Numbered from the stretch's first letter, positions 1 to 64,000 are shown. The stretch: DNA of 64,000 bases from an uncultured Anaerolineales bacterium (GCA_964629085.1 CAZVPR010000006.1:21122-85121), one strand, 5' to 3'. Translations and numbers: made by a program. The notes: generated by a model from the letters alone, not told the origin.

Positions 1-666
1 CAGCCAGATGATGATGGCCCAGCTTTTTACTGTCAGAACAGGAAAACCTTCAACATACAGACCCACGCCAAACAGAGTCACAGAGCCAATGCCCATGGAC
101 ACCGTAGTGATAATTAAGGGATCCGTATTTACAAGACGATTGACTTTTCTCCCCAAAATAGACGAAGTCGCGTTCGCCAAAACACCGGCAGCCGCTACCC
201 ACACACCGATCATTTGTCCTCGAGCAATATCCACCGGATAAAAATAGAAAATCGCGCCCAATGTTGCGAGAATTACGCCAACCCATTGAAAAACCGTCGG
301 ACGTTCGGCCAGCCAGGCAATCCCCAGGAGGGCGACGGTGACGCTGCTGAAACCCCACAGCAAATTGACCGTCACGGCCGGCAAATAGGCCAGGGCCACA
401 AAAGAGGCACCCTGCGTCACCGCATAGAATAGCAACCCCAACAGAAAAAGCTGCATCCACATGCCGGTTGAAAAATCTTTCACGGCCTGCGGTCCCTTTC
501 TAAATATAAAAATGGGGATGAGACAAACCATAGCCAGCAAGTAGCGCAAGCCGGCAAAGGTCAGTGGCGGAATTTCATCCAGGCCAATTTTGATAAATAC
601 CCACGAGGTCGCCCAAAGGAAAACCACGAACAGGGCCTGGAGTGCCGCGATCAGGTTTTTGTTCAT
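1..666 (-). CDS. DMT/EamA family transporter (3' end runs off the window)
   Basis: Not in the ORF track. Reading from the ATG at 666 gives MNKNLIAALQALFVVFLWATSWVFIKIGLDEIPPLTFAGLRY, a typical EamA N-terminus. The same frame gives hydrophobic ...LYVEGFPVLTVKSWAIIIWL at the window edge. Confidence 0.85.
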   Translation of the reverse strand, partial: MNKNLIAALQALFVVFLWATSWVFIKIGLDEIPPLTFAGLRYLLAMVCLIPIFIFRKGPQAVKDFSTGMWMQLFLLGLLFYAVTQGASFVALAYLPAVTVNLLWGFSSVTVALLGIAWLAERPTVFQWVGVILATLGAIFYFYPVDIARGQMIGVWVAAAGVLANATSSILGRKVNRLVNTDPLIITTVSMGIGSVTLFGVGLYVEGFPVLTVKSWAIIIWL

Positions 667-686
667 GTTTTGAAAGTGACGGTCAC

Positions 687-1685
687 TCAAACCACATAGT
701 GTTCGTTGGGATATTCCGCGAAATAGCGGTCCCGACGGTCGACCAACACAGTGACAATGCGAGAGCCTTTGGGCATTTTTCTGGCGAGCCGGATAGCCGC
801 TTCAACGTTTGCCCCGGAAGACATGCCGCAGTACAGCCCCTCTTCCCGGCACAATCGATCGGCCATGGACTTGGCGGCCTGATTTTCGATCACAACTTCA
901 TCATCCATCAAATTTTCTTCCAAAACATCCTCAATAATGAAACGCAGTTCAGGTACACCAAATTTTAATAGGGCTTTGTGGACGGCTCTTGAGCGGACCC
1001 ATTCAATGCGGGGATCGTCGGTCGGAACAACGCCAGCCACCGTTAGCGCGGGGTTCTGTTCTTTGAGCGTATGAGCTACGCCCAGGAGCGTGCCACCGGT
1101 CCCGATGGAGGCAACCCAGGCATCGATCTGGCCGTCAAGTTGATCCAGAATTTCTCGACCGGTGGTATCGCGATGGGCAAAGGTATTATTCGGGTTGCAC
1201 AACTGGTTGGCCCACCAATTCGCCGAGTCAGCCTGCTGAAGCTTGTAGCACTGCGCCATGCGGACAGCCACAAAGTTGGCTGCTTTCTCAACTGGGTCCA
1301 TTGCATCGATATTCTCGAGATGATCATCCAGATCAATGGGCGTGACCTGACACCCATAGAGCTTGGCTATGCGTATGCGGTCGGCCGGGTTATAGGCGCT
1401 TGAAAGTTGCGCGGGCAAAAACAACTGCACATGGTAGCCTTTGACATTGCCGACGAAGGACAGGGCTGGGCCGGTATTACCCGTAGATTGATCGACGATG
1501 GTGCCGCCAAGTTTGAGCTGACCGCTCTTTTCGGCTTCTTCGATCATCCGTAATGCCATGCGGTCTTTGATGCTGCCCCCTGGATTCATGAACTCACATT
1601 TGACGTATATCTCCACATCGGGGGATTCAATGACGCGCCGCAGTTTAAGCAATGGTGTATTGCCGATATGATCCAATATGTTCAT
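687..1685 (-). CDS. PLP-dependent cysteine synthase family protein (divergent)
   Basis: IGNTPL, KCEFMNPGGSIKDR (PLP lysine), STGNTG, IGTGGT and GMSSGAN motifs of fold-type II PLP enzymes. Confidence 0.85.
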   Translation of the reverse strand: MNILDHIGNTPLLKLRRVIESPDVEIYVKCEFMNPGGSIKDRMALRMIEEAEKSGQLKLGGTIVDQSTGNTGPALSFVGNVKGYHVQLFLPAQLSSAYNPADRIRIAKLYGCQVTPIDLDDHLENIDAMDPVEKAANFVAVRMAQCYKLQQADSANWWANQLCNPNNTFAHRDTTGREILDQLDGQIDAWVASIGTGGTLLGVAHTLKEQNPALTVAGVVPTDDPRIEWVRSRAVHKALLKFGVPELRFIIEDVLEENLMDDEVVIENQAAKSMADRLCREEGLYCGMSSGANVEAAIRLARKMPKGSRIVTVLVDRRDRYFAEYPNEHYVV

Positions 1686-1703
1686 CTGTACAATTCTCCT
1701 ACA

Positions 1704-3488
1704 TCAGGGATAGAGTGGAAAAAGAATAGGCAAAGCAATCAGGGTTGCAATAAAGAGAAAGACAGTTAATATCACCCCCACCCGAGCATAATCAAAGAAC
1801 TTGTACCCGCCTGGACCAAAAACGAGCACATTGGCTTTATGGCCAACTGGAGTAAGGAAACTTGTAGCAGCTCCGATCACAACGGCTAGCGTAAACGTCA
1901 GGTGATTTGCCCCTAATCCAAAGGCTGTGTCGAGAGCTATGGGCACCATTAACACGATGGCAGCCGCGTTGGACATGGGCTGCGTGATCAATGCCGAAAG
2001 CAGGTAAATCCCAGCCAGCACAGCAATGGGCCCGAAACCGCCAATACCATTGAGCAGCAAATCGGCCAGATATCTTGCTGCCCCAGTAGATTCCATGGCT
2101 GTTCCTAATGGAAGCATACCTGCCACGAGAAAAACGGTGCGCCAATCAATACTCTGATAAGCTTCGTCCATATTCAAGCAGCCGGTCAGCACCATAGCAA
2201 CGGCGCCAATGACCATCGCCGTCGAAATGTGGAAATCGGCAAATAGCACCAGCCCAATAACCAACATCATCAAGGCAACGGCAATCGGCATTTTTCGAGT
2301 GCGATTTTCCGAAATACTTATAGGCTCCAAAACCAAAAAATCGTTTTTGGCATTCAAGTCAGAAACACGGTGACGCGGTCCTTGCAAAAGCAGCGCGTCA
2401 CCAAATTGAAGTTTCACGCCCCTCAGTCTTTTCATGATCACTTCGCCCTGACGGTAAATTGCCAAAACTGTGAAACCATATCGGGCCCGAAACCTAATGG
2501 ATCGTAAACTGCGCCCCACCATTGAGGATCGTGGCGCCAAGGTTGCTTCAACAATATGAGCGCTGTCCTCATCAATTTCACCCAACTGCAATTGTGGTGA
2601 GGCAGCAACACCCAAGCCCAATTCGTCCCGGGCTCTCATGAGATTATCAATATTGCCTTCAACCATCAACAAATCATCAGACAGCAAAACCGTTTCACGA
2701 TCGAAAGTTGGAAACGCTTTATCATCTCGGATAATTGAAATTACCGTCAAATCGTAATCAGCACCCAGGCGCGAATCATACAGAGATTTTCCTGCCAGAG
2801 ATCCATCTGGCAGCACACAGACTTCGCTGATGTATTTGCGAAGTTCGCGGGTAGCTTTGTCCTCTCCAGGCGCCTTGCGTTCCGGAAGAAGATGTCGGCC
2901 GATAAAAACCATGTACAGAATACCAACCAGAAATACAATTGCACCTATTACAGTGAAATCAAAAAATCCAAATGTCGGCAGCCCATTGTCAGCAAGAATG
3001 TTGGTAGCAAGGATATTCGCAGGGGTTCCGATCAGCGTCAGCGACCCTCCCAAAAGCGAGGAGAATGACAGTGGGATGAGCAGCTTTGAAACTGGGACTT
3101 TGGTCTCTTTAGAAATGCTCACAACCGCAGGCAACAGCATCGCCGTTGCGCCAACATTATTCATGAAAGCCGAGATGACACCGCAGGCAATCATGATTAC
3201 CGCAATCAGGCGAGTTTCACTATTCCCAGCCAGGCGCAGGATAGATTTCCCCAAAATTTCAGCAACACCCGTTTTGAACAAACCCCCAGAAACAATATAC
3301 ACCGCCCAAACGGTGATCACCGCCGGATTCGCAAACCCAGCAAAAACATCTTCGGGTTCTACAATCCCCGTCAACGCCACTGCCAACAGCACAAGCAGGG
3401 CAACGACATCGACACGGAATTTTTCGGTGGCAAAAAGGACCAAGGCACCGACGATAATTGTTAGCGTGATTGCAATTTCAGTCGTCAT
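1704..3488 (-). CDS. SLC13/CitMHS-type anion permease with two TrkA-C (RCK_C) domains
   Basis: Hydrophobic N- and C-terminal blocks, SAFMNN and LIGTPAN motifs, soluble central tandem TrkA-C-like region, C-terminal GGYKFFDY. Confidence 0.85.
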   Translation of the reverse strand: MTTEIAITLTIIVGALVLFATEKFRVDVVALLVLLAVALTGIVEPEDVFAGFANPAVITVWAVYIVSGGLFKTGVAEILGKSILRLAGNSETRLIAVIMIACGVISAFMNNVGATAMLLPAVVSISKETKVPVSKLLIPLSFSSLLGGSLTLIGTPANILATNILADNGLPTFGFFDFTVIGAIVFLVGILYMVFIGRHLLPERKAPGEDKATRELRKYISEVCVLPDGSLAGKSLYDSRLGADYDLTVISIIRDDKAFPTFDRETVLLSDDLLMVEGNIDNLMRARDELGLGVAASPQLQLGEIDEDSAHIVEATLAPRSSMVGRSLRSIRFRARYGFTVLAIYRQGEVIMKRLRGVKLQFGDALLLQGPRHRVSDLNAKNDFLVLEPISISENRTRKMPIAVALMMLVIGLVLFADFHISTAMVIGAVAMVLTGCLNMDEAYQSIDWRTVFLVAGMLPLGTAMESTGAARYLADLLLNGIGGFGPIAVLAGIYLLSALITQPMSNAAAIVLMVPIALDTAFGLGANHLTFTLAVVIGAATSFLTPVGHKANVLVFGPGGYKFFDYARVGVILTVFLFIATLIALPILFPLYP

Positions 3489-3813
3489 AGAATTGAATGT
3501 TCTCTATTTATCGAATGTCTGGCTTGAATTATTACTATCCCGCACAAGTATAACTGAATATGCATCTCAAGTTCAACTCTTCTTCGAACACATCTCAGGG
3601 TTCTCATAAAGTCTCGATTTTTCCGGCTCAGCAAAACAATACTGTCACCCTGAGTAAAACCACAACGCGATTACGCTGCTCACGCACAAAGTGTTGGAAA
3701 ACTTTCGTTAAATTCAATTTTCCAAAATTTATCTTTACGGTGCACTAAGAGGTGCTCTCGCTAAGTCACTTTAATGATTTGAAGCCACCCCAAGGAGGCA
3801 GTTGTTCCTGCGG

Positions 3814-3865
3814 TTTCCCGCCTGTGGCTTCCCAGTGGGAGAAGGGTCGCCATGGGCGGTGAGGG
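3814..3865. repeat. REP-like intergenic repeat, copy 1
   Basis: The 33-nt core tttcccgcctgtggcttcccagtgggagaaggg matches 50297-50329 at 31/33 positions. Both copies are followed by ggtgaggg. Confidence 0.7.
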
Positions 3866-3895
3866 CAAATTTGCAATATCCAACTTACTAGAGCA

Positions 3896-6800
3896 CTATT
3901 TCACGGGAACTGTAAAAGCAAAAATACTCCCCTTCCCTTTGGGTGGGTCTTCAACCCAGATGCGACCCCCATGTGCTTCAACAGCCAGTCGACAAAATGC
4001 CAGCCCAAGACCGGCTCCTTTCCAACGCCCGAATTGACCGGAAATTTGTGAGAATCGCTCGAAGATAATGGCTCGATTTTCATCAGAAATTCCTGGCCCG
4101 TGGTCCCAAACTTGAACTGTTACGAATCCATTATCTTGTGAAACTAATACGCGTACCGTGCTGTTCTCTTCTGAAAACTTGACCGCATTATCCAACAAAT
4201 TGGTGATCACTCGAGAGATTTTATCTTCATCAACAATAATATCCGACAGTTTATCTGGGAATTCACTCTCGACTTGGATGTTGTATTCATCCGAAATCAC
4301 CTCGATATCCATCAACAATTCGGGCACCAATTCTTTTAGATTGACCGTTGATTTATTTAGTTCAATGCGACCAGATTGCATTCGAGCCACGTCTAACAGC
4401 GACATGATCAGACGCATGACTCGTTTGGCACCTCTGCGGGCTACTTTTAATGAACGGTCAACCAGCTCCCCTTGCTGCTCCTGCGGAATCACATCGTCAA
4501 GCAAATCCAGCGCCCCCAACACGGCACTCATTGGAGAGCGCAAATCGTGGATAAGCGCATCCGCTATGGCTTCCCTTTCGCGGTTGACTTTTTGTTCTTC
4601 GGAAACATCACGCCAAATGATCATCCACCCCCGGGCATGTTCGGCCAGTCCACTCACGGGGTAAGCCGTTCGCTCCATGGTTGTTTCTGGTGTGAATTCA
4701 GGGACTTGATACACTTCTTTTGGATAATAAGATGACTCTTTTTCAATAGGGAGCTGTTCAAGGAAACTGGTGATTTCTTGCGGCGCAAAACCCAACCGAT
4801 TGAGAGCATGTTCCGATAGATCACCTAATTTAGTTCCCAACAGGTGTACGCGAGAAAGACCGCTCAAATTGTCCAAAGGCTGATTTGAGAGGCTGATCAG
4901 TCCATCTCGATCAATCATCAAAATGCTTTCAGTAACCGAATTGATGAGCGCGGTCAGTTCTTCTCGTCTTTGAGCAGTTTCAGAAAACAAGAGTGCGTTT
5001 TGAACGGCGATAGTGCCCTGGGATACGATGGTGTCGAGTAGTTTGAAAAGGCTCAAGTCAATTTCATTTTCACAATCACATTCTATGATGACAAATCCCA
5101 GCATTCCGCGAGCAGTACGCATATCAAAATAAAGTGTCTGGAGAGAATCATCTTGAACTGCACTCAAAACCTGGCTCCCAGAATCCCGCGTAAGGTCGTC
5201 AGATCGATTGATGCCAAAGGGCAATGCATGGGCTTCTTGCTCGGCCACAGTTTTCGGCAATCGCTCACCTTTCCCCCCGATTCCGACAGATTGTTTAACG
5301 TAAACCCGCAGCAGTTCATCCCAAATATATATTCCCAATTGAGAGGGCATTACAACTGCAATCAAAGCCTGCCCCAGGTCATCTAAGGCAGTGCTGGCAT
5401 CACGTGCACCAACAAAACGTGCGGCAACCTGAGACAGTGTCGACTGTTCTCGCAAGTGACGCTGAGTTTCTCGAAATAAATTAGCATTTACCAGCGCCAC
5501 AGCGGCCTGATTAGCCAACTGCTCAACGAGAGACTGTTCATGTTTTGAAAACGCATTCAATTGTTCACTTTCAAGTGTTATGATACCGAGAATATTATCC
5601 TCGTGGGATATGGGCACGCTCAACTGCGATAAAGTTTTTCCATTGACAACATCCAGATAATCTTCATCCAAGCGGACATCTCCAATATTTTGGATTTGCC
5701 CTTCCCGCAAGGCCTTTATGGTAATGCCCTTTTCTATGGCCATTTCATCTGGAAGATCATAACCATGTTTAGCCTTTATATGGGCCAGGTTCGATTCGGG
5801 ATCAAAAAGTATTATCGCTCCCAAAGAGACTCCCGTAAATTCGATAACAAAATCCAAAACCAATTGGAATAATCGGTCTGAATGTGTAGCCGCGGAGATT
5901 TCCCGGCCTACGGCTTCCAGGATCGCTAACTGGTGAACTCGGCGAGTCAGTTGCGCATCCGTTGTGGCGTGCAATTGAGCATTGGCAACTGCCAGCGCTG
6001 CCTGGGCAGCAAAGGTTTGTAAGAGCTTGACTTCTTCGGCGGGGAAATCATGAATCGCATTATAAAATGCGGTTAAGAAACCTATTTGTCCTTCGGGCGT
6101 TATCAAGGGGAAATCTGCGAAGGCCTGGATCCCGTCCAAGCGGAAAGCAAGTAATAATTCTTCAGGTAGTGTTGAATTGGACACATCGGAATTTAGTACC
6201 ACATCGCCGGTACGCAAGCACCTCGTTCTGCGGCCTTGTCCAATTGAGAACTCCTTATTCGCAAGAGTAAATCCAGCGGACAAATTATGGGCATGGGCTA
6301 ATTTGATTACATCATCCCCCGGATTGTAGAGGTAAATTGCACTTTTCCCGCCCTCACTGACTTGCGATACAGCTTGGGTTACCTGGGCAACCACTTCTTC
6401 CAATTCCAGGGAAGCAGTAATCTGACTGGTGAGACGATTCAGAGATTCAAGCTGTGTGGCACGATATTGAGACTGTTCATACAGCAAAGCATTTTCAATG
6501 GCAATGCTAACCTGATTGGAAAGCGTAACCAAAAGATCGACATCAAAATCGCTAAATTCGACTTCGGCAAATATCTCAAACACAGCTAAACACCCAATCG
6601 TACGATGAGTGGTAATCAAGGGGACGCCCAACCAGGATTTTGGCATCAACTCCCCTTTTGGGACACCCACGGGGTTAGGGCCGCTCTGGATTTGAGGGGT
6701 AAAAATGATTGCATCGTTCTCTTTTATGACGCGATCCGTCAATCTTTCTGCAATAGGGCGTGGAGGCCAATTTTGACGTTCACCATTCTTGACCGCAAGT

Positions 6801-7702
6801 GGATACCAAATTCTTTGACGCTGATCATCCAAAAGGGCGACATAAAAATTGTTCACCTGGATGACCCGCATAACTTGTTCCTGGATTATTGGCAACAAAT
6901 TATCAAGATCAAGGGATGCCCTTAGCGCCTGGCTAACGTTGCTGAGGGAAGACAGTTCCAGGACCCGTTTTTGCATATCTGCGCGGGTTACTGTAACCCC
7001 ATAAAGCAATACAGCAATGATTACAGGTACAAAAGCTAAAATTAAAACTAAGCGCGTGCCAATGAAGCTATACGCTTCAAGACCAACCAACACCAAAGGA
7101 ATTGGGAGCAATTCAATGACGACCAACAACAATATATCCCCAAAATTAGACATCACTTTAATGCCCCACAGCAAGTATTTATCGAGCCAAAAGAAAAAGC
7201 TGTGCAAAAGTGCGAAAGCTAAGGACGGCGTTAATGCCGCAATCCAAACTCGATCTGATGGAAGAGTGATTATTGGAAACTCAAGGTAGCCAAAAAATGC
7301 AAAGGCAATCGTAATGGCGGACAGATTAAAACCAATTTCAAATCCGAGATCGATCCACCACTCATAACCATGGGACTTCAATTTTATGGAATTTACTTGA
7401 AATACATTTTGGAGACCCAGCCCAATGAATGCCCCAATTGCTGTAACCCACACCGCAGTTGGAACGCCTAAGATCAACGCAGCCCCCAAGGTGATCATGA
7501 ATATTGGCGTTAATTCTGAAAGAAATATATTAAGCGGAAAATTTACCAAAAATGCAACAAGAACAATTGCCCCCACCATGGGCCAGAACTGCGCGACCTG
7601 TATTCCTCCAGACATAGCGCTCAGAGCCAGGATCATCGCCCCGGTGGTTATGATCAGGACGCGAAAATATGTTCGCCGCTCTTGTTGAATTGCTTTCATC
7701 AA
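3896..7702 (-). CDS. Membrane multi-GAF/PAS sensor histidine kinase
   Basis: Multi-TM N-terminus, several GAF repeats (WLGVPL...IGCL, AAQAALAVANA), H-box IHDLRSP, NLLDNAVKF, DHGPG and GAGLGL. Confidence 0.9.
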   Translation of the reverse strand: MMKAIQQERRTYFRVLIITTGAMILALSAMSGGIQVAQFWPMVGAIVLVAFLVNFPLNIFLSELTPIFMITLGAALILGVPTAVWVTAIGAFIGLGLQNVFQVNSIKLKSHGYEWWIDLGFEIGFNLSAITIAFAFFGYLEFPIITLPSDRVWIAALTPSLAFALLHSFFFWLDKYLLWGIKVMSNFGDILLLVVIELLPIPLVLVGLEAYSFIGTRLVLILAFVPVIIAVLLYGVTVTRADMQKRVLELSSLSNVSQALRASLDLDNLLPIIQEQVMRVIQVNNFYVALLDDQRQRIWYPLAVKNGERQNWPPRPIAERLTDRVIKENDAIIFTPQIQSGPNPVGVPKGELMPKSWLGVPLITTHRTIGCLAVFEIFAEVEFSDFDVDLLVTLSNQVSIAIENALLYEQSQYRATQLESLNRLTSQITASLELEEVVAQVTQAVSQVSEGGKSAIYLYNPGDDVIKLAHAHNLSAGFTLANKEFSIGQGRRTRCLRTGDVVLNSDVSNSTLPEELLLAFRLDGIQAFADFPLITPEGQIGFLTAFYNAIHDFPAEEVKLLQTFAAQAALAVANAQLHATTDAQLTRRVHQLAILEAVGREISAATHSDRLFQLVLDFVIEFTGVSLGAIILFDPESNLAHIKAKHGYDLPDEMAIEKGITIKALREGQIQNIGDVRLDEDYLDVVNGKTLSQLSVPISHEDNILGIITLESEQLNAFSKHEQSLVEQLANQAAVALVNANLFRETQRHLREQSTLSQVAARFVGARDASTALDDLGQALIAVVMPSQLGIYIWDELLRVYVKQSVGIGGKGERLPKTVAEQEAHALPFGINRSDDLTRDSGSQVLSAVQDDSLQTLYFDMRTARGMLGFVIIECDCENEIDLSLFKLLDTIVSQGTIAVQNALLFSETAQRREELTALINSVTESILMIDRDGLISLSNQPLDNLSGLSRVHLLGTKLGDLSEHALNRLGFAPQEITSFLEQLPIEKESSYYPKEVYQVPEFTPETTMERTAYPVSGLAEHARGWMIIWRDVSEEQKVNREREAIADALIHDLRSPMSAVLGALDLLDDVIPQEQQGELVDRSLKVARRGAKRVMRLIMSLLDVARMQSGRIELNKSTVNLKELVPELLMDIEVISDEYNIQVESEFPDKLSDIIVDEDKISRVITNLLDNAVKFSEENSTVRVLVSQDNGFVTVQVWDHGPGISDENRAIIFERFSQISGQFGRWKGAGLGLAFCRLAVEAHGGRIWVEDPPKGKGSIFAFTVPVK

Positions 7703-7766
7703 TCTCCTAATTGCATATCTTTCAAATGACCACTCAAATATTCCCGCCCCACATTGATAATTAGCA

Positions 7767-9569
7767 TTAGGGGGTCGGGGTTTCAGTGGCCGAGGTGGTT
7801 GGAGTTGCCGTCACAGGTAAGGGCGTTGGAGTCAGTGATGGAGTAAATGTGATGGTAGGCGTAGGGGTTTCAGTCGGCGGATTGAAATAAAGATCAGCTT
7901 CGTTGCGCCAGTCTTCAGGCACTACCGCTTCTGGGAGATCGAGAAGCGCCTGCCAATCTAATTTTTCTTGTGCAAACTGGCTCAACTGATGTGCGATTTG
8001 GGCCCTGTAATAATATACCTGTGCCAGGTCTTCTTCAGAGTTTGCCAATTCTTCCGTGGCATTAATTTGCAAATATGCGTCACTAATATTTTCAACAGCC
8101 AGGAAAGCTCTGGCGAGGCCCAGGCTTATATCGAATACTCCCGGCGTCAGATTCCGGGCAATGATCAGCTCATTCAATGCATCTTTTGCTTCGCCTACTG
8201 CCAGGGCTGTCAAACCAAAATATTGATGCGCCATAGCTAAAGAATCATCTAGCTCAAAAGCTTTCTCTAAGGCCTCATAAGCGTCTTCGTAGGCTTCTTG
8301 CTCATAATAAATTCTTCCAAGGAGTGCCCAATAACGGGCAGAATCTGGGATGAAATGACCAACGGTTTGGATCGAATTTAGGGCCTCTTCGATTTGACCA
8401 TTTTCGAGATAGGCTTCGGTGAGAATCAAATAGGTCGATAAATCTGTAATGTCCATTTCATACGCCGAAAGCGCATCGACAAGAGCTTGCTCATCTTCAC
8501 CCAGAGCCAATTCAGCTAAGGCCCGAATTTGATAGTATCGTGGATTATCTGCAAGAATTCCTTCTACAAACTGAAGGACTTCCAAAGCCGCTCCAGGGCT
8601 GCCGTGGATTAATTGATAATTTGCAAATTCAAGATGCGCATCGGCATAATTCGGCTCAAGGGCAATTGCTTTTTGAAGATCATTCACAACATTCGCATCG
8701 GGATCTTTCCCCAATTGGGCGAGGGCGCGACCTAAGAACGCCGGCGCAAAATTTTCGTTGATATTCAAGGCTGATTGGTAGGATTGAATCGCAATCTCGT
8801 TTTCACCCATTAGCCGATTGGCTTCCCCAATATAGAAGTAAACATCGGCTGCCTCGGGTTCTTCTCGCAAGACTTGTTCCATGAAGGAGAGCATGGATTG
8901 GTAATCTTCATTTTTATAGGCACGCAAGGCAACTCGAAATGCTTCGCTGCGAGGGTGCGGCGTGTTAACGAACATTGGACGCGGTGTATACGTCGCATCC
9001 AAATTCATCCACAATGGTTGCGGCGTAGCTGTATTCTTGGGTGTGGGCGAGGGCAAATTTGAAGTTGCCGATGGTGTGCTGGTTGGGGTTTCAGTCCAGG
9101 CAATCGGCGTAACGGTCAGTGGCCTGCCAAATATGGACCCTCGAGGGTCAATCATGCCTCCAAAAAGGATACCCAACACCACAATGACCCCGCCCAAAAC
9201 AGCGAATACCCTCACCAAGGGGTTGGCCCAAATTTTGCTAAATCCAGAAACTTCGCCTTCTAAATCAGCGAAATCTACCTCCCAATTTCTCCATTTTGGG
9301 GGCTCCGGGATAAAATCGCTCCCAATCGGGAGATCTCCCAGCAACCGTAAGCCTCGTAGTGCAATTTCATTTTCTGGATCAAGCCGAATAGCTGCTTGCA
9401 AACAGTATATTCGTTCCTTATCGGTATCGACCAAGGAGCTCAGCCATAACCAATAATCTGAATTCTGTTTATCCTCTCTCAAAAGGCGCGTAAAAAGCTC
9501 GCGCGCTTTCACCCGCTGGTTGTGTCTCACCGCATCGAGAGCTTGTTCGTACAACCCGGATTCAGACAT
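7767..9569 (-). CDS. Membrane-anchored tetratricopeptide repeat protein with Pro/Thr-rich linkers
   Basis: N-terminal TPR-like segment, one TM helix, TPT-rich linker, many TPR repeats, TPT-rich tail. Confidence 0.8.
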   Translation of the reverse strand: MSESGLYEQALDAVRHNQRVKARELFTRLLREDKQNSDYWLWLSSLVDTDKERIYCLQAAIRLDPENEIALRGLRLLGDLPIGSDFIPEPPKWRNWEVDFADLEGEVSGFSKIWANPLVRVFAVLGGVIVVLGILFGGMIDPRGSIFGRPLTVTPIAWTETPTSTPSATSNLPSPTPKNTATPQPLWMNLDATYTPRPMFVNTPHPRSEAFRVALRAYKNEDYQSMLSFMEQVLREEPEAADVYFYIGEANRLMGENEIAIQSYQSALNINENFAPAFLGRALAQLGKDPDANVVNDLQKAIALEPNYADAHLEFANYQLIHGSPGAALEVLQFVEGILADNPRYYQIRALAELALGEDEQALVDALSAYEMDITDLSTYLILTEAYLENGQIEEALNSIQTVGHFIPDSARYWALLGRIYYEQEAYEDAYEALEKAFELDDSLAMAHQYFGLTALAVGEAKDALNELIIARNLTPGVFDISLGLARAFLAVENISDAYLQINATEELANSEEDLAQVYYYRAQIAHQLSQFAQEKLDWQALLDLPEAVVPEDWRNEADLYFNPPTETPTPTITFTPSLTPTPLPVTATPTTSATETPTP

Positions 9570-9833
9570 TGTTAATTATGAAGTCTAGCACAACCCCTCC
9601 TGCCACACAAGAAGTCCTGGTAATGCCTAACTATTCTGTAAATTAGTAGAAATTGGTTATTGCAATCGGCATTGAAATTTGTTACATTCAAGATAGGATT
9701 CGACGATAATAACCCAGCACAGAACTGGGCAGGCCTTCAATAACGCGGACGTTTAGTAAAGTGCCCGGCTCGATGATGATCCATTGACGGGTATTTTTTG
9801 TTTCCATTTTGGTTCTCTCCCAAGGAGGCACAA

Positions 9834-10025
9834 ATGTCTAAGGTCAAAAATACAATTTGGTGTGATGGCTGCGGCGAAGAAATCACATGGACGCCCTTGA
9901 TAAAAGAAGGATGCCATTATTGCTGCCAGAAGTGCTTTGAAGGTCTGCCCTGCAAGTGTTATCGCTGGTCCGAGTTAAATCTCGAACGTCGTGAAGAGCA
10001 TTCCGACATCGATTTTAACTATTAG
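9834..10025 (+). CDS. Small Cys-rich putative metal-binding protein (63 aa)
   Basis: AAGGAGG RBS before the ATG at 9834. Eight Cys arranged as CDGC...CHYCCQKC...CKC. A terminator-like hairpin follows. Confidence 0.65.
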   Translation: MSKVKNTIWCDGCGEEITWTPLIKEGCHYCCQKCFEGLPCKCYRWSELNLERREEHSDIDFNY

Positions 10026-10065
10026 AAAGAATTGAGCGGGGGCTCAGTGAACAAATGCCATTTTC

Positions 10066-10088
10066 GCGCGCCAAAGGCGCGCATTTTT
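10066..10088 (+). terminator. Putative intrinsic terminator
   Basis: gcgcgcc-aaa-ggcgcgc hairpin followed by attttt. Confidence 0.5.
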
Positions 10089-10217
10089 AATGCCGTCTAT
10101 TGAGCAGCCCTTTAAAAAGAAGAAATTTTTAATTTCAGAAGTTCATCGTAGAGAAGTTGAAGTTCTGATATCTAATAAATTACTTAACAAAGCAGTAGTA
10201 TCAAGTACAATTCTGAC

Positions 10218-11450
10218 ATGGAAAACAACCCCTTGGAAAACTCTCGAATCTTGTTGGGTGTTACAGGCAGCATCGCCGCGTATAAAGCGGCGGACTTGGC
10301 CAGCAAGCTCACCCAAAGTGGCGCAATCGTCAAAGTTATTATGACCGAAGCAGCCACGAAATTCATATCACCATTATCATTTCAATCGGTAACTGGGCAA
10401 CCAGCTTATACAGATTCCGATCTTTGGGGTGCTCAGGCACATGTCCTGCATGTAGGATTAGCCCATGAAGCTGAACTACTGCTTATCGCCCCCACAACGG
10501 CTCAGACCATGGCCAAACTAGCAAGTGGCAGTGCCGATGATTTGCTGAGCCTGACAGCCCTGGCACTGGGTACCGGGGATGGGATTCCCCCTCTGGTGAT
10601 CGCCCCGGCCATGGATGCCGGCATGTTCAGCCACGCCGCCACGCAAGAAAATGTCCGCATCCTCAAAGAACGGGGAGTAATTTTTATTGGCCCTGAAGAA
10701 GGCCACCTGGCATCGGGCCTGGTCGCCAAGGGGCGCATGAGTGAGCCCAGCGATATCCTAAGTTTTGTGCGAACACTATTAGCCAGGCATGGTCCATTAG
10801 CAGGCAAACACATCGTTGTTACGGCGGGGGCAACGCAGGAGCCCCTGGACCCGGTACGGTATTTAACAAATCGATCATCGGGAAAACAAGGGTATGCTCT
10901 AGCACAGTCAGCGAGTGATTCGGGCGCAAACGTCACCCTGATCAGCGGGCCATCCAACCTGACACCACCTGCAGAAATAGAGTTCATTTCGGTTCAGACA
11001 GCGGAAGAGATGTTGGCAGCGACGCTTGAAACGTGCAAAAATGCCGATGCCCTGCTCATGGCGGCTGCTGTAGCTGATTTTCGCCCCAGCCAAACACGCT
11101 CACATAAGATCAAAAAGAGTACAGGGGCTCCAACAATCGAGTTAACATCCAATGCGGATATTTTGAAAAGGATCAATGAACAACGTCAAACGACTGGTTC
11201 TCCCAAAGTGATGGTCGGGTTTGCCGCTGAAAGTCAGGATTTGCTCGAAAATGCTCAAGCCAAACTGAAAGCCAAAAACCTCGATCTGATTGCAGCCAAC
11301 AACATCAGCAGCCAGGATGCCGGTTTTGCCGTCGATACCAACCGCGTCACGCTGATCTACGCTGATGACAACCACGAAGAACTGCCGCTGATGAGCAAAT
11401 CTGACGTTGCAAAAGTTATCATAGCGCGCATTACTCCCCTGCTTTCATAG
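10218..11450 (+). CDS. coaBC: Bifunctional phosphopantothenoylcysteine decarboxylase/ligase
   Basis: GVTGSIAAYKA, APAM, VTAGATQEPLDPVRYLTNRSSGKQG, AAAVADF and VGFAAES motifs. Confidence 0.95.
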   Translation: MENNPLENSRILLGVTGSIAAYKAADLASKLTQSGAIVKVIMTEAATKFISPLSFQSVTGQPAYTDSDLWGAQAHVLHVGLAHEAELLLIAPTTAQTMAKLASGSADDLLSLTALALGTGDGIPPLVIAPAMDAGMFSHAATQENVRILKERGVIFIGPEEGHLASGLVAKGRMSEPSDILSFVRTLLARHGPLAGKHIVVTAGATQEPLDPVRYLTNRSSGKQGYALAQSASDSGANVTLISGPSNLTPPAEIEFISVQTAEEMLAATLETCKNADALLMAAAVADFRPSQTRSHKIKKSTGAPTIELTSNADILKRINEQRQTTGSPKVMVGFAAESQDLLENAQAKLKAKNLDLIAANNISSQDAGFAVDTNRVTLIYADDNHEELPLMSKSDVAKVIIARITPLLS

Positions 11451-11466
11451 CCCTTGGAGTCCCTCC

Positions 11467-12456
11467 ATGAAACTCAACAATACCATTACAGATGTGGAAG
11501 GCATCCAGGTCGGCCATGCCCATGATTTGGAAGCCCTGACGGGTTGCACAGTAATTCTATGCAAAGAGGGAGCCATTGGAGGCGTAGATCAACGTGGAGG
11601 CGCACCAGGCACGCGCGAGGTAGATGGAATGCATCCCATGCACCTGGTCAACCAGGTACATGCAATCGTGCTCTCAGGGGGTTCTGCTTTTGGACTGGAT
11701 TCTGCCTCCGGAGCCGTCCGCTTTTTGGAGGCACAAGGCGTGGGCTTCGACGTTCGAGTGGCGCGGGTCCCCATAGTTCCGGCGGCCATCCTTTTCGATT
11801 TAGGCATTGGCCGCGCTGATGTCCGTCCTGATCCCGAAATGGGGTACCAGGCCTGCCTAAATGCCAGCAATGCCCCACCCGCCGAAGGAAATGTTGGCGC
11901 CGGCGCCGGCGCGACAGTTGGCAAAATTATGGGCATGAGCCAAGCCATGAAATCGGGCATTGGCACAGCCAGCATGGAAATTGGCAACGGCGTCATCGTG
12001 GGTGCAATTGTAGCTGTCAATGCCTTTGGTGATGTCATCAATCCCCAAAATGGGGCCATCATTGCCGGGGCGCGGTCAGTCGACGTGGGACCTTTGCATA
12101 TCGACGATGCAGGCTATTTCGCCAACACAATGCTTGTGATGAAATCCCTGGTCGGCAAGACAATGCTCGGATTCGCCAGCCGGGAAAACACCGTGATAGG
12201 CGTCGTGGCAACCAACGCTGACCTGAACAAGGAAGACATCAACAAAGTGGCCCAAATGGCCCATGACGGCCTGGCACGTACTGTCTGTCCGGCGCACACC
12301 ATGGTCGATGGTGACACCATTTTTGCATTGGCCACCGGCAAGAAACCAGCCGACGTAAATATTATCGGCGCGTTCGGTGCGGAAGTTTTCGCCCAGGCAG
12401 TACTGCGCGCAGTCTACAATGCTGAATCGGTTGGCGGCCTGCCAGCCGCAAAATAA
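11467..12456 (+). CDS. P1 family (DmpA-like, S58) peptidase
   Basis: ITDVEGIQVGH, RGGAPGTRE, LSGGSAFGL, GNVGAGAGA, NTVIGVVATNA and HTMVDGDTIFALATG. Confidence 0.9.
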   Translation: MKLNNTITDVEGIQVGHAHDLEALTGCTVILCKEGAIGGVDQRGGAPGTREVDGMHPMHLVNQVHAIVLSGGSAFGLDSASGAVRFLEAQGVGFDVRVARVPIVPAAILFDLGIGRADVRPDPEMGYQACLNASNAPPAEGNVGAGAGATVGKIMGMSQAMKSGIGTASMEIGNGVIVGAIVAVNAFGDVINPQNGAIIAGARSVDVGPLHIDDAGYFANTMLVMKSLVGKTMLGFASRENTVIGVVATNADLNKEDINKVAQMAHDGLARTVCPAHTMVDGDTIFALATGKKPADVNIIGAFGAEVFAQAVLRAVYNAESVGGLPAAK

Positions 12457-12487
12457 AGGGCAAAACCCTGGGCTAAACGAATTTTCG

Positions 12488-12516
12488 TTGACAAAAAAAT
12501 AAGAGCATAGTAATAT
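12488..12516 (+). promoter_or_regulatory. Sigma70-type promoter of the tRNA gene
   Basis: TTGACA (12488-12493), 17-nt spacer, TAATAT (12511-12516), lying 12 nt upstream of the tRNA. Confidence 0.65.
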
Positions 12517-12528
12517 TCTCCCCGCTTA

Positions 12529-12603
12529 GGCGAGGTAGCTCAGTGGAAGAGCAGGGGACTCATAAGCCCTTGGCCGTGGGTTCGACTCCCACCCTCGCCA
12601 CCA
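12529..12603 (+). tRNA. tRNA with CAT anticodon (elongator tRNA-Met most likely; Ile2 not excluded)
   Basis: Cloverleaf: GGCGAGG/CCTCGCC acceptor stem, GCTC/GAGC D arm, CTCATAA anticodon loop, GTGGG-TTCGACT-CCCAC T arm, encoded CCA. The paired G1-C72 argues against initiator tRNA. Confidence 0.93.
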
Positions 12604-12609
12604 AACAGG

Positions 12610-12638
12610 GCCCTGTAACTGTGAAGTTCAGGGCTTTT
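12610..12638 (+). terminator. Putative terminator after the tRNA
   Basis: gccctg.aact-gtga-agtt.cagggc hairpin followed by tttt. Confidence 0.5.
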
Positions 12639-12665
12639 CGTTTACTTTCATGCTGGGTCAATTCG

Positions 12666-14621
12666 ATGAATTTTAGGAAATGGATTATTCTGGCAATCGC
12701 GGAGGGGCTTATTTGCATATTGGTTTTATTGATCCCAGCCAGCGAGGCTTCAGCCACTGTTTTCCTGCGGTATTCATTCCAACGCCTGGTGCTGGTCTTT
12801 GCTGTTGTTGGGATCATAGCTGTAATTCTCTTTTTTAACCATTTAGCCAGCCGCCAATCACCGGCATTGGAAAAGCCCAGAAATCGACTGCTAGAGTTTT
12901 TGCAAACCGAAACCAACGTTAGGGGATTGTTGCTTGTGGGTACCTCCGGTGCCCTGGTCTGCCTTTACCTGCTCATTTCCTGGTCCACAATCGATCCCTT
13001 ATACCAGGGCATCATCCTAAAGATTACCCCGATCTTGATTTGGTTCTTATTGATCGGCGTCCAAACGGTCTTTGGCATTGTTTCTTGGGGCAATGATTAC
13101 AACCGAGAATATCAGACCGAAATAATCCCCATCAATCAATCCGTGGATTTCATCAGAGAGATTGGAATTGAAATATTTGTACTCCTTGTAATCATTGGAT
13201 CTCAATTGGCCTACATCCCACACCGCTTTTGGGAAATTCGGCCGCTGGTTTTGAAGTTTTCCCCGTTGATCATTTTTGGATTGATCGTCCTTGCCAGACT
13301 AATCCCCAAGGCTTACCAGAAAATCTCGAAGCATCAACCCATTAAATTCGTTTTTGCGGGCGTCCTGCTGATTGGCTTTATCACTCTGGGAGCGACCTTT
13401 TACAATACGGCAGAAAAACACTCCCGTGAAGTAAACTCGGACTTGCTGGCCGATCAAAGCGCGTACGTCAAATTTTCCTACAAGGCAGCCGAATCAGGGT
13501 TCCGGTACACTGGCAACCGCAATCAAATGCCCCTGTATTTATTTTTACAGGCCTTGTTCATCAATCCAGATAACGATCGTGAGCAGACTTTTTGGGTGGG
13601 AAAACAAGTCAACATCGTTTTGACGATCATCCTTTTGGTTGCGCTATTTTTTTTCGTCCGAAAATATCTTCCACTATTTGAAACAACTCTCCTGGTATTG
13701 ATCACAGCTTTTTCGGTCTTCATCTTTAAATCGGCCTATTTCACAGCGGAAAACTTGTATTATTTCTTGAGTTTCGTGGGTTTTGCGATGATGTGCCGTA
13801 TGCTGATAAAGCCTAATCTTTCGCTGGCATTGGTGACTGGCTTCGTCTTGGGATTGGGTCATCTAACTAAGGCATCCATCATCCCCGGACTGATGATTTT
13901 TTTGGTTGTATACGCGATCAAATTGATCTTCGAGAAATTCGAAAATTGGAGAAGCAAATTAATCCAGGGTTTTGTGGTGCTGGCCGTTTTTATGGTCACA
14001 TTGCTTCCATACGGTTTGGAAAGTAAAAAAACATACGGAGATTTCTTCTACAATGTCAATTACATCGTGATGTGGTATGACACCTGGGAGCAAGCTGTGG
14101 CCCAGGCCGACCATTCATCGGGAGACCCAGAATGGCATAAGATACCTTCAGAGGAAATCTCCGGGCCAAGGAAATACCTCCAGGAACACTCAGCCGCCCA
14201 AATACGAGATCGCATTTTTTATGGTATTCAACGGCAGACCGAGAATATTCGCTATCAGTTCAATTTCTTCAATTATCCCGTTATCTATTTTCTGGCGGTT
14301 GGACTATTGTTTTTATTTCATGCCAATAATGGCTGGCAATTGATAAAAGGATATTATTTCCTGATTGGATTTGTCCTGCTTTTTCTGGTCGGATATTTCA
14401 GTTCCTTCGTTTGGTATTCTGCCATTGCCAGCCTTTGGCGTTTTATATACGGGCTGCACCTGCCATTTATGTTCAGCATGTACATCAGCATCAACTGTCT
14501 TGTTGGGAAACCGGAAAACCATTTATCAAGGCTGATCAATTTCATCGTGACAATTATGCTTGTGTTGGATATCTGGTATGTTCTTGAGATTGGTTTATTC
14601 TTACAAAACTTTGCTTCATAA
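12666..14621 (+). CDS. Polytopic membrane protein, GT-C fold glycosyltransferase-like (ArnT/PMT family)
   Basis: Many TM helices, acidic DQSAY in the first large loop, RNQMPLY, AENLYY and HLTKAS patterns typical of GT-C proteins. The track start at 12543 lies inside the tRNA, so the ATG at 12666 is used. Confidence 0.6.
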   Translation: MNFRKWIILAIAEGLICILVLLIPASEASATVFLRYSFQRLVLVFAVVGIIAVILFFNHLASRQSPALEKPRNRLLEFLQTETNVRGLLLVGTSGALVCLYLLISWSTIDPLYQGIILKITPILIWFLLIGVQTVFGIVSWGNDYNREYQTEIIPINQSVDFIREIGIEIFVLLVIIGSQLAYIPHRFWEIRPLVLKFSPLIIFGLIVLARLIPKAYQKISKHQPIKFVFAGVLLIGFITLGATFYNTAEKHSREVNSDLLADQSAYVKFSYKAAESGFRYTGNRNQMPLYLFLQALFINPDNDREQTFWVGKQVNIVLTIILLVALFFFVRKYLPLFETTLLVLITAFSVFIFKSAYFTAENLYYFLSFVGFAMMCRMLIKPNLSLALVTGFVLGLGHLTKASIIPGLMIFLVVYAIKLIFEKFENWRSKLIQGFVVLAVFMVTLLPYGLESKKTYGDFFYNVNYIVMWYDTWEQAVAQADHSSGDPEWHKIPSEEISGPRKYLQEHSAAQIRDRIFYGIQRQTENIRYQFNFFNYPVIYFLAVGLLFLFHANNGWQLIKGYYFLIGFVLLFLVGYFSSFVWYSAIASLWRFIYGLHLPFMFSMYISINCLVGKPENHLSRLINFIVTIMLVLDIWYVLEIGLFLQNFAS

Positions 14622-14726
14622 GAAAAATCCACACCCAGATCTATTGGATGCCAGGATGAAGCCATCACATTTTGGCAAGAGTATTTATCCAAACAACCCG
14701 GTTTCTTTTGCGTCTTTTCATCGAAT

Positions 14727-15584
14727 TCACAGAAAGCGTTTTGAATGATAAAAAGGCTCTAAGCGTTTGCCTGCGCCCAGGATTTCCCCCCGCTCCCACA
14801 TCTGGCGATGGGCTATTGCTTGTTCAGCACGCCCGGTTTTGTCTTGTTGCCATGTTTTACGCAGAAAGGCGTAATCATAGAGGATCATCCGCAATTGTTT
14901 TTCGTCCAAGCTGTATCCTGGGCGCAAACTCCAATAACACTGAACCGCATCCTTGACAAGCAGAGGGGGTAATTGCAAATTAGAAACCAGAGGCTTGGCT
15001 GTACTCAAAAAAACGGACGCAGGAGGAAAATCTTCTCCATATAGTGCAAGCAAAGCTTCATGATAGGTATTTGCGCCAGAATTATTTGCAGCTTCGAGTA
15101 GCCATTCCCATGGTGAACCCAAATCGGGAACCACATAGAACCAAAGTGTGTGAGCATCATCTGCGGTCGTTTCAGCAATTAGTTTTTCCCCAATATCTTT
15201 AAGCTGAGGAATGTACTGACTGCAAGCCATTCTCACCCGCCAACCTGAACTCCTATAATGTTCAATGGCCACAGATCCAGCTATCCGCTCTTCAACTTGA
15301 TCCCATATATCTTTGTGGGTAGTGGTTGCCAGAAATTGGGTTGGATCTTTCAGGGGTACAAAAAGATGTTTGATCCCATGTGTGAAGAACAATTCGACAC
15401 ATCGATGCAACTCCCACCAAATCCAATTGACAAAATCATCTCCAGAAATTGGAACATCTGCAAGCTCAGCCGCGCTGCGCGCCCCCGAAACAGCATAAAT
15501 AAGGGTTTTAGGTGCATGGGGACGAACTTCCACCAAAGATGCTTCAGAGAATTCTCGTAGAGAGGGAGTAGGTTCTGTTTTCAT
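14727..15584 (-). CDS. Rv3378c-like (tuberculosinyl transferase / cis-prenyltransferase fold) protein, paralog B
   Basis: Recalled similarity to M. tuberculosis Rv3378c: EF...PK, LFFTHGIKHL, LYGE, LRMILYDYAFLR (Rv3378c LRRILYDHIYLR) and C-terminal ILGAG...FY. Clear paralog of 18198-19076. Confidence 0.72.
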   Translation of the reverse strand: MKTEPTPSLREFSEASLVEVRPHAPKTLIYAVSGARSAAELADVPISGDDFVNWIWWELHRCVELFFTHGIKHLFVPLKDPTQFLATTTHKDIWDQVEERIAGSVAIEHYRSSGWRVRMACSQYIPQLKDIGEKLIAETTADDAHTLWFYVVPDLGSPWEWLLEAANNSGANTYHEALLALYGEDFPPASVFLSTAKPLVSNLQLPPLLVKDAVQCYWSLRPGYSLDEKQLRMILYDYAFLRKTWQQDKTGRAEQAIAHRQMWERGEILGAGKRLEPFYHSKRFL

Positions 15585-15886
15585 TCTTGGTTTCTCAATC
15601 CGTTGATTTGCTATCCGGACACAGCAATTTTGGGAATGCGACCCTTTGGTCTGTTTTCTGAATCAAGTGTAGAATCGCCTGTCATTGATCCCTAATTTAG
15701 AATTATTTTTCCATGGTATCAAATTTTGGGTAATTATACGATTGTCCTTGTATAACAGCAATGAATTCCTTAAAATCTTAGCATTGCACTTTGCAGAAAT
15801 AGGACGCTGCGCAGGAAATAATTTTGAAAAGCAGAGCGCAATTTGATAGAATTACAGAAACGAATTGCAGAGGAGAGGATAGCAGT

Positions 15887-16480
15887 ATGCCCCAAATGCT
15901 AATTGCGACAACGAATCGTTTGAAAGCTCAGCTTTATACTCCAATTTTCGAACAATACAGTTTTGATGTAATTACTCTCAACGAGATACTTTCATCAGGA
16001 CTTCCACCAGTCGAAGATGGTCTTACAGCTGTCGATAATGCAGTCATCAAAGCGCGCCATTATCATTCACCAGAAAATTCGTGGGTTTTTGGGGATGATG
16101 TCGGTTTAGAGATTCAAGCGCTAAACAATGAACCCGGCGTTCAGCAGCGCCGATGGGGAGGAAGGTTTTCTGACGACGTCGATGATCAGGATTGGCTCAA
16201 TTACCTTTTAGATCGCATGCGTAACATATCCCCATCAGAGCGAACAGCTGAATTTGTAGACGGTTGGGCGCTTATTGACCCTGAAGGGAATGTTCATACC
16301 CGCGAATTACGGGTATCTTTCGAGATTGCTGAAGAGCCTATCCGCTCAATGGTTCCAGGCTCTCCTGTGATGGCAGTCGCGATTGGCCTGCCTCAAAAAC
16401 CGGCTGAGATGTTTGCTCTAACCAAAAATAAATGGGATGAATGGGGTATTTTATCCGAGTTGTTAGATTCTGGGAGATAA
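15887..16480 (+). CDS. Ham1/ITPase-like NTP pyrophosphatase (divergent)
   Basis: LIATTNRLK, EDGLTAVDNAVIKA and DDVGLEIQALNNEPGV motifs. RBS before the ATG at 15887. Lacks the FGYDP and SHR motifs. Confidence 0.75.
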   Translation: MPQMLIATTNRLKAQLYTPIFEQYSFDVITLNEILSSGLPPVEDGLTAVDNAVIKARHYHSPENSWVFGDDVGLEIQALNNEPGVQQRRWGGRFSDDVDDQDWLNYLLDRMRNISPSERTAEFVDGWALIDPEGNVHTRELRVSFEIAEEPIRSMVPGSPVMAVAIGLPQKPAEMFALTKNKWDEWGILSELLDSGR

Positions 16481-16491
16481 GGAAAACAAAG

Positions 16492-17745
16492 ATGGGAACA
16501 CAAACAGATGTTCAACTTGCCGTAGAAAGTCAAGTGCAAATGATCAAGCAATTGATTGCTGGTCTTAGGCCACAAATTCAAAAGGCCATCAGTGGAGATG
16601 TTGCCAATAATTTGGAAAGGATTTATTTAGTAGGGTGCGGCGATTCCTATTACGCATCGTTGGGTGTGCGCATGTTTTTTGAGAAATATATAGGAATACC
16701 AACGGAGCCTGTGCCAGCAATGCAATTTTCCCGCTATATTGTTGATCATATCCCTAAAAACTCGCTAGTGATTGCAGTATCAAATGGGGGCCGGGTTTCG
16801 CGCACGATAGAGGCGGTAGTTCGCGCTCGAAAGCGAGGAATTCTCACAATTGCTGCTACGGGTTATCCGGATAGACCGTTGGCACAAAAGGCCGATGCTA
16901 CGATCCTTGGAAATTTACCGAATGTGCGTGAAGCCATGGACGCGTTAAAAAAAGCTGTCGAATCGGGGAAATTATCCAGCAATGATATGCAGCTATCAAA
17001 ACCAGGGGCAGCCTTGCGGGTTGCGGAGGTTTTAGGCATAGGCGGCGATGTAAGTTTGCTGCTGCTCAGTTTGGCAGCCTACATGGCAAGCATTGTCACA
17101 TTGTATTTACTGGGCATTCACATCGCAAAGCTGCGCGGTGCGCAAAACGAGAATGAGGCATCAAAACTGGAAAATGAAATGTTACGATTTGCCGAAATTC
17201 TTTACCCAACTACCTCTCTGAATACACCAAAAGCAAATGCCTTAGCAAAAACCTTTGAGCAACACGACACATTCATAATTTTGGGCAGCGGCCCAAGTTA
17301 TGCTACCGCTCTGGTTGCGGCAGCCAAATTGTTCGAATTACCACAGCTAAATGGCGTTCCACAAGAATTGGAAGAGTGGGCCCATCAGCAATTCTTCTTC
17401 ACCCGGCCCGGAAAAAGCATAATCTTTGTCATAGTGCCGCCAGGCAATAGCCGCGATCGAGCAATTGAGCAGATCAAAGGCATGAAAGAGCTAGGAGCCA
17501 CAGTGATAGCAATATGCGATGCTGCAGATGACGAGATACTCGCATTAGCCGATGATGCTATGCCAATACAGGGACAAATGCTAGAAGAATTCACACCATT
17601 GGCGTATGTGATTCCTGGTCAATTGTTCGCGTTTTCCATCTTGCATTCACGGGGACAGCCACCAATGCCACCACCACTAGATTTTCAACGGTTGATGGAA
17701 ATCAATTTCAAACAAATCTATCAAAGTAACATTTGGGATGAGTAA
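16492..17745 (+). CDS. Double SIS-domain sugar-phosphate isomerase/deglycase-like protein (GlmS/FrlB/AgaS-like)
   Basis: IYLVGCGDS, AVSNGGRVSRTIEA, LGSGPSYATA and EEWAH motifs. No glutaminase domain. Starts 11 nt after the Ham1-like stop. Confidence 0.8.
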   Translation: MGTQTDVQLAVESQVQMIKQLIAGLRPQIQKAISGDVANNLERIYLVGCGDSYYASLGVRMFFEKYIGIPTEPVPAMQFSRYIVDHIPKNSLVIAVSNGGRVSRTIEAVVRARKRGILTIAATGYPDRPLAQKADATILGNLPNVREAMDALKKAVESGKLSSNDMQLSKPGAALRVAEVLGIGGDVSLLLLSLAAYMASIVTLYLLGIHIAKLRGAQNENEASKLENEMLRFAEILYPTTSLNTPKANALAKTFEQHDTFIILGSGPSYATALVAAAKLFELPQLNGVPQELEEWAHQQFFFTRPGKSIIFVIVPPGNSRDRAIEQIKGMKELGATVIAICDAADDEILALADDAMPIQGQMLEEFTPLAYVIPGQLFAFSILHSRGQPPMPPPLDFQRLMEINFKQIYQSNIWDE

Positions 17746-17854
17746 AATTCCCGCCCCTCGTTCCCTCGATGGCAGCAGTTTTCTTGACCGCCTAATAACT
17801 CTCAAACATTAAAATTTATACAGAATTCTTACTCGGAGGGATAAACACTGGCGA

Positions 17855-18229
17855 TCATACTGGTGATGCGAAAATTTTTGCGACGATATTTCGTAATTCC
17901 GCAAATCCAATTGGTTTTTGCTTAGCAAATGCAATCCTGGGATCTGTGGCGGCATTTTCTATCCATTCACCAAATGTTGATACAACAATAAGTTTAGCGT
18001 GATTCAAGCGTCCATCAGATTTGATATATTCCAATACATGATGCCCCGATTTAATGGTCAGGTGTAATTCCAGGATCACTATTTCTGGAATATTGTGTTG
18101 CAGCCAATCTATTGCATCCCTACCATTGGTCACCAATTCAACGTTGAAATTTTCTTCTAGTGCAATTTTGTAGGCATATGCTAAATTAGTATCCCCTTCA
18201 ACGAGAAGTATAACTGGCTTTATTTTCAT
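17855..18229 (-). CDS. Single-domain receiver lacking the phospho-acceptor Asp (pseudo-receiver)
   Basis: CheY-like pattern ILLVEGD...IVILELHL...VVST...KPIG, with Glu at the canonical Asp site. Confidence 0.8.
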   Translation of the reverse strand: MKIKPVILLVEGDTNLAYAYKIALEENFNVELVTNGRDAIDWLQHNIPEIVILELHLTIKSGHHVLEYIKSDGRLNHAKLIVVSTFGEWIENAATDPRIAFAKQKPIGFAELRNIVAKIFASPV

Positions 18230-19076
18230 TATCGTTCTCTTTAGCCTCTGCAGGAAAGACTGGATACCAAAAGGGGCCGACTCTTTTCCCTAAACCCATT
18301 ATCGCATCAGTGTGCATTTCATCCAAAGTCAAATCGGTCTGTTCATCAACTTCAGGATTTCGTGTTATCACAAAATCGTATAGTATCTTTAGGATATCAA
18401 TTTCGTCAGTTAGATAGCCTGGTTTCTGAAGCCAATAGGTACTCGCGAATTCTGCCATCAAAATGGGAGGGCAAACCACAGCGGAGATTACTGGTTTGCC
18501 AAAGCCAACGAATAATTCCACAGGAGGGATTTCCTGGCCAAATTGTTTCTGAATGAGTTCGGCCTGGGTCGTCGCGCCTGGCCGTGCTGCTTTCAGCAAG
18601 TTTTCATAATGGACGCCATAGGTAGAAGTTGCAAAAAAATAAACTGTAACTGAATACTCTTCGTCTGAGAACGTATCATTCAGATTATTTCCAGTAGTTG
18701 CTAATTCTTGAATGTGATCATCCCAAATTAAACAACATTTCCAACCTAATTTTTTGAAAATCGCAATAGATTTTTCGCTGGCTAGGCCCTTCGCAACCAT
18801 GGAAACCAGGCCTTCGCGGTATCCCGAGGTAGTTTCAGCCCATTGTGTTGGAACTATGGCATGTGTAATAATGTGTTGAACCCCATACTTGGCAAATAAT
18901 GAAAAACACTTGATCATCTGCGCAAAAGACCAAGATACATATTCGTCTTGGTCCATTATGCCCGCCAGTGCAGCAGCTCTGCGCGTGCCCCCCGCAGCGA
19001 ATATGATAGATTTTGGAGCTAAAAGCGATATTTGTTCAACAGGAGTATCTCGGAACTCATCAAAAGAAATTTTCAT
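18198..19076 (-). CDS. Rv3378c-like (tuberculosinyl transferase / cis-prenyltransferase fold) protein, paralog A
   Basis: ISFDEFRDTPV...PK...GGTRR (Rv3378c VSEKEFLDLPL...PK...DGTRR), LFVGFGK (MFIGFGR), LKILYD and IMGLG...FWY. Located in an operon with a class II cyclase. Confidence 0.78.
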   Translation of the reverse strand: MKISFDEFRDTPVEQISLLAPKSIIFAAGGTRRAAALAGIMDQDEYVSWSFAQMIKCFSLFAKYGVQHIITHAIVPTQWAETTSGYREGLVSMVAKGLASEKSIAIFKKLGWKCCLIWDDHIQELATTGNNLNDTFSDEEYSVTVYFFATSTYGVHYENLLKAARPGATTQAELIQKQFGQEIPPVELFVGFGKPVISAVVCPPILMAEFASTYWLQKPGYLTDEIDILKILYDFVITRNPEVDEQTDLTLDEMHTDAIMGLGKRVGPFWYPVFPAEAKENDNENKASYTSR

Positions 19077-20443
19077 GAATCGCCATCTAAAGGGTGATAC
19101 GATTGAGGAAGAGACACCGTGAAAATGGAACCTTTTCCTTTTTCAGATTTAAGCTCTATCTTGCCACCATACCGAGAGACAATATCGTCAATGATTGCCA
19201 AACCAAGACCTGAACCGGGTATTGTCGATTGGCTTGCTTCCTGGCCTCGATAAAATCTTTCAAAAATGTGGGGAATATCCTCATCGTGAATTCCGTCTCC
19301 GCTATCCTCCACCTGGATGATGACCAAATCATCCTTAATGTCAGTGCTCACCTTTATAAAACCCTCGGATGTGTACCGAATACCGTTTACAACAAGATTA
19401 TTTAAGATTTGCAGCACATGTTTAGAATCTGCTTGCAATGGAGGCATATCTTCCTGCAAACTTTGCGTTAGTTCCAATCCCTTTGATTCTGCCTGGAGAA
19501 TATTGGATTGAACAACTTGCTGAACCAGGGTATTCAAATCAACGGATTGAATGGAAACATCCTTTTCTTCGGAAGATTCTAAACGGGATAAATCAAGGAT
19601 ATCTTCAAGCAAACCATCTAATTGATCAGATACTTCAACAAGCACATCCAGGTATCGTTTATTCTTATCCGGATTGCTGCTTAATTGCAGCATTTCTAGA
19701 TAGATTTTTATATTGCTAACTGGGGTGCGAAGCTCATGGGAAACATCCGATACAAATTTTGATTTCAAAAGATCCAGGGTTTTTAATTCATCGTTGGCTT
19801 CAGCCAACTCTATATTTGCATTTTTCAGTTCTTTTGTGCGCTCAATTACCAGTGAGTCCAGTCTATCGGTTATTTCCTGCTCTTTCCTTAAAGCTAGCGT
19901 GCGGTCCACAATTGCTTTTTCAAGATTGTTGGCGGCAAGCCAGGCAACAAAGGCAAATGCAAAAAATGCGATCATGCCAAACGGGGAAAATTCCCAATCA
20001 ATTTGCACTATCCCCCCAAACCACATGTAAAGGTGGACGACGGTCAAATAGGTGGCCACAATAAAGCTAGCATAGTTTCGAAGAACAAAGCTGGCCACCA
20101 TAATAGGGAAAATAAACATAAACAGAGATCGCCCGACAAGTATTTCCCGTGGTTCGTCAGCAACCAGAAAACTCATGGACAGAACGAACACAAATAAACT
20201 ACCTGCCAGCACCACATGCCCTTTGCGGTTTATCATGTAGAGAATGAGTATGATCAAGTTTATGACAACCAAAACTAAATTAAATGTCGCCGTCTGCTCT
20301 AGCACATTTAGCAGTTCAGTGATTATTATGAGCAATAACGAAAATCCTGTAATAACCCCGGTCCCAATGATGATTCTGTTTAACAACTCAAATCTCAATT
20401 GGTCTAAGCCATATGATGTGTCAAACAGTCTTTCACGATTCAT
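19073..20443 (-). CDS. Intramembrane-sensing histidine kinase
   Basis: About 5-6 closely spaced TM helices with no large extracytoplasmic domain, coiled coil, SHELRTP H-box, NLVVNGIRYT, DSGDG, FERFYR and GSGLGL. Confidence 0.9.
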   Translation of the reverse strand: MNRERLFDTSYGLDQLRFELLNRIIIGTGVITGFSLLLIIITELLNVLEQTATFNLVLVVINLIILILYMINRKGHVVLAGSLFVFVLSMSFLVADEPREILVGRSLFMFIFPIMVASFVLRNYASFIVATYLTVVHLYMWFGGIVQIDWEFSPFGMIAFFAFAFVAWLAANNLEKAIVDRTLALRKEQEITDRLDSLVIERTKELKNANIELAEANDELKTLDLLKSKFVSDVSHELRTPVSNIKIYLEMLQLSSNPDKNKRYLDVLVEVSDQLDGLLEDILDLSRLESSEEKDVSIQSVDLNTLVQQVVQSNILQAESKGLELTQSLQEDMPPLQADSKHVLQILNNLVVNGIRYTSEGFIKVSTDIKDDLVIIQVEDSGDGIHDEDIPHIFERFYRGQEASQSTIPGSGLGLAIIDDIVSRYGGKIELKSEKGKGSIFTVSLPQSYHPLDGDS

Positions 20444-20451
20444 AAATCCTC

Positions 20452-22008
20452 CTATGAATCCAACAATAGCGCGCTAAGGATGGCCGAACGGACAACCAGT
20501 ATCGGTGAATAAAGACATTTTCCAATCCACAAGGGCGAATAGGGAGGATCAATATGATCTTTTAACCAAGTCACGCCTCGCTCAATTACCCCCTTACGGA
20601 TCTGTTTACCACTGCGACGGGCTACCATCAACGCTTGTAAGCAATAAGCCGTTTCTTCCGCTGTGGAGCCATAATATCCCCAGGACCCATCAGATCTTTG
20701 GGTTTGGCACAACCATTCAATCGCTGGCTCAGTCAAAGCGTCAAAGAATCCATTGGCAGCGATAATGGCGTGGCTGGTGGGGTAATACGGTGAAGAATGC
20801 CATTTGTCGAACCAAAAACTCCGCGCAAACCTGGTTCCTTGTAAGAATTCACTAATTTTGACAACCGAGGGATGATCTGAGGGCAAACCAAATTTCCTCA
20901 ATGCCCCCAGAACATGAATGTTGGCGCTAATGGACGGATTGGCTTCTATGGCGAAACACCTGAAATAATCTCTTTCCTCATATGCGAGCAGCGTTTCGAT
21001 ATCCACATCTCTGCCAAAATGCAACAGAACTTCAGCAATAACACTTGTTTCATCGCCATCTTTTGGTATGTAATCCGCAGCAAAGCCAACCCCCTTTCCA
21101 GGAACCCACCCCGATTCGATGAAATCAAGGTGAGGTTGACATAATTTCAGAATATCAGCATCCAGATTATCCAGCAGGGATAAATTCCAAAGTGCCCAGC
21201 CTCGCTCAAATATACCAAACGGGGCAACATCAGGTATACCCCCATTGGTGCCATTCCCATTTGCAACCTGACGTAGATAATTGATTGCTGCAGGATCACC
21301 CCGTTTACCGTAAACCGCGAAGTGAGCAGTCGCAGATGGGCTAAACGCGACTGAGCCATTGGACTCCTGCAAGCAATCGATGTCCAATAAGTCCAGGTGT
21401 TCCACCCCGGCCATCTCGGCAGAAAACGCTAAAGTCACAAAACGATTTATCTTTCCGGTTGGTAATTTCTTGATTTTAGCTTCACGATGAGCCATTAGGC
21501 GGTCTATGGCATCATCGCTCGTTCTGCGGATGGAGCTATCGTCGGGTGTACCATCCTTAAAATTATAGATTGTTGTTTTCGAATTAAGGAAATTATCGTT
21601 TTCTCTGCGAATAACCCCCAATTCTTTTGCCTCTTTCAACAAGGTTGGAGCCAACAACTCGAAACCAATCGTTTCACCAACTGTATCTGAGTTCAATCCC
21701 TTTATGGCCATGTCCAGACCCAGGCGTGACCGGCTTAAGCATTCTCGATCACACTTATCACCAAAGCGTGCCAATGCAGTCATCGCCGACAGCGTACTAA
21801 TCAGACGATCATGGAAATACCGAGGTTGATCAGCGCCCCAGGTTCCATCTGGCAATTGGTGTTCTCGCAACCATTCCATCGCTTGGTGCCCTATGGGCTC
21901 ATCCAATTCGACCAAACGCGCGACCCATGCCGTATCATATGCAGTACTTCTCATGCGGCCCGGTCCGATATTTGTCAGGAGTTCGTGAGTGAGTGCTTTG
22001 TAATCCAT
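20452..22008 (-). CDS. Class II (protonation-initiated) terpene cyclase, bacterial CPS / Rv3377c-like beta-gamma didomain
   Basis: STAYDTAWVARL, QW motifs (HQLPDGTWG, QRSDGSWG), IGFELL, SPSATA, DGDET (DxDD-like), DKWHSSPYYPT, AEETAY and LWIGKCLYSP. Probable start at the ATG at 22008 (track start 22062). Confidence 0.9.
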   Translation of the reverse strand: MDYKALTHELLTNIGPGRMRSTAYDTAWVARLVELDEPIGHQAMEWLREHQLPDGTWGADQPRYFHDRLISTLSAMTALARFGDKCDRECLSRSRLGLDMAIKGLNSDTVGETIGFELLAPTLLKEAKELGVIRRENDNFLNSKTTIYNFKDGTPDDSSIRRTSDDAIDRLMAHREAKIKKLPTGKINRFVTLAFSAEMAGVEHLDLLDIDCLQESNGSVAFSPSATAHFAVYGKRGDPAAINYLRQVANGNGTNGGIPDVAPFGIFERGWALWNLSLLDNLDADILKLCQPHLDFIESGWVPGKGVGFAADYIPKDGDETSVIAEVLLHFGRDVDIETLLAYEERDYFRCFAIEANPSISANIHVLGALRKFGLPSDHPSVVKISEFLQGTRFARSFWFDKWHSSPYYPTSHAIIAANGFFDALTEPAIEWLCQTQRSDGSWGYYGSTAEETAYCLQALMVARRSGKQIRKGVIERGVTWLKDHIDPPYSPLWIGKCLYSPILVVRSAILSALLLDS

Positions 22009-22442
22009 TCGTCTATGCTCGATTATGTTTATCCTTTGATATTGAATTCTATATTTGAACAAGGTCCGGAGTTAATTGGGTAATAGGGCGTCTGAAGGGT
22101 ACTATTCCCTCTCGAAAAAATTGCCACCCGAATAAGGCAACCGGAACCAAGGCATTCCCATGGGAGGCAAATTATCATACATTAATCAATACTTCACAAC
22201 AAAACTTGGACCAGTCGTTTCATTATTCCATTCCCACAGGTCAAACCATGACTGATAGATCTCCCAGTATGATTATTACCAATTAGTACGGTTCGAGAAT
22301 TTTAACATAGAAAGTTTCTAAAAATCAGGTAAAATTACATATCTGTAAGGAACATCAATCATAACCTTTGATTAGAATTTCTGGAGTATTCCAACAATTA
22401 TTCTCTCCAGTATTCGAAATACTCACGAAAAGGCGAAAATAC

Positions 22443-22805
22443 ATGAGCAATTTGAATGCATTAGTTATTGAGGACGACAAAAATCTTGCATTGGCATTTG
22501 CTGAAGCGCTTGAAGAAGCTGGATATGAGGCTGAAGTTATTTATGATGGTCGTACAGCCTTAAAGCGATTGGAAGAAGTAACCCCTTCAATCGTGATTCT
22601 TGATCTTCACATTCCGCATGTCAAAGGGGACAAAGTTTTAGAATACATGCGCTCTGAAAATCATCTCAAAGATGTGCGCGTGATTGTCGCTACAGCAGAC
22701 AGTTCACGAGCAGCTCAGTTGGGCAATAAAGCAGATTTGGTATTACTCAAACCTGTTGGCTACCGTCAATTAAAAGACCTTGCTGCTCGATTAAAACCAA
22801 AATAA
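22443..22805 (+). CDS. Single-domain response regulator (canonical receiver)
   Basis: LVIEDD...IVILDLHIP...VATA...KPVG. ATG at 22443. Divergent from the cyclase operon. Confidence 0.88.
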   Translation: MSNLNALVIEDDKNLALAFAEALEEAGYEAEVIYDGRTALKRLEEVTPSIVILDLHIPHVKGDKVLEYMRSENHLKDVRVIVATADSSRAAQLGNKADLVLLKPVGYRQLKDLAARLKPK

Positions 22806-22827
22806 GAAACATGAATTTATCGTTCTC

Positions 22828-22853
22828 AACGCCATCCAATTGGATGGCGTTTT
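22828..22853 (+). terminator. Perfect 24-bp palindrome, putative terminator
   Basis: aacgccatccaattggatggcgtt followed by tt, 22 nt after the response regulator stop. Confidence 0.55.
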
Positions 22854-22938
22854 GCATTCTATGTAAAGTATATGCTAGAATTTCTTCAGAAGACCGAAAA
22901 CCTTTGAACGGCTTCAAGCCTGGAATTGAGGAATCAAC

Positions 22939-24885
22939 ATGACTAATCACAGCAACCACTTAAAAAGAATTTCATTCCTGCTTTTCTTTTCGGTGTTCAT
23001 GTTTGGTTGCATCTTTCCAGGGAATGACACGACTAATTCTCAACCTGATTTGGCAGAAAAGGTACAGGAATATCCGGTTTCCAACCCCAAGGAAGCAAGG
23101 GACGCTGTTTTAATTTATATTCGGGACAATTATGGATTCTATGTCCCTATGAATTATGAAACCTGGCTAGAAGAAAACATCACCCCAGAGGGGGTCATTG
23201 GTTCATCGGGCCGCCAATATACTTATGGAAATTGGGTGATTTCCATCATATTCCCAGTCACATCAGTCGAAAACACCAATTATACGATTTTGCTGACAAA
23301 CCCTGGCTTACGGTTATTTTGGGAAGGCGAGGTAAACGCTTTGGGCGTTGTCACAGAATCCTCCGCTTCAACGAATTACCTCCCTGAGGGCGCATTCAAT
23401 GATTCTGAGGGCAATACTCCAACGCCATCGATAACACCAACTCCACGAAATGCTCTGGTGAATTTCTCCGACGAATCTTATCGCCTTTCCTTTGAATATC
23501 CAAGTGCATGGTTATTGACGGTTGTACAGCCAGGACATATTACCAGCAACGGAGCTTTTGCCGCCAAAACAGTGAAACTGACCAAAGATGGGATGACGAT
23601 AAAAATTCAGTACAAACTTAGCTGGGAATCTACAGAGCTGGGGGACCGGATTCCAGAAGGAGAAATTCAAGTACATGGCTTAGCCACCCTCCTTGGTCAA
23701 GAAATTCCCCAACATGTCATCGTCCAGGAGGGAAAAGACAAATTATTATTCTTTGGCAATGACGTCGATGATATTTCTTATCACTTCCGCCTAGAAACAC
23801 GGGATGTTGAACTTCTCGAAAGCGCCATGGAAGACATTGTCAAAATTGCCGGTTCGCTGACCAGGACCGGGGATATTTTCCACTCACCTACACCAACCCT
23901 CACGCCAAGTATTACTCCAGTGCCTTCACCTACATCGAAATTCGAGTCGTCCCGTTCAGGTGGTTCTGGATCCGGGGTTTCCGAAGATTGCAACATTGCT
24001 GAATTCATTTCTCATCAAACAGTCCCGGAGGGCGCATTAATCCCGCCTGGTGCGCAATTTATCAAAACCTGGCGAATAAAAAACCTTGGCACTTGCACGT
24101 GGGATCAATCATATATTGTGGCCTTTTCTGACGGGGAATTGATGGGCGCCAGCGAAAGCAATGCCTTCGATGATGAAGAGGTTCTCCCGGGCGGTTTGAC
24201 CAATGTGTCCGTAGAATTTACCGCACCCAATGAAGTTGGCGAGTATGAAAGCTATTGGGTGCTGAACGATCCATCGGGGTATTGGTTTGGTATCGGTCAG
24301 TCAAAAAGGGGGCTCCTTCCAGTAATTATTAATGTAGCCGTTCCAGATATTCTTTATGAATACGATTTTGCATGGAATTATTGTGATGCCGATTGGACTA
24401 GCGGCGGAACTGAAAAAGGCGACGATGGCGAGGATAAGGAATCAACCAACAAGTTAAAATGTCCATCCTCTTCCTCAGCAAGTGGGTCTGTTTTGTTGCA
24501 GAGCAATCCAGTCATGGAACACCGACTGGATGATGAACTCACTCTTGCAGTGCATCCCTATGAAACCCGCTATGGTTGGATCAAGGGTACTTACCCGGAA
24601 TTTACCGTGAAATCTGGCGACCGCTTCAAAACTTGGGTTGGTTGCATGGCGGAAATGAATATGTGCGCCATAGATTTCCGTTTGAGTTATATCGATAGCC
24701 AAGGCACAACTCATTTGATCGATACCTGGTTTGAAGATTTCAACGGACAGGCTACTGAAATTGAAATCGACTTATCTTTCTTGGATGGACAAATAGTGAG
24801 ATTTGTGCTAGAAACCGTTGCTATGACCCATAATACTCACAAAGCCTATGGCTTCTGGTTTGTGCCTCGCATCGAAAGGCCATAA
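22939..24885 (+). CDS. Lipoprotein with NBR1-type Ig-like domain and Pro/Thr linkers
   Basis: Signal peptide with lipobox-like MFGC, TPTP linkers, and FIKTWRIKNLGTCTW...FTAP...GEYESYW (NBR1-like Ig signature). Confidence 0.75.
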   Translation: MTNHSNHLKRISFLLFFSVFMFGCIFPGNDTTNSQPDLAEKVQEYPVSNPKEARDAVLIYIRDNYGFYVPMNYETWLEENITPEGVIGSSGRQYTYGNWVISIIFPVTSVENTNYTILLTNPGLRLFWEGEVNALGVVTESSASTNYLPEGAFNDSEGNTPTPSITPTPRNALVNFSDESYRLSFEYPSAWLLTVVQPGHITSNGAFAAKTVKLTKDGMTIKIQYKLSWESTELGDRIPEGEIQVHGLATLLGQEIPQHVIVQEGKDKLLFFGNDVDDISYHFRLETRDVELLESAMEDIVKIAGSLTRTGDIFHSPTPTLTPSITPVPSPTSKFESSRSGGSGSGVSEDCNIAEFISHQTVPEGALIPPGAQFIKTWRIKNLGTCTWDQSYIVAFSDGELMGASESNAFDDEEVLPGGLTNVSVEFTAPNEVGEYESYWVLNDPSGYWFGIGQSKRGLLPVIINVAVPDILYEYDFAWNYCDADWTSGGTEKGDDGEDKESTNKLKCPSSSSASGSVLLQSNPVMEHRLDDELTLAVHPYETRYGWIKGTYPEFTVKSGDRFKTWVGCMAEMNMCAIDFRLSYIDSQGTTHLIDTWFEDFNGQATEIEIDLSFLDGQIVRFVLETVAMTHNTHKAYGFWFVPRIERP

Positions 24886-24894
24886 AAATACCAT

Positions 24895-24936
24895 AAAACC
24901 AGGTGCCGAATTCACTACAACGGCACCTAGTTTTTT
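24895..24936. terminator. Putative bidirectional terminator
   Basis: aaaacc-aggtgccg...cggcacct-agtttttt between convergent genes. Confidence 0.6.
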
Positions 24937-24965
24937 CAAATATCCTTATTTGGTGCTGAGTTAAA

Positions 24966-25661
24966 TCATTCGAAAACAGCAACGGCCCGCACAGGCGATC
25001 CAGTTCCCCCACGGATTTTTAGGGGCAAGCCAATAAAGCGAAAACGACCCCGACCAATCAGCCGATGTAAGTTGATTAGATTCTCGTAATGCGTGAATTC
25101 CATCTCGCCGCAAATACGGTGGACCTCATTGTTGGACACTTTTCGAACGCCCGGTGACATCATTTCGACGCCGAATGCGGCAATTTTTTGCTTTCCCATC
25201 CAACGTGCAGCTTTTACATCAATCCCAGGGCCATTTTCCCAATCTGGCGTGCCGTACGTGCGACGGTAATGATCGGTAAACAACAAAACAGTGTCCCCAG
25301 GTTTAATTTCCTGATCAGCCAATAACAAGGCGCGCTCCAAATCTTTTGGCGTGATCAATTCTCGCAAACCTTTTGCAGACACATCCAGACAAATCCCTTC
25401 CGTATAGAACGTCGAGAGCGGCATGGTGTCGATAGAGTGATTCTGGTGTTCACGAGCCATGTGGCTAATGGCATCAACATGCGTGCCGGTGTGCTCACCC
25501 ATTTCCAACAGGTTTACCGCTGGTGTTTGGGTTTCACTGTATGAAATCCCTTCCCATTGTTCATGAGAGAGATGCATCGAGATTTTTACATCTGGCAAGC
25601 TGGGAAAAACTGGCATCCCTGTGTAAATCTCCTGACTCAAATCAATAATTTCCATAACCAT
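24966..25661 (-). CDS. Cyclase family (kynurenine formamidase-like) metal-dependent hydrolase
   Basis: IIDLS, EHTGTHVDA (HxGTHxD), ENLINL and PLKIRGGTGSPVRAVA. Start could be 25655, 25661 or 25682. Confidence 0.88.
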   Translation of the reverse strand: MVMEIIDLSQEIYTGMPVFPSLPDVKISMHLSHEQWEGISYSETQTPAVNLLEMGEHTGTHVDAISHMAREHQNHSIDTMPLSTFYTEGICLDVSAKGLRELITPKDLERALLLADQEIKPGDTVLLFTDHYRRTYGTPDWENGPGIDVKAARWMGKQKIAAFGVEMMSPGVRKVSNNEVHRICGEMEFTHYENLINLHRLIGRGRFRFIGLPLKIRGGTGSPVRAVAVFE

Positions 25662-25916
25662 GAATTTTCTCTTTGGAGACAAATTTTACTCAAATATCAG
25701 AATCCCCTTATCCGTCGGACCGAATTTCTGAGGCTTTAAATTCAAATCGATAGATCAATTTCATAAAAAATTGGATAAATTGCTCATCAATACCATCTTT
25801 CCAGAATCCAATCAAGTTTGAATTTGTGATCAGGAATAATCTGTAACACATTTTATGGTCCTTTCACGCTGGAAAATAATCTAATCTTGCAGAAAGTATC
25901 TCGCGGAAAGTTTTTC

Positions 25917-26846
25917 CTAATCAGAATGGTCAATTAATATCACGACATTCCCTTTTTTACGGAGAGTCTCCACATAACGGTGCGCTTCAACAATTTGCCC
26001 CATAGGATATTGTCGATCTATCACGGGAATAATTTTCCCGGAGTCAGCCAAATCTGCCAGATACACCAGGTCTTCGGAGCTATCTGAGCGATTCATTCCG
26101 ATACTGAGATAGGTTCCACCAGGATTTAGCAGCTTACTAAATTTAGATTTTGATATTCCGGAAATCAGTTTCCCAACAGCGTCGAAAACCACATCGTATC
26201 GCTCATCTTGCTCGATGAAATTTTCCTGCGTGTAATCGATAACCTGATCAGCGCCCAGCGATTTTACCAAGTCGATGTTTGTCGTGCTGCAGACTCCCGT
26301 GACGTGTGCACCAAAGTATTTCGCAATTTGTACGGCATATGTTCCCCCGCTGCTGGATGCACCGTTAATGAGCACCTGCTGCCCAGGTTGAATATCTGCT
26401 ATGCGGAGGATGTTCAGGGCAGCCAGACCACCAAAAGGAATGGCGGCAGCCTGCTCAAAGGACAAGCTGGCTGGCTTGATAGCTATCAAGCCTTTTTTAG
26501 TATCCCCTTCTTCAGGAAGGCATACATATTGGGCATAAGCACCAAATCCCAAACCGGCATGGCAAAATACATGTTCTCCAACCTTGAAGCGGGTAACCGC
26601 TTGGCCAACGGCCTCGATTTCACCAGCCAACTCAAACCCGAGAATATTAATTCTCCTTGGCCGAAATAGACCATTGTAGAGTCTGGCTGCAGCCGGATCT
26701 GGTTTGCGCATGCGCCAATCGGCAGCAGTCACAGTGGTGGCATGAATTTTCACCAGGACTTCGTTATTCTTTGGGGATGGTTTATCAATTTCCGTTATTT
26801 GGAGCACCTCAGGGGGTCCATATTTTTCGTAGACGATGGCTTTCAA
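25917..26846 (-). CDS. NAD(P)-dependent MDR family alcohol dehydrogenase/oxidoreductase
   Basis: [36 protein letters not shown] and LGADQVIDY. Confidence 0.88.
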
Positions 26847-26889
26847 GAGATTATCCTTTCAGCTGGGGCTAACCACTATTGGTTTGCTC

Positions 26890-27504
26890 CTATTCCTTTT
26901 CGGCGATGATCAAATAAGTGGGCGGCGATGGGTTGAGGTTCGTTGAATCGAGAATCTGAAAACCTGAGTTTGCAATTGATTCTATCAGTTCATTAGAGCC
27001 GAAACGATTGATTTTGGGTATTACACCAATTTTGCCAAACAAAGCTAGCGGCAAACTAATTAATTTACCCATCTCACCCATGCAGACTGTATCTGAAATG
27101 AAAATCCCGCCAGGCTTCAACAGTTCGTCTATGCGTTGAAAAATTAACGGATGGTCTTCTACTAAATGCAAAATGTTGCAAGCGAAAAGCACATCAAATG
27201 ATTCCTTTGCATATTGCCCATCGAAAAGGGTTGCTTTTTCAAAATGAACATTTTCAATGTTGCGTTCAGACGCTTTTGATTTTGCAATCTCGATCATTTT
27301 GGATGAGATATCCATTGCGTGTATCTGATTGACCCTTTCGGCCAGGGTGCAGGCCAATGAACCCGTCCCACAGGCGAATTCGAAAACATTATCATTGACA
27401 TCGAGGTAACTGGATATTGTTTCCAGGTATGAGGGATCATATTGGTCGTCACCCTTATCGAAATTCTTTGCCATGCGGTCCCAAAATTTTTCTGATTTGT
27501 TCAT
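26890..27504 (-). CDS. Class I SAM-dependent methyltransferase
   Basis: FEFACGTG, DISSKMI and LLKPGGIF motifs. Confidence 0.88.
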   Translation of the reverse strand: MNKSEKFWDRMAKNFDKGDDQYDPSYLETISSYLDVNDNVFEFACGTGSLACTLAERVNQIHAMDISSKMIEIAKSKASERNIENVHFEKATLFDGQYAKESFDVLFACNILHLVEDHPLIFQRIDELLKPGGIFISDTVCMGEMGKLISLPLALFGKIGVIPKINRFGSNELIESIANSGFQILDSTNLNPSPPTYLIIAEKE

Positions 27505-27530
27505 ATTTTGATTTCCTTCCAGGGATTTCC

Positions 27531-28199
27531 CTACGAGGAGGTGAATTTATTTCCGAGCAGCACAATCCCCAGCCAAACGAACCATACAATTTGGCTCAAC
27601 CCAAAGAGACCGGCCAGATCGTGCAAACCGGGAACCGTCGAGATGATGCCAACAAATCCCACCAATAGTCCCAGGTAGTTCAAACCATTGGGGAGACTGC
27701 TGCCGCGAAGGGCAGCCCAACTAACCAAAAGGGTCAACAATCCACCCAAAATTTCCCCTTTACCGCCGCCGAGTCCATCCGCAACGGTTTCAATGCCCAT
27801 CCAAAACGAAGCCGCTTGAGCCGGATCAATTTCATAGAGAGCTATAGTCGGGGCAATGCCGGCATTAGCGATCATTCCACTGGCAATCAGCGAACCGGCC
27901 CATATAATGCCGATGGCCGTGGCTACCTGCATAATTGCCGGAGCGTCACCCTTCAACCGATCATAAAGGGCTAAAGTCAGCGTGATTAATGCAAAGCCAA
28001 AGATCACATACATCGTCAGGTTGGTCAAGGTCATGACACTGTGCTTTTCCACGATGAGTGCTACCTTTTGGGACGGATCATTGATATTGAGGTAATCCAA
28101 TACGACGATGAACAGAACAATCCCCACCAGGTAGGCTGTTGCCTGATACAATGCGGCGAAGCCGCCAATTTTTTGTAAGTTTTTCATTGACATTTCCAT
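27531..28199 (-). CDS. Membrane protein, DUF4386-like
   Basis: About six TM helices, LNYLGLLVG and C-terminal IVWFVWLGIVL, typical of DUF4386-type proteins found beside MDR genes. Confidence 0.55.
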   Translation of the reverse strand: MEMSMKNLQKIGGFAALYQATAYLVGIVLFIVVLDYLNINDPSQKVALIVEKHSVMTLTNLTMYVIFGFALITLTLALYDRLKGDAPAIMQVATAIGIIWAGSLIASGMIANAGIAPTIALYEIDPAQAASFWMGIETVADGLGGGKGEILGGLLTLLVSWAALRGSSLPNGLNYLGLLVGFVGIISTVPGLHDLAGLFGLSQIVWFVWLGIVLLGNKFTSS

Positions 28200-28207
28200 T
28201 TCTTGAA

Positions 28208-28438
28208 TTATTTATCAGAACCCTCTTCGGGTCCATAAGAAAATACTTCTTCCAGAGGCACGCCAAACTCCAGGGCAATTCGGAAAGCCAATTCCAGAGA
28301 GGGTGAATATTTCCCTTTTTCCATGGCAATAATGGTTTGGCGAGTCACGCCCACTTTTTCAGCAAGTTGCTGCTGGGTCATTTCGTCTTTGAAAAATCGC
28401 AATTTACGAATGTTATTGCTTATGTGACGCTTGCTCAT
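28208..28438 (-). CDS. XRE/Cro-like helix-turn-helix transcriptional regulator
   Basis: MTQQQLAEKVGVTRQTIIAMEKGKYSPSLELAFRIA. The ATG at 28438 abuts the upstream stop. Confidence 0.92.
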   Translation of the reverse strand: MSKRHISNNIRKLRFFKDEMTQQQLAEKVGVTRQTIIAMEKGKYSPSLELAFRIALEFGVPLEEVFSYGPEEGSDK

Positions 28439-28439
28439 T

Positions 28440-28895
28440 TCAGACCCCCCTTTGATAGTACACCAATCTGACAACGTCTGCGGCCATCTCAGCAATTATT
28501 CCCGAGAAGATGATCACAGTGAACATGACCAAAGCGGGTTGCCCAAAGACGAAGGTTACCATCGCAGCAAATACACCCAGCGAGGAGACAACATGGGCAA
28601 CTCGAGTCCCTTTCAAGTTGATAAGATCATCTCGCTCGTCTTCGAAATCATCAATTTGAGGATCTCCCTGTTGGGTCTTGATGGCCTCGATGATGGAGGT
28701 GACGATATGGGTCAGGATTGTGCCCAAGATATTGACCAGGATTGTTACCACAATAATCACACCCCAGAGGCGAAATACCTCACCCGATACCAGGGGGCCA
28801 TTTTGAAGCATGCGGATAATTCTTAGCAGAAAGTATCCAAATATTAAAGCTCCGCTGACTAATGATACAGTAATGTTTTTCTCTTGATAGGACAT
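28440..28895 (-). CDS. Four-TM membrane protein (DUF2178-like partner of the XRE regulator)
   Basis: Four hydrophobic segments with a central DERD motif. GAGG RBS before the ATG at 28895. Confidence 0.6.
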   Translation of the reverse strand: MSYQEKNITVSLVSGALIFGYFLLRIIRMLQNGPLVSGEVFRLWGVIIVVTILVNILGTILTHIVTSIIEAIKTQQGDPQIDDFEDERDDLINLKGTRVAHVVSSLGVFAAMVTFVFGQPALVMFTVIIFSGIIAEMAADVVRLVYYQRGV

Positions 28896-28948
28896 GGTGC
28901 CTCGTTTCTGTGAATTTAGGTTTACTTTTAGTATACTCAACAACACAT

Positions 28949-28977
28949 ATTGTATTATATTATTTACATTATGTCAA
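28949..28977 (-). promoter_or_regulatory. Sigma70-type promoter with overlapping TGTA-N10-TACA operator-like palindrome
   Basis: Minus strand reads TTGACA-taatgtaaataatataa (17 nt)-TACAAT upstream of the membrane protein/XRE operon. Confidence 0.6.
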
Positions 28978-29053
28978 GTCAACTTTGCTTGTCGAAATAT
29001 AAAAAAGAAACGAAATTCATCGGTGTACAAGGCTAATTCCAGATGATTTGTCG

Positions 29054-29734
29054 TTACGCAGGCTTTGTCGCAAGAACGACATCCACAGGCAATCCCCACA
29101 TTTTGGCTTCTTCCACAGCTTTGATTTGAAATCCAGCATCGGACATCGCATCAGTCAGATAAATCGGACGACAATCAACATAGTTTGGCATCTTGTCATG
29201 CGCCCACTCATACAATTGCACTGCTAAAGTATCACGGCTCTTTTTTGCCATGGAAACAACGACAATCCGCTTGCCAGCTTGCAAGACTCTATAGCATTCC
29301 TGCAGCACGATTGGAATTTCAGGAGTATCAAACAATTCCAGGGTGAAGCTGGAGAAAACAGCGTCAAAGAAATCATTGTCAAAGGGCAACTTTGCAGCGT
29401 CCCCCAGTCTTAGATCAACACGGTCTGTCAAATTTACCCTTGCTATGCGATCGGCAGCTTTCTCATGCATGCCTTCAGAAAGGTCCAGACCGTAAATGCG
29501 ACCGGTTTCTTCAACCGATTGCGCCATCGAAAGTACGCTTTTTCCGGTGCCATATCCAATCTCTAATATTCGCTCGCCTGGGGCAGCTTGCAATAAATCC
29601 AACCCCATTTTCACAAACTTCCACTCACTTGAACCAGCCATCAGATCATAGAATTTGCTCATGCGATCATAGGCAGCCCGGGCAGCAGTTTTTGAACGGG
29701 TGACACGGCTAATTTGATTGCGATCTTGAGGCAT
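29054..29734 (-). CDS. Class I SAM-dependent methyltransferase (UbiE-like)
   Basis: ILEIGYGTG, GLDLSEGM, GDAAKLPF and RVLQAG. Confidence 0.88.
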   Translation of the reverse strand: MPQDRNQISRVTRSKTAARAAYDRMSKFYDLMAGSSEWKFVKMGLDLLQAAPGERILEIGYGTGKSVLSMAQSVEETGRIYGLDLSEGMHEKAADRIARVNLTDRVDLRLGDAAKLPFDNDFFDAVFSSFTLELFDTPEIPIVLQECYRVLQAGKRIVVVSMAKKSRDTLAVQLYEWAHDKMPNYVDCRPIYLTDAMSDAGFQIKAVEEAKMWGLPVDVVLATKPA

Positions 29735-29868
29735 TCTCCACACTCCAAATAGTCTGAAAACAGGACCTGGAAATTATTATAAAGTATTTGCCGGAAAAAT
29801 CAGTATCCAGGTGAATGCCAATAGAAATCGATAGTCACCCGGATACCTCAATCCATTAGGTTTTCAAT

Positions 29869-30705
29869 TTAGGAGACCAACCCTGCAATTATCTTCGAGC
29901 AACCTCCACTTTTTATAAAATCGGCATGATCTGCGACGTTCTCAAATTTTCGTCCGGTGATCGCGGAACATTCAAACTCATAGTCAGAAAGTTCCAGAAA
30001 CTCTTCAATCTTTTCATTTACCCAGGTCCCCGAGTAGCTGAAACCCTCCACTTCCACGGGTTCTTCCAAACCCTTGATCCATATTGCGGCGCCCAACGCA
30101 CCACAGCCTCCGCCACTGAAACCAATCCCACCAGCGAACCCGGCAGCCATAACCTGATGCAATCCGGAGAGCCCCATTAGTTTTGCCAACATGGACGCGC
30201 AGCTTACAGGAGAAGCTGGCGCTTCAGATGGTTCTTCAGAAAAAATGTTGTCGAATTCATTGCGCACATCTTGTGCATAGCTGGCGGCCATGCGGAAGCA
30301 GCCGATGGGACCACCTTTGATGAAGAACTTAAATATTGACTTGGCATCAATTTCTCCCTGCATATTGAGGTCAGAAATCTCTAGGCAATTGATCTCATTT
30401 TTGCTGTGACCATGGAAAGTTTTCACCAGCCTTTGCGAGGCCGCCAGCGCGGCGGTTTCAGCTTTAGGTCCAGAGCCATAAAGTTGGTGAGCCCTGGCTC
30501 CAGCAGCCAAAGCAGCCCCCCACAACATGCCGCATTGATAACCCAGGTTGGCAATACCGCCCGCCAGGGGCATGGTAGCTTTTTCCTCGACTTTTAATGG
30601 ATGATCGAAAGATGCGTCCACGACGCCCATTATCGTTTCAGATCAGGTGCCCTCACGAAGGAAAGTTCGGATGGTTCCCATTTTAGATAGTTTTGTTTGG
30701 TTCAT
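29869..30705 (-). CDS. C-GCAxxG-C-C family redox protein, two-domain, probable selenoprotein (UGA at 30643-30645)
   Basis: QCGMLWGA and GCGALGAA repeats. In-frame N-terminal extension MNQTKLSKMGTIRTFLREGT*SETIMGVV from an RBS-preceded ATG at 30705. SECIS-like hairpin after the UGA. Confidence 0.75.
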
Positions 30706-30727
30706 TGCATTTTCCTCATCATCGTCA

Positions 30728-31117
30728 TCAAGATTCAACTTTAGGCCATTTCAACGCCAGCCATATGATAACCAACATACAGATAGTTTCTACACCTGCA
30801 AAGAATATGTATGAAAGCGTGGCGCTGCCACCAAGGATGATGAACAATATCGTAATCACACTGGCGATAATATTCAGCCACCGATTAACACCCTGCTTCA
30901 AAACCCGAGATAAGATGATCATCGCGATGGGAATTTCGATAAGAATCGAGAAAACTAATAATAACCCTTGCGTTACATCGATCCCCAAGTCGCCGGCGAT
31001 GATATCTTCAAGCGCCCCAGGGTGCACAAATCCAACGATGTCCGCAAATGCCATGTTGAACATGACAACGATCCACAAGGTCGAAATGAGAATACGGGTT
31101 TCACTTTTGGCATTCAT
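30728..31117 (-). CDS. Small membrane protein, DUF6326-like
   Basis: STLWIVVMFNMAFADI, EIPIAMIILS and NRWLNII, four TM helices, AAGGAG RBS. Confidence 0.6.
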   Translation of the reverse strand: MNAKSETRILISTLWIVVMFNMAFADIVGFVHPGALEDIIAGDLGIDVTQGLLLVFSILIEIPIAMIILSRVLKQGVNRWLNIIASVITILFIILGGSATLSYIFFAGVETICMLVIIWLALKWPKVES

Positions 31118-31219
31118 TTGTTCTCCTTTTTTATAGAAGGAACGCTGTTCCTTCTTCTACAGCTTCGCTTTAAAGGTCTTCGTAAGGAAATACGTTCCTT
31201 AATAATATTGCAAAACTTA

Positions 31220-32188
31220 CTAGATACCATCTTCCATGGTGATGACTATTTTCCCTTGGGCATGCTCCTCATCTAGATGGCGAAAGGCTGCTGGCGTTTC
31301 ATGCAGCGGGAACGTCCGATCTATAATGGTTTTTAATTGACCAGCTTCGAAAAGATTATTCAGAAAGACAAGATCCTTATTGTTCGGCACCGCCAGAAAC
31401 ATATCGCCAATCTGCGGCATAAAAAGTTTCAACAAAGCAGCCTTAATTACGTACCCCATGCCGCCATGACCGCTGTTTGGGATTAGCTTACCAGCGGGTT
31501 TGAGCGCGCGTTTCAAATCAGCAAAGGAGCGGCTGGCAATATTATCAAGGATCAAATCATATTGCTGCCCTGATTTCGTGAAATCCTCTTTGGTGTAATC
31601 AATCACATAATCTGCCCCGAGAGAATGAACCATTTCAACATTTCGTGTGCTACAAACGCCCGTCACCTCGCCGCCCAAAGCCTTGGCAATCTGCACAGCG
31701 TAGATCCCTACGCCTCCCGAAGCACCATTGATCAACACTTTCTGTCCCGGCTGCAAATTGCCCAGATTGCGCAACCCGTGTAATGCAGTAATTGCAGCCG
31801 TCCCCAGGGTGGCAGCATGCTCAAAGCTGAGATTGTCTGGTTTTATGGCCAGACTATCTTCACCGGCACTGACATATTCCGCAAGAGTGTGCTGGCAAGA
31901 GCCATAGACATGATCACCGGGCTGGAATTGGGTTACTTCACCCCCAACTGCCTCGATCGTCCCAGCCAGGTCCCAACCCAGAATGTAATCTTTAGGTTTT
32001 GGAAAACCTACCGAAAACCTCACTAACCAGGGCGTCCCTTTCAACGAGAAGAGATCTCCAGCATTTAGGGAAACTGCATGGATTTTGACCAGGACCTTTT
32101 TTTCGCTGACTTCGGGTTTTGGAATTTCTACCATTTTGAGCGCATCGGGGGATCCGTAGCCGGTTTGTATGACCGCATTCATAATCAT
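31220..32188 (-). CDS. NAD(P)-dependent MDR family alcohol dehydrogenase/oxidoreductase
   Basis: YGSPDAL, ILGWDLAGTIEAVG, VLINGASGGVG and LGADYVIDY. Paralog of 25917-26846. Confidence 0.88.
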   Translation of the reverse strand: MIMNAVIQTGYGSPDALKMVEIPKPEVSEKKVLVKIHAVSLNAGDLFSLKGTPWLVRFSVGFPKPKDYILGWDLAGTIEAVGGEVTQFQPGDHVYGSCQHTLAEYVSAGEDSLAIKPDNLSFEHAATLGTAAITALHGLRNLGNLQPGQKVLINGASGGVGIYAVQIAKALGGEVTGVCSTRNVEMVHSLGADYVIDYTKEDFTKSGQQYDLILDNIASRSFADLKRALKPAGKLIPNSGHGGMGYVIKAALLKLFMPQIGDMFLAVPNNKDLVFLNNLFEAGQLKTIIDRTFPLHETPAAFRHLDEEHAQGKIVITMEDGI

Positions 32189-32910
32189 TCCTCTCTTAAA
32201 TAATATTTTCCACAGTTTGGAATTATATCTTGCTCATATAAACTCTAACTAATAACGAAGGATTTGCATAAATTATTCGGTTCTTTCGGATTCCACCTCC
32301 ATTATCACCCAAATTGCGTATCAGCCCGCATTTTCAGCTACGATTTCGCTATTTTGAAACTTGAGAAATTGATTTGAAAGAATCAATAACAATGTCAAGG
32401 AAAAAACATAAAATAGAGTTTTCACCAGGATTCCTATCACCGGGGAAAAAGAATTGACTGAGGATAGGCGCTATTTATATATTTAGAAAAGATGATCTTG
32501 GTGGCTTAAATAATTTTGACGACACCAAGGGGGGCAGCCAGAAAGGAGGCATAGATTAGCCCCCGCGGAATGTTCTGCTCGAATAATTTGAACCCACGAT
32601 TGGATTCCAGAAACCCGAGGAGGAATTAATCCTTGAGGCGAGGTGTGCAATATCACTACGCCGGGCGCGTGAGTACGTTAATCCAAGAGATGAGTAGCCC
32701 ATGTTTGGTGTAAGAGAAACTTACGATTGCATAGGGAGTTGATCACACACTACTATTGAAAGAATAATTCATAATTGCTATTTACATTCAATTGTTGGCA
32801 GAAAAGTGCATTTACCAACAATTCCCAACCAAACCAAACAGAAATAATCACTAAGTGAGATTAAAATTTAGACAAGTAAAATCTACATTTAGAAATTGTA
32901 GTCGCATTTG

Positions 32911-32991
32911 CACTCGAAAAGGCAAACCTACTGCGAGGTAGGGACGCAAAGCCACGGATCTTGAATAAAGATAGCCGGGTTACCAAAAGTG
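32911..32991 (+). ncRNA. Cyclic di-GMP-I (GEMM-I) riboswitch
   Basis: GGCAAACC-tact-GCGA-ggta-GGGACGCAAAGCC...ATAGCCGGGTTACC matches the class I aptamer consensus, with a GNRA loop and P1 cact/agtg. Followed by a T-run and upstream of the tad genes. Confidence 0.9.
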
Positions 32992-33221
32992 TTTTTTTAT
33001 TGCCGATTAGATAATTTGGGAAGGAAATTGAATTAGTGGCACAAAATAAATCGGGATGCTGGCAAGACTTTGGCGAGACTCTCCAGCAACCCGGGCAAAC
33101 CCTGACGACCTCAGGTCGTGCTAAGGGCTATTTTTAAAAGGTAACATAAATGGATTTTATGTCAATAATAAAAATCATTGCAGATCAAGTACGATCAAAT
33201 TCCAAAAGGAGGCTGATTGTT

Positions 33222-33908
33222 ATGAAGAAAAACAATCAGGGGCAAAGCTTTACTGAGTTGGCGCTAATTTTCCCCATATTATTGTTGATGATTGCAGGAT
33301 TTGTTGAAGTTGCCTTTTTTTCCTATCACTATTTGGAAGCTATCGACTTGACCAGAGAGGCAGCACGATATGCATCCGTGCGCGATCCCTTTGAATTAAA
33401 TGCTCCCGTTAGTGGATTACCTACCGCGGCCTGCAACGATTCAGACTTTCACTTTTACTTTGACACAGCCTGCGTAATACTTTACTCGAGTGAGAACCAA
33501 AGCATTTCGTTTGACCCCCAGATCGATGACATCACGATTTCTGTTTTCACTGTCGCAAACAATTCGGTTTCTGACCGTTGGCCAAACGATGGGGACGGAG
33601 TCTGGGCAATTTCGACATCAAGCGACCTATGGACTGGCGCCGAAAACTGGACGAAAGATTGTCAAGGGAACACTATTTCATTCCAACCCAATGTCACCAA
33701 TGCCGATGTTCAAGCCTCCTTTCAAAGTGGAGCACCTACAAGTCGGGGGTACGTGCTTGTAGAGTTTTATTATTGCCACCATCAGGTACTCAATCTTCCG
33801 ATATTATCTGATTTTATCCCCACTCCTCTTCGTATTCGAGCCTACTCGTTTATGCCTGCCCCAGAAGCCCTGCCAACACCTACCCCCATTCCGGTGGCAT
33901 CACCCTAA
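33222..33908 (+). CDS. TadE-like minor pilin
   Basis: AAAGGAGG RBS and prepilin motif GQSFTELALIFPILLL...REAARYAS. Confidence 0.85.
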   Translation: MKKNNQGQSFTELALIFPILLLMIAGFVEVAFFSYHYLEAIDLTREAARYASVRDPFELNAPVSGLPTAACNDSDFHFYFDTACVILYSSENQSISFDPQIDDITISVFTVANNSVSDRWPNDGDGVWAISTSSDLWTGAENWTKDCQGNTISFQPNVTNADVQASFQSGAPTSRGYVLVEFYYCHHQVLNLPILSDFIPTPLRIRAYSFMPAPEALPTPTPIPVASP

Positions 33909-33938
33909 TTATGGTGAAGGATATTCAAAGCCTGTTTA

Positions 33939-35525
33939 TTGGATGCAATCATGAGGAAATTTAAACGTCGAAAAGAAAAACAGATGTTCAGGCAGTTATT
34001 CGTTGAGAAATTCCGGAGAAATGGTACATCATCACCTGAGCTCGAAATGCAAAGCGGGCAGGTTTTGGTTATGTTCGTGATCTCATTCATGGCCATAGTG
34101 GCTTTTGTCGGAATCGTGACAGATGCTGGGGCGCTTTATGTAACCTATACTCAATTGAAACGAGCAGTTGACGCAGCCGCGGTTGCAGCCGCAAATAATC
34201 TCAAAAATCCAGGACTGACATACTCAGAACGCAAGACTCGGATGACCGAAGCAGCCAGAGAAATGCTTGATATGCATAATATTGCCAACATCAATTTATT
34301 AGAGGTGTACACATGCAATGACAGCACCTTACCAGCGGAGTTTTCAAATGATTGCCTCAGCTTTGGCCCAGACCCGAGAAAATTAGCCTGGGTTCAAGCA
34401 ACTCAAGAATCGCCTGTATATTTTTTGAGCTTATTTGGCATTCAAGATGTTCCCCTTACGGTCAGATCAATCGGTGAGGCTGCCACGATTGACCTGGTCA
34501 TTGTGATCGACTCATCTGAATCTATGGGCTCAGAAACAGCAGGATATGGGCCAAATTTTGATCCAAATTTATCATGCAATCCTACGAATACATGTGAACC
34601 CCTGTTGACTGCAAAAAATGCTGCCAAGGTTTTAGTAGACAATATGTTTGAAGGGTACGATCAAATTGCGATAGTAAGTTTCGATTTCGACGCAAAAATG
34701 GAAATCAATCTGACCAACTCACCATATTCAGGTGTCGGTAGTATAAAAGCAGCCATCGATAACATTAAAGTTCATGATGACACACCCGTCCCTCTCGATC
34801 CGGTGACTCTAAATCCAGTAGATTCTGGGACCTATAACCCTCTGAATGTTGATGTTGTCAATCCCGGCGATCTTCCCAACCCTCATCCCAACAATGCGGT
34901 GCTATCGACATGCACCGGATGTGCAATTCGAGAAGCGGGGAAGATTTTACTAACTCATGGTCGCCGCGATAGCGTTTGGGTGATCGTATTCCTTTCGGAT
35001 GGCTCAACCAATGTGAGCGACATCCCCCCCAAAGTGGATAGCATTTACCCAAACGGATTTTGCGGTGGCGCGATTGGTGAAAGCCTGTGGATTAACCCTA
35101 TGTGCAGAGATGCCAATCCTGCCACCAGACATTGTGGACCCTATCATTCTGATATCTCCGAATGTGCCCCCGGCGCAACGTGGGCTGTTACCAGTCCCCC
35201 ATATGATGTAGAGGATTATGCCCGAGATATGATCGACCGGGTTGCCCTTTGGGACGCGCCAGACAATGAGCCAATCACTGCTAATCAAGTCACAATTTAC
35301 AGTATTGGCTTGGGTCACGCCGCGGTAGCCCCTCATTATGCAGGTGAAGAAATGCTGCGCTACATGGCCAATGTGGGTGAAAACGGCTCCAGACTAAACG
35401 ACCCCTGCGATGGGGTGCCGCATCAGAAACACTGCGGCAATTATTATTACTCGCCAGATGCTACTCATTTGGCAAAAATCTTCGAGGATATTGCTGGCCG
35501 TATCTTTTCACGCATCAGCAGGTAA
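33939..35525 (+). CDS. TadG-like pilus protein with vWA domain
   Basis: SGQVLVMF...DAGALY...AVDAAAVAAA Tad N-terminus, MIDAS-like VIDSSESM and VFLSDG, IYSIGLG. Start uncertain (33939, 33951 or 33984). Confidence 0.85.
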   Translation: MDAIMRKFKRRKEKQMFRQLFVEKFRRNGTSSPELEMQSGQVLVMFVISFMAIVAFVGIVTDAGALYVTYTQLKRAVDAAAVAAANNLKNPGLTYSERKTRMTEAAREMLDMHNIANINLLEVYTCNDSTLPAEFSNDCLSFGPDPRKLAWVQATQESPVYFLSLFGIQDVPLTVRSIGEAATIDLVIVIDSSESMGSETAGYGPNFDPNLSCNPTNTCEPLLTAKNAAKVLVDNMFEGYDQIAIVSFDFDAKMEINLTNSPYSGVGSIKAAIDNIKVHDDTPVPLDPVTLNPVDSGTYNPLNVDVVNPGDLPNPHPNNAVLSTCTGCAIREAGKILLTHGRRDSVWVIVFLSDGSTNVSDIPPKVDSIYPNGFCGGAIGESLWINPMCRDANPATRHCGPYHSDISECAPGATWAVTSPPYDVEDYARDMIDRVALWDAPDNEPITANQVTIYSIGLGHAAVAPHYAGEEMLRYMANVGENGSRLNDPCDGVPHQKHCGNYYYSPDATHLAKIFEDIAGRIFSRISR

Positions 35526-35578
35526 ACAGTCCTGTATGAGCGCATGGTTATGCCAGGGATACCATACAGGGTAAAACT

Positions 35579-38569
35579 ATGAACAAAACATCGAAACTAT
35601 TACCCTCAACAAAGAAAGGCCAAGGGCTATTAGAATTTGCCATCGCCTTACCGATATTGCTGTTATTAATTTTTGGCATCATTGAATTTGGCCGTCTCAT
35701 GTTTTCTTGGATGGCTGTCCAAAACGCCGCCCGCTTCGGAATGCGGTACGCCATCACTGGGGAATATGATCCCGGTTATTGCGCTGATGCTGGTGCTGCT
35801 CTGGGAAGCGGATATGCCGATGCTGATTTGGCGGATGGCGTCGCCGATTGCCGTGTCCCTGATGGATATTCAATAAATTCTGATGATATAGAAAATACCC
35901 TGGTGGATTGGGCACGACTGCCCTCCATTTATGATGCTACGCAAGCGGGCAGCGCGGGTATTTGGATTGACAGCGGAATTATTGGGGATTATCTGACTTA
36001 TTTAGGCAGCCATAGTCAGGCCGATCTCGGGAAACCACAAGAAGAAGGCTATTTCCATGTAACTGTTTGCAGTACCCGTAAGGAAAATCCTCCTTATGTC
36101 TATGACAACAGTAATTATGAAATTCCTTTATGCAAAATGTCCTCAGATAGTACGCTGATGGATAATGCTGGAATACCTGGCGAACGCGTAATGGTGGTAA
36201 TTACCTATCGCCACAATATGCTGTTGCCGTTTATTTCCTCAATTTGGCCTGATGTTCCCTTGGGCGCGCGCCGCGAAGGCATCGTAGAAGATTTCCGCAA
36301 CAAACGAATCCACAGCGTAGTGGGCGGGTTTACACCCGCGCCCACCTGGACAGACACAGTGGAGGTTGCAGAATCTTCTACGGCGACCAACACATTGGAT
36401 GCTACAGAGACATCCACCGCAACCCTAACCCAGACACCAACCAACACCTCCATCCCGATTTGCGGCAAACTCAGCTTGCAGAATTTTGGATTGCGGGATA
36501 AACAGTTCAGATTTGAACTCAAGAATAGTTCAGGTGAAGATGTCAAGTTTAGTGATATAAAATTGGAGTGGGGCAATTATCAGGGCGTGGCTCCTCCCAA
36601 CCAACACATCACTCGCATCGATATTGGTGAGCCAAACACCCCCGTTGAGGTCACACAATACGCTTCATCAGTTGTATCCTTTAGCAGCGAGTGGAGAGAT
36701 GCGCCGAAATGGGGTTCCGTCCAGGCCTTAGGCGCACCGAACACCCGCAGATGTGGGGATTTTTCAACAGCCTGGGCTCCACTCGAGGGAAATACAGATA
36801 TTGAGTTCCTTCACCTGGGTTATTCTACACCCGTATATGCCACTGGCGTGCGCGTTCGCGAGACCTTCGAAACCGGTTTTGTAAAAGGTATTGAATTGAT
36901 GGAACCCAATGGAACCCGGCATGCGATCGCCATTCCCGAAGATAATACGGGGTGTCCCGGCTGGTTCGAAGTCAAGTTCACGCAAACCAAATATCTGGTT
37001 GAAGGTGTAGTCATTTATACGTCTGGAAATGGTTGGGAAGAGATCGATGCGGTTGAATTAATCGGCTATGATTCGCTCCCTTCTGGACAAATCAAAACCA
37101 TTAACCCTTCCCCCAACAACAGCCACCTGATCTTTGAGAGTGTAAACGCGGCAATCCCATCTGGGAATACCGCCATCATTTTCAATTTCCATGACGGTCA
37201 GGTGAACTCTGATTCGGTACTTGAAGATTATGCTGTATTACTCTCGTTCAACGTGAATGGCTCGACTTGTTTCCTTGAAAATCCTGCCACAAATGACCCT
37301 CCCCCAACGGCTACTGATGCCCCGCCGCCAACATCAGCCGCAACGGCAACTGCTGCAGATCCCTACTCCATCGTGCCGGGCCCAAATGGTGAAATCTGGT
37401 ATCGCGTCGCCGAAGGCGGTGGCTTTGCGGGAGACGCCTGGGTCAAGGTCGAGTGGCATACCAACCCCGATGGATCTGTTACAGCGAGAACTACATTCAG
37501 TGAAACGTTTGTTGATAATACTTATGATTCTCTGAGTTGCAAGGATATTTGCCAGGATGTAGATGATGACGATATTTCACTCAAATTTGAAATCAAATTT
37601 GCCAATGGGGGCATGAAAATATATGGTGTTGATGATTTTTCTGTAACTCTAAATTCTGATGGGGGGCCAGATGACCTCGCTTTTACAGATTTCAAGGTTG
37701 ATAATAATAAGTTTAATTTCAATGTCCACAATATTTCTCGTGATGAAATAGAGATAAATAGATTGATTTTTACCTGGCCAGTGGGCAATGAGGTGTCGGA
37801 AATCAAAATAAAGGGCGACGATGACGATGTAAAAATAAAACTTTCCGATAGTGATGGCCATCTCACCCAAAATCTTGATATTGAAATCGACCCGGCCTCA
37901 TCAGAGTATTTCAAATGCCTGGAATGTCAAGAGGGAAGTCACGCAGTGGGCTGGGGAGAGCGAGGCCACACCTGGAAAGACTTGTACCATTCTGACCATG
38001 TGCTCATCGATTTCAAAGCGTTGGACGGCAGCTCAATATTCAGGGGCAAATTCGATTATGTCGAAGAGGATGGTTCAAACGGTTGTGTGACAAATGGTGA
38101 TGGAAGTGTCGAAGTTGGAAATGCCAGTGATATTGTCAGTTGCGATTCTTCTATGTCTCAAAATACAAAGCTGGCTTGCTACAATCCATCAGGACCTTCC
38201 CCCAAAGTGGATGAAAACTATATACAGGACCCCTCTGACCCTTCATATTGCCCTGGTTGGGAGTTTAGTGTTTGGTACGAAACCACAATCTCACCAGATG
38301 CCTTTGACGAATTTGGATATCCATTGATCACGTATATTCACGCCAGCCCGGCTAAAACTGCTGACAGTAAACCCCTTGTTGTTCCAGGGCCCACCGTTGC
38401 TGCCACGCCGACACTGGTGCCAACCCCCTCGGATACACCAACCCCAACTAACACGGTGGATGCGACCGATACACCTACAGCCACGCCAACCAATACAGCC
38501 ACGCCAACCAACACGTCAGAAGCTACCCCAGGGTGTCCTCCTGATGACCCACGCTACCCGGATTGCTGA
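35579..38569 (+). CDS. Large TadE-like pilin with beta-rich extracellular domains and Thr/Pro-rich linkers
   Basis: KGQGLLEFAIALPILLLLIFGIIEFG...QNAARFGMRYA, followed by about 750 aa of additional domains and TPT repeats. Confidence 0.8.
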   Translation: MNKTSKLLPSTKKGQGLLEFAIALPILLLLIFGIIEFGRLMFSWMAVQNAARFGMRYAITGEYDPGYCADAGAALGSGYADADLADGVADCRVPDGYSINSDDIENTLVDWARLPSIYDATQAGSAGIWIDSGIIGDYLTYLGSHSQADLGKPQEEGYFHVTVCSTRKENPPYVYDNSNYEIPLCKMSSDSTLMDNAGIPGERVMVVITYRHNMLLPFISSIWPDVPLGARREGIVEDFRNKRIHSVVGGFTPAPTWTDTVEVAESSTATNTLDATETSTATLTQTPTNTSIPICGKLSLQNFGLRDKQFRFELKNSSGEDVKFSDIKLEWGNYQGVAPPNQHITRIDIGEPNTPVEVTQYASSVVSFSSEWRDAPKWGSVQALGAPNTRRCGDFSTAWAPLEGNTDIEFLHLGYSTPVYATGVRVRETFETGFVKGIELMEPNGTRHAIAIPEDNTGCPGWFEVKFTQTKYLVEGVVIYTSGNGWEEIDAVELIGYDSLPSGQIKTINPSPNNSHLIFESVNAAIPSGNTAIIFNFHDGQVNSDSVLEDYAVLLSFNVNGSTCFLENPATNDPPPTATDAPPPTSAATATAADPYSIVPGPNGEIWYRVAEGGGFAGDAWVKVEWHTNPDGSVTARTTFSETFVDNTYDSLSCKDICQDVDDDDISLKFEIKFANGGMKIYGVDDFSVTLNSDGGPDDLAFTDFKVDNNKFNFNVHNISRDEIEINRLIFTWPVGNEVSEIKIKGDDDDVKIKLSDSDGHLTQNLDIEIDPASSEYFKCLECQEGSHAVGWGERGHTWKDLYHSDHVLIDFKALDGSSIFRGKFDYVEEDGSNGCVTNGDGSVEVGNASDIVSCDSSMSQNTKLACYNPSGPSPKVDENYIQDPSDPSYCPGWEFSVWYETTISPDAFDEFGYPLITYIHASPAKTADSKPLVVPGPTVAATPTLVPTPSDTPTPTNTVDATDTPTATPTNTATPTNTSEATPGCPPDDPRYPDC

Positions 38570-38634
38570 TAGTATGACTGTCTACTCTTTGCCATGAAAG
38601 GATACTTTGTTAATGAGCCTCAGATTTTTTTACT

Positions 38635-41600
38635 TCAGTCTATGAATTCCTTATTCGATTTCAAAACTCCCAAAAAGGAATCTATAACCTCAGGATCGAA
38701 ATGAGTGCCGGCCTGTTCTTTTAGATACTCAATTACCTTTTCTTGAGACCAAGCCTTTCGATAGGGTCGATCTGAATTTAACGCATCCCAAACATCAATA
38801 ACGGCAAAGATCCGAGCAGCCAAGGGAATTTGCGTTCTCTTCAAACCACGTGGGTAACCGCTTCCATCCCACTTTTCATGATGATAGTGAGGAATATCGA
38901 GAGCCTGACGCAAATACGCGATTGGCGCTAACAGGTTATATGCATCAACGGGATGCTGACGCATGATTTCCCACTCCTCCTCCGTCAGGGTTCCTGGTTT
39001 GTGTAAGATGCTGTCAGGAATAACCATTTTCCCGATATCGTGAAGCAAAGCACCTCGACGAATATGCACCAATTCTGCCTGAGGCAAATTCATTGCGCGC
39101 GCCAATTCCAAGGTCATTTCAGTCACACGCTGACTATGACCTTCCGTTTCCAAGTCGCGCATCTCTAAGGCGCGCGACCAGCCTTCAATCGTTGCATCAT
39201 AAGCCATGGTGAGATCCATATTCGAACGCTGGGCCTCATTAAACAATTGGGTGTTGTTGATCGCAATGCTTGCCTGCGTCGCCAGGGTGTTGACAAAGTC
39301 TATCCAATCAGAATCACGCCAAACCTTAGAGCGATTAAAAAGTTCCAGAACCCCATTAACTTTCCCTTTCGACATTAACGGAATAGCTACATAGCTAACA
39401 AACCCCTCCTTGTTTATCGCGGCATGTTCTCCAAATCCATCTACTTCAAGATCATCAATGATAATCGTTCGTCTTTGGAGGGCGGCAACACCCCCATGGG
39501 GGTCGCCCAGCCGCAAGGATGTATTCAAAATCCCCGCAGTATGGAAGCCACGGCTGGCAGCGTGAACCAGTTGATTCAAATTTTCATCCAATAACAAAAC
39601 AGCAGCAGCATCGACGCCCAATTGAGTGGTAACTTTTTCCAACAGGGTATTAAAGGGCAGATGCAAATCAAAGCTCGAACTTATCACAGTATCAATTTCG
39701 TGCAATGTTGTCAGGCGAGCCAACTGTTCCTGAGTACGATCATGGAGCTCGGCTCGGCGGAGGCCATTGGCCGTGATATCAGCAATGGCGGTCATCAATC
39801 GAATTTGAGTGTTGGCAAATCCTGAACTATCAGCATGGCCATTATGATTACGAGTAACACCCAGTGCGCCGATTATTTGCCCTTGGGTAATCAAAGGAAC
39901 ACAAGCCATCGAACAGGCTTGGCAAATATTATCTTTCAGGAATAGCAAGGGGTCGTTAGGAACATTATGAGAAATATAAGTCTCGCCCGAAGCTACCACA
40001 TGACCAGCAATTCCTTTTCCAGCAGGAATTCTATACCCTGTTTCATCCAAAACACCCGTAGAATACTCAATCAATATCTCGCCAGAGTTGTCTTCCACCG
40101 TGGCCAGATAGGCCCCATCAATTTCCAATAATTCCATAATCTGATTCAGGATAATGGGTGGCAATTCGTGGCGAGTCCTCGCCTCACGCAATGACTCTGA
40201 AACAAAAGCAACCGCTTCAAGTTCAGCAGCCCTTTGATGGGTTTCATCCAACAATCGGATCTTTGCCATCGCCAAAGAAACCTGAGCTGCCGCATTTTCC
40301 CCGAAGGCAATTTCTTGGGGAGAAAACTCATGGTTTTGTTTATAACCAATCAATGCCGCTCCCAATTTTTTGCCATCTGCCTTCAAAGGTAAGCCAAGCA
40401 TTGAACATACTGAATATCTTTTTGCAAGGCGGGCACTGATATAGGGCGAATTGGTTATATTGGGGATGGTGATCGTCCGGCCAGCTTCAAGCACAGAACT
40501 GGTTAAAGTAACTTCCCCAGGTTCTACCTTCAGAGAGAGATAGTTATCAACTTCCACACCAGACGCAGCACCAGGTCTCGGCTCATTCCTTTCATCATCC
40601 CAAATGGTTATGAAACACATCTCCGCACCCAGCAGCTCTTTCAATTGGTCTGCAAGGATTTGCATGGCTGATTCGTAATCATCGGATGCCAGCGCAGTTC
40701 TGGTAATCAGATTCAATGTTTCTTGGTTTTGAGCATGCTCTTGAGTTTCGTCGAAAAGTCGGGCACTTTCTAGTGTCGTTGCAGCATATGCAGCCAACAT
40801 CTCCAACAGATACCTGTCATCTTGAGAATAAGCATTGGGGCGATAACATTGGGCTGCAATCATCCCAAAGGCATTCCCATTAAGCTGCATGGGAACTGCT
40901 AACACTGAACGCACATGATCACCATCCCCAAAACGAGCGAATTTCAAATCACTTTCATTTTCCAAATCAGCGATTAAAACTGATTTGCCATTCTTGATTA
41001 TTGTTTCGCTAAAACTGTCTTTCTCATTCAAGTGGGATACAGGATAGCGCTGACCTTTGTCATAGAGGTAAACCGCTTCGAGCCAGCCTTTTTTGCCGTT
41101 GGCCGTGGTAATTGCAAAAGCTTCGCAAGGCATCAATTTAGAGGCCGCCTTGTGAATGGTTTCATAGACCTGTTGCGGCGATCTGCTGGCGGCTATGATT
41201 TCCTGGCTAACATTGTGGAGTGTAGATCGGCGTTCTGCAGACTCTAGTGCATCGCGATATAAAGTTGCATTTTCCAGAGCCACTGAAACTTGATCCGCAA
41301 AAACTTGTAACCTCTGGGCATGATCTTCGGTAAAGAAATTGGGCGTTTCGCTATCCAGGCTAATGACACCAACTGCAATTTCTTCCCGCCGAATTGGAAC
41401 TGCTAAGTATGATTTTATCCAACTCGTTGCGGGAAACTGAACCCATGTGGGGTCTAAAGAAGTATCAGGGATGAGGTAGGGTTGAAGAGTTTCAACCATT
41501 TCTTTTAAATTTTTTACTTCACTTATTTTAATCTTAGAACTAGCTATCCAATTATCGATTCCCCGATCTGTGTACCCTCGTTGGCTAACAACTTCAGCGA

Positions 41601-44169
41601 TTCCGCTTTTGATAAGCCGCAAATTGGTAGCATCATGTTTGACTAACCTATCAACATTATCTAATATGTGGTCAAAAATTTCATTTATGTCTAGGGTGCT
41701 ATTTAATGCAGACGTTGTATCTCGAAGGGCTTCCGCCCAAATTCGCTGTTGACGTTCTGCTTCCTCTGCCCTGATACGGTCGATTGCTGTTGCTAAATTA
41801 CCAGCAATTGTCTGTAATATTCGCTCATCATGATCCGAAAAGGCATCTACCTGATGGTTCTCGGCATTAATCACGCCAATCACCCTTTCTCCAATTCGCA
41901 GGGGTACGCAGATTTCCGAAAGCATTTCATCGGAGGGAGGAATGTAATTAGAATCATTGCGAACATCCGATATGCGCTTGGCAAGACCCGTCACTACAAC
42001 CTCTCCAACTACGCCCTCCCCTAGCCGAAATACCCTTTCTTTGTATGTCTCTTCTATACCCCTGTATGAAGGATGCACATGGAGAATATTTTCTTGCTCG
42101 TCGAGCAACAACACGCCAAAATGATCGGAATAAAGCGCTTCACCGATCGCACGTGTGGACCATTCAATAAGTTGATCTTCAGATTCAGCGTATGATCCAG
42201 CAACTGCAACAGCATTTAATAGGATTTGTTCATCAAGCTGACGTTGGATTTCTTTTTCCGCTTGAACCCGATGGGTGATATCTCTGCCGACACCTTGAAT
42301 TTCGATTACTTCGCCAGCATCATTAAATATCGCCCTGTCTGTCCACTGCAACCAGCGTATTTCGCCGCGACTGTCTTCTCTTTGAAACTCATTAGAAAAT
42401 ACTGGATTTTTTAACGACAGAGAACGAAATTTTTGCTTCTTTCTTTCCACTTCGTCGTCAGGCTTAGATGAAAAGATATTGGAACCAATTAACTCACCTT
42501 CTGATTTTCCAAAGAACCGACAATAACTTTGATTGGCAAATGTAATGGTCCCATCGGGTAAAACACGGTTGATTAACTCCGTTTGATCTTCAACAATCGC
42601 GCGGTAGAGATTTTCGCTGTATTGGAGAGCTCTGGCTGAATCAATGCGCTGTGAGATATTTTGCTTGATGGCAATAAAGTGATTGATATCACCTTTGCGA
42701 TTTCTCACAGGAGTGATGGTCATCTCTTCATGATAAAGGCTGCCGTTCTTCCGGCGATTGATCAATTCTCCCTGCCACACTTTGCCGGAGGTAATTGTTT
42801 GCCATAATTCTGCAAAAAAAGCCTGATCAAAGCGTCCAGAATTAAGGATTCGTGGATTTTGCCCAAGGACTTCTTCAGCCTCAAAACCTGTCAATTTTGT
42901 GAAAGCAGGATTTATGTAGGTAATCATGCCATCACGATCCGCAATCAAGATGGCATTGGCGGCAGCTCCAAGCATTTCTGCTTGCAACTGCAACTGTTCT
43001 TCATGCTGCTTTTGTTCAGTGATATCGCGCAGCACCCCGTAGATCTCTTTGGGATTTCCATCTGCGTGCCGGGAAAAAATCAATTCCTTGACGTGGAACC
43101 AATGCCAGGTACCATCAACATGTCTCATCCGTTGATCATATTCGATGATCTCACCATCTTCAGTCGAATAATAGTTGGGAATTATTTCATCTTTCCAAAG
43201 GGCCATATCAGCAGGGTGCAGGGCCTGCTGCAAAAATTCATCGTTTAATTCGATGGGCTCGTTTAATGTGAAACCCAGGGGTTGGACTTTATCCTCATTG
43301 CTGTATAAAACCCTTTTATCGTCAAGGTCAAAAATATAGACCATATCCGGGTTCATTTCCAGAATAGTTTCGTTGAGCACTTTGCTTTCACGCAAAGCTT
43401 CTTCTGCCTTTTTACGTTCGGTTATATCGGTGAAAACAGCTTCGGTACGCATGATTTCACCACTATCATCCAAATGGACAGTCGCGCTTCCCAACAAATA
43501 GGCATGGCTGCCATCTTTTCGTTGGACTGTGAGTTCGTAAGTGCCAACCGTTTTCTCAACTACTAATCTTTCGAACAGGTTATCGCGATCTTTGGCATCA
43601 ACATAAAAATCCTGTGCCGGCAAACCAACCATCTCATCAGGATCATCGTACCCAAATATACAAGCAGCGGCTGGGTTTACTGCGGTTAATTCCCCCTGAC
43701 CATTCGAAATAATTATGCCTTCCTGAGTGGTCTCAAATAATAATCGATAGCGTAGTTCTGACCTGCGCAGCTTCTCCTGTTCTCGGTAACGTTCAATGGA
43801 ATAACGAATTGAGCGCTCAAGTACCTGGCTATCAAGTTTGTTTTTTATTAAATAATCAGCCACTCCCGTTTCCATGGCTTCTAGATCGACTTCCATCCCA
43901 CCCTGGCCTGTCAAAAGAATAATGGGCGCATTGCAACCACTCCCAATTGCATCTCGAATTAAATCGAGGCCATTTTGGATCCCTAATCGATAATCGACTA
44001 AATAGATATCATGCTGACACGCTGCCATTTTAGGCAAAGCATCTTGATAATTGCTAACCCAATCCAGCTTGTAAGAAGTACTAGAAATATCGGAGATCAA
44101 TTCATCTGTGATGATGAAATCGTCTTCGTCATCCTCTACGAGTAAGACTCGAATTTCCATTTCGTTCAT
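38635..44169 (-). CDS. REC-PAS-GAF-HD-GYP cyclic dinucleotide phosphodiesterase
   Basis: N-terminal receiver (EDDEDD...VDYRL), four PAS domains, multiple GAF domains, ETEGHSQRV, LLHDIGK, HHEKWDGSGYP and DALNSDRPYR. Confidence 0.93.
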   Translation of the reverse strand: MNEMEIRVLLVEDDEDDFIITDELISDISSTSYKLDWVSNYQDALPKMAACQHDIYLVDYRLGIQNGLDLIRDAIGSGCNAPIILLTGQGGMEVDLEAMETGVADYLIKNKLDSQVLERSIRYSIERYREQEKLRRSELRYRLLFETTQEGIIISNGQGELTAVNPAAACIFGYDDPDEMVGLPAQDFYVDAKDRDNLFERLVVEKTVGTYELTVQRKDGSHAYLLGSATVHLDDSGEIMRTEAVFTDITERKKAEEALRESKVLNETILEMNPDMVYIFDLDDKRVLYSNEDKVQPLGFTLNEPIELNDEFLQQALHPADMALWKDEIIPNYYSTEDGEIIEYDQRMRHVDGTWHWFHVKELIFSRHADGNPKEIYGVLRDITEQKQHEEQLQLQAEMLGAAANAILIADRDGMITYINPAFTKLTGFEAEEVLGQNPRILNSGRFDQAFFAELWQTITSGKVWQGELINRRKNGSLYHEEMTITPVRNRKGDINHFIAIKQNISQRIDSARALQYSENLYRAIVEDQTELINRVLPDGTITFANQSYCRFFGKSEGELIGSNIFSSKPDDEVERKKQKFRSLSLKNPVFSNEFQREDSRGEIRWLQWTDRAIFNDAGEVIEIQGVGRDITHRVQAEKEIQRQLDEQILLNAVAVAGSYAESEDQLIEWSTRAIGEALYSDHFGVLLLDEQENILHVHPSYRGIEETYKERVFRLGEGVVGEVVVTGLAKRISDVRNDSNYIPPSDEMLSEICVPLRIGERVIGVINAENHQVDAFSDHDERILQTIAGNLATAIDRIRAEEAERQQRIWAEALRDTTSALNSTLDINEIFDHILDNVDRLVKHDATNLRLIKSGIAEVVSQRGYTDRGIDNWIASSKIKISEVKNLKEMVETLQPYLIPDTSLDPTWVQFPATSWIKSYLAVPIRREEIAVGVISLDSETPNFFTEDHAQRLQVFADQVSVALENATLYRDALESAERRSTLHNVSQEIIAASRSPQQVYETIHKAASKLMPCEAFAITTANGKKGWLEAVYLYDKGQRYPVSHLNEKDSFSETIIKNGKSVLIADLENESDLKFARFGDGDHVRSVLAVPMQLNGNAFGMIAAQCYRPNAYSQDDRYLLEMLAAYAATTLESARLFDETQEHAQNQETLNLITRTALASDDYESAMQILADQLKELLGAEMCFITIWDDERNEPRPGAASGVEVDNYLSLKVEPGEVTLTSSVLEAGRTITIPNITNSPYISARLAKRYSVCSMLGLPLKADGKKLGAALIGYKQNHEFSPQEIAFGENAAAQVSLAMAKIRLLDETHQRAAELEAVAFVSESLREARTRHELPPIILNQIMELLEIDGAYLATVEDNSGEILIEYSTGVLDETGYRIPAGKGIAGHVVASGETYISHNVPNDPLLFLKDNICQACSMACVPLITQGQIIGALGVTRNHNGHADSSGFANTQIRLMTAIADITANGLRRAELHDRTQEQLARLTTLHEIDTVISSSFDLHLPFNTLLEKVTTQLGVDAAAVLLLDENLNQLVHAASRGFHTAGILNTSLRLGDPHGGVAALQRRTIIIDDLEVDGFGEHAAINKEGFVSYVAIPLMSKGKVNGVLELFNRSKVWRDSDWIDFVNTLATQASIAINNTQLFNEAQRSNMDLTMAYDATIEGWSRALEMRDLETEGHSQRVTEMTLELARAMNLPQAELVHIRRGALLHDIGKMVIPDSILHKPGTLTEEEWEIMRQHPVDAYNLLAPIAYLRQALDIPHYHHEKWDGSGYPRGLKRTQIPLAARIFAVIDVWDALNSDRPYRKAWSQEKVIEYLKEQAGTHFDPEVIDSFLGVLKSNKEFID

Positions 44170-44326
44170 AAATCATAAGGTGTTGAAACTGTAACAGTAA
44201 CTTTGATCAAATCAACTTAATCATACAACTATGCGCAAAGTAAGTGAACGGTCACATGGGGCATTTTCTATACATTCGGAGGTTGATTTTTCATCGGTCA
44301 GTTGGGGGATAAGAATTACTGTCTTT

Positions 44327-45274
44327 TTAAGGGGCTGGTTTTGTATTTTGATCAATATTTCGATAAACCACCGTTTGATTGCGACCTGCCTCCTTGGCAA
44401 CATAAAGAGCGCGATCCGCATAAAATACCAGCACATCCTTATTCTCTGTGTCTCCTGGCAGCTCAGCCAGGCCCAGACTAATGGTGATTTGGATTTCACA
44501 TTGGCTGCCATCTTCGATTTTGCAATTAAAATTATTGCTTTCAACACCTTTTCGCAAACGTTCTGCGACATTCAGGGCTTCGTCCACAATGGTTTCGGGT
44601 AATAAGATGGAAAATTCCTCACCACCAAATCGAATCGTGCGGTCCACAGATCGCACAACATCCTTAATGATTTGCGAAACTTGCTTCAAGACCTGATCTC
44701 CAACCTGGTGTCCAAATGTATCGTTTACGGATTTAAAATGATCGATGTCTAACATTATTAACGATACGTGGTACCCATATCGTTCGTATCGTTCAAACTC
44801 ATCATCTAACAATCGTTTCATTTCCCGGCGATTATATAGGCCGGTCAATTCATCTCGGATTGCCATCTCATTAAGTTTTTTAATTAGCCGAGTGCGTTCG
44901 ATAGCATAGCGGATTGCCCGCTCCAGGAGATTTTCATCAAACTGTCCCTTTACTAAAAAATCAGCCGCGCCCCCTTTCATTGCCGCCATGTCGATTTGCC
45001 TGTCTCTTATACCCGTCAAGAGAATAATTGGTAAATCGATCCTTTCGCCATTCAGGGCTTCTAATAAATCGAGTCCTGTATATTCACCAAGGCGGTAATC
45101 CACTAAAAAAACATCGAAGGTTTCCCTGCTGATTATCTGCAGCGACTCATCATAGCTTTTTGCCCAATACAACTTATATGCTGTATCTTGGATGTCGTCC
45201 AACATATCCTGGATGATGAGATAATCGTCCTCATCATCCTCGACTAAAAGAACGCGAATTGGTTTGTCGTCCAT
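44327..45274 (-). CDS. REC-GGDEF diguanylate cyclase
   Basis: Receiver domain followed by DELTGLYNRR, DIDHFKSVNDTFGHQVGD, RSVD I-site and GGEEF. Confidence 0.93.
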   Translation of the reverse strand: MDDKPIRVLLVEDDEDDYLIIQDMLDDIQDTAYKLYWAKSYDESLQIISRETFDVFLVDYRLGEYTGLDLLEALNGERIDLPIILLTGIRDRQIDMAAMKGGAADFLVKGQFDENLLERAIRYAIERTRLIKKLNEMAIRDELTGLYNRREMKRLLDDEFERYERYGYHVSLIMLDIDHFKSVNDTFGHQVGDQVLKQVSQIIKDVVRSVDRTIRFGGEEFSILLPETIVDEALNVAERLRKGVESNNFNCKIEDGSQCEIQITISLGLAELPGDTENKDVLVFYADRALYVAKEAGRNQTVVYRNIDQNTKPAP

Positions 45275-45283
45275 CAGAACTCT

Positions 45284-45727
45284 TTATTTTGGCAATTCAA
45301 CAATTTGGAACCAATATTTACCCAGGCTTTGCATAACATCCACCAGACCTTTAAATTCAACTGGTTTAGTGATAAAACCACTGACACCAAGCTGGTATGT
45401 TTTTAGAATATCTTCTTCGGCTTTAGAGGTCGTCAGCACTACAATAGGAATACTGCGCAAATCGGGGTCGGATTTAATCTCCTCTAAAGCTTCGCGACCA
45501 TCAACGCGCGGCATATTCAAGTCGAGCAGGATCAACCCCGGGCGTGGTGCTGGTTTCTCTGCAAATTTTCCCCGCTTTTTGAGATAGTCCAGCAACTCGA
45601 TCCCTTCGCATACAAAGTGCAGCTCATTGGCGAGGCGACTCTCGTCCAGGGCCTCTTCGGCCAACATGCGGTCATCAGGGTCATCCTCAGCCATAAGGAT
45701 CACAATAGGATTATTTTTGTCCATCAT
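45284..45727 (-). CDS. Single-domain response regulator (Rcp1-like)
   Basis: AEDDPDD, ILLDLNMPRVDG, VVLTTS and KPV...KYWF. Confidence 0.92.
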   Translation of the reverse strand: MMDKNNPIVILMAEDDPDDRMLAEEALDESRLANELHFVCEGIELLDYLKKRGKFAEKPAPRPGLILLDLNMPRVDGREALEEIKSDPDLRSIPIVVLTTSKAEEDILKTYQLGVSGFITKPVEFKGLVDVMQSLGKYWFQIVELPK

Positions 45728-45733
45728 TATCTT

Positions 45734-48589
45734 TCACTCCTTAATATTTCGTCCATTTCGCGTTGGAAATGAAATTGAAAACTTCGCTCCCTCGCCCAGT
45801 TTGCTGGAAACCGAAATTGCTCCTCCATGTCGTTCAACAATTTTTCGGCAGATAGCTAACCCGATTCCACTACCGGTAAATTCCTGACGACCGTGTAATC
45901 GTTGGAATGGTTCGAATATCTTTTCGACAAAATGTTCCTCGAAACCAATGCCATTGTCCTGCACAGAAAAATTTATCCGATCAGAAAGGTCCGATTCAGC
46001 CATAATACGAATAATGGGTGTGGTATCCGGGGAACGGAATTTGATAGCATTATCAATCAGATGGTGTAGCAACTGATAGATTTGATTTGGGTCAGCATTG
46101 ATGGTGGGCAATGACCCTGTCAAGATTTTCGCTTCTGAAAGCTCGATGCTGTTTTTTAGATCCTCCAAAACATCTGCAACAATCTGATTTATATTGACAA
46201 ACTCGAAAGCAACCGCACGCGTAGAAACACGAGAATATACCAATAAATCTTCTACCATTTCCTGGCCGCGTCGGGCTGCTTCTTGCATGCGTAGTAGATA
46301 ATCCAGGCCGCGTTCATCAAGACTATTTTCATATTTCGAACGCAACCGGTCGCCAAAGGCTTGAATTTTGCGCAAGGGCTCTTGAAGATCATGAGAAGAA
46401 ATATACGCGAAACGCTCTAGATCTTGATTAGACCGTTCTAATTCAATGGTTTGCTGTTGCAAGTCTTCCTTGGCTCTTTTAAGTTCGGTGATATCCGTCA
46501 ATACCACCAGTGAGCCAACAAATTTTCCAGTATTGCTATCCAAACGTGGGCTCCCTTTAATAATAGTCGGCACTCTGCTCCCATTTTTGTGTGCGAGTTC
46601 GATTTCGTAAGAATCGGCAACGCCTGCCTTGCGACGGTTATCGGCATCAAAAATAATTTCATGCTGGTCAACAGGGGTTATCATCCTCCAATGTTGTCCA
46701 ACAAGTTCTTCAGGCTGAAAGCCCAATAAATCGACCGCTGCGGGATTTGCAAAGGTGAAATTTCCGTCTCCATCATGAGCCATGATCGCTCCGGGGACAG
46801 TCTGAACGATGGTTTCATTGAATTCCATCAGTTCGCGGATTTTCTCGTTGTCACGGGCACGCTGGATCGCCACAGCCAATTGATTGGCAATTAACTCGTT
46901 GCGGCGCAAATCTTCTTGCGTGAAGGAAGTCTCGTTAGAAATTTCTATCAATCCTATGGGCTCGTCACGCAAATACAGAGGAATGGCCACCATGGATTTC
47001 AAACCAATAATCTTGCTTACCTGGGGAACAAGTTTGCGCGTCTGTTTGAGCAACCAGTCTCGTTTGATCCAAGTTTCATTAACAAAATCGCTAAACCACT
47101 CGTCGATCTCTTCCATTCGAGTGAATACGCGTGGTTCTCCACCTTGCATGACTTGCTGGTGAATATTGCCATCACGTAGAGGGATGCGAAATTCAGGCAA
47201 TTCTCTACCGACCAATTTCTCGATTCTTTCATACCGGTCTTGGCTGACAGGGATATTCTTCATGACCAGTTGCTGCCTGTCATCGGATAACAAAAAGACT
47301 GCAGCCCCAGTTGTTCCTGACCCAGAATACATCTCGCGAGTCTTTTCCGCAAACAATTTAATGATCTCTTCTAAACTATCTCCATCCATTAGCGCTGAAT
47401 TAATGTCGTTGATCAACGTCAAATCCCAGGCATGCTGGTGCAGGAACTCATTGGCCAGCTCAAGTTCTTTGGCTTTATCTTGTACCTCTTCAGTTCGGGT
47501 GGCAATCTGTTCCTCCAGGTAGTGATCACGATCATGGATCTCATTTGCCATTTTCGCGAAGCTCTTGTTGAGGTTATAAATCTCCTGAAAGCTTCCCATA
47601 TCTTCTTGAGCATTTGGCACATGTGGGTTTTTTACCAGGTTCGCAGCACGTAATTCAAGGGCAGCAATTGGTTGGACCAACAGGCGGACGTTTACCAATT
47701 GGATCCACGTGAGGAGAGCCAACCATATAAAGACAGAAAATCCTGATACCAGCGCAATATAATAAACAGCGCGGAAGGCTATCCGAGTTGGTTCGGTGGT
47801 CACGACAACCCAATTGTTTTCCATAGAGATTGCACTGCCAATGACGTTCTCATTCTGGTGTTGGTCAAAAAAAGTATCGGTTTGTGTAATGCCCTTTAGG
47901 CTGCTCTGGACAATAGGGAGATCCGCGAAATTGCGGCGTTCCTGAACCCACTGCTGGTTTGGATGAGCGATCAGAATGCCATGGTGGTCGACAATGAAAG
48001 ACGTGGCAAATTCTCCGGCATACACGGTCGTGATGGCCGCTTGGATTAAAGACAGGTCCATTTCACCCACCAACATGCCCTGGAATTCGTTGTCATCATA
48101 AATGGGATGTGCAGTGGTTACTGATACCAGGTTGGTGGTCAAAGAAACAAATGGATCTGAGAAATAGGCATGCTCTGATTGCATACCATGCAAGAAATAT
48201 GGTTGGCCTGACAAATCAAAGTTTAGCAAAGATTGTGCGTCAGTGTCCTCAACAATTACACGTCCATTAACATCAAGCAGGAATAAGGCTGAAAATCGAG
48301 GAAATTGATCACGTATCTGTCCTAAAAGGGCTGCTTGGTTTTCCGGAGAAATCTGCAAAATGGATATTGCAGCAGCATGGAGCAAATTCTCGGTTTCATT
48401 CAGGTACATTTCGTCAAGCTGACTTAACGTGTGGATGGCTTGTCCTTGTCGAGAATATACTCCACTCCGCACCGCATTAGCCCCATAGAAGATGATGACA
48501 ACAATTGCAATTACAACCACCATAGCCGGAAGGATAGTTTGTCGGATCAGGGTACTTCGCAGGGAAGGAATCTTACTCTTTGTCATCAC
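45734..48589 (-). CDS. Cache-HAMP-GAF-PAS sensor histidine kinase
   Basis: Extracytoplasmic Cache-like domain between two TM helices (YFSDPFVS, IVDHHGILIAHP), FAYISSHDLQEPLRKI H-box and GSGIGL. Confidence 0.9.
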   Translation of the reverse strand: MMTKSKIPSLRSTLIRQTILPAMVVVIAIVVIIFYGANAVRSGVYSRQGQAIHTLSQLDEMYLNETENLLHAAAISILQISPENQAALLGQIRDQFPRFSALFLLDVNGRVIVEDTDAQSLLNFDLSGQPYFLHGMQSEHAYFSDPFVSLTTNLVSVTTAHPIYDDNEFQGMLVGEMDLSLIQAAITTVYAGEFATSFIVDHHGILIAHPNQQWVQERRNFADLPIVQSSLKGITQTDTFFDQHQNENVIGSAISMENNWVVVTTEPTRIAFRAVYYIALVSGFSVFIWLALLTWIQLVNVRLLVQPIAALELRAANLVKNPHVPNAQEDMGSFQEIYNLNKSFAKMANEIHDRDHYLEEQIATRTEEVQDKAKELELANEFLHQHAWDLTLINDINSALMDGDSLEEIIKLFAEKTREMYSGSGTTGAAVFLLSDDRQQLVMKNIPVSQDRYERIEKLVGRELPEFRIPLRDGNIHQQVMQGGEPRVFTRMEEIDEWFSDFVNETWIKRDWLLKQTRKLVPQVSKIIGLKSMVAIPLYLRDEPIGLIEISNETSFTQEDLRRNELIANQLAVAIQRARDNEKIRELMEFNETIVQTVPGAIMAHDGDGNFTFANPAAVDLLGFQPEELVGQHWRMITPVDQHEIIFDADNRRKAGVADSYEIELAHKNGSRVPTIIKGSPRLDSNTGKFVGSLVVLTDITELKRAKEDLQQQTIELERSNQDLERFAYISSHDLQEPLRKIQAFGDRLRSKYENSLDERGLDYLLRMQEAARRGQEMVEDLLVYSRVSTRAVAFEFVNINQIVADVLEDLKNSIELSEAKILTGSLPTINADPNQIYQLLHHLIDNAIKFRSPDTTPIIRIMAESDLSDRINFSVQDNGIGFEEHFVEKIFEPFQRLHGRQEFTGSGIGLAICRKIVERHGGAISVSSKLGEGAKFSISFPTRNGRNIKE

Positions 48590-48601
48590 TCTAAATAATC
48601 C

Positions 48602-49723
48602 TTATTTTCCAACGGTGCTGATAATCTCGAACTGCCCATCTTTGACTTGAGCGATATACAAATCAACTTCAACATCGCCATATGGGTTGAAAGAGATTAA
48701 ACCTTGGACCCCTTCAAAATCTTGAACTGATAATAAGGCCTCTCGAAGTCCCTGGGGTTTGCCATCTGTATGCGACAAGGCCTGCGCCAGAATTCGGACA
48801 AGATCATAAGCTTTCGGAGATAACATACCAGGCTGTTGGTTATATCGAGCTTCATATCGCGCTACAAATGGCTCGAAAGCTGGCCAGGAATTTTCAGGAT
48901 GATATGTGGTTACTATCTCCAGGCCTTCGACAGCAGCGCCGCCTTTATACAATAATTCTTCAGTATAAGCCCATGAGGAAGAGAAAAATTTACTCTTTAT
49001 GGACTGTTGATTAGCATACTGCAAAATCAGCGCCGTATCAACTGCTGAAGCAACAATTACATAATCTTCGTCATCATCAAGAAGAGAAACAAAATTTTCG
49101 TCAAGACTCTCGCCAGAATCAAAGCCGAAAATCTGCCCAACCTCTCCTCCCAACTCTTCAAATCGACTAGAAAATGCATCCCAAAAGGATTCGGAAAAAG
49201 CCGCATTTTGAACATCGATAATACCAGCGACTTGCCGTACATCCTGGTTGGTGAAGATATGTTCGGCTAGCACCGCGCCCAATTGATCAGTGCTGGCTGT
49301 TGTACGCAAGAAATAATCATCCTGGTTACTAAATTGACTGCTTGAAGCAGAATGGCTGAGCAATACGACTTCTGCGGCGTTCATCTGGTCGAACACAACC
49401 GCAGTTTGACCGCTGGTGATATGTCCAATAATCGCTACTACCCCTTCTTCGATAAGCTCTTGATCGACCTGCCAGGCAATTTCGGGATCGCCCTGATCAT
49501 CACGAATCAGCAACTCTATCGGGCGGCCATTTACTCCCCCAGCAGCATTAATCTCATCGACAGCAAGTTGGGCACCATTGCGTGACATGACACCTAATTC
49601 GCCCCGTGCGCCTGTCAACTGGACTGAAAAGCCAATTTTTATTGGTTCAGGCTGACAGCCACTTATCCCCAAAGCTAAAAGAATTATCACAAATATGGCA
49701 CCTATCACTATTGATTTGCGCAT
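48602..49723 (-). CDS. LivJ-type (branched-chain amino acid class) substrate-binding lipoprotein
   Basis: Lipobox ISGC, IKIG...LTG, GAQLAVDEINAAGGVNGRPIEL and VVAIIGHITS. Confidence 0.88.
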   Translation of the reverse strand: MRKSIVIGAIFVIILLALGISGCQPEPIKIGFSVQLTGARGELGVMSRNGAQLAVDEINAAGGVNGRPIELLIRDDQGDPEIAWQVDQELIEEGVVAIIGHITSGQTAVVFDQMNAAEVVLLSHSASSSQFSNQDDYFLRTTASTDQLGAVLAEHIFTNQDVRQVAGIIDVQNAAFSESFWDAFSSRFEELGGEVGQIFGFDSGESLDENFVSLLDDDEDYVIVASAVDTALILQYANQQSIKSKFFSSSWAYTEELLYKGGAAVEGLEIVTTYHPENSWPAFEPFVARYEARYNQQPGMLSPKAYDLVRILAQALSHTDGKPQGLREALLSVQDFEGVQGLISFNPYGDVEVDLYIAQVKDGQFEIISTVGK

Positions 49724-49738
49724 GTTTTTTCTCCTTTT

Positions 49739-50194
49739 CTATTTTTCTTGTGGCGGCAACTCTACAATCTGAAACCAATATTTCCCGACCACTTTCAAAG
49801 CTTCAACCAAACCATCGAAAGTTACCGGCTTGGTTACATACCCACTCACACCAAGATCATAGGTTTTGACGATATCCTCTCCAGCCTTCGAAGTGGTCAG
49901 TACGACAATGGGAATATGGCACAACTTGGGATCTGCCTTTATTTCTGCCAAAGCTTCTCGCCCATCCTTGCGGGGCATATTTAAATCCAGCAATACCAAG
50001 CCTGGGAAAGGCGCGTCAGATTTGCTTGCATATCTTCCTTTATTGTTTAAGTAATCAACCAATTCCTGGCCGTCAGTGACACAACGAAAATCATTTGCCA
50101 ACCTGGCCTCTTCTAAAGCTTCCTGCGTCAGGAACCGATCATCCGCATCATCGTCAGCCATAAGTATGGTAATTGGATTTGAAATATTATTCAT
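49739..50194 (-). CDS. Single-domain response regulator (Rcp1-like)
   Basis: ADDDADD, VLLDLNMPRKDG, VVLTTS and KPV...KYWFQIVELP. Confidence 0.92.
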   Translation of the reverse strand: MNNISNPITILMADDDADDRFLTQEALEEARLANDFRCVTDGQELVDYLNNKGRYASKSDAPFPGLVLLDLNMPRKDGREALAEIKADPKLCHIPIVVLTTSKAGEDIVKTYDLGVSGYVTKPVTFDGLVEALKVVGKYWFQIVELPPQEK

Positions 50195-50267
50195 CTGCGA
50201 TTTTCTCCGGAATATTTCAATAATTGGTATTCTAGTGCTCTGTTAAGTTGGATATTGACTATTTTAC

Positions 50268-50350
50268 TCCCTCACCCCGCCGTCGCTTCGCTCCGATTTC
50301 CCGCCTGTGGCGTCCCAGTGGGAGAGGGGTTAGGGGTGAGGGGTGAGGGT
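50268..50350. repeat. REP-like intergenic repeat, copy 2
   Basis: ccctcacccc...ggggtgaggg inverted ends enclose the 33-nt core shared with 3814-3846. Confidence 0.7.
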
Positions 50351-50431
50351 AGATTAATTGGATTGCTTAATATGTTCATTTTTAACCAAAAAATTACTTA
50401 ACTTGCACGAGGAACTCTTTATATCTAAATT

Positions 50432-52945
50432 TTACACCTGATTATCACTTCGGCCTTCAATTCCAACGGGAAGAGCAATTAGGAAGGTCGCCCCTTCTCC
50501 AGGCTTACTTTGCACCGAAATTTCACCACGATGACGCTCTACAATTTTTCGGCAAACGGCCAGACCGATTCCGCTGCCTTCATACTCAGTGCGAGTATGC
50601 AAGCGCTGGAATGGCTGGAAGATACGATTAGCATATGTCCCATCAAAACCGATGCCATCATCTTTGACGATGATCTGCACACGCTTGGCACTCAGTTTTG
50701 AGCAGGTTATTTCAACACTCGGAGATTGATCCGGCGCGTGAAATTTCAGGGAATTACTGATCAGATTTTGGAATAACTGGTGCATTTGATTCGGATCAGC
50801 GGCAACTTTGGGCAATTTTTCAACCCGGATGGTTCCATGGCAATCATCTATGCGGATTTCTAAGTCGGTCAGCACATCATCTACCACCTGGTTTAGATCG
50901 GTCAGAACAAATTCTCTTCCCTGCGTGGTAATCCGCGAATAGGCAAGTAGCGCCTCGATCATATTTTGCCCCCGCACGGCCGCATCCTGCATACGAATGA
51001 TAAAATCTTGCCCGCGTTCATCAAGTGTTCCAGCATATTTTGACTTTAATCGATCACCAAAAGCCTGGATTTTCCGCAGTGGTTCTTGCAGGTCATGAGA
51101 GGCGATATAGGCAAACTGTTGAAGCTCTTCATTAGATCGGGCTAATTCGGAAGTATATCTCTCAAGCTGTTTCTGAATGCGCTGACGCTCGGTGATATCC
51201 AAAATCGTCCCGCGGGCTCCAATTCTCTCCCCTTGGGGATTTGCAAAATGCTCACCGGATGTGGTTAGAAATTTAATTTCGCCATCTGTGGCGATGATGC
51301 GCATGGGCAAATTTTTGAATTCGATCATGTCGGCATCTTCGAAGTATGACTTGATCAATTCCAAATACGCATCTCTATCATCAGGGTGTATATGTCGCTC
51401 GAATATTTCATTTGGCGATAATTCGGAATTGGGTTCATATCCAAAAATTCTGTACACTTGATCGGACCACGTAATTTCGCCTGTGGCAACGTTATTACTC
51501 CAACTCCCCAGCTTGGCAATGCGTTGCGCTTCCTGGAGTTCGTGCGTGCTTTTGCGCAAGATTTCCTCGGACCGATTTCGCTCCGTAATATCGCGATGAA
51601 TACTGCCAACCAGGTTTCCGGCGTCAGTTTTTATCGGAAATGTCACGATCTGCATGGACCTACGCTCACCCGATGTATTTATAAAATCAGTTTCCATGCG
51701 TTGGTAATTTGGGTCTATTGCGCCCGTTTTAATGACCTTCTCGTTGATTGACTTGTATACCTCACGCATCTCTTCAGTCTTTCTATGGGGTAACGCCATT
51801 TGCATTTGCAAATCCCAAGCATTTCTGCCAACGGCTTGATTTGAGGGAATTCCAGACATTTTTTCCATTCCCTGGCTCCATTTGTTGACCTGACCATGCT
51901 GATCGACAATTGTGATGCCATCGGTTGACTGCTCCATAAACCCCTGTAATGTCTGAATGCTTTCTTGTAAAGCCTGTGCTGACTTTTTGCGATTCGTGAT
52001 ATCCTCCGAAAGACCAACCCCAAAGGCGATCTCGCCCTTTTCGTTCCGAATGATATTTCCAATAAAATTAATCCACAATGCTTCACCATCTTTTTTCACC
52101 AGGCGCTGCTCCAGGGAATACGTATCATTGTTTTCAGCCAGCGTACGATGGATAAATTGACCTGTTGTCGCTGCATCAACAGGGTGGGTCATTTCGATCA
52201 TGGTCATCGTTAACAATTCAGTTTTTGAATACCCAACCATTTGTGAAAATTTGGGATTGGCGTCTAATATTTGTGTTGTGGGTGAAATTACTGTAATGCC
52301 CAGGGGGCTATTTTCGAATATACTCCGCAAACGGGCATCCGTCTCTGATTGAACTACCTGTTTGTCCCTTTCGATCCGATCCCGGTGATGTTTCATCATA
52401 ACCAACATTGGACCAGCTACCATATTGGTCGTCAAGGGAAAAACCAGGGAGGCAAAGGATATGCCTAACTGTGGCATCAACACTGGTATCAGTACAATCC
52501 CAATAGAATTGATTAAAGTCAAAACGAGCGTGCTGAAATTCTCAAGGAAAACAGAGGCCAACACCAGGCTCACAATCAAATAGCGCAAGGATGGCCCGAA
52601 ATTTCCCTCCACCCCCGTGTAGATATTTATGAGTATCACTAATGGAAATATGGCCACCACCAAGATCGCCGCTAAGCGATATCTACTGTAGTGGTTTAAT
52701 AGAAACGCAACCAGGAGCAATACATATCGATACAAAGGGGGTCGATTGCCAGGAAATCTAATCATATAATAGATCATCACACCCGTGAAAATTATAACCA
52801 GGGTGATAATAAACCCAGCCAATAATCTCGATTTGTGCTGCATTTCAATATCTTCATAAGGCTTATTGGGGCTTATCAGCCAACGCCAAAACCTGAGTAT
52901 TCGATGAAGAATAATGGAGGAAATTGATGTACGATTCTTGCTCAT
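50432..52945 (-). CDS. Membrane PAS-domain sensor histidine kinase
   Basis: Multi-TM N-terminus, three PAS domains, FAYIASHDLQEPLRKI, NLISNSLKF and GSGIGL. Confidence 0.9.
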   Translation of the reverse strand: MSKNRTSISSIILHRILRFWRWLISPNKPYEDIEMQHKSRLLAGFIITLVIIFTGVMIYYMIRFPGNRPPLYRYVLLLVAFLLNHYSRYRLAAILVVAIFPLVILINIYTGVEGNFGPSLRYLIVSLVLASVFLENFSTLVLTLINSIGIVLIPVLMPQLGISFASLVFPLTTNMVAGPMLVMMKHHRDRIERDKQVVQSETDARLRSIFENSPLGITVISPTTQILDANPKFSQMVGYSKTELLTMTMIEMTHPVDAATTGQFIHRTLAENNDTYSLEQRLVKKDGEALWINFIGNIIRNEKGEIAFGVGLSEDITNRKKSAQALQESIQTLQGFMEQSTDGITIVDQHGQVNKWSQGMEKMSGIPSNQAVGRNAWDLQMQMALPHRKTEEMREVYKSINEKVIKTGAIDPNYQRMETDFINTSGERRSMQIVTFPIKTDAGNLVGSIHRDITERNRSEEILRKSTHELQEAQRIAKLGSWSNNVATGEITWSDQVYRIFGYEPNSELSPNEIFERHIHPDDRDAYLELIKSYFEDADMIEFKNLPMRIIATDGEIKFLTTSGEHFANPQGERIGARGTILDITERQRIQKQLERYTSELARSNEELQQFAYIASHDLQEPLRKIQAFGDRLKSKYAGTLDERGQDFIIRMQDAAVRGQNMIEALLAYSRITTQGREFVLTDLNQVVDDVLTDLEIRIDDCHGTIRVEKLPKVAADPNQMHQLFQNLISNSLKFHAPDQSPSVEITCSKLSAKRVQIIVKDDGIGFDGTYANRIFQPFQRLHTRTEYEGSGIGLAVCRKIVERHRGEISVQSKPGEGATFLIALPVGIEGRSDNQV

Positions 52946-53391
52946 TTAATAACTCCGGGCAATTTGGAAAGATTAAACCAATACTCAGCCAATACTTTGA
53001 CTGTTTCCGATAAACCATCAAAAGAAACCGGTTTGGCAATATAACTTGATGCCCCATTTGAATAGGCATGATGGATATCCTCAGGTGAACTCGAGGTAGT
53101 TAACACAACTATGGGAACATGCCACAACTCAGGGGATCTTTTAATTTCCACCAGGGCTTCTCTGCCACTCATGCGTGGCATATTTAAATCGAGAAGAATG
53201 AGATCTGGTTTGGGAGCCAAAGAAGCATCAACATATTTTCCCTCCAACAGCAGGTAATCCATCAAATCCTGACCATCTATTACTTGGCGGAGATTTATAT
53301 TCAGATCTAATTCTTCGAATGCCTCTTGGATTAAATAGCGATCGTCAGAATCGTCGTCGACATGCAAGATCATAAACGAGTTAATCCTCAT
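52942..53391 (-). CDS. Single-domain response regulator (Rcp1-like)
   Basis: VDDDSDD, ILLDLNMPRMSG, VVLTTS and KPV...EYWF. Confidence 0.92.
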   Translation of the reverse strand: MRINSFMILHVDDDSDDRYLIQEAFEELDLNINLRQVIDGQDLMDYLLLEGKYVDASLAPKPDLILLDLNMPRMSGREALVEIKRSPELWHVPIVVLTTSSSPEDIHHAYSNGASSYIAKPVSFDGLSETVKVLAEYWFNLSKLPGVIK

Positions 53392-56300
53392 GGATTTCTC
53401 CAGACTGGTTTAGTCCATCAAATGATGAACTGATATTGCGGCTTTGTGTTTTCGGAAGAACAATTGTAAAGATCGAGCCATCTCCTGGTTGACTAAGACA
53501 GCTGAGCTGGCCACCATGACGTTCGACAATTTTGAGACAAATGGAGAGACCAATGCCGCTGCCTTCATATTCACTTTGGCTACGCAAGCGTTGGAATGGT
53601 TGGAAAATGCGATCGCTAAATTCCTCGTCAAAACCAATACCATTATCAGCCACAATTATTCGTACAAAATCATCTGCCTCTGCCTCCATTTTCAAGACAA
53701 CTTTGGGAGGGATGCCATTTTTATGAAATTTGAGAGCGTTCGCAATCAGGTTTTGGAATAATTGTCGCATCTGCGAGGGGTCTGCTTTGATAATGGGTAA
53801 GTCATCCACTTCAACACAACCATCCGAAATCTCGATCGCCATTTCAAGATCGGAAAGCACTTCTTGGACAACTTGATTGAGATCAGTATCTTGGAAGGGC
53901 TTTCCCTGCGTTGTTACTCGTGATAGTTCCAATAAGTCGCTGATCATTTGCTGCCCGCGTTCGGCTGCATCTGCCATACGCTTCAAATAATCTTTGCCAC
54001 GTTCATCCAACACATTATGGTATTTCCCTTTTAGGCGGTCGCTAAATGCAGTAATTTTTCGCAGGGGCGCCTGGAGATCGTGGGATGCAATGTAGGCAAA
54101 TTGCTCTAATTCTTCATTCGAGCGGGAGAGTTCACCCGCCAGATTTTCCAGTGCTTCTTGGGATCTTTTTTGCTCAAAAATATCCCAAGCGACATCGGCT
54201 AGATAGGTGACCATATTTACATCCCGATCTGAATAATCTGCGGGTTTGTTTCCAAAGCCTATGATGGCAACAATGCGATTGCTGCGAATGATTGGCACTA
54301 CCAATTCCCGAATGACAGGGGCGTGTCCCTCCGGCAATCCCTTGCGGTGGGGCAATGAAGAATAATCGTTGTGAATGACAGGCTTCTTTTGGCGAACAGC
54401 ATCTGCCCACACCCCAGCCTGATCAACCGGATAGTGCATACCTTGGCCTTCCGCAACGCAGAATTTGTCTTCAGTTTGAGAAGACCAAGCCTGGAGCGAT
54501 ATTGTCACCTGATCAGGCTCAAGAAAATGATAGAAACCAATCTGGCTGCCAGTGATGGCCTCGATTTCATCCAGGGTTTTTTGCAAAATTTCATGAAGTG
54601 AATGTGTGTTGGCGTATTCGATCAGAGCCATGCGAATTTTCAACAACTCTTCAGTCTGTTTACTTTCGGTGATATCCCAATGTACGCCGATCATACGTAC
54701 CGGCTTACCTTCATCGGAAATATGCACTTCAGCAGTACCGCGGATATGACGGATACTGCCATCTGGCCAGACCACGCGAAATTCGGTTTTAAAATCGGCT
54801 TCCCCGCGTAGCGCGGCCTGGACATCTTCATCAGAACGTTTAACGTCTTCCGGATGTATGCCCTTAGTCCAGGATTCATATGCACCGCTAAAATCTTCAG
54901 GGGTGATCCCATAAAGTTCATGCATGACATCATCCCAGATCAACTTATCACTTTCAACATCCCAATCCCAAATACCAACTCTGGCTCCGTGAGTTGCCAA
55001 TGACAGCCGTTCTTCACTTTCATGAATTATGTCCGCAGCTTGTTTGCGTTCGGTAATATCCTCTATGACGGAAAGTCCCAATGTTGGGACGCCCTGTTCA
55101 TTTAAAAGAATCGTACTGGACAAATTGCACCAAACAGGCTGACCATCTTTATTCAGGAGTCGGATTTCTTGAGAACCGACACCTTGGGATTCTGTCATAA
55201 TTTTGCGGATTTCTTCTGAGGCTCCTTCCAAATCATTTGGATGAGTAAGAGCAAACATACTTGATTTCAACAATTCATCCAGGGTATAGCCCAACATGGA
55301 ACAAAATGCCTGATTGGCTTCAACAATATTAGATTTTGCCCCAACAACTACCACTCCCAGAGGGCTGTTTTCGAAGACCGCCCGGAAACGCTGTTCACTG
55401 GTTCGGATGGCATCTTCGGCCTGTTTGAGATCTGTAATATCGCGCCCGACACCCAAAATCCCATCCACTTCTCCCGTCTCATCAAGGAGCGGAGACAAGG
55501 AAGTTTGATAATGAAATCGTCCCTGATCCGTGTCTTGTGACCATTCATAAATTGTTCTCTCTCCAGCCAGAGCTTTGTTGTTGGCTTCATCGTGAACCGA
55601 AGCTGCTTCAGGACCTAATATTTCTGCGCTGGTTTTCCCAATGAAGAATTCTTCAGTCAAACCGGAGTTTTCAATCCAGCGCCCATAAACGCCCGTATGT
55701 CGCTGTTCATTATCCAAGGAGTAAACAACATCATCCATCGATTCAACCAAACTGCGAAATCGTGTTTCACTGGTTAGTAATTCAGCGGTCCGGTCTTCTA
55801 TCAATTCTTCTAAGTGATCACGATATTTTTCCAACTCGGATTCTGCTTGTTTTTGTTCTGAAATATCGATGCCAAATGAGATTATGCCAACAGCCTCATC
55901 CATTTCTTTTATTTCACTATTTCGCCAAACAATTTGTCGGACTTCACCATCTTTTGTAAGAATCGGATTTTCATTTGTTCGAGGAAGGTCACTTTCTTTC
56001 CATCGATTTACATCTTTTCTCAAATCTGGGAATCGTTCAACTGGAACCAATACATCAAACCAATTTTTTCCTTGCAAATCTTCCTTTGAATACCCAGTGA
56101 TTTGCTGTGCCGTTTGATTCATTATCGAGACCTTTCCATCTGTATCCAGCCCAACCACCATAACATTGGCCGTCTCGATCAAGTTTTCAGCAAATTCTTT
56201 GGCGTTTCTCAATTCATTTTCTGAATTTTTGTGCTCTGAAATATCTATGGACGTTGTCGGGGATATTTCTTTACCCTGACTATCATAGTCGAGACGGGCT

Positions 56301-57346
56301 GACATCAAGACATCAAACAGGCTGCCATCTTTTCGCCGGGCTTTTAATTCGAAGGTGTAGCTACCATGTTCTTGTAGGTTGTCAATAATTTCTGGTACCA
56401 CACTGGCATCTGCAACATGTGTCACCGGAGAAGTCCCGATAATTTCATTGGCTGAATCATAGCCCCACAATTCGACATAGGCTTTGTTTACGTAGATAAA
56501 ATTGCCATCTTCTCCAACAATATCAAAAGCGTTTAGTGAATTTTCGATGGCATTGTTGATCATAGAAAACTGAGTTTCTAATTCTTTGCCCTCAGTTATA
56601 TCCTCCACCATACCAATCACAAATTGGGGAACCCCCTTTACATCTCGCACCAGTGAGGCAGTCAAGTTGCCCCAAACCAAACGACCATCCTTGTGAATAT
56701 ATCTTTTTTCCATCTGGTAGCTGTCTCGCTCACCATTGATCAACTGTTCATACAATTTCCAGTCCTTATCAGCATCATCGGGGTGAGTGAATTCTACAAA
56801 GCTCATTTTCTTGAGTTCATTCGCGGAGTAACCCAGCAGTTTATGCAGGGCAAAATTGCTTACAATAGGATGCCCATCCGGATCGACAATTGCTATGCCA
56901 ATGGCAGCATGATCAAATGTTGCGCGGAAAAGGGCATCACTTTCACGCCTGGCATCTTCTGCACTTTTCCTTTCGGTTATATCATGAAAGATTCCCAATA
57001 TTCCAACAATTTCACCCTCTTCATTTTTTACAGGAGATTTGGTTGTTTGAACATAAAACAATTCCCCATTTACACGGTAAGATTCCTCGATATCTTCCGT
57101 GATCCCAGAGTTCAAGATGCGCCCATCATCCTCACGGTATTTCTCAGCCAGTTCCTGGGGATAGAAATCATAATCTGTTTTTCCTGCAATTTCATCAGGA
57201 TTGACACCCAAGTCATTGGCGTAGTTTTTGTTACAGGAGATATAAATTGAATTTCTATCCTTGACAAATATCTTTTGGGGAAGATGGTTGTAAAGAATTT
57301 CCACTAGATCCCTATTTTTGTTGAATGAATTATTGTTTTGCTTCAT
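53381..57346 (-). CDS. Cytoplasmic multi-PAS/GAF sensor histidine kinase
   Basis: About seven PAS repeats ending in DITE/DISE, one GAF domain, FAYIASHDLQAPLRKI and GSGIGL. Confidence 0.92.
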   Translation of the reverse strand: MKQNNNSFNKNRDLVEILYNHLPQKIFVKDRNSIYISCNKNYANDLGVNPDEIAGKTDYDFYPQELAEKYREDDGRILNSGITEDIEESYRVNGELFYVQTTKSPVKNEEGEIVGILGIFHDITERKSAEDARRESDALFRATFDHAAIGIAIVDPDGHPIVSNFALHKLLGYSANELKKMSFVEFTHPDDADKDWKLYEQLINGERDSYQMEKRYIHKDGRLVWGNLTASLVRDVKGVPQFVIGMVEDITEGKELETQFSMINNAIENSLNAFDIVGEDGNFIYVNKAYVELWGYDSANEIIGTSPVTHVADASVVPEIIDNLQEHGSYTFELKARRKDGSLFDVLMSARLDYDSQGKEISPTTSIDISEHKNSENELRNAKEFAENLIETANVMVVGLDTDGKVSIMNQTAQQITGYSKEDLQGKNWFDVLVPVERFPDLRKDVNRWKESDLPRTNENPILTKDGEVRQIVWRNSEIKEMDEAVGIISFGIDISEQKQAESELEKYRDHLEELIEDRTAELLTSETRFRSLVESMDDVVYSLDNEQRHTGVYGRWIENSGLTEEFFIGKTSAEILGPEAASVHDEANNKALAGERTIYEWSQDTDQGRFHYQTSLSPLLDETGEVDGILGVGRDITDLKQAEDAIRTSEQRFRAVFENSPLGVVVVGAKSNIVEANQAFCSMLGYTLDELLKSSMFALTHPNDLEGASEEIRKIMTESQGVGSQEIRLLNKDGQPVWCNLSSTILLNEQGVPTLGLSVIEDITERKQAADIIHESEERLSLATHGARVGIWDWDVESDKLIWDDVMHELYGITPEDFSGAYESWTKGIHPEDVKRSDEDVQAALRGEADFKTEFRVVWPDGSIRHIRGTAEVHISDEGKPVRMIGVHWDITESKQTEELLKIRMALIEYANTHSLHEILQKTLDEIEAITGSQIGFYHFLEPDQVTISLQAWSSQTEDKFCVAEGQGMHYPVDQAGVWADAVRQKKPVIHNDYSSLPHRKGLPEGHAPVIRELVVPIIRSNRIVAIIGFGNKPADYSDRDVNMVTYLADVAWDIFEQKRSQEALENLAGELSRSNEELEQFAYIASHDLQAPLRKITAFSDRLKGKYHNVLDERGKDYLKRMADAAERGQQMISDLLELSRVTTQGKPFQDTDLNQVVQEVLSDLEMAIEISDGCVEVDDLPIIKADPSQMRQLFQNLIANALKFHKNGIPPKVVLKMEAEADDFVRIIVADNGIGFDEEFSDRIFQPFQRLRSQSEYEGSGIGLSICLKIVERHGGQLSCLSQPGDGSIFTIVLPKTQSRNISSSFDGLNQSGEIHED

Positions 57347-57387
57347 GATCGATACCTAAGTCACACCGAATAGCTGTATCTATAGGG

Positions 57388-57801
57388 TTATATGGATGCT
57401 TCGAAATTGTTACCGTTGGGAGAGCAAATATTTCTAATGGATTGAGCAATCTCGTCAATTGAGGCTGTTTTAAACAGAAAAGCATTTGCCCCCGCTTCTA
57501 GCACTTGATCAATTTTGCCGTTATCTTCCAGGCTGGTTAGGGCTAATATGCATGTGGCTGGAGAAATCTGGCGAATGACTTTTGTCGCAACGATGCCATT
57601 TATGACAGGCATGTTGATATCCATCAAAATGACGTCAGGTTTTCGCGTTACGCACAAATCGACTGCTTCCAAGCCATTCGCGGCTTCCCCTACCAGTCTG
57701 AAATCTTGGTGGAATTTAATAAACAGACTCAGACTGTGACGCACCATTTCATTATCGTCTACGAGCAAGACCGTGATCGGCAATGATTTTTGATTTTTCA
57801 T
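57388..57801 (-). CDS. Stand-alone NarL-type receiver domain protein
   Basis: LLVDDNEMVR, LVGEAANG, ILMDINMP and LTS. No HTH domain. Confidence 0.88.
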   Translation of the reverse strand: MKNQKSLPITVLLVDDNEMVRHSLSLFIKFHQDFRLVGEAANGLEAVDLCVTRKPDVILMDINMPVINGIVATKVIRQISPATCILALTSLEDNGKIDQVLEAGANAFLFKTASIDEIAQSIRNICSPNGNNFEASI

Positions 57802-57967
57802 TCCAATGATTTCCTATTAGACATACAAATTAGACATACTAATAGTTTAAAAGAAAATCCCCTCTGGTAAAAGGATCACCAAGGGGATTTTTGATCAACT
57901 AGGAGGCTGATAATAATATCGGCCAGTTGGGGGATTTCTTCCTTTTAATTCAATGGAAATTACTCAT

Positions 57968-58176
57968 GTTACGCACATAAGCAAAACTAGATCAAATTGC
58001 ATTCTGAGTAGTGCAAAACAACGTGCAGCACGGATCGAAGGGTGAAGTTTGACCCGCTCGCACCCGTTCGGCTTACCCTGCGGGTATCACGACGAAGTCT
58101 TCGATTCGACCGACTTCGGCGGGGATCATTTCACGACGCATCCTTTATGGGCAGAATGCAAACTGCGTAACTCCTG
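57968..58176. repeat. MITE-like element with nested terminal inverted repeats
   Basis: ttgcattctg (57997-58006) pairs with cagaatgcaa (58152-58161), and gttacgca (57968-57975) pairs with tgcgtaac (58164-58171). They enclose a GC-rich non-coding interior. Confidence 0.45.
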
Positions 58177-58232
58177 TTAATTAATATGTTAATAAACACT
58201 TCCCCAAGATGCCGGCCCATAATTGCGGACCT

Positions 58233-58871
58233 TTAGACAAGTTTTTTTTCTATTGCAAGCCTGACGGCTTCCACGCGACTGGCGACATGCAATTTATCCA
58301 GAATATTGCTGACGTGAGTTTTCACCGTTGAGCGGCTTATGTATAGTTTTTCGGCGATTTCGGGGTTGCTAAGGCCATCGGTAAGCTTGGCGAGTACCTC
58401 CAGTTCGCGTCGGGTTAGGTTAAAGTCCTCATCTGGAGGGCGAGTTGCCGATGAAATCAGCACTTGGGTGGCCTCAGGGGAGAGAGTTGGCTTGCCAGAA
58501 TAAGCATTGCGAATGGCATTTGCCAGGTCGTCAATGGATGAATTCTTCAACATAAACCCGATGGCACCACTCTCTAGAGCATCTTGAACCAAATGTTCTT
58601 CTTCATAACTGGTCATTGCAACAATCCGCATTTGGGGATATTGCTTGAGAATTGTGCGAGTTGCTTCAATGCCTCCCATCTCTGGCATCAGAAGATCCAT
58701 AAGGATAACGTCAGGATTTAATTTCCTGCACATATTCAACGCTTCTACCCCATCCATCGCTTCCCCCACTAATTCCAGATCATCAAAGGCAGTAAGGAAA
58801 ACCCCCAACCCCTTACGAACCATTTCGTGATCATCTACAAGTAAAACACGGATAGAATTAGCCGGGGTCAT
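58233..58871 (-). CDS. NarL/LuxR family DNA-binding response regulator
   Basis: Receiver domain followed by the LuxR HTH LTRRELEVL...GLSNPEIAEKLYISRSTVKTHVSNIL. Confidence 0.95.
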   Translation of the reverse strand: MTPANSIRVLLVDDHEMVRKGLGVFLTAFDDLELVGEAMDGVEALNMCRKLNPDVILMDLLMPEMGGIEATRTILKQYPQMRIVAMTSYEEEHLVQDALESGAIGFMLKNSSIDDLANAIRNAYSGKPTLSPEATQVLISSATRPPDEDFNLTRRELEVLAKLTDGLSNPEIAEKLYISRSTVKTHVSNILDKLHVASRVEAVRLAIEKKLV

Positions 58872-58875
58872 GATT

Positions 58876-61800
58876 TCAATCTTTCCACTGAATTTCGATT
58901 TTGGTTCCTTTACCGGGTTGACTCTTAATGGACAAATCAGCTGATATTGAACTTGCTCGTTCTTGCATAATCATCAGTCCATGGTGACCAGGCGGTTGAT
59001 AATTGAGATCGAAACCGCGGCCATCATCTTCGATAAATAACTGGGCTTGACCATTATTGCATTCGTAACGTACCCAGACATTTTTGGCGCGTGCATGTTT
59101 AATGATATTGTTTAACGCTTCCTGCGCCATGCGGAAGAACATAATTTTAACTTCGGTGGGCAATACCTCGCAATGAGAGATTGTAATATCAATACTTGTC
59201 TGTGTGCGGCCAGAAAAACCATCCGCCAGCTGCTGGAGTAAATCGACCAAAGGTGTTTGCTCCAGAGACCCAGGACGAAGCTCCAGCAGAAGATTGCGCA
59301 TCTCGGCCAGTGCACCTTGGGTCAGCTTTTGTAATTCTACCAGATTCTGCCGTACCAGATCGATATCGCGTTCCCATGACCGCTCTAGCGTTTGAGCGAT
59401 AACACTTGCAGAGAAAAGGGTCTGACTGACCGCATCATGCAAATCACGCGCCAGACGTTGGCGTTCTTCCCATACAGCGGCTTGCTCGGCTTGATCCCGC
59501 AACTGGGTACTTTCTATCATAGCACCAACTTGTTCGGCAATCGATATTATCAAGGCTTTCTCTTCTTCAGTATAATCATGTTCACCTTTGGCCGAGTCTC
59601 TAAACACATTTATCACGCCAATGGTCCTCCCAATAGCCTTCATAGGGGCACCGAAATAGGCCAGATTCTCTTCAAAATTGACATAATTGCGTGAATCTGT
59701 AGATACATCAGCCGAGTGTAATGGTTCTCCCGTCTCCATAATCTGGCCAAACATGCCTCGCCCCAGCGGAACAATATCCTCGACATTATCGAGACGCTGA
59801 GATAATCCTTTTTGATAAACCAAGCGCAGTGATTGCATCTCATCATCAAGGATATGGATACCTCCAATTTTGCTATCGAGGGCTGCAAGAATTTGATCTA
59901 ACGCTTTAGGGATTAATGTATCCAAATCCAAAGATTGGCTGGCCATAGAACTAATATCGAATAAGGTAGTCAGTTCCCGCGTGCGGTCCGCGACACGTCG
60001 TTCGAGTTCATCAGCATGTTGTTGGGTTTGCTCCAACAATCGGGCATTTTGAATGGCAATCGCAGCCTGGTTGGCAAAAGCCTGGGCCAGTGTGGCTTCG
60101 CGTTCACTGTAGGCATTGATTTCTTCACTATCAATGGTAATAAACCCAATCACTTCATCACGCACTATGAGAGGAATCCCCATCCAACCACGAATATAGT
60201 TGGTATCTCCCCATCGCTTGAAGCGGGAATCTGCATGTGTGTCTTCCAGGATGATGGGCGTGCGATTTTTTCGAATATCGGCTAATAAATTATCCGTAAG
60301 GGGAAATTCCTGATTGATAACAACCGCAGGGTCTATCAAACCTCGGGTAGCAACACCGATTATGCTTTCACCATCGATGAGAAATACTGTGTTGCTATCG
60401 CTTGGTATCACACGCCCAAGGTAATTCAAAATCACATTGAGTATTGCTTCCAATTGTAAGGTTTGGGTCAATGAGGCAGTTGCCAAGGCAAGCGTTTCGG
60501 CCTCTTCCCGGCGTTGGATTTCAGCTTCAGTTAAACGCGCTTGTTGAAGCGCAATCGCCAATTGGTTGGCAACCTCTTGGGCAACAGACAATTGCTCTTC
60601 TGTCATGGGATCCTTTTTGACGAACCCCAAATTGAGAACACCAATTAATTCTTTCTGTGCCAACAGAGGGAAATGCAAATAGGTATGTATACCCCCCTCA
60701 AATGGGCCACCCGAACCACTTGAGCGACCAATTTCGCCTTTTTGGACTAATTCACGATGCCATTCATTTTCAACATGTGGAAAACGATCCCCAATTTCTG
60801 CAGACACATCTACATCCGTATCCAATGCAATTAATTCCGCCTCTTGGGATTCCAAATTATGGATAGTTACACTGGCGTTTTGGCAAGATAAAAGTTTGCG
60901 GAGCTGGTGTATGGCGAACTGCGCTAAATCTCTAGGAGATTGTGCGGTCAAAATTCCCTGATCAATTTCACGCAATATTTCCAGGCGTTTCGCGTAATTT
61001 TGCAGTGCTTCTTCCGATTGTTTGCGTTCGGTGATATCCTGAATCGCGCCAAACAGTCGAACAACAGTTTTCTCTTCATATTGCACCTGACCCATCGTCC
61101 GCACCCACAAATGTTCACCTTTTGCAGATATAAAAGGTACCTCCAGATCAAAAGGCGTCCCATTTTCAACAGCATCCGCAACTGCTTGCTGAATGAGCGG
61201 CTGAGCTTCTGGCGCGTAGAAGTTCATCCCTTCTTCAGGCTTTGGGGGTGACGTTACAGGAAGACCATATAGACGGAATGTTTCTTCCGTAAAAAAGGGT
61301 TCCATGGTTTTTATATCAAGGGACCATCCCCCTGTCTTGGCTAATTGACCCGTTTCCTTTAGAAGTTCCTCATTCCGGCGTAGGGCTTCATTTGCTAGGA
61401 TTCGTTCCGTGACATCTCGGCCAACCGATTGAAGTTCGACTACCTCGCCCTGCTCATTAAAAAAGGCCCGATCCGTCCACTCCTGCCAGCCAAAATTCCC
61501 ATCGGGCAAATTGACACGGTGCTCATCTGTAGATACAGGATGCTCTACAGATAGACGATCTATTCTATCTTGGACTGCCTTGCGGTCTTCTTCCAAAATC
61601 AGGGGGTAAAAACTTGTGCCGATGATATCGTCTTTGGGCGTATCAAAAAAGCGACAATAGCTTTGATTGACAAATGTGCGCACGCCATCTGGTTTCCAGC
61701 GCACGATCATTTCCGTTTGGTCTTCCACAATAGCACGGAACCTGGATTCACTATCCTGCAGGGCCTTTTCGGCAAGTTTGCGTTCTGAAATATCGCGAAC

Positions 61801-64000
61801 GATAGCGAAAAGATGGCTTTTGCCTTTAAGATCAATGGGGTTCAAGCTGACTTCCACATCGAAAGTGGAACCATCACTGCGCTGGTGAATCCATTCAAAG
61901 CGCTGCCGTTTTCCCCGTTCTGTGGAGGCCAAATACACCAAACCTTTCTCTCGTGTTTTTCGACCATCTAACTGCTTCTCAGGCGAAAAGTCAAAGGGCG
62001 TTTTCCCAATGAAATCATCCAGTTCAACGTCAAACATCTCCAGTGTAGCCTGGTTGGCATCGATAATGGTTTCACCCTCCATGATGAAGATGCTGTCCAT
62101 GGCGCTTTCGAAAAGAGTCCGGTAATGCGCTTCACTTTCCTGCAAGGCTAACTCAGCTTGTTTAACGGATGTGATATCCCGGGCAATTCCTTCAATTGCA
62201 GTCAGGATTCCCTGGTCATCGAATATGAGTGTGTTCCTTTGCTCCGTCCAGATTACGTCACCACTCTTTTTAATCCATCTCAGGACAATGATATCTGGCA
62301 CGGCTACTTCTCTGGAGAAGTACTGATCGAGCAGATGGCGGTCCTCAGGGTGGACGAGTTTTATACCCAGATCAGGATCGGCATAATGATCTTCAGGCGT
62401 GAAACCTGTGATTTGGGTGGCTGAGGGGGAAACATAGGTAAACCGTCTTTGGGGGAAGAATTCGATCCGGTAGATGAGATCATCGATATTCTCAACCAGG
62501 GTGCGATAGCGGTCTTCACTTTCTGTAAGCGCTTTTTCGGCATGTTTCCGTTCGGTGATATCAATGCCAAAGGAGATGGTGCCAATAATCTCTCCATTAT
62601 CTCTGATCTCATTGTTGCTCCAGGAAACAAAACGTTCTTCTCCCTCTTTGGTCAGAATGGGATTTTCGAATAGTTTTGGCAGACCCCCTTCGCGCAGTCT
62701 ATTGAATTCTTCCCACACTTCGGGATAACGTTTTTGGGGCACCAGCGTCGCAAACCAATTACCGCCTCTCAACTCTTCAAAGGAATAGCCCGAAATCTCT
62801 TCTGCCATTGGATTGAAGAGCTGGACTTCTCCTAAATTATTCAAGCCGACGATCATTACATTGGCAGTTTGGATGAGATTGTCATTAAAACGCCTGGCTT
62901 CTTCCAGGGCTTTTTCCGCCAGTTTTCGTTCGGATATATCTTCGACCATGCCAATTGCCGATACCGGATTCCCCCTTTCATCCCTGATCATGGATACGCT
63001 CAGATTACTCGTAATCACCTGGCCATCTTTTCGGATATAACGCTTCTCGAGACTGTATTGATCTCGCTTCCCGGCTGCCAGTTCCTGGAACAGGTCCATA
63101 TCGAGATCAGCGTCATCGGGATGTGTGAAATCCGTGAAAACCATCGCTGCCAATTCATCACCAGTATAGCCAAATAATTCCTGTGCTGCCGGGTTGGAAA
63201 CGACGGGATGGCCTTGTAAATCTACCTGAGCAATGGTGATCGGCGCATTATCAAAAATCGATCGGAAGCGTTCCTCACTTTCCAGCAAATCTTGCTCAGC
63301 CTGCTTGCGTTCAGTGATATCGATGATCACCCCTTCATGTGTCTCGTTCCCTTTAGCATCACGCACGATTTGGGTATGACCCTCCACCCAGATGACACTG
63401 CCATCATAACGTCGATGTCTTATTTGGGCAGCATGAAGTAATCCACCCTGATTTAGTTCTTCCTTCATTATCTGACGATCTGCAGGATCAACATAAAAAT
63501 CGGTGGCACTGGCCTCTAGCAATTCTTGACGTGAAGGATAGCTCAACATCTCGATCATGGCAGGGTTGGCGTCAAGAACCTGCCCCTCGGGAGTAGTGCG
63601 GAATAGGCCAACTGGCACACTTTCGAATAAGCCGCGATAGCGTTCCTCAGAGGCGCGCAATTCTCTCTCAGTTTCCAATTGTTGAGTGATATCTTGGAAG
63701 GCAACCACCACTTCATCAATCTGACCATCTTCTTTTATCAAAGGTGCAGCATTAATTGAAAGAAATTTGTGCACTTCCTGGTCTGGCCAAACAATCTCAC
63801 GGACAATACCAAAAACTGGTTTTCCAGTTTGGTCAACTAGAGAAGCCACTGATTCATCATCAGGAACAACATTGCCATCCAAATCAAATGATTGCCACCC
63901 TAAATCTCCATCTTGTGGCTCAAAAGAATTTCCATCAAGCATAAGTATCTCTTTCGCCCGATCATTGACAAAGGATACCCGACCTTCCCGGTTGATGATA
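58876..64000 (-). CDS. Large PAS/GAF sensor histidine kinase, HisKA_3 type (5' end beyond the window)
   Basis: EERQRLARDLHDAVSQ, QEALNNIIKHA and DDGRGF. The frame stays open upstream of Met 63942 (IINREGRVSFVNDRAKEILM, PAS-like), so the gene begins outside the window. Confidence 0.92.
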   Translation of the reverse strand, partial: IINREGRVSFVNDRAKEILMLDGNSFEPQDGDLGWQSFDLDGNVVPDDESVASLVDQTGKPVFGIVREIVWPDQEVHKFLSINAAPLIKEDGQIDEVVVAFQDITQQLETERELRASEERYRGLFESVPVGLFRTTPEGQVLDANPAMIEMLSYPSRQELLEASATDFYVDPADRQIMKEELNQGGLLHAAQIRHRRYDGSVIWVEGHTQIVRDAKGNETHEGVIIDITERKQAEQDLLESEERFRSIFDNAPITIAQVDLQGHPVVSNPAAQELFGYTGDELAAMVFTDFTHPDDADLDMDLFQELAAGKRDQYSLEKRYIRKDGQVITSNLSVSMIRDERGNPVSAIGMVEDISERKLAEKALEEARRFNDNLIQTANVMIVGLNNLGEVQLFNPMAEEISGYSFEELRGGNWFATLVPQKRYPEVWEEFNRLREGGLPKLFENPILTKEGEERFVSWSNNEIRDNGEIIGTISFGIDITERKHAEKALTESEDRYRTLVENIDDLIYRIEFFPQRRFTYVSPSATQITGFTPEDHYADPDLGIKLVHPEDRHLLDQYFSREVAVPDIIVLRWIKKSGDVIWTEQRNTLIFDDQGILTAIEGIARDITSVKQAELALQESEAHYRTLFESAMDSIFIMEGETIIDANQATLEMFDVELDDFIGKTPFDFSPEKQLDGRKTREKGLVYLASTERGKRQRFEWIHQRSDGSTFDVEVSLNPIDLKGKSHLFAIVRDISERKLAEKALQDSESRFRAIVEDQTEMIVRWKPDGVRTFVNQSYCRFFDTPKDDIIGTSFYPLILEEDRKAVQDRIDRLSVEHPVSTDEHRVNLPDGNFGWQEWTDRAFFNEQGEVVELQSVGRDVTERILANEALRRNEELLKETGQLAKTGGWSLDIKTMEPFFTEETFRLYGLPVTSPPKPEEGMNFYAPEAQPLIQQAVADAVENGTPFDLEVPFISAKGEHLWVRTMGQVQYEEKTVVRLFGAIQDITERKQSEEALQNYAKRLEILREIDQGILTAQSPRDLAQFAIHQLRKLLSCQNASVTIHNLESQEAELIALDTDVDVSAEIGDRFPHVENEWHRELVQKGEIGRSSGSGGPFEGGIHTYLHFPLLAQKELIGVLNLGFVKKDPMTEEQLSVAQEVANQLAIALQQARLTEAEIQRREEAETLALATASLTQTLQLEAILNVILNYLGRVIPSDSNTVFLIDGESIIGVATRGLIDPAVVINQEFPLTDNLLADIRKNRTPIILEDTHADSRFKRWGDTNYIRGWMGIPLIVRDEVIGFITIDSEEINAYSEREATLAQAFANQAAIAIQNARLLEQTQQHADELERRVADRTRELTTLFDISSMASQSLDLDTLIPKALDQILAALDSKIGGIHILDDEMQSLRLVYQKGLSQRLDNVEDIVPLGRGMFGQIMETGEPLHSADVSTDSRNYVNFEENLAYFGAPMKAIGRTIGVINVFRDSAKGEHDYTEEEKALIISIAEQVGAMIESTQLRDQAEQAAVWEERQRLARDLHDAVSQTLFSASVIAQTLERSWERDIDLVRQNLVELQKLTQGALAEMRNLLLELRPGSLEQTPLVDLLQQLADGFSGRTQTSIDITISHCEVLPTEVKIMFFRMAQEALNNIIKHARAKNVWVRYECNNGQAQLFIEDDGRGFDLNYQPPGHHGLMIMQERASSISADLSIKSQPGKGTKIEIQWKD

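Follow-up and report, generated by a model that had tools for sequence, protein, structure and literature searches.

Two diverged kolavelool-synthase/Rv3378c family paralogs in a marine Chloroflexota terpene cluster: family-wide absence of the P-loop aspartate and reciprocal decay

Introduction

Rv3378c of Mycobacterium tuberculosis is a tuberculosinol/isotuberculosinol synthase, and we take Asp34, Arg37, and Arg38 to be its functional residues. Two proteins resembling it, here called A and B, are encoded within one terpene gene cluster of a marine Chloroflexota, an uncultured Anaerolineales bacterium, and both lack the aspartate. The DNA analyzed is a stretch of 64,000 nucleotides, referred to as the window. 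In cis-prenyltransferases, the P-loop aspartate is called an "invariant" Mg2+-binding residue, according to one account (PMC6450523). The locus raises the question of whether A and B can still be enzymes, and why two such diverged copies are found in one cluster. The answer favored here, with a little better than even confidence, is that A and B belong to the kolavelool-synthase/Rv3378c family and share its zeta fold, that A is a working enzyme, and that B is non-catalytic on its own and has more likely been kept as a partner than left as a relic.

Gene content and organization of the locus

The A operon, on the minus strand, is translationally coupled: cyclase, histidine kinase, A, and receiver follow one another with start and stop codons that overlap or lie within 8 bases. 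The first gene (P0004, 20452..22062) encodes a class II terpene cyclase of the Rv3377c type, recognized by phmmer against the PDB and by Pfam (SQHop_cyclase_C/N). Its PDB matches include 6vpt, titled "Cyclase" (E 3.5e-122), which is presumably the Rv3377c structure, and the ent-CPP synthase 5bp8 (E 5.6e-47). DGDE stands in place of the expected DxDD motif, and translation probably begins at the internal Met19. The sensor histidine kinase (P0003, 19073..20443, Pfam HisKA and HATPase_c) has about six hydrophobic segments at its N-terminus (hydropathy scan, residues 20-174), and this N-terminal domain is kept in the kinases that adjoin family members in relatives. The kinase gene and A share 4 bases, the stop of the first overlapping the start of the second. 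A itself (P0002, 292 aa, 18198..19076) falls, by homology, model, and conserved columns, among the A-type proteins of the HaKS/Rv3378c family; its P-loop GGTRR occupies residues 29-33 (18978..18992), and alignment shows a remodelled C-terminal segment at residues 240-256 (18309..18359). The end of A is overlapped by 32 bases by a stand-alone receiver (P0007, 17855..18229; a weak Pfam Response_reg match, 34.9 bits) with a glutamate at the phospho-acceptor position: it reads ILELHLT and EGD, against ILDLHxP and EDD in 7 related receivers.

B (P0001, 285 aa, 14727..15584, minus strand) is B-type, that is HaKS-like, by homology, tree, and conserved columns. HMMER alignment places a degenerate P-loop, SGARS, at residues 33-37 (15474..15488), and an intact RKTWQQDKTGR segment is aligned at residues 242-252 (14829..14861). 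B lies outside the A operon, 2.6 kb off and 4.9 kb from the cyclase, and two genes on the opposite strand stand between. One of them, transcribed divergently from B, encodes a Ham1/RdgB-family NTP pyrophosphatase homolog (P0006, 15824..16480, plus strand; Pfam Ham1p_like, E 2.3e-22); the other encodes a double-SIS-domain protein resembling the isomerase half of GlmS (P0005, 16441..17745, plus strand; Pfam SIS, NCBIfam). Translation gives uninterrupted reading frames for both A and B. Positions 14700-19100 are covered by contigs from 4 marine-metagenome runs of one study with zero letter differences, and two of these runs are not flagged as possible sources. An assembly slip at the A and B motifs is ruled out, since the contigs are identical across the 4 runs. 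A search for transcripts of A or B listed no RNA source.

Similar arrangements occur in relatives. Of 68 related genome loci, 61 include a class II cyclase, which lies directly upstream of the family member in 54. The kinase stands between cyclase and family member in 6/6 A-type loci with upstream sequence, and also in the B-type loci of the genus, so that the link to the kinase proposed in the sequence-only reading is real as conserved gene order. In locus L093, a single strand carries Ham1, SIS, cyclase, kinase, A, and receiver, the A-type cassette there thus including the SIS gene (72% identity to the window's SIS and 62% to its Ham1). In L094, a third locus with the SIS link, SIS adjoins the cyclase. 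Members of the family occur in 9 of 13 congeners, in most of them as a single intact copy; the congeneric copy is B-type and directly follows the kinase. An MFS transporter gene present in the congeners' operon is missing from the window's cluster. This missing gene and the receiver's lost phospho-acceptor Asp raise the possibility that decay extends to the entire cluster in this lineage.

Relationship to Rv3378c and absence of the P-loop aspartate

Both proteins are distant but recognizable homologs of Rv3378c. A matches Rv3378c chains in the PDB with E 1.9e-8, and the HMMER alignment to 3wqk sets FAAGGTRRA over FPFDGTRRW, with Gly29 in place of Asp34 and both arginines retained. For B (E 8.4e-6 to 2.3e-5), YAVSGARSA lies over the same stretch, so that Asp is replaced by Ser, Thr by Ala, and the second Arg by Ser. 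The motif states originally read from the sequence, GGTRR and SGARS at the DGTRR of Rv3378c, are thus borne out, and neither paralog has an acidic residue at the Asp34 site, as placed by three concordant HMMER alignments and secondary structure. The C-terminal motifs PPxL, YW..PGY, ILYD, and GxGKR..PF are also present in both, as first noticed. A and B share 29% identity over 277 residues (E 6e-38) and score 333.6 and 383.5 bits, respectively, against the family profile. When the AlphaFold2 (AF2) model of A (pLDDT 87.9) was compared with solved structures by Foldseek, those of Rv3378c came first (3wql, E 1.3e-14; TM 0.67-0.69) and cis-prenyltransferases next, at E about 1e-9 to 1e-10. In the model of B (pLDDT 89.7), strands and helices succeed one another as in A. 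Pfam and NCBIfam gave zero family matches for A, B, or P0108, a 289-aa close relative of HaKS taken from the B search. Membership of A and B in the UPPS type is not indicated, with no Pfam family match and no P-loop Asp. PDB titles for Rv3378c include a Mg2+/PPi complex and substrate complexes of Y51F and Y51F/Y90F. A literature search found nothing relevant on Asp34 of Rv3378c or on a Chloroflex link.

The absence of the aspartate is shared well beyond the window. Among relatives in which this column is present, an acidic residue was found in 0/79 from the A search and 0/46 from the B search, a total of 0/125, and every one of them keeps the Arg-Arg pair of the P-loop. GGTRR, as in A, occurs in 65 of the 79; [ST]RR is kept in all 46 B-search relatives, among which the SGARS of B is unique. 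The family comprises at least 370 cluster representatives (E <= 0.001). Among 69 core representatives with the column (representatives of clusters at 50% identity), it holds G in 47, S in 9, A in 8, N in 3, T in 1, and D in 1. For the outer clade, among the 50 listed representatives with the column, the counts are N 18, D 16, G 7, S 4, E 3, A 1, and T 1. Gly, Ser, or Ala is therefore the norm at the Asp34 site in this branch. Two other representatives, P0169 and P0172, have independently decayed P-loops.

An Asp-less member of the family has a reported activity. In Herpetosiphon aurantiacus DSM 785, the sole family copy of the genome reads GGSRR with Gly aligned to Asp34, in a locus (L065) ordered kinase, cyclase, family member, methyltransferase, and receiver. 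From genome, copy number, and gene order, we infer that this ORF is the kolavelool synthase HaKS (Haur_2146/ABX04786); the literature search found no paper naming Haur_2146. HaKS converts kolavenyl diphosphate to (+)-kolavelool and works in yeast, according to papers that used the enzyme (PMC9440906, PMC11070974). Loss of the aspartate is ordinary here because the family as a whole lacks it, including HaKS, which is reported active. The P-loop of this Chloroflexota-centered branch is [GSA]G[TS]RR, and the favored explanation takes the absence of Asp as normal in active enzymes and no lesion. The sequence-only reading had taken the missing Asp to mean either different chemistry or non-catalysis. 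This is not supported, given 0/125 acidic residues and the activity reported for a GGSRR protein, and ordinary activity without the aspartate, of the sort that this reading had named as its own refutation, is what those publications describe for this close relative.

Reciprocal decay of the two copies

A retains GGTRR, Tyr45 (Tyr51 column), Glu81, Tyr86 (Tyr90 column), and RVG, and 0/27 clade-invariant columns are changed in its residues 20-115. Because every N-terminal catalytic-site residue is kept, A is probably the working diterpene synthase of the operon. Its C-terminal part is another matter: the family motif RxTWxxDKxGR is lost through T241P, W242E, D245E, K246Q, and R249L, the last at an Arg with 100% conservation across the family, together with the deletion of about 7 residues. 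In this segment (residues 236-256), 5/6 clade-invariant columns are changed, and residues 245-255 have an AF2 pLDDT below 50. A frameshift behind the segment is ruled out, the other two frames being full of stops. Over its whole length, A differs at 10 of 65 columns that are invariant in 24 A-clade relatives, which themselves differ at 0-8.5%. Because of these changes and the lost R249L segment, A alone may be impaired.

B shows the opposite distribution. It is sister to the ortholog from G002 inside the genus clade (60% identity), and its terminal branch is 2.5 times longer. B has changed 18/94 congener-invariant columns, against 2/94 in the sister; when each of eight congeners was left out in turn, they differed at 2.1-8.8% of such columns, and B at 17.4%. 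Drift was measured by these counts in place of dN/dS because synonymous sites are saturated at 60% amino acid identity to the nearest ortholog. The losses include R37S (an Arg 100% conserved), E86A (a Glu 99% conserved), and Tyr to His at position 90, the Tyr90-equivalent, all three unique to B. The C-terminal RxG reads RLE, its Gly being 97% conserved elsewhere, and non-catalytic positions are affected as well (F60H, L79K, W96Q, G100R, and C149F). B is probably non-catalytic on its own because the second Arg, the 99%-conserved Glu, and the Tyr90-equivalent are lost, not because Asp is missing. The earlier suggestion that the paralogs are non-catalytic therefore probably holds for B, through these other losses; for A, which keeps its pocket residues, the argument from Asp does not support it.

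Set side by side, the two patterns are reciprocal: where one copy has degenerated, the corresponding half of the other is preserved, and this is the new point of the present analysis. In B, residues 25-115 have 12/37 invariant columns changed, and residues 195-256 have 0/31, against 18/63 elsewhere. The contrasts give p 0.0005 for B and p 0.00017 for A (residues 236-256 against 20-115), in Fisher tests whose region boundaries were all picked after seeing the data.

The pairing of an A-type with a B-type copy was found in no genome other than the window's among 41 relatives, 401 phylum genomes, and about 100 fetched loci; a metagenome scan for further A-type contexts yielded mostly contigs of 1-2.5 kb. 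Three other genomes of the 401-genome sample have two matches: G165, of the core family, with both copies intact, and G214 and G055, whose copies belong to the outer clade and were left out of decay scoring. No decayed and intact pair was seen in multi-copy genomes among the genome loci, where motifs are intact.

Proposed mechanism and alternative explanations

Family members would follow an Rv3377c-like class II cyclase in the pathway. The cyclase product, a bicyclic prenyl diphosphate, would be bound in A by Arg32/Arg33 and the P-loop backbone, with Mg2+ probably held by other conserved acids, namely Glu81 (aligned to Asp85 of Rv3378c) and the invariant Asp234. A would then ionize the allylic diphosphate, and capture of the cation by water would give an alcohol of the kolavelool/isotuberculosinol type, unless another nucleophile captures it. 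B would be the genus's resident, original copy, deprived of its diphosphate site and displaced from the kinase-adjacent slot by an incoming A-type cassette (kinase, A, receiver, SIS, and Ham1). Because its C-terminal half is still tightly constrained, B has more likely been kept as a dimer partner than left as a dead relic.

A stronger version of the partnership makes A and B an obligate heterodimer with one composite site, resembling DHDDS/NgBR: A would give the pocket (P-loop, Glu81, and Tyr86), B would give the RxTWxxDKxGR segment in trans, and the second site (B pocket and A segment) would be dead. A heterodimer had been proposed before on the ground of the lost Asp; it stands as a possibility, with reciprocal decay as the reason instead. 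Besides the reciprocal pattern itself (0/27 then 5/6 in A, 12/37 then 0/31 in B), a complex model of A and B scored 0.87, the best of 3 controls scoring 0.00, at a mark reached by 116/157 solved complexes and 2/215 mismatched pairs. Contact agreement between runs was at least 74% and partner pLDDT at least 82. In the predicted interface, the P-loops contribute A 32-33 and 36-37 and B 34 and 37, and the C-terminal segments contribute A 247-275 and B 247-276, among them residues 247-253 at B's intact segment. The score may, however, merely reflect memory of the family's solved homodimers, and A/B is not distinguished by it from A/A or B/B. Precedents come from two sources: in the decaprenyl diphosphate synthase of M. 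tuberculosis, Arg292 from the opposite subunit extends to the P-loop Asp (PMC6450523), and the inactive NgBR completes the DHDDS site via its C-terminal tail (PMC7573591), although the latter text describes transverse C-terminal contacts in homodimers as well. Other points tell against an obligate pair: the RxG glycine of B, in the tail that would serve A's good site, is a glutamate; B sits outside the operon, beyond two opposite-strand genes; Rv3378c-type outer-clade proteins do without the TWxxDKxGR segment; and the pair is confined to one genome, congeners mostly having one intact copy and G165 two. On balance, this proposal is tentative and rather unlikely.

That B is a functionless relic, drifting under relaxed selection since A took over, is unlikely, even though its long terminal branch, its changed invariant columns at catalytic and non-catalytic positions alike, its place apart from the operon, and the degeneration elsewhere in the cluster (receiver acceptor residue, lost MFS gene) would all fit. 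Its frame is open and identical in the 4 runs, its model is confident, though with a confidence driven by the alignment, and none of the 31 invariant columns in residues 195-256 has changed where about 6 changes would be expected at B's overall rate. A might instead act as a terpenyl transferase rather than as a hydrolase-type synthase, the linked Ham1 and SIS proteins supplying its acceptor, either a nucleoside or a compound derived from a sugar phosphate; Rv3378c, for its part, is described as a tuberculosinyl-adenosine transferase in PMC6450523. Ham1 and SIS lie beside the A-type operon here, form one string with it in L093, and are represented by SIS at the cyclase in L094. The link is nevertheless limited to 3 loci, is seen in 0/68 genome loci, and may be plain synteny among related Anaerolineales; such a role seems quite doubtful. 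Most improbable is the earlier idea that neither A nor B is catalytic and that both bind prenyl diphosphate or terpenoid so as to signal the output of the cyclase to the kinase. The conserved position of the kinase and its membrane-embedded sensor part would suit it, but its argument was the missing Asp, a state that is normal for the family and compatible with activity in HaKS, and A keeps all conserved pocket residues.

Implications and comparison with known systems

For annotators, a missing Asp is no ground for calling such family proteins dead. For enzymology, HaKS and these genes could answer the mechanistic question of how an allylic diphosphate is ionized without Asp. The reciprocal decay of A and B offers a testable candidate for the origin of heteromeric enzymes with a pseudo-subunit, and the membrane sensor kinase conserved between cyclase and synthase hints at regulation or sensing of a self-made diterpenoid.

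Among characterized proteins, HaKS, from the O-methylkolavelool cluster (Haur_2145-2147), shares 45% identity with B and 34% with A, and has the same Asp-less type of P-loop. Its gene directly follows an Rv3377c-like class II cyclase, with kinase and receiver flanking. By contrast with the two diverged copies of the window, HaKS stands alone in its genome and shows every family motif, except that the Arg of RxG is Gln. Its kinase is of a different hybrid type, upstream of the cyclase and without a match to the sensor domain of the window kinase, and its cluster has a methyltransferase that the window's lacks.

Rv3378c (PDB 3wqk, 3wql, and 4kt8) has the fold of A and is its best structural match. 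It is likewise paired with an Rv3377c-type cyclase, and its GTRR P-loop, Tyr51 and Tyr90 columns, and ILYD motif align with the family. Identity to A and B is, however, only about 18-20%; Rv3378c has Asp34 where A has Gly and B has Ser; and the segment normally present in the family of A and B as RxTWxxDKxGR is entirely absent from Rv3378c-type outer-clade relatives. The canonical homodimeric cis-prenyltransferases (UPPS, Rv2361c) share the zeta fold, the position of the P-loop, and the C-terminal RxG, whereas A and B match no Pfam model and lack the "invariant" Mg2+-binding Asp.

Finally, DHDDS/NgBR belongs to the same fold superfamily. There, as PMC7573591 describes, the subunit with the decayed pocket retains a C-terminal part that completes the partner's site across the dimer, and B similarly has a decayed pocket and a kept C-terminal part. 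The differences are that the A/B pairing is only predicted, that A/B chemistry involves no chain elongation, that B retains the family-specific segment rather than the RxG tail, its own RxG being altered, and that the A/B pair is not conserved across genomes. If A and B do form such an enzyme, they would represent a recent bacterial counterpart of DHDDS/NgBR with both parents still recognizable, a zeta-fold terpene synthase made an obligate heterodimer by reciprocal decay after the arrival of a second copy.

The two paralogs and their gene cluster

The two Rv3378c-like paralogs are minus-strand open reading frames, paralog A (P0002, 292 aa) at 18198-19076 and paralog B (P0001, 285 aa) at 14727-15584, and are 29% identical to each other. 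No Pfam or NCBIfam model matches either of them. In sequence searches, the solved chains of Rv3378c from M. tuberculosis are matched by A at E 1.9e-8 and by B at about E 1e-5. AF2 predicts both structures with confidence (pLDDT 87.9 for A, 89.7 for B), and the top Foldseek matches of the A model are the Rv3378c structures (E 1.3e-14), with cis-prenyltransferases next. HMMER aligns FAAGGTRRA of A and YAVSGARSA of B with FPFDGTRRW of Rv3378c, which bears out the GGTRR and SGARS of the sequence-only reading: the Asp34 column holds Gly in A and Ser in B, where Thr is also replaced by Ala and the second Arg by Ser. Four marine-metagenome runs of a single study yielded contigs that agree with 14700-19100 at every base.

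On the minus strand, A belongs to a tight operon ordered cyclase, kinase, A, receiver. It comprises an Rv3377c-like class II cyclase (20452-22062; match to 6vpt at E 3.5e-122), a histidine kinase with about six N-terminal hydrophobic segments (19073-20443, overlapping A by 4 bases), and a stand-alone receiver at 17855-18229 that shares 32 bases with A. In the cyclase, DGDE stands in place of DxDD; 16 related cyclases keep the middle Asp but differ freely at the final position (DSDN in 5, DGDD in 4, DSDV in 2, and others). The receiver carries Glu at the phospho-acceptor Asp position (ILELHLT vs ILDLHxP) and EGD for EDD, and seven related receivers, three behind A-type genes elsewhere and four others, are intact. 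Two plus-strand genes separate this operon from B: a double-SIS gene (16441-17745) and, next to B, a Ham1-family NTP pyrophosphatase gene (15824-16480). Downstream of B, a 692-aa ORF (12543-14621, plus strand) has no Pfam match. The G+C content of 14001-20000 is 0.41-0.43 vs about 0.45-0.52 over most of the window, which fits acquired DNA.

The Asp34 site across the family

The sequence-only reading had taken the loss of Asp34 in both paralogs to mean either a different chemistry, possibly in a heterodimer, or non-catalytic binding proteins that relay to the kinase. The family at large does not bear this out. The motif column is present in 79 of the 81 relatives found with A (GGTRR in 65, AGTRR in 9, SGTRR in 3, GGSRR and TGTRR in 1 each) and in 46 of the 48 found with B (SGTRR in 18, GGTRR in 16, AGTRR in 6, and GGSRR, SGSRR and AGSRR in 2 each). 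None of these 125 relatives has Asp or Glu at the Asp34 site, all 125 keep Arg-Arg, and none repeats the SGARS of B. Searched with a family profile, 1.84 billion cluster representatives yielded 370 proteins at E <= 0.001. Among the best 150 of these, the 69 core-family members with the column have G in 47, S in 9, A in 8, N in 3, T in 1 and D in 1; the 50 of a more distant Rv3378c-like group have N in 18, D in 16, G in 7, S in 4, E in 3, A in 1 and T in 1.

Some side observations concern the same site. Asn is its commonest residue in the Rv3378c-like outer group among the representatives listed. Two genomes, G214 (L114/L115) and G055 (L116/L117), each encode a pair of Rv3378c-like proteins on different contigs, the first having Asn at the site (FPxNGTRRWF) and the second Asp (PDG[SN]RRLV). 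The cluster representatives P0169 and P0172, two other family members from separate lineages, show independent decay of the P-loop (NSAQL and NDARS) together with loss of the conserved Glu, but are well conserved in other respects.

A relative that is probably active without the Asp comes from Herpetosiphon aurantiacus, whose kolavelool synthase, HaKS, is described as active in passages of PMC9440906 and PMC11070974. A genome scan recovered the H. aurantiacus DSM 785 chromosome (L065), with a hybrid kinase, a class II cyclase, the family member, a methyltransferase and a receiver in that order; an O-methylkolavelool cluster of this species has been published, as cited in a passage of PMC9814783. 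The genome holds one family copy only, reading FSSGGSRRKAA with Gly aligned to Asp34. Its identification as HaKS rests on the genome, the single copy and the gene order; given that identification, an enzyme described in those passages as active carries Gly at the Asp34 site, an outcome of the kind that the sequence-only reading had named as its own refutation. Absence of Asp34 is thus ordinary in this family and compatible with activity.

Gene order and probable history of the two copies

Among 68 related genome loci, a class II cyclase is present in 61 (directly upstream in 54) and a kinase lies within 3 kb in 27. The order cyclase, kinase, family member recurs in the genus and family of the window and in all six A-type loci having upstream sequence. 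Of the proposed relay to the kinase, the co-occurrence itself holds up: the linkage is real, as conserved gene order. The Ham1 and double-SIS genes also travel with the A-type cassette, in the same string and strand in L093 (3179-5025) and inverted in the window; this might connect a relative of a nucleoside prenyltransferase with nucleotides or sugars.

Among 13 further genomes of the genus, 9 contain the family: seven have a single intact copy, G013 has two, one cut by a contig end, and in G003 one gene is called as two pieces, interrupted by masked letters. Every one of these copies is B-type, reading SGTRR or AGTRR, and directly follows a kinase, in the order MFS transporter, cyclase, kinase, B-type gene where enough flank was fetched. 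In these congeners the MFS gene immediately precedes the cyclase within one operon (L089, 13762-15096; L090, 10430-11764). It is absent upstream of the window cyclase, where there are only about 300 bases (22063-22367); beyond this slot synteny with the congeners resumes, with genes for a receiver and for an Ig-like-domain protein.

B is the sister of the G002 copy in the tree (60% identity). A falls in another subclade and is 50% identical to the copy of G022, from another genus. The sensor domain of the window kinase is closest to that of the kinase beside the G022 A-type copy, at 110 bits vs 39-70 bits against kinases beside relatives' B-type copies; the window cyclase is closest to that of the congeners (59%). 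L093 holds an A-type cassette on one strand (Ham1, SIS, cyclase, kinase, A, receiver) whose SIS and Ham1 proteins are 72% and 62% identical to those of the window. Most simply, an A-type cassette would have entered the resident cluster by recombination. A would then have occupied the slot behind the kinase, and B would have stayed 2.6 kb downstream, keeping an upstream region of its own.

Reciprocal decay and a possible heterodimer

Across 126 full-length members, 50 columns are conserved to 85% or more; the median member of the family departs from 2 of these, A from 11 and B from 10. Of 94 columns that do not vary among seven congeners, B has changed at 18 and its sister at 2; leaving out each of eight congeners in turn gives 2.1-8.8% differing, vs 17.4% for B, and the terminal branch of B is 2.5x that of its sister. 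Among the losses of B are T35A, R37S and E86A (a Glu column aligned with Asp85 of Rv3378c), a His in the Tyr90 column, a Phe in the Tyr51 column and, within RxG, G276E; the Phe says little, since several otherwise intact orthologs share it. A has changed at 10 of the 65 columns that do not vary among 24 A-clade relatives (the relatives themselves differ at 0-8.5%), and its RxTWxxDKxGR segment has five changes (T241P, W242E, D245E, K246Q, R249L) and a seven-residue deletion. The p-values that follow are only indicative, because the regions were picked after the data had been seen: in A, 0 of 27 columns changed in N-terminal residues 20-115 and 5 of 6 in C-terminal residues 236-256 (p 0.00017); in B, 12 of 37 changed in residues 25-115 vs 6 of 57 beyond (p 0.014), and 0 of 31 in residues 195-256 vs 18 of 63 elsewhere (p 0.0005). 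By sequence comparison, both proteins are unusual, in opposite halves, and the flawless C-terminal module of B argues against plain pseudogene drift.

Such a pattern raises the question of an A/B heterodimer, possible but a minority reading at roughly one chance in four. A complex predictor gave A+B 0.87, the best of three controls reaching 0.00; the mark had been attained in 116 of 157 complexes with solved structures and in 2 of 215 mismatched pairs. Contact agreement between runs was at least 74% and partner pLDDT at least 82. The predicted interface includes both P-loops (A 32-33 and 36-37; B 34 and 37) and both C-terminal segments (A 247-275; B 247-276). However, the pass may reflect the predictor's memory of the homodimers known for this fold, and the score cannot separate A/B from A/A. 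Cross-subunit geometry of this general kind is supported by passages of two papers: in the decaprenyl diphosphate synthase of M. tuberculosis the Arg of RxG extends from the counter-subunit to the P-loop Asp (PMC6450523), and in humans the NgBR subunit, itself inactive, completes the active site of DHDDS via its C-terminal tail, and transverse contacts of this type occur in homodimers too (PMC7573591). Yet the RxG Gly of B is itself changed, A and B are not co-transcribed, and the other genomes searched offer no second such pair, both copies in G165 being intact and multi-copy genomes among the loci keeping their motifs. The altered receiver, unlike its seven relatives, and the missing MFS gene also weigh against the heterodimer; these two features could be signs that the whole cluster is decaying.

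Taken from sequence, A is most likely a working diterpene synthase acting on the cyclase product, and B is most likely non-catalytic, being either on its way out or retained as a partner. The novelty is modest, as these are further members of a known, poorly annotated family of zeta-fold terpene synthases, in which the one real oddity of the pair is its reciprocal decay.

Follow-up and report, generated by a model that had tools for sequence, protein, structure and literature searches.

Why should the genes of a diterpenoid pathway alternate, within one tightly packed operon, with those for a sensor kinase embedded in the membrane and for a small receiver protein? Such an arrangement is found in a marine Chloroflexota bacterium, where four minus-strand genes at positions 17855-22008 of the window (the whole stretch of 64,000 nucleotides analyzed) run in the order cyclase, kinase, Rv3378c-like gene (RvL) and receiver. 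A preliminary description of the locus had proposed that these genes are tightly coupled, and direct reading of the sequence confirmed the open reading frames, their coordinates and each junction. The TAG stop of the cyclase falls in TAGGAGGATTTATG (20441-20454), 8 nt ahead of the kinase ATG and within the kinase ribosome-binding site (20444-20457, minus strand); the kinase stop and the RvL start have an ATGA in common; and RvL overlaps the receiver gene by 32 nt (18198-18229). Kinase cores number 77 in the whole genome, and receiver ORFs 138. By contrast, the genome has a single cyclase of the Rv3377c-like type, a pair of Rv3378c-like genes and only two solid members of the family to which the kinase sensor belongs. 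The sole cyclase, both Rv3378c-like genes and one of the two solid sensor-family members lie within 8 kb. Because kinases and receivers are many whereas the other genes are rare, the adjacency of terpenoid genes and sensor kinase here is not chance.

The two terpenoid enzymes

The first gene (CYC; 20452-22008, minus strand) encodes a class II diterpene cyclase of 518 aa from an ATG start, with Pfam SQHop_cyclase_N/C domains; a longer TTG start is possible at 22062. Homology extends over the full length of the protein, with E values of 3e-122 against PDB 6vpt, 5e-47 against 5bp8 and about 1e-28 against plant CPS. In the available text of PMC9585517, 6VPT is MtHPS/Rv3377c, the halimadienyl diphosphate synthase of M. 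tuberculosis, and its Tyr479 is the catalytic base that gives the halimadienyl product. The acid motif of the cyclase, DGDE in 'IPKDGDETSV', aligns with D293-C-D295-T296 of 6vpt and is of the DxDD type, whose middle Asp serves as catalytic acid and whose fourth position is D, E or T among relatives; likewise, the Tyr in 'GKCLYSP' aligns with the base Y479 ('AKTLYCS'). The cyclase is a close homolog of Rv3377c, with a predicted halimadienyl- or labdane-type product.

RvL (292 aa; 18198-19076, minus strand) gave no match in a Pfam search. The preliminary description had staked its reading on this protein having the Rv3378c fold, and the fold held: residues 4-240 align by sequence with residues 5-252 of Rv3378c structures (E 1.9e-8), and a Foldseek search with the AF2 model (pLDDT 87.0) returned Rv3378c entries at all of ranks 1-10 (E 2e-14 to 1e-13, TM 0.68-0.73), with cis-prenyltransferases ranking after them. 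RvL is thereby classed as a terpene synthase or transferase of the Rv3378c (cis-prenyltransferase) fold, but its closer affinity lies elsewhere in the family. Its P-loop reads GGTRR, as does the family consensus, and not the DGTRR(W) of Rv3378c and cis-prenyltransferases. Since the characterized Haur_2146 (SGGSRR) also lacks the P-loop Asp, this residue marks the Rv3378c-proper clade and not the wider family. RvL is 35% identical to Haur_2146 of H. aurantiacus (locus L068) and is placed by sequence in its GG[ST]RR clade, outside the Rv3378c-proper clade; for this reason a terpene nucleoside appears less likely as the product here than an alcohol or other adduct.

Tyr46 and Tyr86 of RvL, at positions invariant in a 22-sequence clade alignment, align with Y51 and Y90 of Rv3378c, the residues mutated in PDB 3wqn and 4kt8. 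Near its C-terminus, at 241-249, RvL lacks the near-invariant R.TW..DK.GR motif of the GG[ST]RR clade, having RNPEVDEQTD and a 7-residue deletion instead, and the degenerate region falls below pLDDT 50 in the AF2 model. Among the loci compared, this degeneration is confined to this genome. A second Rv3378c-like gene, RvL2 (285 aa; 14727-15584, minus strand), is 29% identical to RvL, retains the C-terminal family motif and groups in the tree with the RvL genes that lie 3′ of the sensor kinase in loci L015, L062 and L041.

The membrane sensor and the receivers

The histidine kinase (HK, 456 aa; 19073-20443, minus strand) consists of a 6-TM sensor, a coiled coil, and HisKA (2.7e-18) and HATPase_c (5.4e-27) domains, and its translation shows the H-box SHELRTP and the N and G boxes of the HisKA class. 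The sensor domain (residues 1-205; 19829-20443, minus strand) was modeled by AF2 (pLDDT 90.6, pTM 0.81) as six TM helices joined by loops of at most 11 residues, with one long exit helix and no extracytoplasmic domain. This model agrees with the earlier proposal of a purely intramembrane sensor.

No Pfam match was obtained for the sensor domain at E<=1, MASE models included, nor any significant sequence or Foldseek match to adenylyl cyclase or MASE domains. Structural matches over nearly the full length came only from membrane nucleotide cyclases, whose 6-TM domains aligned over 164-201 residues with Z of 8.9-11.3; for helical bundles, Z under about 13 can reflect common arrangement. In a language-model search the nearest named clusters were class III adenylyl cyclase 6-TM/MASE-type domains (0.93-0.95). 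One sister-family kinase, that of L102, has a weak MASE6 match (18.8 bits, cutoff 27.4), and true MASE11 proteins of the window's genome reach only 20.9 bits on the sensor HMM. The sensor belongs to a large unclassified MASE-like family, for which we counted 14,093 representatives at E<=0.001 and only 3-14 members per genome in five genomes. Given a family of this size, most members cannot be terpenoid receptors. In the domain tree, terpene-linked sensors mix with unlinked paralogs and do not form one clade, and in an alignment of 27 sensor sequences no column is invariant and just one reaches 90% conservation.

The in-operon single-domain receiver (124 aa; 17855-18229, minus strand) matches Pfam Response_reg at 34.9 bits (cutoff 30.2). 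It carries E54 in place of the phospho-acceptor Asp, EGD in place of the EDD acidic pair, and also G12 and T58, while K105-P106 is retained; with Glu54, it is predicted not to be phosphorylatable. The label of pseudo-receiver given to it previously therefore suits the window but not the wider group: among the loci compared, Glu replaces Asp in this genome only, and the Asp is kept in all 11 receivers compared (REC2 and 10 linked receivers). As the closest orthologs, those of L118 and L122, retain the Asp, its loss is recent and lineage-specific. A receiver does close the operon, as had been described, but a canonical one, REC2 (22368-22805, plus strand; Response_reg 1.5e-16), also lies upstream, divergent from the cyclase. 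The intact paralogs of the degenerate RvL and receiver, RvL2 and REC2, flank the operon. REC2 retains the residues DD, D, T and K. The receivers 3′ of the kinase in sister-family operons resemble it more closely (37-54% identity) than they do the in-operon receiver, and it is a candidate for the true phospho-partner of the kinase. None of the linked receivers examined has an output domain, DNA-binding domains included, and the operon contains no exporter gene. With both RvL and the in-operon receiver atypical, part of the window's copy of the operon may be decaying.

Recurrence of the linkage across Chloroflexota

Had the kinase and receiver been without synteny to cyclase homologs in other genomes, the preliminary reading would have failed; instead, a sensor kinase, usually with a receiver, accompanies these homologs in many of them. 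The exact order of the window recurs in other Anaerolineales and in metagenome contigs (L071, L015, L062 and L041 on genome contigs; L117, L118, L126 and L122 on metagenome contigs), and full-length kinase orthologs lie between CYC and RvL in L071 (44% identity), L015, L062 and L126. The order RvL-CYC-HK-REC was found in 11 of the 13 sister-family loci fetched. Seven Herpetosiphonaceae loci, the published Haur_2145-2147 cluster among them, have a hybrid HK-REC-CYC-RvL-MT-REC order (trailing REC in six), and Caldilineae have a convergent PAS-HK-REC beside the terpenoid genes. A sensor-GAF gene lies downstream in nine loci and a sensor-MCP gene in L008. The linkage thus persists through at least seven gene orders and across classes, with kinase, hybrid kinase, GAF, MCP and, more weakly, GGDEF-EAL as the outputs of the linked sensors.

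Of 71 loci, 36 have a sensor protein (>=50 bits) no more than 1.5 kb from the CYC/RvL core; among the 38 loci that extend at least 3 kb on both sides, 27 have one within 3 kb. These counts partly rest on seed membership, since the same loci supplied 21 of the 30 sequences with which the broad sensor HMM was seeded. Sensor density per 100 kb was 11.9 within 3 kb and 1.1 in the outer flanks, a difference of about 11-fold, and 0.037 genome-wide in genome G000. In 32 of the 71 loci, many of them truncated, no sensor lies within 3 kb, and a linked sensor is mostly absent from one clade of Roseiflexaceae/Chloroflexales RvL genes. As a check independent of the HMM seeds, profile-profile comparison by hhalign against the Anaerolineales sensor profile gave probabilities of 93.3% for Herpetosiphon, 91.9% for the Caldilinea 770-aa group, 87.1% for LB3, 94.8% for GAF, 97.4% for GAF-826 and 91.5% for MCP sensors, compared with at most 1.1% for three unrelated TM proteins used as controls. 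Three sets of sensors matched weakly, the Caldilinea 900-aa group (40.7%), GGDEF-EAL (41.0%) and GAF2 (33.8%), and the L036 sensor did not match the profile (0.3%). These comparisons indicate that the link between terpenoid genes and the sensor is real across Chloroflexota. The preliminary description had known of no comparable system, nor did the literature searched contain a description of one; the recurrent pairing points to an undescribed terpenoid-linked signaling system.

Models for the linkage and known systems

Synthase and membrane kinase are co-encoded and their synteny is conserved, as in autoinducer-type loci. Tentatively, and at slightly less than an even chance, we favor a model in which a two-step diterpenoid pathway and a membrane signaling pair are linked both physically and in function, with the sensor binding the cell's own diterpenoid, a self-produced-ligand circuit of the nisin/agr/comQXPA type. 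By homology, the cyclase would protonate GGPP to give a bicyclic (halimadienyl or labdane-type) diphosphate, and RvL would ionize it and add water or another nucleophile; the resulting lipophilic diterpenoid would partition into the membrane. We speculate that the 6-TM bundle binds this locally made diterpenoid, or a late intermediate, inside the bilayer; binding would switch the exit helix and hence the kinase, so that a phosphorelay through a single-domain receiver would follow the level of the terpenoid. Since the in-operon receiver is predicted not to accept phosphate (Glu54), the signal in this genome would most likely pass to the divergent REC2, and the in-operon receiver may serve as a phospho-independent adaptor or decoy.

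The interpretation first offered for the locus is thus, in our analysis, partly supported, and product sensing by the kinase has credible rivals. It is possible, if rather doubtful, that the linkage reflects cluster-situated regulation, the 6-TM kinase sensing membrane or envelope state (fluidity, thickness, stress) and adjusting a membrane-active diterpenoid, which would then be output and not input. Kinases of the DesK and LiaS/BceS types sense within the membrane, and the sensor described here has no extracytoplasmic domain; moreover, a huge family mostly unlinked to terpene genes, with polyphyletic linked sensors, fits a generic membrane-state sensor that was recruited repeatedly. Cyclic terpenoids are established membrane modulators. 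Triterpenoids are presented as such in the available text of PMC12324236. However, the linked receivers lack a DNA-binding output, so that the operon shows no evident direct transcriptional control. Outputs of the MCP and GAF-only kinds beside the same enzymes do not readily make sense as biosynthetic regulators, and the kinase gene lies within the pathway, joined to it by translational coupling, rather than beside it.

That coupling could also suggest stoichiometric co-production of enzyme and sensor, as would suit a diterpenoid bound tightly to the 6-TM domain as a prosthetic ligand, the holo-sensor detecting some other physical or chemical cue. Retinal is the ligand of sensory rhodopsins, its biosynthetic genes cluster with opsin, and rhodopsin-kinase and rhodopsin-cyclase fusions exist; here, too, a single type of sensor domain forms fusions with many outputs beside the same enzymes. 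We nevertheless consider this model improbable: the 27-sequence alignment contains no invariant polar or Lys-type anchoring residue, the majority of the sensor family is unlinked to terpene genes, and a halimane or clerodane alcohol is not expected to offer chromophore chemistry. An ordinary secondary-metabolite cluster beside an incidental two-component pair, with no functional link, is already disfavored and seems very improbable. The wealth of kinases and receivers in this genome and several giant PAS/GAF kinases in the window are consistent with it, but the linkage is conserved across classes and arrangements and enriched over the outer flanks, the rare genes congregate within 8 kb, and start/stop overlaps join them.

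Among known systems, the O-methylkolavelool cluster Haur_2145/2146/2147 of Herpetosiphon aurantiacus (Nakano et al. 2015, via PMC8131916 and PMC5704754) resembles the window in that a class II cyclase comes first and an enzyme of the Rv3378c fold, from the same GG[ST]RR clade, comes next, with the locus flanked by a kinase with a homologous 6-TM sensor and by single-domain receivers, which the available portions of these two accounts do not mention. It differs in that the kinase is upstream and hybrid (HK-REC-REC), a methyltransferase absent from the window operon is present, and the cyclases are distant (29% identity). The Rv3377c-Rv3378c pair of M. tuberculosis, which makes 1-tuberculosinyladenosine, shares with the window a close cyclase homolog and a second enzyme of the same fold with the two Tyr residues, although Rv3378c has DGTRR where RvL has GGTRR and the two are about 18% identical by structural alignment; according to the available text of PMC11476799, that locus is transcribed constitutively, and no kinase or receiver is associated with it. 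Aspartate-less receiver (ALR) domains (PMC4395418) have, like the in-operon receiver, a receiver fold without the phospho-acceptor Asp, but here the loss is recent and restricted to one lineage.

The sensor itself resembles AC9 (6r3q), AC5 (8sl3), Rv1625c (7yzi) and MASE6/7/8/11 in being a six-helix bundle that runs into a long cytosolic helix, with Z values in the range where helical bundles match by arrangement alone. Like DesK and the LiaS/BceS types it consists of TM helices with minimal loops, but it has six of them, belongs to a different, unclassified family, and is tied to terpenoid enzymes and not to desaturase or ABC-transporter genes. The operons agrBDCA, comQXPA (isoprenylated ComX pheromone, polytopic ComP) and nisRK/spaRK (lantibiotic autoinduction) pair the synthase of a self-produced ligand with a sensor kinase. 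In contrast to these, the candidate ligand here is a free diterpenoid and not a peptide, genes for a precursor peptide and an exporter are absent, DNA-binding outputs are missing from the receivers, and product sensing is putative. What the window operon shares with them is a single locus that encodes biosynthetic enzymes, a receiver and a polytopic membrane kinase; in comQXPA, moreover, one enzyme of the circuit handles isoprenoids.

Operon layout and the two terpenoid enzymes

The operon lies on the minus strand and consists of a cyclase gene (CYC, 20452-22008), a kinase gene (HK, 19073-20443), an Rv3378c-like gene (RvL, 18198-19076) and a receiver gene (REC, 17855-18229). ORF calling recovered all four reading frames at the positions assigned in the preliminary description, and the gene junctions it reported all match on direct reading of the sequence: TAGGAGGATTTATG, at the kinase-side junction, contains the cyclase stop TAG, ATGA is common to the end of the kinase and the start of RvL, and RvL and REC overlap by 32 nt. 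Pfam assigned the 518-aa protein to SQHop_cyclase_N/C, the 456-aa protein to HisKA plus HATPase_c and the 124-aa protein to Response_reg (34.9 bits, cutoff 30.2), and made no assignment for the 292-aa RvL protein. In the 171-nt leader 5′ of the cyclase there is a hairpin resembling a terminator, with a T-run (22123-22141, minus strand), and a promoter-like site (22199-22171, minus strand) lies upstream of the hairpin and the cyclase start. Promoter and terminator scans gave roughly the numbers expected from shuffled sequence (22 against 18.4 and 13 against 8.0) and were set aside. A riboswitch or attenuator is not claimed for the leader, given that an Rfam search of 17600-22500 returned zero matches at E≤1 and that the leader did not fold better than its shuffled versions (z +2.0). 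Four neighbouring proteins (Ham1, SIS-domain, Ig-like and a 692-aa membrane protein) were rejected as members of the module because they had no match of ≥50 bits across 72 related loci. The stretch is represented by four DNA runs from a single marine-metagenome study. It also encodes an unusual concentration of very large PAS/GAF signalling proteins (3896-7702, 38635-44169, 45734-48589, 50432-57346 and 58876-63942), among them a 1844-aa REC-PAS-GAF-HD protein and kinases of 1268, 1321 and 1688 aa, and it carries a Tad-pilus-like gene set (TadE, Tad/VWA) at 33150-38569.

The cyclase matched PDB 6vpt with an E value of 3e-122 and PtmT2 (5bp8) with an E value of 5e-47. PMC9585517 identifies 6VPT as Rv3377c, the halimadienyl diphosphate synthase of M. 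tuberculosis. The DGDE of the window cyclase aligns with the acid motif D293-x-D295-T296 of that enzyme, and a conserved Tyr aligns with its catalytic base, Tyr479.

Residues 4-240 of RvL match Rv3378c structures by sequence (E 1.9e-8). An AlphaFold2 model built from an alignment of 37 homologs (pLDDT 87.0) bore out the proposal that this protein is Rv3378c-like: Rv3378c entries took all of the first ten Foldseek ranks (E about 2e-14, TM about 0.7), and cis-prenyltransferases came next. The RvL family comprises at least 82 proteins. In this family the DGTRR of Rv3378c is replaced by GG[ST]RR, and two Tyr residues equivalent to Y51 and Y90 of Rv3378c, the sites mutated in PDB entries 3wqn and 4kt8, are kept. 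RvL belongs to the same family as the Haur_2146 locus of Herpetosiphon aurantiacus, with 35% identity; Haur_2146 is described in PMC8131916 as a kolavelool synthase that hydrolyses an allylic diphosphate. Membership in the Haur_2146 clade led us to down-weight a 1-TbAd-like terpene nucleoside as the product of the window RvL. The near-invariant C-terminal motif of the family, R.TW..DK.GR, is lost uniquely in the window RvL, and AlphaFold2 confidence is low across this stretch. The motif is retained in a second copy, RvL2 (14727-15584, minus strand; 29% identity to RvL), which lies 2.3 kb beyond the operon. The 5.39-Mb genome carrying the window has no Rv3378c-like genes besides RvL and RvL2, and only one cyclase of this type.

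An intramembrane sensor and an atypical receiver

The H, N and G boxes of HK are intact in its translation. Its residues 1-205 were confidently modelled (pLDDT 90.6, pTM 0.81) as six TM helices joined by loops of no more than 11 residues, followed by a single long exit helix. On this structure it is an intramembrane sensor, in agreement with the earlier suggestion that the sensor lies entirely within the membrane. No Pfam family matched this domain at E≤1; MASE6 scored 18.8 bits in one sister-family kinase, under its cutoff of 27.4. In a language-model search, unnamed Chloroflexota clusters ranked at the top (0.96-0.97), followed by assorted MASE families (0.93-0.95). A profile of the sensor found 14,093 representatives at E≤0.001, a number that falls to 6,255 at E≤1e-10; among the 150 best matches the domain sat at the N-terminus in almost every case, and protein length ranged from 187 to 2310 aa. 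Foldseek returned nothing at E≤0.001 when the sensor model was compared with solved structures. In an exhaustive structural alignment the only near full-length matches were the 6-TM domains of membrane nucleotide cyclases, namely AC9 (6r3q, Z 11.3, 192 aligned), ImcA (8wcn, Z 10.5, 193 aligned), AC5 (8sl3, Z 9.7, 201 aligned) and Rv1625c (7yzi, Z 8.9, 164 aligned), all within a range of Z in which helical bundles may match through arrangement alone.

REC lacks the phospho-acceptor Asp, having E54 at that position; its acidic pair contains G12, the usual Pro is replaced by T58, and the K-P pair is kept. The operon was previously described as closing with a pseudo-receiver. The absence of the Asp agrees with this in the window, but the receivers of two metagenome contigs, L118 and L122, keep the Asp, and the Asp-less state is therefore confined to the genome carrying the window among the loci compared. 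A canonical single-domain receiver, REC2 (22368-22805, plus strand), lies upstream of the cyclase and is divergent from it; REC2 has 34% identity to REC and is closer than REC to the receivers of the sister-family operons. No DNA-binding output was found in the linked stand-alone receivers or the kinase-fused receiver domains.

Conservation of the link between enzymes and sensor

A scan for RvL relatives, with one genome taken per species, gave 72 loci, 71 of which have an RvL ORF (L074 is a fragment and was excluded). A cyclase is present in the available DNA of 62 of the 71, mostly directly upstream. Synteny of cyclase, kinase and Rv3378c-like gene does extend to other genomes, with full-length kinase orthologs. 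On genome contigs the order CYC-HK-RvL recurs in L071, where the kinase has 44% identity and all three genes mutually overlap, in L062, with a full-length kinase ortholog, in L015, with a nearly full-length kinase match (residues 73-446), and in part in L041, where the contig end cuts the kinase. Metagenome contigs carry CYC-HK-RvL (L126), HK-RvL (L117), HK-RvL-REC (L118) and RvL-REC (L122). A receiver is absent after RvL in L071 and L015.

Searched alone against 401 Chloroflexota genomes, the sensor domain matched in 18, including 14 of the 24 genomes of a sister family within the order Anaerolineales. Thirteen of these 14, and one genome of another family, supplied loci for comparison. Eleven of the 13 sister-family loci have RvL-CYC-HK-REC with start/stop overlaps, one has HK-REC only, and one (L113) has a 692-aa kinase-receiver fusion (7950-10028) directly after the cyclase, with no Rv3378c-like gene within the 16.5 kb examined. 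The sister-family cyclase has about 48% identity to that of the window and matches Rv3377c with an E value of 4.6e-137. The sister-family RvL is of the Rv3378c-proper type (NGTRRWF, E 3e-72 over its full length) and the window RvL of the GG[ST]RR type; the same core of cyclase, kinase and receiver is thus joined by two different lineages of the Rv3378c family.

In the RvL tree, RvL and RvL2 fall in separate clades. The RvL genes of all three RvL2 clade partners (L015, L062 and L041) follow a sensor kinase, as do those of L071, L117 and L118 in the RvL clade; since most members of both clades do so in other genomes, the duplication must be old. The downstream half of the window operon is atypical, with an RvL lacking the motif and a REC lacking the Asp, and is flanked by the intact paralogs RvL2 and REC2. 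The operon copy of RvL may be neofunctionalised or decaying. Two tandem RvL genes occur in L053. RvL genes of the GG[ST]RR clade are also present in MAGs labelled outside Chloroflexota: L009, L026, L055 (Polyangia), L061 (Chroococcidiopsidaceae), L056 (Nostocoides) and L003 (Gammaproteobacteria). A cyclase adjoins RvL in L009, L026, L055 and L061, and none was found near RvL in L056 or the 1-kb L003; these occurrences could reflect transfer or binning error.

The published O-methylkolavelool genes of H. aurantiacus DSM 785, Haur_2145-2147 (L068 6418-9729), lie within a co-directional cluster (3580-10273) that begins with a 768-aa hybrid kinase (3580-5886; multi-TM N-terminus, HisKA, HATPase and two receivers) and a 148-aa receiver, and ends with a 175-aa receiver. 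Six more Herpetosiphonaceae loci repeat this combination of hybrid kinase, receiver, cyclase and RvL, and five of them also have the trailing receiver. The Anaerolineales sensor profile was compared by hhalign with the N-termini of neighbouring proteins. High probabilities were obtained for the Herpetosiphon hybrid kinases (93.3%, E 2.8e-7, 176 columns), Caldilinea PAS-HK-REC proteins of about 770 aa (91.9%), LB3 PAS-HK (87.1%), sensor-GAF proteins of about 457 aa (94.8%), 826-aa multi-GAF proteins (97.4%) and the sensor-MCP protein of L008 (91.5%). Values were lower for Caldilinea kinases of about 900 aa (40.7%), the GGDEF-EAL protein of L039 (41.0%) and a second GAF group (33.8%), and did not exceed 1.1% for three unrelated polytopic controls. 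Pfam confirmed the differing output domains. The sensor-PAS protein of L036 was rejected as a homolog, direct profile comparison giving only 0.3%.

A broad sensor HMM, which carries some circularity in that 21 of its 30 seeds come from the 72 loci, showed that 36 of the 71 loci have a sensor protein (≥50 bits) no more than 1.5 kb from the CYC/RvL core and that 39 have one no more than 3 kb away; for loci flanked by 3 kb or more on each side, the latter fraction was 27/38. As an internal control, densities per 100 kb were compared inside and outside a 3-kb margin around the core, and were 11.9 and 1.1 for sensors, 9.3 and 0.8 for kinase cores, and 12.8 and 1.9 for receivers, where genes between CYC and RvL are scored as near and that interval is absent from the denominator. 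Genome-wide values per 100 kb in the genome carrying the window are 0.037, 1.43 and 2.56, respectively. Five other genomes hold 3-14 sensor-family members each.

The link is not uniform. In a FastTree tree of 46 sensor domains, terpene-linked sensors were not monophyletic and were mixed with unlinked paralogs from the same genomes, so we no longer propose that one dedicated receptor lineage spans the phylum; the only coherent group is an Anaerolineales clade (the window, L071, L015, L062, the sister-family loci and L115). The second solid family member in the genome carrying the window is one of five TM-plus-GAF proteins arrayed in succession (L116, contig C98, 4006-13628), two with Pfam MASE11 and one with a window-type sensor (69 bits), and no terpene gene was found near this array. 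In the RvL clade of Roseiflexaceae/Chloroflexales a sensor neighbour is mostly absent.

A candidate diterpenoid receptor and its relation to known systems

That the enzymes are linked to the 6-TM sensor family is well supported, and a functionally unlinked arrangement seems highly improbable. As to what the link means, we tentatively favour a sensor that binds the locally made diterpenoid within the bilayer. A single sensor domain, whose outputs can be exchanged for one another and include chemotaxis and GAF modules, is kept beside the same two enzymes, which is the pattern expected for a ligand and its receptor. The sensor might instead read the state of the membrane and control terpenoid production. 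We regard this as unlikely, since control of biosynthesis hardly explains why the outputs interchange and include chemotaxis and GAF modules. It is more improbable still that the terpenoid serves as a bound cofactor of the sensor. Extending the favoured reading of diterpenoid binding, we speculate, with considerable doubt, that dedicated 6-TM receptors across Chloroflexota read self-made, membrane-soluble diterpenoid signals from cyclase/Rv3378c-like pairs and pass them to phosphorelays, chemotaxis, GAF modules and possibly the turnover of c-di-GMP.

A bacterial diterpenoid is usually regarded as an antibiotic, a virulence lipid or an orphan natural product, and we know of no receptor for any of these compounds in bacteria. 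In the literature searched, no paper connects cyclase/Rv3378c-type genes with a kinase or sensor. The conserved link provides a candidate ligand class for a very large, unclassified sensor family (14,093 representatives) and gives Rv3377c/Rv3378c-type pathways a testable physiological role outside pathogens.

According to an excerpt of PMC11476799, a search for Rv3376-Rv3378c orthologs outside mycobacteria failed. Adjacent full-length homologs of both 1-TbAd genes are present in sister-family operons (L102 5570-10042, and L103-L112), which also hold the sensor kinase and a receiver, with a GT87-family membrane protein in addition in L102. At E≤1e-10 the protein collection contains 1,831 members of the Rv3378c-type family of these operons, many of them automatically named 'adenosine tuberculosinyltransferase' in the JGI annotation. 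These environmental Anaerolineales homologs bear on the origin of the M. tuberculosis locus. The kinase and receivers flanking the Herpetosiphon O-methylkolavelool cluster go unmentioned in the available excerpts of accounts of it, and they are a reason to revisit that published cluster. If true, the phylum-wide reading would constitute the first bacterial diterpenoid ligand-receptor system, and would assign a native, non-pathogenic function to the enzyme pair behind 1-TbAd in M. tuberculosis.
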